DNA from: a virus
Lineage: Duplodnaviria; Caudoviricetes
Reading direction: 5' to 3' (one strand)
Virus record (IMG/VR): IMGVR_UViG_3300011437_000016
Coordinates: 1-39,474 of that record
DNA length: 39,474 nucleotides
Shown: piece by piece, positions 1 through 39,474 of the stretch
How positions within the stretch are numbered: position 1 is the first letter of the stretch
Layout of the letters: each line of letters opens with the position of its first letter
Program-made: the position numbers and the translations under genes
Notes under the pieces: generated by a model
Database searches by the model: none
What the model saw: the letters and a program-made list of their open reading frames with translations, nothing else
What the model was told of the DNA's origin: nothing

Positions 1-65
1 CCCAGTTCTACTTTGTCAATTCGTCCCCCACTCCCTTGGGGTATTGCCTTTACCTGGACGTTGTG

Positions 66-656
66 CTAGGACGTCACGCCTTGCTTCCTTGGCTGCCTTA
101 CAACGCATGGCCGTCCCATCTTGTCAATGCCTACCCTGTAAGTAAGGCCACGCGTCAAACGAGCGTCTACTATTTCGAATGCCTTGACGGCATCCTCTAC
201 ATCCTTATCGGCCTGCTGCTGTGCAGTCTCCTGCGCGAGCCACGCGCTGTACTTCGTTTCCCACTCGCTGGCTGTGAGTCGGCGCGCGTCAACTGGACAC
301 AGCCACCGCAGGAACGACCCGGCGCGCACCACGCCCTCTGTTGGTGGGCAGGCTTTGTGTAAACGGGAACCCTTTCTACTGTTGCAGCGTCTACACGCAG
401 CTCGAATATTCCACTTGATGTTTCTGCCGCCTTTACTCAGTGGGATCCAGTGATCGATTGTGAGCTTCTTTGCTTCTCTACAATATTCGCAGCGGTTATG
501 GGCACTCTCAATCACATCTAACCAATCGATTAATTTAAGCCGACCGCCGCCGCGCATTATGGAGGCCGCCACTCGGTTTGCTTCGCGTTGTAGGTTGTAG
601 CCAGGATTACGTTCCAACCACGCGAGTTCTTCTGGTGTGAAAATACGCTTAGCCAT
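66..656 (-). CDS. HNH endonuclease (CxxC...DH...GG.N...N...CxxCN)
   Basis: Motif CEYC-x7-IDHWIPLSKGGRNIKWNIRAACRRCNSRKG. The ATG at 656 is preceded by GGAGG. The segment is visibly more AT-rich than the rest of the window. Confidence 0.85.
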   Translation of the reverse strand: MAKRIFTPEELAWLERNPGYNLQREANRVAASIMRGGGRLKLIDWLDVIESAHNRCEYCREAKKLTIDHWIPLSKGGRNIKWNIRAACRRCNSRKGSRLHKACPPTEGVVRAGSFLRWLCPVDARRLTASEWETKYSAWLAQETAQQQADKDVEDAVKAFEIVDARLTRGLTYRVGIDKMGRPCVVRQPRKQGVTS

Positions 657-768
657 GTGCCTGCCCTCCTCTGGCAGAACGTGGTTAGGGGTGACGGGCC
701 GACTTCTACTCGGCCTGCCGCCCCGAATTATACAGACTCGACTAACCCCCCCGAATCTCGCCGTTCGC

Positions 769-798
769 TTGACAACGACCGCTCGTAGCGTCCATACT
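769..798 (+). promoter_or_regulatory. sigma70-like promoter of the early operon, with the 12-bp operator in its spacer
   Basis: TTGACA (769-774), 18-nt spacer containing ACGACCGCTCGT (775-786), CATACT (793-798), then AAGGA RBS and ATG at 819. Confidence 0.7.
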
Positions 799-818
799 TG
801 GCATGTAAGGACATGGAC

Positions 819-1178
819 ATGAACAACACAGTGACGATTCTCCAAGACGGCGACGAGTTCCTCGTGCGCTGGGACAGCGAAACCGGCGACGTGGCGGGGT
901 TGGTTCCGCTCCTGACCCGCAAGCACGCCGAAGCCCTGGCAGCCCAGTTGACGGCCGGCGGCGACCCAGCGCGAGCCCTGCGGCGCGTGCTACGGCCCAA
1001 GCGGCGACCCAGTGTGAAGGCGACGATCAAGGCGTCGTTCACGAAGAACGGCAAACTCGGCGGCTTGGCCCGCGCGAAGAACCTGACGTCTGAACAGCGC
1101 AAACAGATCGCGACCGATGCGGTCAATGCCCGCTGGGCCAAGCGGGCGCCGAAGCCGGATGCACGGAGGGAACCATGA
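819..1178 (+). CDS. basic protein with C-terminal KGG/histone-H1-like motif, putative nucleic-acid binder
   Basis: GKLGGLARAKNLTSEQRKQIA..AVNARW resembles the GxKGGxARAxxLTxExRxEIAxKAAxARW small basic protein motif. RBS AAGGA. Confidence 0.6.
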   Translation: MNNTVTILQDGDEFLVRWDSETGDVAGLVPLLTRKHAEALAAQLTAGGDPARALRRVLRPKRRPSVKATIKASFTKNGKLGGLARAKNLTSEQRKQIATDAVNARWAKRAPKPDARREP

Positions 1179-1489
1179 AAGCGATTCTCGTGGTGATGGG
1201 CGGCACACTGAGGTCCGTGGACTCAGTGGTCATGGTCGCGGACGACGCGGTGGAGGCCACCTTGGCCGAGTTGACGGCGGCGGTGGACGGCTTGGCGGTG
1301 TTCCAAGTGGTCCCGGTCGAACCGCTCGCGCGCGTCGTGGCGTCGTTCACCGATGACGAGGACGAACGGCTCGATGACGACGCGCGCGTCAACTGTCCAA
1401 CCTGCGGCCACGACTGGCACGTCGGTGAGTCGGACGCTGAAGATCCCGAGCGTTTCTGCTCGCACGATTGCGAATTGGAGGTGCAGTGA
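1175..1489 (+). CDS. hypothetical protein with C-terminal Zn-ribbon
   Basis: CPTC...FCSHDC. ATGA overlap with the upstream gene and GGAGG RBS. Confidence 0.65.
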   Translation: MKAILVVMGGTLRSVDSVVMVADDAVEATLAELTAAVDGLAVFQVVPVEPLARVVASFTDDEDERLDDDARVNCPTCGHDWHVGESDAEDPERFCSHDCELEVQ

Positions 1490-1812
1490 TGGGCGCGCGA
1501 ATGTATGCGGAACGCGAGGCCGACCGGCTCGTCCTGGGCGACAAGGTGCGGGTGGTCCGTGGTGTCCTCGTCCGCGAAGGCGAAGTCGTCGCGGTGCAGA
1601 CGTATGAGATCGCCGGACTGCATCCAAGTTATCGCGTGAGCGTGGACGGCTACACGCAGACGGAGAATCGCACCAACCTCTACCGGTTGACGGAGTTGGA
1701 AGAACTCGTCGCGCGGTTGGAGGACGACCTTGAGTACTTCACGGCCACCGTGGAGGATTTTCAGCAGCAGCTCATCGACCAGCAGGACCGCGAGCAGGAA
1801 CCCGCACGATGA
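1489..1812 (+). CDS. hypothetical protein (SH3/KOW-like N-terminus, coiled-coil C-terminus)
   Basis: GDKVRVVRG...EGEVVAV. TGATG coupling and GGAGG RBS. Confidence 0.55.
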   Translation: MGARMYAEREADRLVLGDKVRVVRGVLVREGEVVAVQTYEIAGLHPSYRVSVDGYTQTENRTNLYRLTELEELVARLEDDLEYFTATVEDFQQQLIDQQDREQEPAR

Positions 1813-2543
1813 CCACCAGCACGCAACCGCCGGTCCAGATGCTCGTCGCCAAAGCCAAGTCGCGCGGCGTCACTGAGCAGCAGCTCGATGCGTTCTTTCG
1901 CCACGTCACGCAACGCGACGATGGCTGCTGGCAGTGGACCGCCACGATCACCAACAACGGCCTGCCGTTGTTCGCCGATTGCCCACTAGGACGGCCTGGG
2001 CGGCTCCAAGCCAAATCGCCCATGGCCCACCGGACGTCGTTCTGGTGGTTCAAGGGGCGGCTCTATCGCTACCCCTACGCCAAGCTCATCCAGACGTGTG
2101 GGCACAAGGCCTGCGTCAACCCGATGCACTTGGTGCAGAAGCTTGTCCGCGAGGCCAAGCCGGTGGAGCTGCACACTGACACGCTGACGGCGATCTTCAG
2201 TCGCGTGGAATGCGTGCCGATGCCGCCCGTGGATCGTCCTGACGATGACGAACTCGTGGGCCCCTGCTGGCGCTGGACCGGCGATGTCAACGTCAGCGGA
2301 TACCCGACGCTGGAAATGCTCGGCCATCCGCGGGCGCTAGACGTGTTGATCTTCGCGTGGTTTGGGACGTACCTCGCCGGCCAATCGGACGCCACCCATT
2401 TGCCGTTGCACAAGTGCGAGGTCCGCGCGTGCCTGAACCCCGCGCACATGCGACTCGTCCCAGCGGCCGACCGCCAAGCCCTGGCGGGACGACTGCGGAA
2501 GGCGACCGTTGATGCCATACCCACGACTGAAGGAGCGCGATGA
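1809..2543 (+). CDS. protein with two tandem His-Me finger (HNH / homing-endonuclease Zn-loop-like) domains
   Basis: Two copies of CWxWT...GxP...CxxxACxNPxH: CWQWT...AHR...CGHKACVNPMHL and CWRWTG...HKCEVRACLNPAHM. Confidence 0.75.
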   Translation: MTTSTQPPVQMLVAKAKSRGVTEQQLDAFFRHVTQRDDGCWQWTATITNNGLPLFADCPLGRPGRLQAKSPMAHRTSFWWFKGRLYRYPYAKLIQTCGHKACVNPMHLVQKLVREAKPVELHTDTLTAIFSRVECVPMPPVDRPDDDELVGPCWRWTGDVNVSGYPTLEMLGHPRALDVLIFAWFGTYLAGQSDATHLPLHKCEVRACLNPAHMRLVPAADRQALAGRLRKATVDAIPTTEGAR

Positions 2544-2544
2544 G

Positions 2545-2796
2545 ATGTCTGTGATGGTGACTGAACTGTACACGGCGCTGCGGTCGGTGGGCGTCGAGGA
2601 AGGGACGGCCAAGGCGGCGGCCGAGGCGGTGCTGTCCGAGCTAGTGACCAAGGGCGACCTGCAGATCGCGGTGGCCGCGCTCAAGACCGACATGGCCGAG
2701 CTGAAGGCCGATCTGATCAAGATCCAAGTGGGCACCATGGTCGCGATGACCGCGATCTTCGGCGGGCTGATGGCGATGCTGAAGATATTCGCATGA
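2545..2796 (+). CDS. CCDC90/DUF1640-like coiled-coil membrane-anchored protein
   Basis: LYTALRSVGVEEGTAKAAAEA...LVTKGDL...ELKADLIK followed by a C-terminal hydrophobic helix. AAGGAG RBS. Confidence 0.7.
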   Translation: MSVMVTELYTALRSVGVEEGTAKAAAEAVLSELVTKGDLQIAVAALKTDMAELKADLIKIQVGTMVAMTAIFGGLMAMLKIFA

Positions 2797-3119
2797 CGGT
2801 GATGGACGAGACACGTCGCACGCGGCTGCAGGAGCGTTTCGATCAGTTGTCGAGAAAACTCGACCTCTATGAAGAAACGCACGCGTTCTATACGGAGGCC
2901 TTCTGTCGGGGCAATCTCGCGGCGTGGGAAACCAGCAGCGATCTGGACCTCTGTGAGGTGCTCGTCTGGATCTTCAAGACCCACCCCGAAGAGGGGAACG
3001 TCGCCGAGTTGACCCGCGAACTTGAGGCGGCGAAACAAGACCGCGATCACGCGCGGACCCAACTCCAGGCGATTGGCCGAAAATCATTCTGGGCGGCACG
3101 ACCGCGAAAAGATCCCTAA
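2793..3119 (+). CDS. hypothetical helical protein
   Basis: ATGA-coupled ORF within the operon. Confidence 0.6.
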   Translation: MTVMDETRRTRLQERFDQLSRKLDLYEETHAFYTEAFCRGNLAAWETSSDLDLCEVLVWIFKTHPEEGNVAELTRELEAAKQDRDHARTQLQAIGRKSFWAARPRKDP

Positions 3120-3134
3120 CGGTTGGAGGAGTGC

Positions 3135-3506
3135 ATGGCAAAGCGAACGCGGAAGAGGCATTGGACGCAGACCCCGGAAGGCCGCGCGAAGATGTCAGAG
3201 GCGCAGAAGAAGCGGTGGGCGACGACGGCGCGGAACGGCCAGGAGGACGCCGTCCACGCGGTCGATCTGCCGCCGGCAGACCCGTCGTTGGCCTTTCTGC
3301 AGGAACTGGCGTTGCAGGGCGCACGAGCCAGACTCGCGGAGATCAATAAGGAGCGCACGATGCTTGAGCAGTTCCTCCACCGCGCACACGACCAAAAATT
3401 GACGGCCTTGATGCAGCGGACGCGACAGAACTTGAAATTGGCGCGGTTGGATGTGGTCGGGACGACGGGTGGCAAGGCGACGGTCGAAACGAAGGAGAAA
3501 CAATAA
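3135..3506 (+). CDS. basic putative DNA-binding protein (NUMOD3-like EGRAKMSEAQKKRW) with coiled coil
   Basis: TPEGRAKMSEAQKKRW motif. GGAGGAG RBS. Confidence 0.55.
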   Translation: MAKRTRKRHWTQTPEGRAKMSEAQKKRWATTARNGQEDAVHAVDLPPADPSLAFLQELALQGARARLAEINKERTMLEQFLHRAHDQKLTALMQRTRQNLKLARLDVVGTTGGKATVETKEKQ

Positions 3507-3706
3507 TGGCGCTCAGACTCGGCGCGCTGCACGACGCGCTCCTCGACGGAGGAACCGATCCCGTCCTCGCGCAGAAAGCCGCAGAGGAAGTCGCCAACTA
3601 CGAACACAGACTTGCGAGCGTCGAAACCAAACTCTCGGTGCTGCAATGGATGGTTGGCACGAACGTCGCGATCAGTCTCGCGATTTTCTGGCGGGTCTTT
3701 TCGTGA
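3506..3706 (+). CDS. small DUF1640-like coiled-coil/TM protein, paralog of 28304-28516
   Basis: Shares MALRLGALHDA...LAQKAAEEVANYE with 28304-28516 and has a C-terminal TM helix. AAGGAG RBS. Confidence 0.7.
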   Translation: MALRLGALHDALLDGGTDPVLAQKAAEEVANYEHRLASVETKLSVLQWMVGTNVAISLAIFWRVFS

Positions 3707-3722
3707 CCGAACAACGGGCCGG

Positions 3723-4337
3723 TTACGGCGTGGGGCTTGAGCCCCACGTCAGCGGCTCGATGTCGATGATCGGCGGCGGTCCTGGCAACTCGAGACTCGC
3801 ATCCACGCGCAGCAGCAGATCGGTGGACTGCGTGCCCACCCACACCATCCCCACAACATCGCCGTGCCGCCGCGCCAACTCCGCGCACAGCACGAGATGC
3901 TCGAGCGCATCCTCGTCCGTCTCTCCAGGCCCGTCCAATCCCACCACCAGCACCGCGTGCGCGAGCGGGCAGAACTCCAACCCCGCGTCGTAGCGCGTGA
4001 CTGCGGCGGGGATCGTCTCGTCGGGGCGGCGCGTACACCGCAGCCACCACTGGTCGCCCCACCTCGTCGCTGGGGTCACCGCCAGATCCCACTCCGCGCC
4101 ATCAGTCCAGATCGCGAGCGGACGCTTGAGGCGTGTGGCCGTGGCCCGCGAGGCCTGCATCACGGTACGGAGCGTATGCTCACGCGGGGCGCCGTCTTCC
4201 CAAGTGATCGGCTGCGCCTCACACCACACCGCAACGAGCTGTTGAACCGGCACGTTGTCCACGAGGTCCGCGGGCAGCACGACGGGCGACGGCCCGAGGC
4301 TCGCCATCGACAGATTGATCAGGATCTCAGTACCCAT
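3723..4337 (-). CDS. hypothetical protein
   Basis: Plausible composition. It starts 1 nt after the stop of the DUF1064 gene. Confidence 0.6.
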   Translation of the reverse strand: MGTEILINLSMASLGPSPVVLPADLVDNVPVQQLVAVWCEAQPITWEDGAPREHTLRTVMQASRATATRLKRPLAIWTDGAEWDLAVTPATRWGDQWWLRCTRRPDETIPAAVTRYDAGLEFCPLAHAVLVVGLDGPGETDEDALEHLVLCAELARRHGDVVGMVWVGTQSTDLLLRVDASLELPGPPPIIDIEPLTWGSSPTP

Positions 4338-4338
4338 G

Positions 4339-4788
4339 TCAGACCTCAGTGATGCTCAATCCATATTCTGCTTCGAAGATGCGTTTACGGAGACGGTAGA
4401 CCTGGGTCTTGGTGGGATCCGATTTGACGTCCTCGACCACGAGGACGCTGTCTTGGCGGTACCGAAAGTCCAACGTCAACTTGCCGACGACGACGGGCTC
4501 GCCGCTGGGACTGACGGTGTGCAGTTCATACTCTGGCTGCAGCTCCAGACCGGTGATGATCCCCGCGCGTTCCAGCAACCGCAGTTCCTGCCACCGCGCC
4601 GCTTCCTTTTTCGAGTCGAACAGGTACCCGTCGAGTTCCGTCTTGGTGTTCCTGTACTTCGCCGGCTTCGCCATCGTCCGAGCGGTGTCGCCCAGCGCGG
4701 CGGTCGCGGCCTGGACGTCGCTACGCAGCCGCGCGCGCGTCCGCATGTACTCGGCGTACTGCGCTTCGGTCATGCGGTCGAAGCTCAT
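4339..4788 (-). CDS. DUF1064-family phage protein (PD-(D/E)xK-like nuclease)
   Basis: KYRNTKTELDGYLFDSKKEAARWQEL...LELQPEYEL...DFRY...VVEDVK. Confidence 0.85.
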   Translation of the reverse strand: MSFDRMTEAQYAEYMRTRARLRSDVQAATAALGDTARTMAKPAKYRNTKTELDGYLFDSKKEAARWQELRLLERAGIITGLELQPEYELHTVSPSGEPVVVGKLTLDFRYRQDSVLVVEDVKSDPTKTQVYRLRKRIFEAEYGLSITEV

Positions 4789-4946
4789 GGCAGCGCGGCT
4801 TTCTCGCGCGGGCGTTTCACGCGGCGTTTCTTCCGGCGTTGCGCCACGAGTTTCAAGGCCGCAGCGCGGCGATCTTCAGTGGAGACATTTTCCCATCGAC
4901 GTCGGCCAAGAGCCTGGGCGGCGGCATTAACGGCAGGTTTACTCAT
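4785..4946 (-). CDS. small highly basic protein, 53 aa, not in the ORF track
   Basis: Translates as MSKPAVNAAAQALGRRRWENVSTEDRRAAALKLVAQRRKKRRVKRPREKAALP. Its TGA overlaps the DUF1064 ATG, and a -10 box TACACT lies 6 nt upstream of the ATG. Confidence 0.65.
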   Translation of the reverse strand: MSKPAVNAAAQALGRRRWENVSTEDRRAAALKLVAQRRKKRRVKRPREKAALP

Positions 4947-4952
4947 AGAGAG

Positions 4953-4972
4953 AGTGTACTACGACCGCTCGT
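4953..4972 (-). promoter_or_regulatory. operator ACGAGCGGTCGT plus -10 box TACACT, likely leaderless
   Basis: Exact copy of the 12-mer at 4961-4972, then 2 nt, TACACT, 6 nt and ATG. Confidence 0.7.
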
Positions 4973-5817
4973 CAACGGGTCTTCTGCGCCATGAGCAATC
5001 GGATGAGCGGATGCGGTTGTCCCGGGGCCACGTACTGGGGCGGCGGCGGGGCCGCGACCGGTGGCGGGGCTTGACCTTGACGCGGGAGATAGTCCGACAT
5101 CAACTCGTAGCTCCCGCTCTCGCTCTCGGTCACGCCAGGGCGACCCTTCCAGATGCGTTCAGACATCCGGTTGCGCGCGTGTGGAGCGGAGGCGAGGCCG
5201 CGATGGCCGCGAGTCTTCGCTTCGTTGAGCGCCTCTTGATACAACTCGCTGCCCAATCCTTTCCCCCGGTAGTCGTCGTACAGAAACACGTTGTCCACGG
5301 TCAAATGATCGTCAATGACATTCGATCCCAGATCCATCCACCCCGCGGTCTCTTCATACGGCTTGCCCCCGTACATCTTCGCGACGGCATCTTTGATCGC
5401 CACGGTGAGTTCCCCGCTGGGCCGCTGTTCCACGACCGTCCTGAAGGCCCCGAGGGGTTTGCCCATGCGGACGGCGACATCGTCGAGCGTGAGAAACGGA
5501 GCCTGCTCAATCGTCGGTTGGATTTTCCCGACTTCCTGCAACGCGGCCAGTCCTTCCGCGTCACTCATCTGGCCGGTGACGGGCGTCGTGAGCAGGCCGA
5601 GTTTCGTCTCTGGGGTGGCGTTGCCTGGGCCGATGCGCGACGGTCCCAACGGCCCCGCACTGGGCCGTGGGTTCGCGCGGGTCCGCAGCGACTCCAGCAG
5701 CACGGCATCGCTCGCCGGATGCGAGGCGACTGGCGGCGGGGTGTGCGGCGCTTGCGCGCCCGCCAGCATCTGCAGCAGGGCTTCCCGAAACGCCGCGTCC
5801 TGTTGCGGATCCGGCAT
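4972..5817 (-). CDS. GNAT acetyltransferase-domain protein at the end of the ejection-protein cluster
   Basis: VDNVFLYDDYRGKGLGSELYQEAL matches GNAT motif A (RxxGxG), flanked by Pro-rich disordered ends. Confidence 0.7.
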   Translation of the reverse strand: MPDPQQDAAFREALLQMLAGAQAPHTPPPVASHPASDAVLLESLRTRANPRPSAGPLGPSRIGPGNATPETKLGLLTTPVTGQMSDAEGLAALQEVGKIQPTIEQAPFLTLDDVAVRMGKPLGAFRTVVEQRPSGELTVAIKDAVAKMYGGKPYEETAGWMDLGSNVIDDHLTVDNVFLYDDYRGKGLGSELYQEALNEAKTRGHRGLASAPHARNRMSERIWKGRPGVTESESGSYELMSDYLPRQGQAPPPVAAPPPPQYVAPGQPHPLIRLLMAQKTR

Positions 5818-5820
5818 GGG

Positions 5821-6729
5821 TCAGCGTTCTGGGGCTCCACCGCCGAGCAGGCGTTGAAGAATGGCCGCGCGCCGTTCCGCCTCGGACAACTGCCGCGCCG
5901 CGCCACTGGCGAGGCCCGCCGCCGCGGGTTGCACGACAGGGGCGGCGGTGTACCCCGCTTGGGCCAGCCCACTTTTGACGCCAGGGCGGTTGAGCAGGCG
6001 TAAGCCCGTGATCACTCCCGCGCCAGTTTTCCCGCCGAAGTAGCCGCCGGCACTGCCCGCGAGGATGTCCTGCCAGAGCGGCACCCCAGGGCGCGCCGTG
6101 GCCGCCTGCATCGACTCGGCCGCATTGCGGGCGGCGGCATTCGGCGTGACTCGCACCCCACTCGGCAACTGGAACGGCTGTGCGGCCGCGGTCGCCTCGG
6201 CCGCATTGGCCGCAGAGACGCGGCCCCGCCCAGACCGTAAGAGGATCTCGCTCCCTTCCCGCGTCAGTCCTGGCACCGCTGACCGTTCCGCCGCGTTCGC
6301 GCCCGCCCGCAGGAGTTGCCCCCCGCGAACCCCCGGCATGGCGAAGGCGGCGGCGACATCCGGCGCGTAGGAACCGACCTGTTGCGTCAGATTCTCTGGC
6401 GCGAGGCGGGCTTCTGATCGCCCGGGCAACGTCGCCGGATCAATGCCCGCTTGTTTCAACGCGTCCAAGATGGCGGGGTTGATCTGCTGCTGTGGGCCCA
6501 TGCTGGCGAGGGACGCGTTGGCGCTATTGACCGCTTGGCCGACGCCCTTCCCGGCCCCAAGAAAGAAGTCGGCCAGCAGTCCGCGAGGCGGCGCCTGGAC
6601 TGGAGGCTCTTCCTTGGCCTGTCGTGCTTGCGCCGCGAGTGTGTCGTATTCGCGCGCGAGCGCGGCCAACCGGTCGAACTCCGTCTCTTTGGGGAGGTTG
6701 ATGTCTTGCCCGCGTTGATCGTCTGCCAT
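5821..6729 (-). CDS. putative internal virion / DNA ejection protein
   Basis: Ala/Gly-rich helical protein downstream of the tail hub, a typical podovirus position. Confidence 0.55.
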   Translation of the reverse strand: MADDQRGQDINLPKETEFDRLAALAREYDTLAAQARQAKEEPPVQAPPRGLLADFFLGAGKGVGQAVNSANASLASMGPQQQINPAILDALKQAGIDPATLPGRSEARLAPENLTQQVGSYAPDVAAAFAMPGVRGGQLLRAGANAAERSAVPGLTREGSEILLRSGRGRVSAANAAEATAAAQPFQLPSGVRVTPNAAARNAAESMQAATARPGVPLWQDILAGSAGGYFGGKTGAGVITGLRLLNRPGVKSGLAQAGYTAAPVVQPAAAGLASGAARQLSEAERRAAILQRLLGGGAPER

Positions 6730-6737
6730 GTCGCCCC

Positions 6738-7895
6738 CTACTTCTTCTTGGCTGCGGCGGCGTCCATCAAACGCTTGAAGGTATCCGCTTGCGATTGCGT
6801 CTCGAACGCGTGGACTTTCCCGGTCGGGTCGGTCACGGTGAACTTCCCGCCCCCGGCGGTAGCGCCCCGCTCAAACGGCTTGCCGTAGTAATCCTCGAAG
6901 GCTTGTCCCGAAGATGCCGCGAAGCCTTCCGCCACGCCTTCGCGCGTGCGCTTCTTCTGCGCGAGCGTCTCCGGCGTATCGCCGGTCGTGCGCGCGGCGA
7001 CGAGCCCTTCTTTCTGGAACTCCCCGGCGCTGATGGCCGCTCCTGATTCGCGTCGGAGTTTGGCGAGGGTGTACGCCCGCAGGGCTTGGGCATAGCGTTG
7101 ACCCGCCGGACTCAGCAGCATGTTGTTGATCGCTTCTGGGAGCGGCGACCCTTGGATGATGGCGACATCCTTCTCGTTCAGTTGCCCTTCGACCGCGTCC
7201 ATATCGTCGAGCGCGCTCCGCATCCGGGTGTAGAAGTCGCGCGTCTTCGTCTGCTCGCCCGTCGCGCGCGGCTCGCCCACGACGCGCCCGACTTCCTGGC
7301 CGGCGGCCTCTCGTTCATTGACGTAGCGCACGGTCTTCGTCGTCGGATCCATCACCGGCACGAGTTGGATCTGGGCTTGGGGCGGGCGCGTCGTCTGGAG
7401 CATGTACTGATTCGCCGCCGCCAGCGCTTCCTGGGGCGTCAGATCCTGCACCGATTTGCCCAAGGCTTTTGCGACCCGCGCGAGGTGGGCATCTTCCCCG
7501 CTGCCCGTGCTCGGATCCTTCGGCTCACCCGGCGTGGGCACGGTGTAGCGTTCGCGGCCGGTGTCCTCTTCGACGACGACGGTTTCCATCCCCTTGGTAT
7601 TCGGGTTGTAGCGGGTCAGTCGAATGAGACTCGGCTCTTTCGGCTTGTTCGCCGCCGCCCGCCGCACCTCGAGATCGCCCTGTTGGTAGCCCTCAATCGC
7701 CTGCCGATGGCGCGAGAGTTCTGCGCGCTCGTCGGCGTCGGTGCGGCGGTTGTACTCTTCCTGTTCACGCTTGATGGCGTACTCACGCTCCAATTGTTCC
7801 TGGGCGCGCCGTTCCGCGATCATCTTCTGCAGCTCGTTCTGGAACGCCAGCGCGCCGCCCGCGCCGGTCAAGCCGAGGTTGGGAGCTTGCGGCAT
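6738..7895 (-). CDS. putative internal virion / DNA transfer protein
   Basis: Coiled coils and KLRRESGAAISAGEF. Start MPQAPN at 7895 with GGAGG RBS and TGATG overlap. Confidence 0.6.
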   Translation of the reverse strand: MPQAPNLGLTGAGGALAFQNELQKMIAERRAQEQLEREYAIKREQEEYNRRTDADERAELSRHRQAIEGYQQGDLEVRRAAANKPKEPSLIRLTRYNPNTKGMETVVVEEDTGRERYTVPTPGEPKDPSTGSGEDAHLARVAKALGKSVQDLTPQEALAAANQYMLQTTRPPQAQIQLVPVMDPTTKTVRYVNEREAAGQEVGRVVGEPRATGEQTKTRDFYTRMRSALDDMDAVEGQLNEKDVAIIQGSPLPEAINNMLLSPAGQRYAQALRAYTLAKLRRESGAAISAGEFQKEGLVAARTTGDTPETLAQKKRTREGVAEGFAASSGQAFEDYYGKPFERGATAGGGKFTVTDPTGKVHAFETQSQADTFKRLMDAAAAKKK

Positions 7896-9253
7896 CAGCG
7901 GACCCTCCTGGGCGGCGGCGCGGGCCACGGATACGGTTGCGGCACGGGCCCCGCTTGGGGCGCGAGATCGAGCACGCGGTTGTAGTCGCCGAACAGGCCC
8001 GACTCCCCGCCCCGTGGGGCGGTCGCGGCGGGCGACGGCGTACTCGTCAGCGAGCTGATACTCGGCAGCGATGACTGCGGGTAGAGATTGGACTGGTCGT
8101 AGATCCGTAGCCCAGTGGCCCCAGTCGATGCCGCGGGGTCAGTGGACCGCGTGTTCGTCGGCGTCGCCGTGCCCGTCGTATTGGTCGCGCTCGTGTTGGT
8201 CGCGCCGTTCGTGTTCGTCGCGTTGGCTTGCGGGAACCCGTAGTAGGCCCCGAGCGCCATGCTCCCGTAGTTGAGGGCGCTATCGAACCAGTTGGCCTCG
8301 GGCGTCTCACTGAGCGGATCCGGTTCCGGCAGCGCGGCCATGCGGCGGCCCGACGTCGCGGTCCCCGGCTGCAGCGGATCGAGCAGCTCGGTGATGGCGT
8401 TGCGGTACATCGTCCCGCCGATCTCGTCGCGGGTGGCCTGCGGGATGTCGCCCACGGTCTGGCCGCCTTGCGGCACGTAGCGCGCCATCTCAGGCGGTAC
8501 CGTGAGCGCGGGACCGGGCCGCGCGCCTTGCAGCGCACTGGCGCGGATGGAGTTGCCGTAGGAGCGTTCTTGCAGATCCTGCAAGAACTCCCGCTGGTTG
8601 GTTTCGGCGTTCGCGCGGTCGAAGTAGTTCCGGTTGCGCGTCAGGTTGACGAGGTCGTAGTTGCGCGCGTTGGCGGCTTCGGCGGCGCGGCCAGACGCGC
8701 GGCCCGAGGCGAGCGCGGCAAGGCCGCGTCCGATGTTCGCTCCGGTGATCCCCTTGGCCGCCGTCGCGGCCCCCGTGCCTGCGCCCGTGCCGGCGGCCCC
8801 GCCCCCGGCGGCCGCCGCGCCCGTCCCGGCCGCTGCCGCCCCAGTCCCGGCCGCCGCCGCCCCACCCATCAGGGCCCCTGTGCCGGAAGGATAGAGCGCA
8901 CCAAGTCCCACCGTGGAGGCGGGCAACCCGCCCACGCCCGCCGCCGTGCCCGCCCCGGCCGCGCCTGCGCCCGCGCCAGCCCCGAACCCGGTAAAGCCGC
9001 CGAGGAGCGCACCGCCGACAATCGGGGCCCCGAGCGCAATCGCGGCTTGCCACCATTCGATGTCCCCGGCGCGGCCCGCCGCGTCCTGGCGCGCGGCCAG
9101 CGCGGGGTTCTCCTGCCGCCATTTGATCGTGGCGGCGATGCTCTCGGGGCCAAACGCCTGCGGATCGATCTCGGCGTCCTGCGACAGACGGGGCAGATCG
9201 CCCGCCCGCCGACCGGCCTTCGACGCCGCACGCGCAATCGGGGGCAGAGCCAT
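7895..9253 (-). CDS. putative pilot/ejection protein, Gly/Ala-rich with hydrophobic segments
   Basis: Long GAGAA-rich tract, Thr/Asn-rich tail, and synteny with other ejection proteins. Confidence 0.55.
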   Translation of the reverse strand: MALPPIARAASKAGRRAGDLPRLSQDAEIDPQAFGPESIAATIKWRQENPALAARQDAAGRAGDIEWWQAAIALGAPIVGGALLGGFTGFGAGAGAGAAGAGTAAGVGGLPASTVGLGALYPSGTGALMGGAAAAGTGAAAAGTGAAAAGGGAAGTGAGTGAATAAKGITGANIGRGLAALASGRASGRAAEAANARNYDLVNLTRNRNYFDRANAETNQREFLQDLQERSYGNSIRASALQGARPGPALTVPPEMARYVPQGGQTVGDIPQATRDEIGGTMYRNAITELLDPLQPGTATSGRRMAALPEPDPLSETPEANWFDSALNYGSMALGAYYGFPQANATNTNGATNTSATNTTGTATPTNTRSTDPAASTGATGLRIYDQSNLYPQSSLPSISSLTSTPSPAATAPRGGESGLFGDYNRVLDLAPQAGPVPQPYPWPAPPPRRVR

Positions 9254-9254
9254 C

Positions 9255-9608
9255 TCAGTACCTCACGGCTCGCCGCGTCGAATCCTGCGGCGAGAAGGGA
9301 CGCGGTTGCGTGTCGGGGCCCTCGGGAGATCGCACCTCGGTGCCCGGGACCACCTGGGGACCGCCGAGCGCCTCGATAATCGCTTCGCGCTCCGCGGCCT
9401 TGGGATCGGGCAGGGGCGGCATCCCCGGCGCTCCTGGCGGGCCTGGAGGCATTCCCGGCGGTCCAGGCGGCCCGGGCATCCCCGGCGGCATCCCCCCCAT
9501 CGGGGGCCCCATCGGTTGGGGCGGCGGGCGCGGCGGGGCGAGCGGACGCCCGAACGTCGGGGCCGGGGCCCCGTACGGTTGACCGACTTGCGCGCGTTCG
9601 ACGGCCAT
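9255..9608 (-). CDS. Pro/Gly/Met-rich small protein
   Basis: PPGMPG repeats. Fits tightly between neighbouring genes. Confidence 0.55.
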   Translation of the reverse strand: MAVERAQVGQPYGAPAPTFGRPLAPPRPPPQPMGPPMGGMPPGMPGPPGPPGMPPGPPGAPGMPPLPDPKAAEREAIIEALGGPQVVPGTEVRSPEGPDTQPRPFSPQDSTRRAVRY

Positions 9609-9611
9609 GGC

Positions 9612-10991
9612 TTACGTCCCTTTCGGCAGCACGTAGTTCTTGTCGAACTGGCGAATGGTTTCCGCCAACCGGCCCGCGTCGAGCCCATACCCGTAGTTGA
9701 ATTGCCGCGCGTCTTCGCCGAGGCGCATCCGGTCGAGATCGATGCCGGCGCGTCCGAGGAACTCCCGCAGCGCGAGATCGTTCGCGGATTGGCGTTCCGT
9801 GGAGGCCATCTGCTCGCGGCGAATCGCGGCGTCGAGCGTCATCGCTTCGCGCTGCAACTGCTGGGCGAGATCGAACTGGCCCGCCTGCTGCGCCTGGGCA
9901 ATCGCGAACTGCAGATCTTCGCGCTGCGCCTGCATCCGCGTCACGGCCAGCTCGCCGAGGAAGCCCGCCTCGCCTTCGCCGCGCTGCTGCCGGATCCCTT
10001 GCAGCTCGGTATCGAAGTACCCCGTGTTGTCGTAGCCCTGAAAGGCCGCGTCCTCGGCCAGTTCCGCCCGTTGCCGTTCTTCAGCCCGCTGCGCGGCGAG
10101 CCGGTACGCTTGGTTCTCGGGCGAGTCCATCAGCTCTTGCGGCGTCGGCGGCTTCTGCCCGAGCAGTTCCAGAATCGCCGCGCGGCTCGCGTCATTGAGC
10201 GCCTGCGACGAGGAGCCGTTCGCGATTTGGGACGCCGTCGTCGGCGTGGCGGTCGCGCCGGTTGTCGCGGGCACGCCCGACGTGGCGTTCGCGAACGACG
10301 AGGTCAAGGCACTGCTGCCGGTCCCGGTACCGTACGGCGTCAGGGCCCCGCCGCCGAGACTCCCGCTCGCCGCGCCCACGGCATCACTTTCCGGTTGCCA
10401 CGCGATCCCACTCTCGCCGCCAAAATCGCGGATCACATCGACGTTGCCGATGCCGGGAATATTGACGACGTCCTTCCCGGCCCACGTCGTGCCTGGATAC
10501 GCTTTCGCGATGTCAGCCATCGCGGCCTGGAGTTGCGTCGGATCGTTCAGGTTGTAGCCGGACAGGATGCGGCCGACGACATATTTCGGCGTCTGGTGCA
10601 GCGGGTTGGCCCACTTCGTCGGGTCATAGCCCGAGACGGCGGTCTGGTTGTAATTGGTCGCGATGTAGCCCGGCTTGGCGTACCCGCCCGTGTCCAGCAC
10701 GCCCGCGTTCTGGGTCGGCGGCGTGTCCGTGATCTTGGGCATGTCGGGCGGCGGGGTGGCGTACGGATCGGGATTGGGCACGAGGGTGCCCGTCCCTGTA
10801 TTCGTGGCCGCTGCCGCCGCCGCCTCGCGGTCCCGCAAGATCTGTTCGTAACTCTTCGTCGCCGTGCTGGTGGTCGTGGCGGGCGGGAGCGGCGCATTCG
10901 GATCATTCGGATCCGGCGCGGCGGGCCCGTCGGGGCCGTCCGGCTCGCCGTAGCCGGGATCGTTGGGATCCCAAGGTTTCTTGACTGCCAT
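9612..10991 (-). CDS. putative internal virion protein
   Basis: Disordered N-terminus and coiled-coil C-terminus. AAGGAG RBS and synteny. Confidence 0.55.
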   Translation of the reverse strand: MAVKKPWDPNDPGYGEPDGPDGPAAPDPNDPNAPLPPATTTSTATKSYEQILRDREAAAAAATNTGTGTLVPNPDPYATPPPDMPKITDTPPTQNAGVLDTGGYAKPGYIATNYNQTAVSGYDPTKWANPLHQTPKYVVGRILSGYNLNDPTQLQAAMADIAKAYPGTTWAGKDVVNIPGIGNVDVIRDFGGESGIAWQPESDAVGAASGSLGGGALTPYGTGTGSSALTSSFANATSGVPATTGATATPTTASQIANGSSSQALNDASRAAILELLGQKPPTPQELMDSPENQAYRLAAQRAEERQRAELAEDAAFQGYDNTGYFDTELQGIRQQRGEGEAGFLGELAVTRMQAQREDLQFAIAQAQQAGQFDLAQQLQREAMTLDAAIRREQMASTERQSANDLALREFLGRAGIDLDRMRLGEDARQFNYGYGLDAGRLAETIRQFDKNYVLPKGT

Positions 10992-11011
10992 CACTCACTC
11001 CTTCGCATCCC

Positions 11012-11596
11012 CTACGCCAGCGTCACGCGCAGATCGAGGCGCACCCGTTTCACCGACGAGACGCTCTCGACATTGAAGGCCAGGATGTCATCGGCCGCGA
11101 GCGCCGTCGTCCAGCCCACCAAGGTCGCATCCTGGCTCTTGATGGCGCTACTGAGGGTCGGTTTCGCACTCGCGCAAATGCTGTCCGCGACCGTCGGCGG
11201 ATAGTTCGCGTACGTGTCTTTCCAGATGTCCACCACCATCGAGCCGCTGGTCAGGGCCGGGTCGGCCGAGAGCAGCGTCACTTGCGTAATCGTGCAGGCC
11301 CACGGGACCACCAGCACGCCGGAAAAGCCGGTGGCAATCCCGCTGCCGGGGCTGGCGAAATGCGCGATCACGAAGGTCAGCGTCTGCTGGGGCTCCACGC
11401 CATTGACGGTGATGGGGCCCCCCCGCACCGCGAGCGGGCCGGTCACCGTGAGCGACGACGCGGTGATGTGCGTGTGCTGCCCGTCGTCGTCGTGCTCCTG
11501 CAAGAGATACGCGGTCAACTCGCTGTCGAGTTGGTCGAGTTCTTTCCGCACAATCGGCGGCAGCTCGGAACGGAAGGTGACGGAGGGCAGCGGCAT
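11012..11596 (-). CDS. putative minor tail protein
   Basis: Start MPLPSV at 11596 overlaps the hub gene stop. Beta-rich C-terminal domain (SGSMVVDIWKDTYANYPPT). Confidence 0.55.
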   Translation of the reverse strand: MPLPSVTFRSELPPIVRKELDQLDSELTAYLLQEHDDDGQHTHITASSLTVTGPLAVRGGPITVNGVEPQQTLTFVIAHFASPGSGIATGFSGVLVVPWACTITQVTLLSADPALTSGSMVVDIWKDTYANYPPTVADSICASAKPTLSSAIKSQDATLVGWTTALAADDILAFNVESVSSVKRVRLDLRVTLA

Positions 11597-13608
11597 CAGA
11601 GCGCACTCGTCCCGACGTCGAGGTCGGTGGTGGTGATGCGCGCGTCCCAGCGGTCGAGGCTGAAGAAGTGATCGGCCGCGCACGGATCGCCGAGTTCCGT
11701 TTGAAACGTCCACGAGCCCGCGAGCATGGCGTCTTCGAACAGGAAGATCCGGCGCGACTCCGTCTCTTCCGCCGTGAGCGGCACGGTACTGAGCAGTTCC
11801 TCCTGATCGCCGTAGTTCCTGATCAACCGCTGCGCGAGGAGCGCATTGCTCGTGTGCGCGCGGACCCACGCCTTGTCGAGTTGCACGATCTGCGGGGCCA
11901 CGCTGACGTTCCAGGCCTTCGACGTGATGTGGGCGCAGTAGGCCGTTTCATTCGGCTGGTCGGCGTCATCGACGTTGACGTCGGGCGCATCGAACTGATT
12001 GATGCGCGTGTCGTAGCCGAGGTACGGCTTGAGCCGCCGGCCCATCGGGTTGCCGAACACTTCGGCGAACATGACGGAGCACTGCGCCGTCGCCGCCGCG
12101 CCCGTGAACCGCGTCCAGCCGTAGCGCACGCCTTCATCCCGCGTCGGTCGGCCTTCTTTGGGAAAGAACATCAAGCCCGTCGTCGGATAGAGTTCGTCGC
12201 CCTGGACGATCCACCAGTAACAGCGGCGGGTGCGTTGGTCGTAGAGCCCGTGCGCGGACAGCGGCGTCGGCAGTTGCGGATCGAACTGGGCCCACAGGTC
12301 TTGGATGTCGTACCCCAACCACTGCAGCCCGTCCGCGCCGTAGCGGTACGGGCCCCGGTGCGGATCCAACCAGTAGATGCACGGGCGACCGCTTTCGTCC
12401 TCGCCCACAAAACTCGACCAGTGCGACACGCAGCCGATCTCTTTCGAGAGCGTGATGCGCGCGTACGGCCTCGCCGCCGCGCCCGTCGGCTTGAGCAAGT
12501 ACACGCCGCGCGACTGCATCACGAGAATGTTGCCGTCAACGGGTCCGACAATCGCGCGATCTTCTGCGCCCGAGTTTCTGGAGATGTCGATGTAGCCCTT
12601 GAGTTCCGACGACATCACGATAGACTCGTCCTCGCCGCCATCGACCGTCGCATCGAGCGCCTGCGTGATGTAGACGCGCCCGGGCACGGCGGGGAGCGCG
12701 TTGTTCGTTTGATCGCCCTGCGTGCCGAACAAGAGCAACCGCACGCCGTCCCAGAGCAGGAACTTCGCGCTCGGTAGCGGCCACCGCGATCCTTCCAGCG
12801 GCGCGGCCTCCAGGCTCCCATACTGCGTGACGAGGCGTGTATCCGTGAAGGTCGTCGCCGAGGCGAACGCCGTCCAGTCGTTGAGTTGGTAGTAGAGGAC
12901 GCCATCCGCCGAACCGAACACGCGCCAGTGCGTGGCCGACTCGGTCGCTGCCGCGACGGTGATCAGCACGCCCGTGCCGCTGCCACTCGGCGTGAACGAC
13001 ACCGCCGTGCCGAGCGCCGACACCGCCATCGGCGTGTCGCTCACGTCCGTCCGCAGTTGCGTGCGGTAGTAGCGCAGGACCGCCGCATACGATCCGCTGC
13101 CGTCGTTGGTCGGGACGGGCGCAGCGGGGCCTGAGAGGCCCGCGAGGCGCAGCGTATTGCCTGACGTCCCCGGCTGATAGACGTGCAGGCGATTGCCCGC
13201 CGTGCTGTCGTACGCGAGGAACAGTTTCCCGTTGCCGGTGGCGTAACTGACGAGGAGCGGACTGCCCTCCAGCGCATCGGTCTGCGTGATCGCCGTCGCC
13301 GCGAGCCCTGCCGTGACGTGCATGAACTGGGACGGCGTGTCGAACGTCGAGAAGACCAGCACCGCCTGCCCGTCATCCTGCGTCGGCTGGAAGCGCGTCA
13401 TCGACGCTGCGCCTTCGAAGCTGCCGGTGATCGGCATGGTGATCGTGCCGCGCCGTCGCTCGCCCAGGCCATTGGCGGTGAGGATCCAGTTGACCGCCTC
13501 GGTCCCCATATCGCTCGGCAGCACCGCCGGTTCATCGACGCCGTTGCGTCCCCGAAAGCGGCCCCAACTGAGCAGGTGCTGCCCATAGCTCCCAGCCTTC
13601 TTCGCCAT
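11596..13608 (-). CDS. tail hub / packaged-DNA stabilization protein (tail tubular B / P22 gp10-like)
   Basis: 670-aa beta-rich protein directly after the adaptor, with beta-propeller-like motifs (IGCVSHWS, IYWLD...GPYRY). Confidence 0.65.
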   Translation of the reverse strand: MAKKAGSYGQHLLSWGRFRGRNGVDEPAVLPSDMGTEAVNWILTANGLGERRRGTITMPITGSFEGAASMTRFQPTQDDGQAVLVFSTFDTPSQFMHVTAGLAATAITQTDALEGSPLLVSYATGNGKLFLAYDSTAGNRLHVYQPGTSGNTLRLAGLSGPAAPVPTNDGSGSYAAVLRYYRTQLRTDVSDTPMAVSALGTAVSFTPSGSGTGVLITVAAATESATHWRVFGSADGVLYYQLNDWTAFASATTFTDTRLVTQYGSLEAAPLEGSRWPLPSAKFLLWDGVRLLLFGTQGDQTNNALPAVPGRVYITQALDATVDGGEDESIVMSSELKGYIDISRNSGAEDRAIVGPVDGNILVMQSRGVYLLKPTGAAARPYARITLSKEIGCVSHWSSFVGEDESGRPCIYWLDPHRGPYRYGADGLQWLGYDIQDLWAQFDPQLPTPLSAHGLYDQRTRRCYWWIVQGDELYPTTGLMFFPKEGRPTRDEGVRYGWTRFTGAAATAQCSVMFAEVFGNPMGRRLKPYLGYDTRINQFDAPDVNVDDADQPNETAYCAHITSKAWNVSVAPQIVQLDKAWVRAHTSNALLAQRLIRNYGDQEELLSTVPLTAEETESRRIFLFEDAMLAGSWTFQTELGDPCAADHFFSLDRWDARITTTDLDVGTSAL

Positions 13609-14618
13609 CAGCCGCGATCCGCCGGAAACCAGGGGCCGAGGTCACTCCACCCGTGCGTGCCGGTGCCGAGTTTCCCGCTGACCGGTTTGTAGTTCACGGG
13701 GTACTCGATGTGCGCGGTGAGGTCGATGGCGTAGCGTTCGAACTCGGCCATCTCCATCTGGCTTTGCTGCAGCCGTCCGTCCTTGCGATACATCCGGCCG
13801 CGCGCGTAGCAGCAAAGCATCTCGTGATAGCTGTCGGCGAACGGCGGCGTGTCCTCGTCATGCACCAGGCGCGGGATGGCGTACTGGCCTTCCATCTGGT
13901 ACTCCAGCGCGGCCGAGGGCGTCGGGTACAGCCGGAAGCCGAGCATCCGGCTCGACTGGGATCCATCGATGGCGCTCGCCGTGACCATGCCGAGGGATCG
14001 CCCGCCGCCATCGGTCAGCGAGATGTTGCCCACGGTCGTCGCGTCGAGATGCACTTGCACGATCTGCGAGTAGAGCAGCGACTGAAAGATGGTGACCGGC
14101 GTCGTGCCGGCGAGCAGGTTCCCGTCATTGTTCTTGATGTCCACCACGTCGTTGTAGGGCGGGGCGCGCAGGATGCGGACGTTGAGCCGTTGCGTCGTGT
14201 CGAGCGCGTCGTCGGAGACGGCAATGAGCGTGTAGTACCCCGACGGATCGGCCTGCGGCTGTTGCTCGACCGGCGTGAACCCTTCGGGGATCCAGTAGGC
14301 GGGCGTGCCGCTCGTGCGGACAGACGGGTCCAGACTGCGGTACCAGTCGCGCGTCCGCATCTGCAACCGTCGTCCGTTGACGACATCGATGATGTAGTCG
14401 ATCCGGTCGATGGACTTCGCGGCCCCGTAGAAGCCGCGCCCCGCCTCCGACATGAACGGGAGCTGCGCGATCCTGAGACTCTTCAGGCGCGGCCGCCGCA
14501 ACACGCGCTCCAGGCCTTCATTGAGAAACCGCCGCACGCGCTCCTGCACCCCCGGCTTGGGGGCCGCTTGGTACTGCATGTCATCGAAGACACCGCGCTG
14601 CAACTCGGCGAAGGTCAC
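13608..14618 (-). CDS. head-tail adaptor (tail tubular A-like)
   Basis: MTFAELQ...RRFLNEG...GTPAYW...LYPTP...DEDTPPF...YHEML resembles the podovirus adaptor pattern. Confidence 0.65.
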   Translation of the reverse strand: MTFAELQRGVFDDMQYQAAPKPGVQERVRRFLNEGLERVLRRPRLKSLRIAQLPFMSEAGRGFYGAAKSIDRIDYIIDVVNGRRLQMRTRDWYRSLDPSVRTSGTPAYWIPEGFTPVEQQPQADPSGYYTLIAVSDDALDTTQRLNVRILRAPPYNDVVDIKNNDGNLLAGTTPVTIFQSLLYSQIVQVHLDATTVGNISLTDGGGRSLGMVTASAIDGSQSSRMLGFRLYPTPSAALEYQMEGQYAIPRLVHDEDTPPFADSYHEMLCCYARGRMYRKDGRLQQSQMEMAEFERYAIDLTAHIEYPVNYKPVSGKLGTGTHGWSDLGPWFPADRG

Positions 14619-14839
14619 AGGTGCGCCTCTTGCGTCGGGGCATAGACGCGCTGCCCCTGGCGCACGCCAACCTGCTCAAAGAACCGCCGCTCGACCTTGA
14701 TCCGAAACGGCAGATCGCCGGGGACGTCGAACGTGTAGGGCGTGAACGTCTGCCGATCATCGTCGGTCAGCAGGATCGTGAAACTCCGCAGCGGCGTCGG
14801 TTCCAGGCACAGGCCGAACGGGGGGCGTCGGAAGGGCAT
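14615..14839 (-). CDS. small hypothetical protein, paralog of 14844-15128
   Basis: LLTDDDR...FRIKVERRFFEQV...YAPT. GAGGTG RBS. Confidence 0.6.
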   Translation of the reverse strand: MPFRRPPFGLCLEPTPLRSFTILLTDDDRQTFTPYTFDVPGDLPFRIKVERRFFEQVGVRQGQRVYAPTQEAHL

Positions 14840-14843
14840 GGCA

Positions 14844-15128
14844 TCACCTCGTGGGCGCGAAAATCCACGTATGCGCCCCTTCGGGCGAGTCATCGACGTG
14901 TTCGAAGAACTGGCCGTTCACGCTGATGCGGAAGCCGAACGCCTCTTCGGGAATGTAGGCTTCGTGCAGGACGATGCGGTTGTCGCCGGTCAGGAGCACG
15001 CGCACCGGGTCGCCGGCCGCTTGCTGCCCCGGCAACGGCGGGCAGGTCGCCGTCGGCGTGGGCACTGGATCCGCCGGGGGATCGCAGTCGGCGGGGGCGA
15101 TCACAAGGGGGTCTTTCTTCGTCGCCAT
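14844..15128 (-). CDS. small hypothetical protein, paralog of 14615-14839
   Basis: LLTGDNR...FRISVNGQFFEHV...FAPT. AAGGAG RBS. Confidence 0.65.
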   Translation of the reverse strand: MATKKDPLVIAPADCDPPADPVPTPTATCPPLPGQQAAGDPVRVLLTGDNRIVLHEAYIPEEAFGFRISVNGQFFEHVDDSPEGAHTWIFAPTR

Positions 15129-15138
15129 CGGATCTCCT

Positions 15139-15807
15139 TTACGCGGTCGCCGTCGCGGCGAGCCGATTTTCGAGGGACGCGACTTGGGCTTGGAGCTGCT
15201 GGATGAGGACGAGCGCGGACGACGGGTCGGCAAGCGTTTGACCATAGAGCAGCTCGATCAGAATGGCGGCTTGACTCGGCAGATCGTGGCGGGTATCGAG
15301 CCCGCGATACGGCACCTCGACTTGGAGTTTCTTCTTCGTGCCGTTCCGGCTGATCGTCGCCGTCCACTGCCCGTCGCGCGCGGTCTTGTCGGCGGTGAAC
15401 TGATTGATAAGCTCGATCTCGGGAATCGTGAGCCAGTCGGCGAGCACGCGCCCGTGGCAGAACTCGTAGTCGTAGATCATCGTCGGACGCGGATGCGCTT
15501 CCCGCCCGATGGGATCGTCGGGCAGGTAGTGCAGTGCGTGCGTCTGGCAGATCGCACAGGTCGGATCGACGTGATACACGCCGCGATCTTCGTAGTGCGG
15601 GTTCTCTTTGCGGACGCTGCGCTGCGCGGTCTGGGTCAGGCTCTCGACTTGCTTGAGCAGCGCCGTCATCGCGTCCGGCATCCCCGGTGCAGCGGCCGGA
15701 CTCGATGCCGCCTCCTTGAACGCAAGGAGCAGCGTCTTCAAATCGTCCGCGCCGAGCACATACTGCGTCGGCGACTTCGGGGCCTGGACGGGGTCTTCCT
15801 TCGCCAT
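15139..15807 (-). CDS. hypothetical protein in the head region (CxxC/His cluster)
   Basis: GAGGTG RBS and plausible composition. Confidence 0.6.
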   Translation of the reverse strand: MAKEDPVQAPKSPTQYVLGADDLKTLLLAFKEAASSPAAAPGMPDAMTALLKQVESLTQTAQRSVRKENPHYEDRGVYHVDPTCAICQTHALHYLPDDPIGREAHPRPTMIYDYEFCHGRVLADWLTIPEIELINQFTADKTARDGQWTATISRNGTKKKLQVEVPYRGLDTRHDLPSQAAILIELLYGQTLADPSSALVLIQQLQAQVASLENRLAATATA

Positions 15808-15832
15808 GCGAGCACCTCAACGAGAAGGGAAA

Positions 15833-15869
15833 CCCGCACGGCGCAGGGTTGGAGGCCACGCCGTACGGG
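15833..15869 (-). terminator. hairpin / possible intrinsic terminator after the decoration gene
   Basis: Minus-strand stem CCCGUACGGCG/CGCCGUGCGGG (one G.U) followed by UUUCCCUU. The loop contains UCCAAC. Confidence 0.5.
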
Positions 15870-15887
15870 GAATTGTGACGCCAGATG

Positions 15888-16613
15888 TCACAACAGGTTG
15901 ATCTGCGCCGGGAAGATCTTCCCGGTGACGCCGGTCACGAGCGCGCGACCGATCATCGTGAGCGTCGAGCTGTTGATCGCCGCCGCCCCCGGCGCCGCCC
16001 CTGGGGCACTGAGCGCCATGCCGACGGCGGGCGTGCCGTCCACGAGCACGGGGAAGTCGCCACAGACGCCCACCCAGCCGTACTTGCCGAGGCCGATGGG
16101 ATAGACGGCCACGCCGACGACCGCGCCCGTGAGCGTGGTGACCGGCGACTGGATGACGCCCCGGCAGGGATGCGGCGTGAGCGTGACGCGGCTCGACGTC
16201 GTGAGCGCGATCTGCACCGCGTCATCCGACCGCAGGTTGATGGTCGCGATCCCGCCCGAGAGCACCGCCGCGTGGCCGCTGATCCCGTAGCTGTAGCCTT
16301 CTCCTGGCGTCGTGTCGATGGTCGCCAAGCCTTCCGCGTACGCGTTCTCGGCGAGGGCCGCGGCGCCCAGCGTCACGACGATCTGCTTGCCGCCAACGGC
16401 GACGGCGGCGGTCGGCGTGAGCTGGCCGTGGACCGCGACTTGCGCGGGAGCCTGGAGCACGTTGCCGGGGACGAGCGCGGCGCCGCCGGCCAGGACGTAG
16501 CGATACATCCGGCCGCGCGAGTCCACCGAGATCGATCCGAGGGCCGCAAGCGGCGTCGTCGAATCGCTCTGCACTTGCCCACCAGTGATGGTTGGAAATC
16601 CTGAAAGATTCAT
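15888..16613 (-). CDS. capsid decoration/cement protein
   Basis: Immediately downstream of the MCP. GRMYRYV.AG...KYGWV...G pattern and AAAGGAGG RBS. Confidence 0.65.
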   Translation of the reverse strand: MNLSGFPTITGGQVQSDSTTPLAALGSISVDSRGRMYRYVLAGGAALVPGNVLQAPAQVAVHGQLTPTAAVAVGGKQIVVTLGAAALAENAYAEGLATIDTTPGEGYSYGISGHAAVLSGGIATINLRSDDAVQIALTTSSRVTLTPHPCRGVIQSPVTTLTGAVVGVAVYPIGLGKYGWVGVCGDFPVLVDGTPAVGMALSAPGAAPGAAAINSSTLTMIGRALVTGVTGKIFPAQINLL

Positions 16614-16640
16614 GACTGTGTCCTCCTTTCTCTGATGGGT

Positions 16641-17618
16641 CTACGCGATGGTCGTCACGCAACCCATGTGCCGGCGGGCGGTGGCGCACAAGTTGCCGAC
16701 GCTGAACACGCGATGCACGCGCATGAGCTGGTTCGCCGGCTCAATGGGGTTCTTCATCTTCATCCACGCGCCTTTCAGCACCACGAGGTTCAGAAAGTTC
16801 TTGTTGACGAAGTACGCGGTCGCGGCGGGCGAGGCCGCCTCGTCATAGACGTACGGAATCCCCATGAACGCGATGGCCTCGTTGAGCCAGCCCAGATCGG
16901 GATCCGCTTCGCCCTCGGTTTCCTTGACGAGACTGGTCACGTCGGTGAGGAGCTTGTGGTAGCCCTCGAAACTCGCGCGATCCGAGATCAAGCCGGTGGG
17001 CTTTTTGTCGGTGCCGCCGAGCGAGCACTGGTTATGGACACTGAGGAGCGCCGCGCGGTAGTTGTTGAACGCGGTCCCCGCGCCACTCGCCTGCTTCGAT
17101 CGCCAAAACGCCCAGGTGAGCGCGTTGATCCCGCCCACGGTGCCGGTGGTGGGATCGGCGGGGATCAGCTTACGAAGTCCATCCCAGTCTTTCCCGCCGT
17201 TGCCCGTGCCGTCGCCCCAGAGCATTTCGTTGAGCGACTGCAGCGCCGAGTTCACGCCGTTCTTGAGCTTCGACTTCACGACATCGATCTTCCGGTTCGC
17301 GACCGCGTTGCGGAGTTCCTCGAGGTCGGAGAAGACGACCGAGCCCGCGTGGATGCGCTGCTCGTAGCGCGCGGCATCGAAGACGTCGATGCGCGTCGTG
17401 TCAATGGTCTCGAGTTCGCTGATGGAGCGGAACGTGGTGTTCTGCGCGTACTCGACGGTGACCTCGAACAAGCGGCCCCCATCGGCGTACTCGCGATACC
17501 CGCCGTCCTTCAGGAGATAGAGAAGCGCCTGGGACGTGAACGTCTGATCGACGGGACCAGAACTCCACAGATTTTCCCAGGCCACGCTGGCGACTTGCCC
17601 GATATTTGGATCAGCCAA
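16641..17618 (-). CDS. major capsid protein (HK97 fold)
   Basis: 325 aa with LNEMLWGDGTGNGGKDWDGL, TVGGIN...WAFWRS and IAFMGIPYVYD. It follows the scaffold gene. Confidence 0.85.
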   Translation of the reverse strand: MADPNIGQVASVAWENLWSSGPVDQTFTSQALLYLLKDGGYREYADGGRLFEVTVEYAQNTTFRSISELETIDTTRIDVFDAARYEQRIHAGSVVFSDLEELRNAVANRKIDVVKSKLKNGVNSALQSLNEMLWGDGTGNGGKDWDGLRKLIPADPTTGTVGGINALTWAFWRSKQASGAGTAFNNYRAALLSVHNQCSLGGTDKKPTGLISDRASFEGYHKLLTDVTSLVKETEGEADPDLGWLNEAIAFMGIPYVYDEAASPAATAYFVNKNFLNLVVLKGAWMKMKNPIEPANQLMRVHRVFSVGNLCATARRHMGCVTTIA

Positions 17619-17665
17619 TGCAGCACCACGGGGCCGCCTAACGGATCGTCAGATCCGCGCGCGGC

Positions 17666-18703
17666 TTACCGCGCCGAGGTCGAAGTCAGGGCGGAATTGA
17701 TCGCGCGTTCCAAACGCGCATCCAATCCCCCGCGATGTTCTCGCGGGCCTGATCGCGCCACGGCGGCAGCGCCTGGGCGAATCGTGTTCGCTTCAGACGC
17801 CTGCTTGATCTCGTCGAGCGTTTGGCGGCGGGTTTCCGCTTTGAGTTGCGTGGTCGAGGTCTGGAGATCTTCTTGGAGCGCCCGGTGGTACGCGGACAAG
17901 AGCGTCGTCCGTTTATCCGACACCATGATCTCGCGAATGCGTGGCGTGAGGTCGTCGAAGCGGTGCCACGTTTTCGCTTCCCGCACGGCTTCGCCCGCGA
18001 ACGATTGGGCTTCAGCGCGGATTTGCGCCACGCGTGCGGAATGATGCAGTTGTTGGAGGGGCTGTAGTTCGCCACTCAGTTGCTGCTTGAATTGCTGCAG
18101 CGCGTGATTGACGACCTGTTGGACTTGATCGGCGGTGTACGCCTGCTGCCCATCGACGCTGACGAGCGCCGGTTGGGGCAAGGCGGGCGGGCCGTGCGCG
18201 ATCACGCTGTCGGGGCTGTCGCCGTTCCGAGGGCGATAGGTCCCGTCGCGCTTGAGCGCCTGCAGCGTGAGTTCCGCGTGGAGCTGCGGATCCCGTCGCA
18301 GGAGATCGAGGTGCGCGCGAACTTCGACCGGGTCGAGGTTGTCAGCGAGTCCGTACTCCGAAAAAACCTGCTCGCGGGTTGCGTTCCGTTCTTTGACGCG
18401 AGCATTTTCCAATACCGTTGGCCACTTCGCTGGGGGCGGTTCCCCGTCCGAAGGACGCTCGGGTGTGCCAGCCGGTGCGCTCCCCCGTCTCGTGGGGGCC
18501 TCGGTCGAACGCGCGGAATCGGCGGCTGTTCCCTCTAACCCGGAGGGAGCGGCGGGGACATCTGGCGGCGTAGGACCAGAGGTCGGCGCAGACGGGGTGG
18601 TCACGGGGGTCGTCTTCGTGATCTCCGAGGATGAGTCGGAGCCTGACGAGAGTGACCCGACCGCTGAGTCAACCGATGCGCTGATAACGCCTTCTAGGCT
18701 CAT
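17666..18703 (-). CDS. capsid scaffolding protein
   Basis: Disordered N-terminus and helical Gln-rich core, directly upstream of the MCP. Confidence 0.65.
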   Translation of the reverse strand: MSLEGVISASVDSAVGSLSSGSDSSSEITKTTPVTTPSAPTSGPTPPDVPAAPSGLEGTAADSARSTEAPTRRGSAPAGTPERPSDGEPPPAKWPTVLENARVKERNATREQVFSEYGLADNLDPVEVRAHLDLLRRDPQLHAELTLQALKRDGTYRPRNGDSPDSVIAHGPPALPQPALVSVDGQQAYTADQVQQVVNHALQQFKQQLSGELQPLQQLHHSARVAQIRAEAQSFAGEAVREAKTWHRFDDLTPRIREIMVSDKRTTLLSAYHRALQEDLQTSTTQLKAETRRQTLDEIKQASEANTIRPGAAAVARSGPREHRGGLDARLERAINSALTSTSAR

Positions 18704-18865
18704 GAACCTTGAGGGAACCTTCCCTTGCCGCTGTATCGCAGCGCGGCGCTCGTTAAGATCGAGCCTATACCGGTCGTCAAGCCCCGCTCAGGCTATACTC
18801 AGGGCCACTGGCCGTTGGAAGCGACCAGTGACCCCTAACCAATCGGCCGCTGGAGGCGGCCAATA

Positions 18866-20035
18866 TTGGCTGAGCCGATCCTGACACAGACGATTGGCGT
18901 CACCCTCAAATTGCGGCCGACGTGTGCCCAAGCCGCGACGATGCAACGATGGTTGTGGCATCTCACCGCCGTCTACAACTGGGCGGTCAAGACGATTGAG
19001 CGGGATGCCGAGCGTCGGGTCTATCGATCAACCTTCGACATGTACGCCCTCGTGAATGGCCATAGTCGTCGTTTAGAAATACCGCGCTCAGCCATTCGCG
19101 GCACCATTGGGACCGCCCATAACGCTTGGCAACGAGCGTTCCATCGCGTCTCTCGTCGCCCCAAATTGAAGGGCCGCCGACGCCCACTCAATAGCATCGC
19201 CTTCAGTCAGGCGAATAAACGGCCAATTCGTGGGCGGCGAATCTATCTCGCTGGCCTAGGTGAAGTCCGATTTCATGAGCAGGCCATTCCTGATGGCAAG
19301 ATCGTCTGCCTTCGGGTGGTCAAGCGAGCATCAGGTTGGTACGTCTGCCTCTTCATGAACGCCGCGCCCAGAACGATCCCTAGAGTGGCGGCTGGCCAGA
19401 TCGGTATCGATCCCGGATTCTCGTCGCTCCTGACGCTTTCAAGTGGAGAGTTGATTGAGCATCCGAAGGAGCTGAAGGTCGCTGCTCTTAGGTTAGCCCA
19501 AGCCCAACGTGGGAAACGTCGCCGCTTAACTGCGCGGATCCAAGAGCGCATCGCGAATAGACGGAAGAATCGCAATCATCATCTCTCTCGTCAGTTGGTC
19601 GCTGAGAACACTTTCATCGCCTTCTCGAAAGATCGCATCAAGGCAATCGAAAAAAGGTTTGGTAAAAGCACCGCTAGTGCTGCGCATGCTCAACTTAGAT
19701 CACAACTTCGTTACAAGAGCCTTACCGGCGGTACGAAGTTCATCGAGGTGCCTTCTCGTAATTCCACTCGGACCTGCTCAGCATGTGGGGCCTTGACCGG
19801 CCCAACTGGCTGGAGTGGGCTGACAGTGAGGCAATGGACGTGCGGCTGTGGGGCCGAGCACGAGCGTGATGTTAATGCCGCTCGGAACACGTTATTTGCT
19901 GCGCTCGGAACGAGCGTCGAGAGTCGTCGTGAGGCGGCGTCTGGAATCGCATCAAAGGCAACATCGCGAGGTTCATGTCTGGTGGCGTGGGGACCACTCC
20001 CGTGCACTACTGCGGACTTAAGTACCCCGATCTAG
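18866..20035 (+). CDS. tnpB: TnpB (IS200/IS605-family RNA-guided nuclease homolog), RuvC-II Glu apparently absent
   Basis: N-terminal LKLRPT..Q...VYNW, RuvC-I GIDPG, Zn finger TCSAC...WTCGCG and RuvC-III RDVNAARN. There is no tnpA nearby, and GC is lower than the flanks. Confidence 0.9.
   Translation: MAEPILTQTIGVTLKLRPTCAQAATMQRWLWHLTAVYNWAVKTIERDAERRVYRSTFDMYALVNGHSRRLEIPRSAIRGTIGTAHNAWQRAFHRVSRRPKLKGRRRPLNSIAFSQANKRPIRGRRIYLAGLGEVRFHEQAIPDGKIVCLRVVKRASGWYVCLFMNAAPRTIPRVAAGQIGIDPGFSSLLTLSSGELIEHPKELKVAALRLAQAQRGKRRRLTARIQERIANRRKNRNHHLSRQLVAENTFIAFSKDRIKAIEKRFGKSTASAAHAQLRSQLRYKSLTGGTKFIEVPSRNSTRTCSACGALTGPTGWSGLTVRQWTCGCGAEHERDVNAARNTLFAALGTSVESRREAASGIASKATSRGSCLVAWGPLPCTTADLSTPI
19900..19996 (+). 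ncRNA. putative omega-RNA 3' part plus guide (scaffold ends ~19976, guide ~19977-19996; 5' boundary unknown)
   Basis: GAATCGC...GCGAGGTTCAT resembles the ISDra2 right end as I recall it (GAATC...GAGGTTCAA). An upstream hairpin GTCGTC-GTGA-GGCGGC has a GTGAG that could pseudoknot with TTCAT. Confidence 0.55.
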
Positions 20036-20070
20036 AGAGAGAAGCGCGCGAGGCGGGGGTGCGTGGCGGA

Positions 20071-20099
20071 TAGCCAAGATGGGCCAACTTGGCTATACT
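20071..20099 (+). promoter_or_regulatory. parDE promoter/operator
   Basis: Inverted repeat TAGCCAAG-N9-CTTGGCTA (20071-20095) overlaps the -10 box TATACT (20094-20099). The ATG is 7 nt downstream with no RBS. Confidence 0.65.
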
Positions 20100-20106
20100 T
20101 TGTGGC

Positions 20107-20355
20107 ATGAATGTGTCCCTCACGCCGGAGCTGCAGGCCTACATCGACGCGAAGGTGAAGACGGGCCGCTACAACAACGCGAGCGAAGTCGTCCGCGAAG
20201 CGCTGCGCTTGACCATGGACTACGACACGTTTCGCCACGAGGTGCGCGCGGCGATTGAAGCGCGGGCCGTGGAAACGACCGGGCTGATCGACGCCGTCGC
20301 CGCGGTGGGGGCCTTCAAGTCGAAGCTGCAGGCCCGCGCCACGGCCAAGGCGTGA
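20107..20355 (+). CDS. parD: ParD-family (RHH) antitoxin
   Basis: MNVSLTPELQAYIDAKVKTGRYNNASEVVREALR. Confidence 0.9.
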   Translation: MNVSLTPELQAYIDAKVKTGRYNNASEVVREALRLTMDYDTFRHEVRAAIEARAVETTGLIDAVAAVGAFKSKLQARATAKA

Positions 20356-20669
20356 GCGCGCGCCTCCATCCGCTGGCGCACCAGGAACTCGACCAGATCC
20401 TCTCGGCGCTCGCGGAGCAGCACGTCCCCGCCGCCACGACATTGGCGGATGACTTCCTCGCGGTGTTCGATTTGATCGCCACGATGCCGGGGATGGGATC
20501 GCGACGGCCTGACCTCACCGACGCTGTGGAGGTCCGCTTCGTCCGCGTCGGAGACTACCTCGTCGCGTATCGGGCCGACGTGGCCGTGGGCCCGATGATC
20601 CTGCTGATCGTGCATGGGGCCCGCGACCTCCCCTGGCTGCTGCCCCCCCTCTTGTCAGAGCGGGAATGA
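20352..20669 (+). CDS. parE: ParE/RelE-family toxin
   Basis: A..ELDQI...PGMGSRRPDL...YLVAYR...IVHGARDL. GTGA overlap with parD. Confidence 0.85.
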   Translation: MSARLHPLAHQELDQILSALAEQHVPAATTLADDFLAVFDLIATMPGMGSRRPDLTDAVEVRFVRVGDYLVAYRADVAVGPMILLIVHGARDLPWLLPPLLSERE

Positions 20670-20678
20670 TCTCGTGGA

Positions 20679-20778
20679 GAGGGAGTGGATTGGCGGCGTG
20701 ATGGGTTCCGTGGAGGTGGCTGATCGGGTTGGACGACCGTCCATCGCCGTGAGCGTCACGCCGCCAATACACTCCCTC
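20679..20778. repeat. 25-bp imperfect inverted repeat (large stem-loop)
   Basis: GAGGGAGTGGATTGGCGGCGTGATG (20679-20703) versus CGTCACGCCGCCAATACACTCCCTC (20754-20778). Confidence 0.85.
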
Positions 20779-20884
20779 CCAGTTCCAACCGGACCGACCT
20801 GTGGTAACCTGCGCTCGTTAGTCCCAGCGGGGTTGCCTTACGGTCTTCACGCCCACTGCGGCGTCCATTTTGCAATCAGCCACC

Positions 20885-20916
20885 GGCCGGTTCACTATCC
20901 CCCGGCCTATTTTTTT
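20885..20916 (+). terminator. intrinsic terminator
   Basis: GGCCGG-N11-CCGGCC followed by TATTTTTTT. Confidence 0.6.
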
Positions 20917-20925
20917 GTCTGGGGA

Positions 20926-21024
20926 GGCGCGTGTCGGCGGCGGGCGTTGGAAGCCGCCGGGCAGGTGTGCAGGTTGGAGGCCGCCAGCTCGACCGGTGAC
21001 CTCGACCCGCCGCCGACACGCGCC
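20926..21024. repeat. 19-bp perfect inverted repeat with 61-nt interior
   Basis: GGCGCGTGTCGGCGGCGGG (20926-20944) and CCCGCCGCCGACACGCGCC (21006-21024). Confidence 0.9.
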
Positions 21025-21037
21025 CACCCCCACCCCA

Positions 21038-21433
21038 TCACCGCGTGACGGATCGCCGCCGGTCGGCCGCGGGTTCCTCATAGGCGCGTGCCGCAAAGCC
21101 CAACTGATCACTGAGTTCCGTCGCTTGCCCAGGGTGGGGCGGTTCGCCACTCACCACTTCCGCGGCGGCGACCCAGAACGTATCGGTCCCATTGAGAAAC
21201 GCGTGGCCCGAGATCATCGTGCTGTCGGGCGTCTCGCGCGTGATCAGCAGCGGGACCAAGTCGCCTTCGGCCACGGGATCCCCGAGCCGCGCGGCGGCCC
21301 CTGCCGGCCACTCCGGGGGGTTGCGCCCCGCGCGGTTCTGGATGCTCTCGCTGGTCGTGCGTTGCGCGTTGATGAGCGCGACATCGCTGGCCGAGAGGAC
21401 GTAGAGGACGGTCGTACCGATTCGCATGGACAT
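21038..21433 (-). CDS. phage hypothetical protein
   Basis: IGTTVLYVLSASDVALIN...GDLVPLLITR...GHAFLNGTDTFWV resembles a recurring small phage protein pattern. Confidence 0.6.
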   Translation of the reverse strand: MSMRIGTTVLYVLSASDVALINAQRTTSESIQNRAGRNPPEWPAGAAARLGDPVAEGDLVPLLITRETPDSTMISGHAFLNGTDTFWVAAAEVVSGEPPHPGQATELSDQLGFAARAYEEPAADRRRSVTR

Positions 21434-21438
21434 AAGCG

Positions 21439-22269
21439 TCACATCACCTGCAAAGGCGCGTCGATGACGCGCGAGGCCTGATGGTAGAGCGTGCGGCAGG
21501 AACAAATCAGCAGCAGCCGCTCCGGGGAGAGCGCGACGGCGACCGCTTGGTCTTCGTGGACCGGGTTGCCGTCAAAACACGGGCGATGAAACAGGCGCGG
21601 TTCCTTGTGGCGCCCGCGCAAGGCAGCAAAATAGCGGCGCAGCAAGAGCGCTTCCATGTCATGGAGAAGCGTCGTCGGACGCGCCACCGGGCCTGCTTGT
21701 GTGAGGATCGTACCACCGGTGTCGTCGGCCGACGTACGCGAGATATTGGGTAGATTGCCCAGCACGAGGTCGGTGGTACCCACGGGCGGCGTGTAGACCG
21801 CGTAGCCGCAGCGGCACTCGAGCACGACGCGCCGCTCCGTCACATGCATCCGGCAGCCGTGGTACCGGGTGCGCTGGAAGCAGTCCTCACACCACACCGT
21901 TTCGATCAGGTCGAAGTGCCGGAAGATCGCGGTGATCGCGCCGTAGACGTGCGCTTCCTCCTGGCGCATCGGCGGCACGTCGGGCTCGGGGAGCGTGAGG
22001 GTCGAGAGGTGCGTCGGCGGATCCAGCTTCGGGCCGGTGGTGCTTTCCTGCTGGTGTTGGATGCGGAGCCCTGACGCGTTGAGCAGCTCGAAGTACTGTT
22101 TCTTGCCTTCGACGTACGGGCGTCCCGGCAGGCCATCGACGTATTGCGGCCCGCCCCAGAAGCGGTCGTCGTGGATGGCGAGCGTCTGCTTCTCGGGCGC
22201 GGCGGCGGCGTCCGCGACCGGCTCGAGCGGCGGCGGGCGCGGCGGAATGGTGGTCGAGTCGTCAGCCAT
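21439..22269 (-). CDS. hypothetical protein with two Cys/His metal-binding repeats
   Basis: WCEDCF...LECRC and FHRPCF...LICSC. Confidence 0.6.
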   Translation of the reverse strand: MADDSTTIPPRPPPLEPVADAAAAPEKQTLAIHDDRFWGGPQYVDGLPGRPYVEGKKQYFELLNASGLRIQHQQESTTGPKLDPPTHLSTLTLPEPDVPPMRQEEAHVYGAITAIFRHFDLIETVWCEDCFQRTRYHGCRMHVTERRVVLECRCGYAVYTPPVGTTDLVLGNLPNISRTSADDTGGTILTQAGPVARPTTLLHDMEALLLRRYFAALRGRHKEPRLFHRPCFDGNPVHEDQAVAVALSPERLLLICSCRTLYHQASRVIDAPLQVM

Positions 22270-22277
22270 CGGAACCC

Positions 22278-22598
22278 TCACACGAGATTGGGCGCGACGA
22301 TGAACGGGTAGATGCTGCTCCACAGATCGCGCGGCGGGTTGTCGTAGAGCACCCGCGACTGGATGCGCCATTCGCCGGTCACCGGCAGATCGCCCGCGAC
22401 GGTCACGTAGAGCAGCTTGCCTTCTTTCCCACTCCCGATTTTACTCGCGACCTTCTCGCTCGCGCCGGTCGTTTCGGGCGCGCGGAAATAGACCTTCATG
22501 GCGACCGCCGTCGTCAGGTCCAGCGGTCGGCCGTTGGACGCCGTGAGCGGCATCACGATCTCCACGCCGATGACGCCGACTTTCAGGGTGACCGCCAT
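22278..22598 (-). CDS. BppU N-terminal-like virion protein
   Basis: GRPLDLT...GKLLYVTVAGDLPVTGEWRIQ. AAGGAG RBS. Confidence 0.6.
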   Translation of the reverse strand: MAVTLKVGVIGVEIVMPLTASNGRPLDLTTAVAMKVYFRAPETTGASEKVASKIGSGKEGKLLYVTVAGDLPVTGEWRIQSRVLYDNPPRDLWSSIYPFIVAPNLV

Positions 22599-22609
22599 GA
22601 TCTTCTCCT

Positions 22610-23551
22610 TCACTCGTCGCAGAGACAGTCGGCACCCCAGGCGTCCACGCCGGACGGCAACACCACGCGCGTCGTGACGTGCATCGGGATGACGACCTGG
22701 GTCGGCGAGGACGTCGGCGGCACATCACCGGGGGCCGCGTCCCCCACCGGAAACACCAGCAGTCCCGTCATCCACCGATCCGCATCGGTGAGGTCTGTAA
22801 TCTGCCAGGTATAGTCCTTCGGGGCGACGACCGGGAGATTGTCACTGAGCGCCTCCACGACGTACTGCGTCACCCGCTGCGGCACGGTCGAGAGACTGAG
22901 TACTTCGGCGACCGCCTGCGTGAGGTGGACGGCGGCCGCGGGGGCCCCGCTGAACACCGCACTCCCCGCCGCCTGATGCCCCGGCGACGGACTGAAGCCC
23001 CACGTCGGGTTGATGGCGGCGGCCGTCGTTTGGATCTGCCACGCGGCGGCGCCTTGCATATTCGCGCCCCCCGTAAACCCAATCGCGGTGAGCGTGAATC
23101 CGGTCATCGACGGGGTGGTCGCGCTTTGCCCGCCCTCGCCACTGACGACGAGCGCGCCGTTCGTCGTCGGCGTGAGGCTGCCGGTGGCGAGGGCGGTGCC
23201 GCTCGTGGCCGTGGCCCCGCTCTGTGACTCAAAACTGCCCACGCCCGCAAACGCCGACGCCACGAACGCGGGATAGATCGAGGGCCCTGAGACGGTGAAG
23301 GTGTGCCCCGCGCCAACGGTCCCGCCCAGGCTATAAAACAGCTGGTGCGCGATCTCCCCGCCCGACGCGCGCAGTGTGAGCGGGAGATACGTGTTGCCTT
23401 TGGAATCCGCGACCGTGGGCGTGCCGCCGAGGGCGGGATAATAGGCCACGCTCACCACGAGGCACGTCGCGCCGGTCGTATCGATGGCCGACGTCGAGCC
23501 GCCGTTCGCCCCGGGGGCCGCCGACACGGTGGTGATGTGGGTAATCGCCAT
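22610..23551 (-). CDS. putative tail/head fibre or receptor-binding protein
   Basis: Beta-rich T/G/A/S protein with a DSKGNTY domain shared with 24590-25792. Confidence 0.55.
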   Translation of the reverse strand: MAITHITTVSAAPGANGGSTSAIDTTGATCLVVSVAYYPALGGTPTVADSKGNTYLPLTLRASGGEIAHQLFYSLGGTVGAGHTFTVSGPSIYPAFVASAFAGVGSFESQSGATATSGTALATGSLTPTTNGALVVSGEGGQSATTPSMTGFTLTAIGFTGGANMQGAAAWQIQTTAAAINPTWGFSPSPGHQAAGSAVFSGAPAAAVHLTQAVAEVLSLSTVPQRVTQYVVEALSDNLPVVAPKDYTWQITDLTDADRWMTGLLVFPVGDAAPGDVPPTSSPTQVVIPMHVTTRVVLPSGVDAWGADCLCDE

Positions 23552-23553
23552 CT

Positions 23554-24579
23554 TCAGCCGGTGCGCCGGTACCCGAACTCGGCCGCGTTAAACCCCGCCT
23601 CGGTCCACGCCGCGCCCGTCCCCGGATTGGTGGCCTGAATCTGCAGCAGCGTGGCGTACGTCGTGGACGGACTCAGATCGGTCCCCACGTAGTCCACGCC
23701 GCTCTGCCGCACCACGGGCGCGAGCGTGGCCGCGCCCGCGTCGGTCTTTTTCGCCGAGAGACAATGCTGGACGCCAAAGATGGTCGCGCCCACGGCGGGC
23801 GCATTCTCGACGACGAACGTATCGGTCACGCCCGCCGCCGTGGCACTGGTGTAGTCGGTGTCGTCATTGGGCGTGGCGTCATCGACACACTGCCAATTCG
23901 CGCCCGTCGAGGGCGTCCACCCCGTCGTGGCTCCGGCGGCGGTCGGCCGACACGCATCGACGCGACAGTCCCCGAGGAAGGTGTTCCCCGGGGCGGCCCC
24001 CGCCCCGTCCGAGACGTAGAGATCATCGAAGGTCGTGAACGAGCCCAGATAGATCACGGTCGGCACGCCGGTCCCACCATTGCGCGTATCCACCCCAGTG
24101 GCCGACGCGACCTCCAGGCCGTTGACGCGCACCGCCACGCTCCCGCCGGGGGCGTCGGCAATGAGCACCAGCCATTCGACGTAGTAGGTCACGCCGGTCG
24201 TCACGAGGCCGGCCGCTGATTCACAGAGCAACGTCGGCGTCCCGCCATAATCCCACCCGGTGCCCGCCATCCGGCCCACGTTCACTTTGCCGTCTGACGT
24301 GAAGTAGAGCTGCACATGGGTGCCCCCACTTTCCCCGATCATCATCAGCCGCCAGATCGTGCCCACGGGGTTGGTGTTGGTCACCGCCGCGCCCATGATG
24401 ATCGTGGACGAGCTGGCGGCAATCCCTTTGGCCGCGTAGTGATCCGCGCCGTTGCCGACCAACCCGCCGCTCCCACGTCGTCCCGCCGCCGCGCCAATCG
24501 TCACCCCGTTCATGCTCGTCCACTTCTCGGTGAGGTCGGCTGTGGCGAGGTGGTCGAAACTGTCCATGAAGAGAATCAC
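23554..24579 (-). CDS. putative virion protein (LamG/concanavalin-like)
   Basis: ILFMDSFDH...TYYVEW...VRVNG...FDDLYV...NPGTGAAWT...AEFGY. AGGAG RBS. Confidence 0.6.
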   Translation of the reverse strand: MILFMDSFDHLATADLTEKWTSMNGVTIGAAAGRRGSGGLVGNGADHYAAKGIAASSSTIIMGAAVTNTNPVGTIWRLMMIGESGGTHVQLYFTSDGKVNVGRMAGTGWDYGGTPTLLCESAAGLVTTGVTYYVEWLVLIADAPGGSVAVRVNGLEVASATGVDTRNGGTGVPTVIYLGSFTTFDDLYVSDGAGAAPGNTFLGDCRVDACRPTAAGATTGWTPSTGANWQCVDDATPNDDTDYTSATAAGVTDTFVVENAPAVGATIFGVQHCLSAKKTDAGAATLAPVVRQSGVDYVGTDLSPSTTYATLLQIQATNPGTGAAWTEAGFNAAEFGYRRTG

Positions 24580-24589
24580 GGCGTGTCTC

Positions 24590-25792
24590 CTAGGGGGCCA
24601 ACGTCGTCGGGTTGGCGGTCTTGGTGCGATACGTTTCCGGCACCGCGTAGTTGACCGGGAGAAAGACCGCCGTCGTCAGCGCGAGATCGGTGCGCGCTTC
24701 GCCCCACGACCAGAGTGGATTGATCGGCGCGGCGGTCGGTTGGATGTACCAGCCGATGGACCCGTTCACGCCATGGGCGATCCCAGCCGTGATCTCAAAC
24801 ACAGCGGGCGTGATGAAGTCCTCGCCCTCTGGGCCATACTCGCCGAGCGAGGTCATCCCAGTCAGGATGAGCGCGCCATCGGCGGCGGGCGTGACACTGC
24901 CGGTCGCCTGCGGCGACGTGGTCGGCCCACTGTGGCCGGTCCCGTTCTCTTCCTGGTAGGCCACGACCCCGGCAAACGCCATCACGATGAGGGGCGTGAG
25001 CGTCCCACTCAGCGAAAAGCTGTGCCCGTACCCGACCGTGGGGTTGAGGCAGTAGTAGAGCCGCATCCGCACCGTCCCAGGAGCCCCGTACGCCGTGAGC
25101 GGCGTCCACAGGTTGCTTTTCGAGTCGGTGACGACGAGCGTCGGCCCGTCCACGTACGGGACGCCCACGACGATCAAGGTCGCGCCCACCGTGCTGATCG
25201 GCGCCGTTGGGCCGGATTCGGCGTCAGGGAGCGTGATCACGAGCGTGATCGGCGGCGGCGGATCGTGGACGACGACCACATCGTCGGGCTGGTTCTGTTC
25301 CGTCAGCGCGGTGCCCCAGAGCGTGAGGTTCGACGCGTTGACGGCGAGGCCGAGCACGAGCGCGAAGTACGACGCGCCGTCACCGGGGACCGGCCAGTAG
25401 CGGTCCTCGCGGAACCCATCGACCGAGGTGCCGCTCGCTTCATCCGTTTCCACCGGCAGGCCGAGCGGGCCGACGAACTCGAACAGATGCACGACGAACG
25501 CGCAGGCGACCGACGCCGTGACGGTGACGGTCGTGGCCCCGGCAAACGCGTGCGGGCAGCGCCACACCGACATCATCTGCGGTGGACTGCTGCCGGGGCC
25601 GAAGGTCGCGATGTTGGTGTACGCGTTCCCGCGATCATCGGTCACCGTGAGCGTGAACGGCGCGACGTTCGCCATCACCGCGACGAGGAGCGACGAGCCC
25701 ACCGTGACCGGCGACGTGAACGCGTGCGAGAGCGCCATCGTCACCCCCGCCGAGGGCGCGGCCGTCGTTTGCAAGCGGTCAAACGGCGGCAT
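24590..25792 (-). CDS. putative tail/head fibre protein with two related beta domains
   Basis: TDDRGNAY and TDSKSNLW repeats. The start overlaps the upstream stop. Confidence 0.55.
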   Translation of the reverse strand: MPPFDRLQTTAAPSAGVTMALSHAFTSPVTVGSSLLVAVMANVAPFTLTVTDDRGNAYTNIATFGPGSSPPQMMSVWRCPHAFAGATTVTVTASVACAFVVHLFEFVGPLGLPVETDEASGTSVDGFREDRYWPVPGDGASYFALVLGLAVNASNLTLWGTALTEQNQPDDVVVVHDPPPPITLVITLPDAESGPTAPISTVGATLIVVGVPYVDGPTLVVTDSKSNLWTPLTAYGAPGTVRMRLYYCLNPTVGYGHSFSLSGTLTPLIVMAFAGVVAYQEENGTGHSGPTTSPQATGSVTPAADGALILTGMTSLGEYGPEGEDFITPAVFEITAGIAHGVNGSIGWYIQPTAAPINPLWSWGEARTDLALTTAVFLPVNYAVPETYRTKTANPTTLAP

Positions 25793-25986
25793 CAGGCCGA
25801 CTCGCGCGTCGGCGTGGCGCCTCGACGCGTCGGATATTTGGCTTCGTTGATGACGTCGCCACTCGGCCGGAGCTGCGGCGCATCGCGTTGACAGGACTCG
25901 CAGCGGTGATCGCCGACCTGACGGCAGGCGTCGTTGAGACACTCAGCCGGCGTCTTGCAGTCCACGCATTGGAACAGGTGCGACAT
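25792..25986 (-). CDS. small Cys-rich protein
   Basis: CVDC-x5-C-x4-C...CESC. Tightly packed after the portal gene. Confidence 0.5.
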   Translation of the reverse strand: MSHLFQCVDCKTPAECLNDACRQVGDHRCESCQRDAPQLRPSGDVINEAKYPTRRGATPTRESA

Positions 25987-25988
25987 CG

Positions 25989-28103
25989 CTACATCGTCCT
26001 GCCGGCGTTGTTCTTGAGGTTCCCCGTGACCCTCGTCTGGTGTTTATCCACCGGCTCGATCCCTTGCGGGGCTTTGATCGGCTCGGGCGGCATCGGGGGC
26101 GCGGGCGGCAGCTCCATCCCGTAGAAGGTTTTTAGGTACATCGCTACGCCGACATATTGCGGACTGAGCGGGTTGAGATCGTCGCCCCGGATCGAGAACG
26201 TCGCCTTCGGCGGCTCGGGTTTCGCGGGTTCCGGTTGTTTGATCAAGGGCGCCCTATCGTGTCCGAACGCGTCACAGAGCAAACCGGCAACTTCAGCTTG
26301 GTTGAAGTACGGATTGTTCGAAACTAGATTTACGAACCTTAAAGTTTTCTCGCGTTCCTGGGCGGCATCGACGCGCACGCTGCTGTCGGGGTTGAACGTG
26401 AACAGGTAGTCGCCCGCAATCGTCGTGCGGTCCCATTGCGCGAACCGTTTCGCGCCGTCCTCGCCGACGATCTCGACCAACTCCTGATCGGTCGCGAAGA
26501 GCTGCACCAGCGAGAAGAGTTTCTTGCAGCCGCGCGCGTACTGCGTCAGCAACCGCACGCGTTCCTTCGCTTGTCTCGTTTCGGTGGCGCGCTGGATCAA
26601 GCTCGCTTCGTACGCGGTGTCGGTGTCGTCGGATCCGAGCCCCTGCTGGTTCGCGCCAGACGCCGTCAACCGGTCGATGTCGTTCTGCGTGATCTGGTCG
26701 AAGGAAAAGTTCTCGGTCGGAAAGTGCGCGATGGCGAGCGCCCGCAGATCGCTCTCGGCGATGGGGCCCTCAAATTTTATTAAGCTCTGAATTTCTCCTG
26801 ACTCCAGTTGCTCGACCGTATCGCGCGTGAGCGCGGGGCTTTTCACGTTGATGCCGCGCATCGGCATCGAGCGCCGCCGCTGCTGCACCATCTGCGAGCG
26901 GCCCAGGCTCTTCTCGTCGGCGATGTCGCGCACCACGCTGCAGTCGGACTTGGGGAACGCCGAGTTGACGCGCGAGCGCAGCGTGAAGACGTGGATCGGA
27001 TAGCCGCGCATCCCGCCGGTAAAGCGGCCCATTTTGTCGAAGCGCTGCCAGGGCGAGTTCTCGTGGACGACGACGCCCTGGCCGTTGCGTCCGCTCTTCT
27101 TCGCGAGCACGACGAGCCGCCGGATGCGCTCGGGGTTCAGCTCCGTCGCGTCGTAGAGTGCGGCGCGATACCAGATCTCGTAGCCGCAGGCCACGCTGCG
27201 CTTCTCGAGCGCATCGCGGTCGGCGGGGGCGACGAGCCGCTCGGACCAGTTCAGGTCCGAGAACGACGACGGCTCGACGCCATACCGCCGCACCAGTTCC
27301 TCGGTGTCCGCATAAAAGCGGAACGCCAACCACGGCGCGGCGTCAAAGCGGGAGCTGAGAAAGCCCACCGGGGAGAGAAAGTCGTCAGGGCTGATGCGGT
27401 TCCAGTAGTAATCGCACCAGAGTTTCTGCGGGTTCGTTTCCGTTTCCGGCTGGCCGTCTGGGCCGAGCGCGAGCGTCTCTTCGCTCTGCGGCCCGCCCGT
27501 GACCGGATCGATCAGCGGCTGGCCGCTCATCGGATCGAGCTTCGGCACCGGGGCCCCGGTCAGCGGATCGGTCACCGGTTCCATGCGGCCGGTCGGCGTC
27601 TTCACGTCCTGGGTGACGCTCTCGTAGCCGATCTTCGTCACGCCGATCCCGGCGGGCACGAGGATGTCGGAGAGTACCTCGTCCATCATCGCCACGGCGT
27701 CGATCTTGTCCTCGCCGAGGAGCGTGTCCATGATCGCCTTGACGATGGGCGCGACCGGCCGCGTCTCGGGCCGCGTGCCCTTCACCTGGAGCGCCGGCTG
27801 CTGGTGAAAGAGCTGGGGCTTCTTCTGCTCAACGGTATAAAAGCCCACATTCACCGAGATGGTGTCGTTGGCGTGGACGCCCGGGAGCGAGGGCCGGTCG
27901 CCGTCGTAGCGGCTCATGTTGGCGCGCCACGCCGGGACTTCTTCCTTCAACCGCTCGACCGCCGCGTCGATCTCGGACGACCAGAAGGCTTCCGAGCCGT
28001 AGCCCTCGTCAGGGAGGGGAATCTTTAACTCGGAGGGGGGCTCACTCGCGGTGGTGACGGCGCGATCCACGCGTTTAGACGGTTTCGTGCGGCGTTTCGC
28101 CAT
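25989..28103 (-). CDS. portal protein
   Basis: 704 aa with GIGVTKIGY, RISPDDF, YEIW and DTAYEASLIQ, downstream of the terminase genes. Confidence 0.85.
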   Translation of the reverse strand: MAKRRTKPSKRVDRAVTTASEPPSELKIPLPDEGYGSEAFWSSEIDAAVERLKEEVPAWRANMSRYDGDRPSLPGVHANDTISVNVGFYTVEQKKPQLFHQQPALQVKGTRPETRPVAPIVKAIMDTLLGEDKIDAVAMMDEVLSDILVPAGIGVTKIGYESVTQDVKTPTGRMEPVTDPLTGAPVPKLDPMSGQPLIDPVTGGPQSEETLALGPDGQPETETNPQKLWCDYYWNRISPDDFLSPVGFLSSRFDAAPWLAFRFYADTEELVRRYGVEPSSFSDLNWSERLVAPADRDALEKRSVACGYEIWYRAALYDATELNPERIRRLVVLAKKSGRNGQGVVVHENSPWQRFDKMGRFTGGMRGYPIHVFTLRSRVNSAFPKSDCSVVRDIADEKSLGRSQMVQQRRRSMPMRGINVKSPALTRDTVEQLESGEIQSLIKFEGPIAESDLRALAIAHFPTENFSFDQITQNDIDRLTASGANQQGLGSDDTDTAYEASLIQRATETRQAKERVRLLTQYARGCKKLFSLVQLFATDQELVEIVGEDGAKRFAQWDRTTIAGDYLFTFNPDSSVRVDAAQEREKTLRFVNLVSNNPYFNQAEVAGLLCDAFGHDRAPLIKQPEPAKPEPPKATFSIRGDDLNPLSPQYVGVAMYLKTFYGMELPPAPPMPPEPIKAPQGIEPVDKHQTRVTGNLKNNAGRTM

Positions 28104-28260
28104 CGCGGCGTCAACCCTCCCCGGACTCTGTCGGAGCCGCCGATTATCGACTGCGGATCCGCCGATGAACAGCGAAAATCCAGTCTATACCCCGCTGCAA
28201 GCGGGCTCGGGCGGGTGGGATTGTGGTGGGACGGAAGGGACTTAAGCGACAGACACACCA

Positions 28261-28282
28261 AAGGCCGGGTTGCCCCGGCCTT
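28261..28282 (-). terminator. intrinsic terminator after 28304-28516
   Basis: Minus-strand AAGGCCGGG-GCAA-CCCGGCCTT followed by TGGTGTGT. Confidence 0.55.
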
Positions 28283-28303
28283 CAGTGGATCGTCACGAAA
28301 GTA

Positions 28304-28516
28304 CTAGCGACCGAGAAAACGAAGGAGGACGGTGAGGATGCCGAGGTTGAGCGCGATCACGGTCCCGAGCATCCACTTGATCACGGCCATGTCACTCCGA
28401 AGCGTCGCCATCTGCTGCTCGTAGTTGGCGACTTCTTCTGCTGCCTTCTGGGCGAGTGCCGGATCAATCCCGGTGGCCGCGAACGCGTCGTGCAGTGCGC
28501 CGAGTCGGAGCGCCAT
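28304..28516 (-). CDS. small DUF1640-like coiled-coil/TM protein, paralog of 3506-3706
   Basis: MALRLGALHDAF...LAQKAAEEVANYE...IKWMLGT. Confidence 0.7.
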   Translation of the reverse strand: MALRLGALHDAFAATGIDPALAQKAAEEVANYEQQMATLRSDMAVIKWMLGTVIALNLGILTVLLRFLGR

Positions 28517-28517
28517 G

Positions 28518-28973
28518 TTAGCTACAGACGCGCGCAGCGCCGGTCCCGATGCAGATCACGCCGGTCCCGTAGTTCATGTACGTGCCGGACGAGCTGACGG
28601 TCCACAGATTGCCCTGGCTGTCAGTGCCGCGCTGCGAGCCGTCGGGCTGGATCGTCGTGCGCCAGAGGCTGCCGGTGTTCAGGTTGCTGCCGCGCACGGT
28701 CGTCGTGCCAGAGGTGTCGCGGTCCCACGAGTAGCGGTTGCCCGAGCGCCAATCGTAGGTCGAACCCGATGTCGGCTTGACCGGCTGGATCGGGGCGTAC
28801 GGCACGTAGACCGGGTAGGTCGGGACCGGCGGCGGCGTGTAGCGGTACGGGGTATAGACGTACGGTTCGTAGACAGGCGTCGGGTCCGGGCGCGTCGAGC
28901 GCCGCGACTGGGCCTGGGCGACGGACGGGGTGACGACGGCGAGGGCGATGACGACGGGGAGCCACTTGTTCAC
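28518..28973 (-). CDS. putative exported protein (signal peptide, Pro/Tyr linker, beta-hairpin repeats)
   Basis: MNKWLPVVIALAVVTPSVAQA has an AxA cleavage motif. GGAGG RBS and its own promoter. Confidence 0.7.
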   Translation of the reverse strand: MNKWLPVVIALAVVTPSVAQAQSRRSTRPDPTPVYEPYVYTPYRYTPPPVPTYPVYVPYAPIQPVKPTSGSTYDWRSGNRYSWDRDTSGTTTVRGSNLNTGSLWRTTIQPDGSQRGTDSQGNLWTVSSSGTYMNYGTGVICIGTGAARVCS

Positions 28974-29006
28974 AGGAAACCTCCAACACGGATTAACGAC
29001 CCCGTG

Positions 29007-29026
29007 AGTCTATCACGACCGCTCGT
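29007..29026 (-). promoter_or_regulatory. operator ACGAGCGGTCGT plus -10 box TAGACT
   Basis: 12-mer at 29015-29026, then 2 nt and TAGACT (29012-29007). Confidence 0.7.
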
Positions 29027-29655
29027 TAGCGAGTAGCGTAGCGCAACCCGCGCCGGATGGCGTCGATCTCGTGCCCGATGGCGTCGGGCGGCAGCGTCTT
29101 GACGATCTTCGTCGGCGGCAGCGGACGCGCCATCACCCAGTAGCGCAAGGCCGCGGCCGGATATTCATCCGTCGTAGAGTCAATGTCATCAGGCTGCTTC
29201 GCATCGGACACGAGCGTCAGGAACGTGTCGAGGAAGTAGACGCAGTCGGCATGCACCTGGAGCGAGGGCGCGTCGAAGATGCGCGGCACTTCGCGGTCGT
29301 CGTCGCGGAAGGTCCGCACGTCGAGCCACGCGCGGATCCGCGCCCACCCGTTGACGCGGTCCTTGTCGCCCGGGGTCATGTGCAGGCCACGGGCGCGGAA
29401 GGTTTCGCTCACGGTTTCGCCGCGTGAGGTTTTCGTTTTCGGAAAGATCTCCGGTTGCGCGATCACGTCGATCAGGCGCGGGATCCCCTTCTCTTTCAGG
29501 AACGCGTGGATGCGCGTGGCGGCGACATCGGGGGTGGTTTTGTAAAACGTCAGCTCGTGGCGCAGCACCGCGCGCCCATCGGTCTGCACCGCGATGAACC
29601 CCATCCAGCCGCGCGCGGCGTAACTCCAGTGGAGGGCCCCGTAGTGATGAATCAT
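29026..29655 (-). CDS. stand-alone terminase large subunit C-terminal (RNase H-like) domain, catalytically degenerate
   Basis: Retains DGR...EL, GETVSETF, DRVNGW, C..F..T...LVSD..QPDDID and ALRYWVMARP. The expected DWG, ADP and EDHxxDALRY read HWS, AQP and DEYPAAALRY. Confidence 0.75.
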   Translation of the reverse strand: MIHHYGALHWSYAARGWMGFIAVQTDGRAVLRHELTFYKTTPDVAATRIHAFLKEKGIPRLIDVIAQPEIFPKTKTSRGETVSETFRARGLHMTPGDKDRVNGWARIRAWLDVRTFRDDDREVPRIFDAPSLQVHADCVYFLDTFLTLVSDAKQPDDIDSTTDEYPAAALRYWVMARPLPPTKIVKTLPPDAIGHEIDAIRRGLRYATR

Positions 29656-29915
29656 TTTTGGTCCCGCCGCGCCCTGATGGCCCGCAACTCCACGATGTAG
29701 TCGAGGATCTCCTGTGTCTGGGAGTCAGGCATCAGCGTGATCAGGTCGAGCAGTTCCGTTTGGAGGGCCTTCGGTCGTGGGAGGTGGTCCCGCGCCCACG
29801 CCAACCACTGCTCGGGGCTGAACTCGTAATAGCCCGTCGGGCCATTGGGCGCGAGTTGCTCACCGAGCATGAGCGCGGCATCGCGCCAGTCCAAGACGGT
29901 CTTGGCGAACAACAT
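29652..29915 (-). CDS. hypothetical protein
   Basis: GGAGG RBS. Its stop overlaps the ATG of the nuclease-domain gene. Confidence 0.6.
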   Translation of the reverse strand: MLFAKTVLDWRDAALMLGEQLAPNGPTGYYEFSPEQWLAWARDHLPRPKALQTELLDLITLMPDSQTQEILDYIVELRAIRARRDQK

Positions 29916-29929
29916 GGGTCAGGCCTCCC

Positions 29930-30028
29930 TCACCACATCACCCACGTCAGGATCGCCGTCCCCGCCGCACACAGGAGGATCCAGATCACGACCGCCGGCA
30001 GCACGTACTCGCGGCCTTCGTCCTCCAT
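29930..30028 (-). CDS. 32-aa single-TM peptide
   Basis: MEDEGREYVLPAVVIWILLCAAGTAILTWVMW, with TGATG coupling and GGAGG RBS. Confidence 0.45.
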   Translation of the reverse strand: MEDEGREYVLPAVVIWILLCAAGTAILTWVMW

Positions 30029-30252
30029 CACGCCTCCCAGGCGCGGGCGCGGGCAAAGCGCAGCGGCACCTCGAACTCGTCGCCGCATTCGCGGCAGCGA
30101 TAGGTCTGCCCCGCTTTCATCTGGCGCGGCCCGTCGCCGATGATCGGCAGGATCACGCGGTGTTTGAGCGCGAGCGGCGCCATCGGATCGAGCCAGACGT
30201 GCGCGTGCGCGGTAGACCAGGAGAGGGGGTACTTGGGCAGGGTGGCAGCCAT
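30028..30252 (-). CDS. small Zn-binding hypothetical protein
   Basis: HAHVW...YRCRECG. AAGGA RBS before the ATG at 30252. Confidence 0.5.
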   Translation of the reverse strand: MAATLPKYPLSWSTAHAHVWLDPMAPLALKHRVILPIIGDGPRQMKAGQTYRCRECGDEFEVPLRFARARAWEA

Positions 30253-30378
30253 GGGACGTTCCTTCCAACCATGTCTACTGGCTCCAACCTCCAGCGACCG
30301 AGTGAACGACGCGGGGAGACGACCTACTCGAGATACTGCGGGTTCATGCGCGGCCACACCCAGAGTCGCCCGTCCTCC

Positions 30379-31485
30379 TCAGGCGGGTTCTGCGGTGGTG
30401 AGATGGATCGCCGAGTCCCAGTTCTCGAAGAACATCCCGGCGTAGATGTCCCAGGATCCAAAGCGCAGTTGCTGGTAGCGCGCCGCGGAGAGCCCACTGA
30501 GCGCGGTTTGCTCGTACGACGGGTCCAGGTACGGGTTGTCCTCAAGGGTGCAACTGATATGGCCGTATTGTGACGCATCGTATTGCGGGAAGAGATCGCG
30601 GTCGGGATTTTTTTTAATATACGCCGCGACTAAGGCCCTCATGGCTCTTCCTCCAGGGTTGCTGAAGAGCCGCGTGCGCCCGGGCGGCAGGCCCAACCGC
30701 TCGATGGCCGCCCGCGCCGTGGCCGCCCCGCGTGCGCGAGACGTGATCTGGTTAATCGCGTCAGGCAAAAACGTCACCGCCTCATCGAAGCAGACCTCCG
30801 ACCACTCTGCACCCAAATGCTGGGGGATGTCAGCGGCGACGTCGCAGTAGCCACTGAAGATCTTCGCGTCGAGCCCTTCGTCGTCGCCGTGCGAAAACGT
30901 CACCGTGCGATTTTTGTACGTCGCATCGCCGAGCGCCTTGGCTTCCGCGCCACAAAACTGCAGATGGTTCTTCTCGAGTTCGCCGTACGTGCAGCGCAGG
31001 AGCAGCGCCCGGTACCCCGGCACCAGACGGCACCGCCGGTACAAGCACCAGCGGGCGCCGACACTCTTCGACACGCCCGCCGCGCCGGCAATCAGCAGAT
31101 GCGGCACGGGCGACTCGTCGATGTCGATCTGGAGCGGCAGCGGCAGGAACAGGATCGGGCCGCTCGAGTGCCCCGCCTTCCGCATCGCGGCGGCGAGTTG
31201 GCGATCCGCGCACTCCCCTGTCGTGCAGATCCAGTGCTTCTCGTCCATTTTCCGAAACGGCTGATGGCACCACCGGCAGCGACTCACGGCGTGGACTAGG
31301 GGCCCGCGATGGACGGCCGGGGCCAGGGCGTCTCCCACGAGCGGGGGCGGCAGCGGCTCGGGCGTGGGCCGCGCGTCACGCGCCGGCCGCGCTACGGGCT
31401 CGGTGTCGAGGGCAACGGCAGAGGCGGCGCCTCGCTCGCGTTCTCGCTTGGCTTTGATGGCTTTCCAGGGGATGAACTTCGCCAT
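30379..31485 (-). CDS. terL: terminase large subunit, ATPase domain only, with N-terminal Zn finger
   Basis: Walker A-like GAAGVSKS, ALLLRCTYGEL, Walker B VCFDEA, motif III FSNPGG and DNPYL...LRFGSWD...GMFF, followed by a stop. AGGAG RBS. Confidence 0.85.
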   Translation of the reverse strand: MAKFIPWKAIKAKRERERGAASAVALDTEPVARPARDARPTPEPLPPPLVGDALAPAVHRGPLVHAVSRCRWCHQPFRKMDEKHWICTTGECADRQLAAAMRKAGHSSGPILFLPLPLQIDIDESPVPHLLIAGAAGVSKSVGARWCLYRRCRLVPGYRALLLRCTYGELEKNHLQFCGAEAKALGDATYKNRTVTFSHGDDEGLDAKIFSGYCDVAADIPQHLGAEWSEVCFDEAVTFLPDAINQITSRARGAATARAAIERLGLPPGRTRLFSNPGGRAMRALVAAYIKKNPDRDLFPQYDASQYGHISCTLEDNPYLDPSYEQTALSGLSAARYQQLRFGSWDIYAGMFFENWDSAIHLTTAEPA

Positions 31486-32288
31486 GCCTGCTCCTGCTGC
31501 ATCTCGCTCAGACGTTTTGCCACCAACGCGCGAATGTTCTTGGGTGGATCCACGACCTCCGGTGCCCACTTCGGCGCTCGACGCTGGGTAGTCGGCGGAT
31601 CAGGCGGCACTTGCGACGGCGCGGTCGGCGGCATCTCGGCCGCGCGACGGGTGACCTCGGCCAGGAGGTCGAGCGTCTCGGTGTCGGTGTGTCGGCGCAT
31701 TGGCACCTCCGGGGACGGCACGGGGCGATGGGCGACGTGACGACGGGGAGCCGAGGCTTGGGATGGGTGCATTTTCCGATGCCCAACGCAGCCGCGCAAG
31801 ATCGCGTCGATCCGCTCGACCTCGGCGACGGTCATCACCCGCAGCAGATAGCGGCTCGCGAGGGTCTTCATCGCGTCCCGAATCTCGCCCTCGTCCTGGC
31901 GGGCGTCGAGCCCGAGATACGCAATTTTTTGCAGATGCCCGTAGATGGCCGTCTCGCCGTCCGTCGCCCGCTGTTTCGGGACGATGCGTTCCGGCAACTC
32001 GGCGCGGGTGCGAACGGCGCGCAGCGCTGCTCTTTCGGGGGTGTTGATCCCGGGGGGGATTAAGGGAACGCGCGCTGGGGGGCCTGAAGCGTTTGCGTTT
32101 GGGCAAAAAAAATTGCGCCGAGGGCGGGATTTTCCGGGGCCGGTGCGATTGCAGCGGGCACGCGGACTGGGGGCGCGACGGTGCCGTCGGCGGGTCACCC
32201 CCGAGTTAAGGCCACCCAGGCGGGCGGCAGCGCGGCATTGGGCCGCGCGTTCCGGTGAGCCGTTCCGAACAACTCCCTGCAAAGACAC
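31392..32288 (-). CDS. hypothetical protein; candidate small terminase or replication initiator
   Basis: N-terminal AARLGGLNSGVTRR (KGG-like) and a helical core, upstream of terL. The start is uncertain (32288 GTG or 32282 TTG). Confidence 0.4.
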   Translation of the reverse strand: MSLQGVVRNGSPERAAQCRAAARLGGLNSGVTRRRHRRAPSPRARCNRTGPGKSRPRRNFFCPNANASGPPARVPLIPPGINTPERAALRAVRTRAELPERIVPKQRATDGETAIYGHLQKIAYLGLDARQDEGEIRDAMKTLASRYLLRVMTVAEVERIDAILRGCVGHRKMHPSQASAPRRHVAHRPVPSPEVPMRRHTDTETLDLLAEVTRRAAEMPPTAPSQVPPDPPTTQRRAPKWAPEVVDPPKNIRALVAKRLSEMQQEQAWRSSSPGKPSKPSENASEAPPLPLPSTPSP

Positions 32289-32351
32289 CCCTCCCGTCAG
32301 GACAACAACCTCAGCGTTTTTAAGGACAGCTCACGCCTGAGGTGCGAGTTG

Positions 32352-32459
32352 CGTTCCGTTCAGGGGTTGATCTAGACTGGCGTCCAACCGCACCGCGTCT
32401 AGATCGTTCCCCTAAGCGGAACGACACCGCCGTCCCAATTGTCCAGTTGGGGCGGCGGT
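32352..32459 (+). ncRNA. structured intergenic element with two long hairpins, possible antisense RNA
   Basis: CGTTCCGTT..AGGGG..GATCTAGAC / GTCTAGATC..CCCCT..AGCGGAACG (32352-32423) and ACCGCCGTCCCAAT / GTTGGGGCGGCGGT (32426-32459). G.U wobbles favour the + strand. Confidence 0.45.
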
Positions 32460-32522
32460 TCTGTTAGTGGGCGATGTTACGCCCCGTTTTCTACCCGCGT
32501 CAACCTTCCCTCCTGAAGAACC

Positions 32523-33008
32523 TCACTTTCGTGGACGTCGTCGCCGTCGCCGTCGCTGGTCGAACGGCGCGGGCGGCGGGGCGCTCGTCACCGACATCCG
32601 CTGCTTCCACGCGGCCATCGCCTCTTCGACCGCCATCGCCTCTTCGCCCTCGACCGTCGGCCCCATCTCGGCCGCGATCTCGTCGGCATACGCCATGAGA
32701 ATCCTGTGCTTCAGGTCGGCGCACGCTTGTTGATCCGCCTCGTCGTGTTCATCGATGGGCCGCACGAGGGGCCAGTTGCGCTCCTCGCGGTACACCGTGA
32801 CATACGGCCGCGAGGGGAAGGACACCGACGGCGAGTCATAGCCCACTCGCGCCTCCCAGATGCCAAACCCCACGAAGCGGATCCCTTTGAGCGGTCCCGT
32901 GATGAAGTGCAGCTCCGCGTGCGCGAGTAACTGCGGCGGGCTGTTGGGATACGGCGCTAAGAGTTCGATGATGAAGTCAGGCAGCGGCACCTCTGGTTGA
33001 TCGCTCAC
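32523..33008 (-). CDS. SpoVG-like putative nucleic-acid-binding protein
   Basis: LAHAELHF..GPLKGIRFVGFGIWE...VSFPSRPY...PLVRP. Confidence 0.55.
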   Translation of the reverse strand: MSDQPEVPLPDFIIELLAPYPNSPPQLLAHAELHFITGPLKGIRFVGFGIWEARVGYDSPSVSFPSRPYVTVYREERNWPLVRPIDEHDEADQQACADLKHRILMAYADEIAAEMGPTVEGEEAMAVEEAMAAWKQRMSVTSAPPPAPFDQRRRRRRRPRK

Positions 33009-33250
33009 GACTCCCCCACCAGCAGCGCGACGGCGTCCTCGATGACGCCCTGGATGGTTTTGTTGGGCAGCTCCGCGCCCTTCCGGCGCGACACCTCGGC
33101 GAAGATCTGCTGCCGCGTCTTCACTGAGAGCTTCAGCGTGGTGTGCCGACGCACCGGCTTCGGCGGCTTACTTTTAGCGCTTGCGCCGGTTGCTACGCTT
33201 GCGCCGAGAGGTTCAGTTGCGTAGCTATCAAGTCTCGACTTCGTTCCCAT
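33005..33250 (-). CDS. ParG-like (RHH) partition partner
   Basis: Small ORF overlapping the parA end, with a flexible N-terminus and a TTLKLS strand followed by two helices (IQGVIEDAVALL). Confidence 0.55.
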   Translation of the reverse strand: MGTKSRLDSYATEPLGASVATGASAKSKPPKPVRRHTTLKLSVKTRQQIFAEVSRRKGAELPNKTIQGVIEDAVALLVGES

Positions 33251-33873
33251 TGTTGGACTCCCTGCATCAGTGCTTCAAACTCGCCCACGCTCTTGCTCGA
33301 CGGGACGCACTCGCGCACCGTCAACCCTTGGGTATAGGCCTCGATGTTGGCTACTAGCCGCGTGATGCCGGGAAAGACCGGCACGAGGTAGCGGCCGAGG
33401 AACGTGGGGAGGTCGCGGCTGACCGCCGTGCGGTCGAGCAGCGTCGGGACAAACGCGATCTGTAGCGCGGGGTTGATCTTCTGTGCGCTCCGCAGTTCGA
33501 AGAGCGTTTCGACGGCCGAGTCGATGTCTGACGTGGACGGGCCGACCGGCACCAGCGCGAGTTGGGCGATGAGAGACGCCTCGAGCGCCGGATCGGCGAA
33601 CCCGGGCGGGCAGTCGAGCAGCACATAGTCCGCGCCGGCCGCGCCGACCGCCGCGCGAAAGGATCCGCGCAGTTGCCGGTTGATCGCCATGGTCTGCACC
33701 CGGTCGTGCAGGACGCCCTGGCCGCGCCGAGCCCAACGGGTCAGGCTCTTCTGGTCGTCGAGGTCAAACGCCACCACTGACTGTTTCGCCCGAAGCAGTT
33801 CTCCCAGCAGATTCCCGGTAATCGTCGTTTTCCCGCATCCACCCTTTTGCTGAACAATCGCCACTATCTGCAC
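33193..33873 (-). CDS. parA: ParA partition ATPase (short, type Ib)
   Basis: QKGGCGKTT, DLDDQKSL, YVLLDCPP and LVPVGPS. GTG start with AGGAGG RBS. Confidence 0.9.
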   Translation of the reverse strand: MQIVAIVQQKGGCGKTTITGNLLGELLRAKQSVVAFDLDDQKSLTRWARRGQGVLHDRVQTMAINRQLRGSFRAAVGAAGADYVLLDCPPGFADPALEASLIAQLALVPVGPSTSDIDSAVETLFELRSAQKINPALQIAFVPTLLDRTAVSRDLPTFLGRYLVPVFPGITRLVANIEAYTQGLTVRECVPSSKSVGEFEALMQGVQQWERSRDLIATQLNLSAQA

Positions 33874-34294
33874 ATGAAGACCTCCTACCGCTATAGCGGC
33901 TTGTAGTGTTGTCGGCACTTTACACTGTTTCGGATAGAGATTGACGCCACTCATACGATGAGAGCGGGTCTACCCGCCATGGGTGTGGGACGAAGGGAGG
34001 GTCGCGCGCTGGCCCTGAAGACGGCGTACCGTACCTCCCACTTCCGCTGGGAAACCATGGCGGGCCCCCCCTTGGCCGTTGACGCCGCCCGTAGGATCGA
34101 AGTCCGGGGCCGCGCCGGGGCAGAACATGCGTGGAGATTTGGCCTCTCTGCCGTGGTGCTCGGGGGAGCGAAATTGCGCCGGCCGACCCCTCTTGCACGA
34201 CGCGATACGATCAGCGCACTCCGGGTTGAACTAAGTACGACGCGCGAGTCTCTGGTTGGAGGCGATTCGCGGGTTGACAGGGAGAGCCTCCACC

Positions 34295-34486
34295 ATGGAA
34301 CTATCGGCCCTCATCTCGGCGGTCATAGGCTTAATCATCCTCGGTTTGGCCTTATGGTTGATTGAGCAGCACGTCCCGCTTTCTCCCCCCATTCGCGTCG
34401 TCATCCGCGTCGTCGTCGTCCTGTTCATCGTCCTGTGGCTGCTCAAAGCGTTTGGCCTCTGGAGCGGCCCGGTCTTCCGCAGATGA
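34295..34486 (+). CDS. small two-TM membrane protein (Thivi_2564-like, possible holin)
   Basis: LIILGLALWLIEQHVPLSPPIRVVIRVVVVLFIVLWLL with a basic C-terminus. Confidence 0.65.
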   Translation: MELSALISAVIGLIILGLALWLIEQHVPLSPPIRVVIRVVVVLFIVLWLLKAFGLWSGPVFRR

Positions 34487-34668
34487 TCGCCGCGCTCCTG
34501 CAACTCATCGGGTTTTGTCGCCATCGGGCGATGTGGCGTGAGCACCGCGAGGTCGAGGGCCGCCTTGTCGCCTGCTACATCTGCGACTGCGGCCACGTCC
34601 AGCCGATTGTGAAGCGGACGGCGGATGAGCACCTGAAAGCCTTTCCTGCGCGCCCTGGGCGGGTCTGA
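34483..34668 (+). CDS. small Zn-binding hypothetical protein
   Basis: FCRH...CYICDCGH. Coupled to the genes on both sides. Confidence 0.55.
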   Translation: MIAALLQLIGFCRHRAMWREHREVEGRLVACYICDCGHVQPIVKRTADEHLKAFPARPGRV

Positions 34669-36338
34669 TGGCCTACGTACGCTGTGACGTCGCGAGCAAT
34701 GGCCCGTACGAGTACCGGTTCACGGGCCAGTGGTTCCCGCGCTGCGACGTGAACCCCACGGGCAGTTGGGTGGCCGCCGACTGCGACGAGAGCGGGAGCC
34801 GGGTCTACGTGAAGACCTCGGCGGGGGAGCGCCACGACCTCGGGCCGCGCCACCCCGACAACCCAGTCTGTGTCCGCTGGGTGCCCGGGCGCAGCGTGTT
34901 CAAGGTCGCCTGGGTGGACAACACCCCCCAGGGGCGCTCCCTCGACATCGACGGCCATGGGTTTCGGATCCCCGGCAGTGAGGGGACGTTCGATGCGTCG
35001 GGCGCGGGTTCGCAAGGGATCCGCGACATGGACGAGCTGGGGACGATCTACTTCAAGGACGCGACCGACGCGCGTGACGTCGATGGGCTCACGCTGCTGC
35101 ATTGGCGCGAGCGGGATGATTTTATTGTCGGCGTGCTCGCGCACACCTGGATCGGGGTCAGCGTCTTCGACAAGTTCCACCACTCGTGGTATCGCGCGTT
35201 TCCGCACGACGTGCAGCTCCTGCCGGGAGTCGCCAACAACGGCACGGTGTCGGTGACCGGCGAGGGCGGCGGCTTCATCGAGATGACCGACTGGCTCAAG
35301 GTGCCGTTCGATCCGCACGCGGTCACGCTGCCGCCCGTGGACGCGGTGCCGCTGCTCCAGCGGCCCTTCGGCTGCGGCTGCTTCACGTTCAACGATGCCG
35401 CGTGGATCGGGAACCTCACGCTGCCGATCCGGCCCGTGGCCTCCGCCTTTCCCGAGGCGCTGGTGATCGCGAGCGGCGACTTCACGCCGTGCGCGGGCTG
35501 GTTTGAGAGCGTCGATCCCGAGACGGTGTGGGGCGTGTACGCGGGCGCGGCGGAAGGCTTTCCCATCGACCAGGCGGTCGCGCTCGGGCGCGAGGTGGCC
35601 GCGCCCTTCGCCCGGGGGCTGGTCATCTACCAGGACAGTTGGCCGCTCACGGCGGAAACGCTGTCGTATGTCGGGCCCGATGACCTCGCCCTCGTCCTGC
35701 TCATCCGCGAACCGCACGAACCGCGCGAGGCGTTCAAGGCCCGGGCGAGCCAGCTCCCGCCCGACGCGTGGGTGTCGCTCAACCTCAAGGACGATCCGGC
35801 CCTCGCGGTCGAGACGTTCATCGCGGCGGCCGAGGTGGCCCGCGACTTGAACTGGGCGGGGTGGTTCGTGTTCGCCTCCGGGCGCAGCGATGTCGCGTGG
35901 GACACGCTCACGCCGTATCTCGAGCGGTTTCTCTCGGGTATTACCGGCACGCCGCCCGCGCTGACGGTGACGCCCGTCGATCCGGTCGATCCCGTCGATC
36001 CGGTGGATCCGGTCGATCCCACGGACCCGGTCGATCCCACGGAGCCCACCTATCCGATCCCGGAGGACTTGATGAACCGCAACGTGGTGTACGTCGATAA
36101 CTGCTGGCACGAAGTCGAAGAAGTCCCGCATCCCGATGCCGGTCCCGAGCATGGGCCGGTCGTCGGCGTCGTGCGCGTCAAGGACTCGCTGATCTTGAAG
36201 ATCCGCAACGACGGGCGCGTGGAGTTTGAGCAGGGGAGTCCCGGCGCCGACGAGCGCTGCATCCCGGTGCCTGGGGGGTATGTGGGTCTGCGCGAGAAGA
36301 CCGCCGTCGTCAGGAGAGCGGGTCCGTGGACAGTCTAG
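34668..36338 (+). CDS. multi-domain hypothetical protein with a PVD-repeat linker
   Basis: 556 aa, TGATG-coupled, with (PVD)n separating a small C-terminal beta domain. Confidence 0.65.
   Translation: MAYVRCDVASNGPYEYRFTGQWFPRCDVNPTGSWVAADCDESGSRVYVKTSAGERHDLGPRHPDNPVCVRWVPGRSVFKVAWVDNTPQGRSLDIDGHGFRIPGSEGTFDASGAGSQGIRDMDELGTIYFKDATDARDVDGLTLLHWRERDDFIVGVLAHTWIGVSVFDKFHHSWYRAFPHDVQLLPGVANNGTVSVTGEGGGFIEMTDWLKVPFDPHAVTLPPVDAVPLLQRPFGCGCFTFNDAAWIGNLTLPIRPVASAFPEALVIASGDFTPCAGWFESVDPETVWGVYAGAAEGFPIDQAVALGREVAAPFARGLVIYQDSWPLTAETLSYVGPDDLALVLLIREPHEPREAFKARASQLPPDAWVSLNLKDDPALAVETFIAAAEVARDLNWAGWFVFASGRSDVAWDTLTPYLERFLSGITGTPPALTVTPVDPVDPVDPVDPVDPTDPVDPTEPTYPIPEDLMNRNVVYVDNCWHEVEEVPHPDAGPEHGPVVGVVRVKDSLILKIRNDGRVEFEQGSPGADERCIPVPGGYVGLREKTAVVRRAGPWTV
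35973..36050 (+). repeat. 9-bp coding tandem repeat (Pro-Val/Thr-Asp)n
   Basis: CCSGTSGAT units encode PVDPVDPVDPVDPVDPTDPVDPTEPT. Confidence 0.85.
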
Positions 36339-37585
36339 AACACGACTCCGCCCTCGGGTGGTGGTTGCAGTCTCAAGCTGGGGCGGCCGAAGCGATCCCA
36401 CGTCCCAAAGTCGTGCCGCTGACGCGCAAGGGCGTCGAGGTGGTGCGGCCAGACGGTTCGATCTGGAAGTATCGCGGCATCACCGCGTTTCGCCAGCCGG
36501 AACTCTACGCCCTGGGCGAGAAGGGTTGGCTCGAGGACTACTACGGCTGGGCGGCCGGCCTGGGCGCGAACACGCTGCGCGTTTTCCTGATGTGGCAGAA
36601 CACGAAATGGTGGCCGCACTCGCGTGCGAATTATTACGACCTCCTGTGGGATGCCTGCGAGCACGCGGAACGCGCGGGATTTTACGTCCACATGGTGGGC
36701 TTTTGCGATCAGGTCGAGAACTCCGACGTCCTCTTGAACCGCGCCGACCAAGACGAACACATGGAGCAGTGCATCGCGATCACGCGCTCCCGGGACAACG
36801 TCCTGCTTGAGATTGAAAACGAATCGTTCAAGAACGGGAACAACGCGCACGCCGACCGGTTTCCCTCGTCGATGTTCGACGGCATTCTCGCAATGCGCTC
36901 GACGTGGGCCGATGGCGAAGACCCGTCGCTGGGCGGGTGGTTGTCGCTTTCAACGAAACACATGGACCGTGGGACCGAGTGGACAAGAAAGCCGAAAGTG
37001 TGTCACGAGGTTCAATACGAGGGGCTCGGTACGTATCCACCGGCCCGCATTCCCTCATTGAGCGGCGAGCCCGAGCGCATCGGCAACGGGCAGGGCATGG
37101 TGACGACACCCAGGCAGCACGCCGATAACGCCGCCTGCACCGAGTTGATGGGCCTCGGCGGGTGTTTGCACGGTGGGTACTCCAGCTTCGACAGCGATCA
37201 CGACAGCGATCTGCAGAACTGTCGCGGTACCGGATCCGCGAATGCGATGGCGTGCGCCCAAGCGGTCGCCGATGTGTGGAAGTCGAACGTGTGGGATGTA
37301 CGCGTCGGCGGGGCGGAACATCTCGACAGAGGGTTCGAGGACAACAGCGGACCCTCCCCTGTGTTTCACGCGGATCGGTTCAACACGGATTCTCCGTGGA
37401 ATCAGCCAGAGACGGGCTGCTGCCGAACCTACTTCAAGCTCGTGGATGGCGTGTATTACGGATTGAGCGTAGACCCTGCGCCGCAGTGGCCTGGGTATCA
37501 GCCGCAGAACGGCTGGCGCATCGTCGCACGCGGGGGGTGGGACGGCGACGGACACGGAGGCAACATGATCCGGTGTGCCCAATGA
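36326..37585 (+). CDS. glycoside hydrolase, clan GH-A (GH5-like) TIM barrel
   Basis: LGANTLRVF, acid/base motif NVLLEIENE and candidate nucleophile SLSGEP. Confidence 0.6.
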   Translation: MDSLEHDSALGWWLQSQAGAAEAIPRPKVVPLTRKGVEVVRPDGSIWKYRGITAFRQPELYALGEKGWLEDYYGWAAGLGANTLRVFLMWQNTKWWPHSRANYYDLLWDACEHAERAGFYVHMVGFCDQVENSDVLLNRADQDEHMEQCIAITRSRDNVLLEIENESFKNGNNAHADRFPSSMFDGILAMRSTWADGEDPSLGGWLSLSTKHMDRGTEWTRKPKVCHEVQYEGLGTYPPARIPSLSGEPERIGNGQGMVTTPRQHADNAACTELMGLGGCLHGGYSSFDSDHDSDLQNCRGTGSANAMACAQAVADVWKSNVWDVRVGGAEHLDRGFEDNSGPSPVFHADRFNTDSPWNQPETGCCRTYFKLVDGVYYGLSVDPAPQWPGYQPQNGWRIVARGGWDGDGHGGNMIRCAQ

Positions 37586-37878
37586 GCGCGTTTATGTTTG
37601 TGCTCGGCATCTACGCGGCGACGGGCGCGACGGACATCCTGTCGAGTCACTACCTGCTGGGCCGGCCGGGATTTCACGAGGTCGGCTTCGCGCCGTTTCC
37701 CTCGCGGACGGCGAATGCCTCGGTCAAACTCGGGCTGGTCGGCGTGAGCGTGATCGGACTCTACCGCCTCCACGGTCGGTGGCCGAAGGCGGCGTGGGTG
37801 ATCGCCATCGTGGCGCTGGGGCTCGAGGCGATTGCCGTCGGGCGCAACATTCGGTTCACGAGACATGAACCACGGTGA
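37582..37878 (+). CDS. small multi-TM membrane protein
   Basis: Three hydrophobic segments and an ATGA overlap with the GH gene. Confidence 0.6.
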   Translation: MSAFMFVLGIYAATGATDILSSHYLLGRPGFHEVGFAPFPSRTANASVKLGLVGVSVIGLYRLHGRWPKAAWVIAIVALGLEAIAVGRNIRFTRHEPR

Positions 37879-37897
37879 ACGACGGGCGCAAGAAGTA

Positions 37898-37917
37898 ACG
37901 AGCGGTCGTTATATAGT
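37898..37917 (+). promoter_or_regulatory. operator ACGAGCGGTCGT plus -10 box TATAGT, likely leaderless
   Basis: 12-mer at 37898-37909, then 2 nt, TATAGT, 6 nt and the ATG at 37924, with no RBS. Confidence 0.75.
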
Positions 37918-37923
37918 AACGCC

Positions 37924-38709
37924 ATGAAACACGTCGTGATGTTCTCGGGCGGCGTCGGCAGTTGGGCGGCCGCTCGGCGCGTCGTGGACACGCATGGGCC
38001 CGACGACGTCACGCTGCTCTTCACCGACACGCTGATCGAAGACGAGGACTTGTACCGCTTCCTTGAGGACGCCGCGCGTGATCTCGGCGTCCCGGTGACA
38101 CGGATCGCGGAAGGGCGCACACCCTGGGAAGTGTTCTTCGATGAGCGGTTTCTCGGGAACAGCCGCATCGACCCGTGTTCCAAGATCCTGAAACGCGAAA
38201 TGGCCGCCCGCTGGCTCACCGCCCACTGTGACCCCGAGGACACGCGCGTCTACGTCGGCATCGACTGGACCGAATCGCATCGCTACACGCGGCTGGCGGC
38301 ACGGCACGCGGCCAACGGGTGGACGTACCTCGCGCCGCTCTGCGATCCGCCGCTCCAGATGAAGCAACAGTTCCTCGATGATCTGCGTGCGCGCGGCATC
38401 GCGCCGCCCAGGCTGTATCGCATGGGGTTCAGCCACAACAACTGCGGCGGCTTCTGCGTGAAGGGTGGACACGGCCACTTCGCGCTCTTGCTGCAGCATC
38501 TACCCGACCGCTACCGACTGCACGAGGCGAAAGAGCAGGAGCTGCGCGCGTATCTCGGCAAGGACGTCTCGATCCTGACCGACACGATTGGCGGCACCAA
38601 ACGCCCCCTGACGCTCCAGGCCTTTCGCGAACGCATCGAGGCGGGGTTTGAGTTCGACCGCTTCGACCTCGGCGGCTGCGGCTGCTTTGCCGGGGCAGAA
38701 ACGGTGTGA
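37924..38709 (+). CDS. phage PAPS-reductase-like (PP-loop) protein
   Basis: VVMFSGGVGS PP-loop, LFTDTLIEDEDLYRF, CSKILK, YRMGFSHNNCGGFCVKGG and C-terminal GGCGCF. Confidence 0.8.
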   Translation: MKHVVMFSGGVGSWAAARRVVDTHGPDDVTLLFTDTLIEDEDLYRFLEDAARDLGVPVTRIAEGRTPWEVFFDERFLGNSRIDPCSKILKREMAARWLTAHCDPEDTRVYVGIDWTESHRYTRLAARHAANGWTYLAPLCDPPLQMKQQFLDDLRARGIAPPRLYRMGFSHNNCGGFCVKGGHGHFALLLQHLPDRYRLHEAKEQELRAYLGKDVSILTDTIGGTKRPLTLQAFRERIEAGFEFDRFDLGGCGCFAGAETV

Positions 38710-38710
38710 G

Positions 38711-39055
38711 ATGGGCCGACGGGACACCGACATCGTGATGACGTCGAGCCCGTTCTCGGTGCGCGAGCGCCTGCTGCTCGATGAGATGAAGCGGATCCTC
38801 GGGATCCTGACCGACGCCAACCTCGTGCGGGCGGCGATGTTCTTCTACGCGCGGCATCTGGAACTCGACGGCCTCCAAGTGGACGACTTTGGCTTGCGCG
38901 ATCCCGGCCGCAGTCGCCGCACGCGTCGTCCAGGCGCACGCCTACGCAAGTCCAGCGCAAAAGCGCAGCCCCCACTCGATGCGCCAGATCGCGAGCCGCT
39001 GTATCCGGCGGGCGCGCAGGGCTTGTCCGAGCAGAAGACGCGCCGATCCGCCTGA
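38711..39055 (+). CDS. putative RHH-like transcription regulator
   Basis: TSSPFSVRERLLLDEMKRILG..TDANLVRAAM fits a strand-helix-helix pattern, with a basic tail. Confidence 0.45.
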   Translation: MGRRDTDIVMTSSPFSVRERLLLDEMKRILGILTDANLVRAAMFFYARHLELDGLQVDDFGLRDPGRSRRTRRPGARLRKSSAKAQPPLDAPDREPLYPAGAQGLSEQKTRRSA

Positions 39056-39074
39056 ACGAGCGGTCGTGTAAGAT
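39056..39074 (+). promoter_or_regulatory. operator ACGAGCGGTCGT plus -10 box TAAGAT
   Basis: 12-mer at 39056-39067 and TAAGAT at 39069-39074. Confidence 0.65.
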
Positions 39075-39095
39075 AGGCAGCAGTATGGAAACGCC

Positions 39096-39362
39096 ATGAC
39101 TGAAGTACGTGGGACGACGATTGTCTCGTGCATTGTCTGTCACCAGCCGTTCGACTTCGACCACATGGGCGTGCTGCTTAAGCAAGGCGGGCATGTTCAC
39201 TATCCGGCGTGCCTCGAAAAGTGGGAAGCCTCACAACGACTTGGACGGCTCGCGGAGATCGCCACAGTGATCGCGTCGGTGGACGGCCCGCCGCGCACCG
39301 ACCGTGAAGCGGACCTGTACCGCAAGTTCGATCAGATCGCGCGGATCCTAAAGGGCGCGTGA
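39096..39362 (+). CDS. small Zn-finger hypothetical protein
   Basis: CIVC...HVHYPAC, downstream of the operator/promoter. Confidence 0.6.
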   Translation: MTEVRGTTIVSCIVCHQPFDFDHMGVLLKQGGHVHYPACLEKWEASQRLGRLAEIATVIASVDGPPRTDREADLYRKFDQIARILKGA

Positions 39363-39425
39363 AATGCTTACCACATACGCACTGAATGCTTACCAAGCAC
39401 GCATAATGCCAGCACTAGGCACGCA
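39363..39425. repeat. 22-bp-period direct repeats next to an AT-rich tract
   Basis: AATGCTTACCA at 39363 and 39385; ACGCA at 39377, 39399 and 39421; followed by AGAAAAATAGTAAATAAT. Confidence 0.7.
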
Positions 39426-39474
39426 AGAAAAATAGTAAATAATCCTTGACAATACACCGCACCCAGGCTAGAGA

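Follow-up and report, generated by a model that had tools for sequence, protein, structure and literature searches.

A conserved two-gene large terminase with a nuclease-dead RNase H-fold half in phages from soil and sediment

The window, by which we mean the whole 39,474-nucleotide stretch of IMG/VR record IMGVR_UViG_3300011437_000016, carries its large terminase (TerL) as two genes, an ATPase and, 723 bp downstream, a nuclease-fold protein, the TerL domains thus lying in two chains instead of a single one. Three small ORFs separate the halves, and the following genes of the window bear on their interpretation.

33005..33873, minus strand: ParA and a small partner
31392..32288, minus strand: conserved ORF upstream of the ATPase, with a GGxxSGxxRR motif and a weak ESM Atlas lead to PriCT_1 (score 0.79)
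30379..31485, minus strand: TerL ATPase half, 368 aa, with an N-terminal Cys-rich motif, Walker A GAAGVSKS, Walker B VCFDE and coupling motif SNPGG
30028..30252, minus strand: zinc-ribbon ORF inserted between the halves, 74 aa, weak match to PF09723
29930..30028, minus strand: inserted hydrophobic ORF, 32 aa
29652..29915, minus strand: inserted ORF, 87 aa, whose stop overlaps the pseudonuclease start (ATGA)
29026..29655, minus strand: standalone TerL RNase H-fold pseudonuclease, 209 aa
25989..28103, minus strand: P22-like portal protein, downstream of the pseudonuclease as in relatives
4339..4788, minus strand: DUF1064/PHROG190 Holliday-junction-resolvase-like nuclease, a candidate end-maker found only in the window and the related genomes G001 and G002

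From the ATPase to the pseudonuclease, the spacing consists of a 126-nt gap, a 1-nt overlap, a 14-nt gap and the ATGA overlap; of the three small coupled ORFs given in the preliminary description, the number and two overlaps stand, and the two gaps speak against coupling throughout. G001, G002 and L015 likewise have the zinc-ribbon ORF between their halves, and L027 has it upstream of its second half. The conserved ORF upstream of the ATPase is a candidate small terminase or replication initiator. Elsewhere in the window, the product of 3723–4337 had no match in the ESM Atlas and that of 36326–37585 none in the PDB. A unitig from an independent assembly, possibly of the source run, covers positions 24500–39429 with 0 differences at 22.8x, which rules out an assembly error as the origin of the split; the same unitig spans positions 1–39429, with no differences over the stretches compared. 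Joining of the halves by an intron or splicing is argued against by the lack of any Rfam match in the window, L013, L015 and L021, and by two loci (L031 and L051) with no insert between the halves, at whose ATGA overlaps a programmed frameshift may operate.

The product of 30379–31485 matches the TerL family PHROG979 (E 1.4e-14) and contains the Walker A, Walker B and coupling motifs of an ASCE ATPase. As already described, the protein ends just past the interdomain linker (C-terminal end LRFGSWDIYAGMFFENWDSAIHLTTAEPA, followed by the stop), and its tail, FFENWDSAIHLT, corresponds to the former linker; in 13 IMG/VR records, the split ATPases always stop near profile position 263. The Walker A motif had previously been called atypical, wrongly, as it reads GAAGVSKS (L082), GAAGASKS (P0130, L098) or GAAGVAKS (P0069) in fused relatives whose nuclease is intact; with the identical motif in the fused L082, the ATPase of the window looks normal.

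An AlphaFold2 model of the second half (pLDDT 80.7) showed the RNase H fold of the TerL C-terminal domain, consistent with the domain assignment in the preliminary description. The best 14 structural matches of this model were all terminases, with a Z score of 15.7 and an rmsd of 2.6 over 151 residues for D6E TerL, and Z scores of 13.2, 12.3 and 11.8 for the P22, SPP1 and T4 proteins, respectively; Foldseek concurred. The sequence of the pseudonuclease had no match in Pfam, PHROG or the PDB.

Where fused relatives have the catalytic motifs DWG, ADP and DDHxxDAxRY, the window protein reads HWS, AQP and DEYPAAALRY. A profile of 45 fused homologues matches D6E TerL (E 4.5e-21), and in this alignment DWG, ADP and DHxxDAxRY pair with DYG, DPS and NDHQLDADRY of D6E, confirming the earlier placement of the catalytic positions. 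The three acidic metal ligands are absent from the window protein, which has H9, Q67 and A168 instead, and we therefore class it as TerL-derived and not as a working terminase.

For homologues, an HMM of 19 close sequences was searched against 1.84 billion representatives, yielding 1442 matches; of these, the best 26 are standalone proteins of 138–245 aa, followed, among the best 150, by fused TerL of 430–900 aa. A word-indexed search for longer forms, with 0 among 7991 candidates, proved misleading, as the full HMM search recovered the fused relatives. Active-site residues were counted in the 45 closest standalone and 65 fused proteins out of 169 aligned sequences; the 59 rows outside these counts comprise fragments and less closely related short proteins, of which some have intact sites. 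At the beta1 position, the standalone proteins have H (26), R (8), F (5), Y (3) or a gap (3), with an acidic residue in none of the 42 that have a residue there, and at the beta4 position they have Q (34), N (5), D (4) or another residue (2). The last catalytic position is acidic in 0 of the 45, with 12 different non-acidic residues at position 168. All three acids are present in 51 of the 65 fused homologues and none in 5 of them.

The split terminase marks a clade of ~40-kb phages from soil and sediment. Each of the 13 IMG/VR records (12 distinct phages, five of at least 39 kb) has one ATPase gene and one dead nuclease gene, and a second TerL was found in none of the 13; close relatives share the split, rather than carrying a fused, active TerL. 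The distance between the halves ranges from a 4-nt overlap (L031 and L051) to 3237 bp, and the passenger genes differ. Values of dN/dS were 0.05–0.24 for the pseudonuclease (10 pairs of 5 sequences) and 0.16–0.24 for the portal (3 pairs), showing that the pseudonuclease is under purifying selection and not in decay. Together with the active-site counts, these values support the selected, non-cutting role that had been suggested for it. A decayed prophage is ruled out by the dN/dS values and the conserved split. GTDB genomes yielded no prophage of the split clade; their sole capsid match was a Gemmatimonadales MAG contig whose TerL is split but retains its aspartates. Among cultured phages, all matches were below 60% identity.

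The 13 split ATPases group in a single clade (FastTree support 1.0) of a 96-row ATPase tree, surrounded by fused, intact proteins, and they have a single origin. In a nuclease-domain tree of 123 rows, G011 and G012 fall outside the main dead clade, whereas the ATPase tree joins them; we prefer the latter because of its longer alignment. Fused proteins with degraded sites occupy at least four other places in the ATPase tree (P0078/85; P0096/120/148; P0132; P0114), indicating that the loss recurs. Splitting, in turn, does not require loss, since L113, which is in neither tree, and Arthrobacter phage BillyTP are split and keep their aspartates.

Complex prediction with the ATPase and the pseudonuclease gave a score of 0.84, compared to 0.07 for the best control, on a scale on which 116 of 157 solved pairs and 2 of 215 mismatched pairs pass the mark; given that full-length TerL structures have been solved, this score may reflect likeness rather than binding. 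The runs agree in at least 96% of contacts, with a partner pLDDT of at least 82. The predicted interface is formed mainly by the ATPase tail (residues 348–368) on residues 104–113 and 130–136 of the pseudonuclease, and its tightest contacts include H361, which is invariant in eight split ATPases. On this prediction, the ATPase tail would hold the two halves together and so restore the fused architecture with no covalent link.

The termini of the window have the following features.

1..80, no strand assigned: left genome end, with an outward TTGACA 13 nt from the end and a GTTGTGCTAGG motif; base 1 is also where the run-X1 unitig terminates
39395..39474, plus strand: right genome end, an A-tract followed by an outward TTGACA-17-TAGAGA that runs to the last base

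All data on ends come from contigs, among which the window, G001 and G002 are collinear, non-permuted and devoid of terminal repeats, with the window ending 52 and 63 nt inside the ends of G001. Where one phage was assembled separately, the ends agree to within 4 nt (G012/G013) or 142 nt (G003/G008/L028), the 22.8x unitig dead-ends at both window ends with no branch listed, and right-end repeats of the AAGCACGCA type are common to the window and G001. None of the six dead-nuclease genomes of at least 39 kb (the window, G001, G002, G011, G012 and G057, the last an independent lineage with a fused, dead TerL) closes into a circle, compared with four of six distinct intact-nuclease relatives of at least 36 kb (p ~0.03, one-sided, calculated by hand). 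The evidence for circles consists of direct repeats in G018 and G022, a 103-bp overlap in G028 and circular permutation between G054 and G044; G030/G031 and G053 lack such evidence. The control set was retrieved with a pattern containing DWG and consists mostly of fragments; at 40 of its 41 loci, TerL is fused and intact. Cos-type cutting would account for fixed ends too, as would a break in assembly at a structured origin.

An outward TTGAC[AG] lies within 80 nt of 8 of 14 dead ends, compared with 1 of 14 intact ends and a background of 3.8% in random windows, in counts that leave out the fragment end G056-start and duplicate assemblies and include 11 ends, out of 14, on which the motif was first noticed. 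The motif had been noted before G056 and G057 were retrieved, and it recurred at two of their three ends; a promoter scan with stricter criteria missed the terminal site. Terminal stems of at least 10 bp occur at 2 of the 14 dead ends (27 bp in G001 and 10 bp in G057; background 0.08%), and the other 12 have shorter stems, with no fold-back at either end of the window. G001 has a 27+1+27 palindrome at its start and a 5+1+5 one at its end, G057 starts with a 10-bp stem and an 18-nt loop, and in both genomes an outward TTGACA-17-TAnnnT-type site finishes at the stem tip. Fold-backs can be library artefacts.

Among enzymes that could make such ends, an integrase was found in none of six split records and a protein-primed PolB (PF03175) in none of 12, a family for which no control genome passed the cut-off either. 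By BLAST, no nuclease is common to all six dead genomes, which share only structural and terminase genes. ParA passed the cut-off in four of six split records and in none of six intact ones, and the window also has ParDE, which suggests a plasmid-like state. N15-like phage-plasmids are linear and extrachromosomal, with ParA, a toxin-antitoxin, hairpin ends and no integrase, and in the virion their DNA bears cos ends produced by an active terminase. The window clade is similar in its putative linear, extrachromosomal state, its ParA and toxin-antitoxin genes and the missing integrase. Hairpin ends may be a further likeness, with stems at the two dead ends named above, neither of them in the window. 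The clade differs in that none of eight records matched the protelomerase family PF16684, for which one control genome passed the cut-off and which a remote homologue could escape.

Compared to known terminases, the window system shares its ASCE motifs, RNase H fold and position before a P22-like portal with TerL of the D6E, P22 and SPP1 type (PDB 5oe8, 4dkw, 2wc9) and with fused relatives such as G018, whose major capsid protein is 59% identical, and G054. It differs from all of these in having two genes and in the loss of three catalytic aspartates, and from the fused relatives also in its linear genomes with fixed ends, as opposed to assembly as circles. In phi29 gp16, as described in PMC7672431 and PMC13595956, an RNase H-derived domain without catalytic residues is kept in the motor and binds DNA, a state ascribed to unit-length genomes. 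By sequence and fold, the window protein is likewise a catalytically dead, nuclease-derived domain of a motor; however, gp16 is one chain with a reduced fold, a pRNA and a protein-primed polymerase, whereas the window has a complete fold encoded by a separate gene. No protein-primed polymerase was detected, and nothing matched Rfam at gathering scores. Two consecutive genes for ATPase and nuclease are reported for Arthrobacter cluster AY phages (BillyTP, PP978841), together with a 9-nt 3' cos overhang, in PMC11920828 and PMC12820723. This two-gene arrangement resembles the window, but the BillyTP nuclease keeps aspartates in GFDG, CDP and IDAA (motifs read by eye) and the window protein does not.

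Split TerL and a vestigial nuclease are thus each already known separately, from cluster AY and phi29. PMC7672431 describes the terminase C-terminal domain as a functional nuclease outside phi29-like phages, and PMC7824862 calls the nuclease domain universal. Our literature search returned no report of a TerL that is both split and dead; most subscription papers, and supplements, lay outside its scope and could hold such annotations. The conserved split and dead terminase is a real variant, in which a standard TerL lineage retains the whole fold under purifying selection as its only copy with the catalytic residues gone, a loss that recurs in fused lineages. There is a fair chance that it represents a new packaging class.

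Our main reading, to which we assign a probability of about one half, is that these phages use a two-gene motor whose nuclease-dead RNase H-fold half, predicted to re-dock on the ATPase tail, would serve as a non-cutting DNA grip or portal adaptor, and that this motor packages a ready-made, unit-length linear genome. Genome ends would be made during replication and not during packaging, which would remove selection on the nuclease, as proposed for phi29, and the dead domain, kept for DNA grip and portal docking, could have become a chain of its own that the old linker retains. Packaging of unit-length DNA without cleavage had been put forward in the preliminary description, and the fixed, non-permuted ends of the contigs agree with this; its phi29 analogy does not extend to a protein-primed polymerase. 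A weaker part of the scheme is that the ends may be covalently closed hairpins cut from palindromic replication junctions by a junction resolvase. Judged by protelomerase geometry, the palindromes of G001, odd in length and with different centres at the two ends, would fit junction resolution better than a protelomerase. Outward terminal promoters may assist resolution, as at the resolution site of poxviruses, in which, according to PMC8956199, a Holliday junction resolvase produces unit-length genomes with hairpins and each hairpin has a promoter beside it. This is an analogy with an unrelated virus and motor, and both hairpins and resolvase dependence are hypothetical in the window phages. 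Extended further, and quite tentatively, a widespread group of tailed phages might package covalently closed, hairpin-ended, unit-length genomes through promoter-assisted resolution of palindromic junctions without a protelomerase; with no cut needed, the terminase nuclease would have died several times independently, and here would also have come loose as a non-catalytic subunit. If true, such a mode would form a class of its own beside cos, pac, direct-repeat, Mu-type and protein-primed packaging.

The main rival to a non-cutting motor is that a different nuclease of the phage or its host (HNH, DUF1064 or a comparable enzyme) cuts concatemers at a fixed, cos-like site, with the dead domain holding DNA or recruiting the enzyme. 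HNH proteins are reportedly cofactors of terminases, HNH genes sit between the halves in G001 and G003, and fixed ends fit cos cutting, including the CGTCA at both G001 ends, which could be a filled-in 5-nt overhang. Yet HNH and DUF1064 genes each occur in only three of seven dead-nuclease records, and both also in the intact-nuclease G030, so that the earlier suggestion of cutting outsourced to these enzymes is not supported clade-wide; moreover, L031 and L051 lack any insert, and no dead genome has a read-through junction closing a circle. We consider this explanation somewhat unlikely. It is improbable that the fixed ends are an assembly artefact, arising at a structured origin in a genome that is in fact circular or has terminal redundancy, with headful packaging by a borrowed nuclease. 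The ends are intergenic and repeat-rich, the right-end and left-end genes of the window are co-directional, as across a circular junction, and G008 runs 22 nt beyond the motif at which G002 stops; however, relatives with the same structural module do assemble as circles, the source-like unitig dead-ends unbranched, and the pattern recurs in the independent lineage of G057.

The remaining alternatives concern the dead domain itself. Acidic residues persist in its 150–164 loop (D156, D157, D159, D163 and E164), and cutting through a compensating site rebuilt from these or from His9 would preserve a nuclease; as residues 150–162 have low confidence in the AlphaFold2 model, we judged such a site by conservation and not by geometry. 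D157 is at least 90% conserved in alignment A1 and E164 is present in 28 of the 45 standalone proteins, but the latter is replaced by A, M or another residue in 16 of the 45, position 9 may be H, R, F or Y and position 168 any of its 12 residues, and intact relatives have the loop acids too, not as the three aligned ligands. A rebuilt site, which would undermine the non-cutting role, is on this pattern very unlikely, even with the loop acids still in place. Avs3 reads active-site residues of terminases. A separate, dead domain might serve mainly to escape or decoy terminase-sensing Avs proteins, with cutting supplied otherwise, a proposal in line with the solved Avs3–terminase complex (8dgc) and the repeated loss of the site in the TerL family. 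Its probability is slight, however, as the pseudonuclease is the only TerL nuclease-type gene and lies in the normal place before the portal, and the fixed ends and the cutter would be left unexplained.

If the linear, fixed ends are real, these phages point to an undescribed route to packageable genomes. Their natural two-piece motor makes the non-catalytic jobs of the nuclease domain (DNA grip, portal docking, and packaging start and stop) testable apart from cutting. Such genomes can also be scored as fragments: CheckV completeness was 42% for the window and 37–54% across the window, G001 and G012, compared to 100% for G002, which is of like size and gene order.

Degradation of the nuclease site in fused TerL proteins spans several independent lineages, and was observed in phage G057 (TerL loci L112 and L114–L116) as well as in the homologues P0078, P0085, P0096, P0114, P0120, P0132 and P0148, with the catalytic Asp often replaced by Arg, His or Lys. 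The only TerL of G057, a linear genome of 43,653 bp (CheckV completeness 100%), is such a degraded fused form, and a stem-loop adjoins an outward promoter at the genome start. In locus L018, the split-clade ATPase ORF (6116–8437, 773 aa) carries a large in-frame insertion after profile position ~53, which is probably an intein. Locus L113 (3785–5498), on a Gemmatimonadales MAG contig, encodes a TerL of the same family as that of the window, apparently as two ORFs with the catalytic Asp retained; either a genuine split or a frameshift may account for this arrangement.

At the genome ends of the related split-clade phages G002 and G008, we found a shared sequence, CTGGGGGGGGGTATCC, corresponding to the last 16 nt of G002 and to positions 23–38 of G008 (L039), and oriented inward from opposite ends. 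A second motif, containing TGCTAG, lies 37–64 nt from the terminus in 4/14 ends of phages lacking the catalytic Asp versus 0/14 intact ends (background 0.4%), and may be a terminal binding site.

Window 55–72; also G056 end, G012 start and G002 end: TGCTAG-containing motif

Further features were located in the window and in split-clade phage G012.

3506–3706 (+) and 28304–28516 (−): paralogous ~70-aa ORFs (MALRLGALHDA...)
18866–20035 (+): IS605-type TnpB/Cas12f-like gene, an insertion within the structural module
20107–20669 (+): ParD-ParE toxin-antitoxin pair, inside the structural region
36326–37585 (+): unknown 419-aa protein
37924–38709 (+): PAPS-reductase-like gene
G012 35664–40446: NeuB, UDP-GlcNAc epimerase and cytidylyltransferase cluster

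The 419-aa protein, present in 5/6 dead-nuclease genomes versus 0/2 intact genomes compared, had no match in Pfam, PHROG or PDB, and by eye looks like a glycoside-hydrolase barrel. Among split-clade relatives, G001 shares the ParD-ParE pair and G002 the PAPS-reductase-like gene; the TnpB/Cas12f-like gene is absent from both. The paralogous ORFs form the sole sizeable inverted repeat of the window genome (106 bp, 79%).
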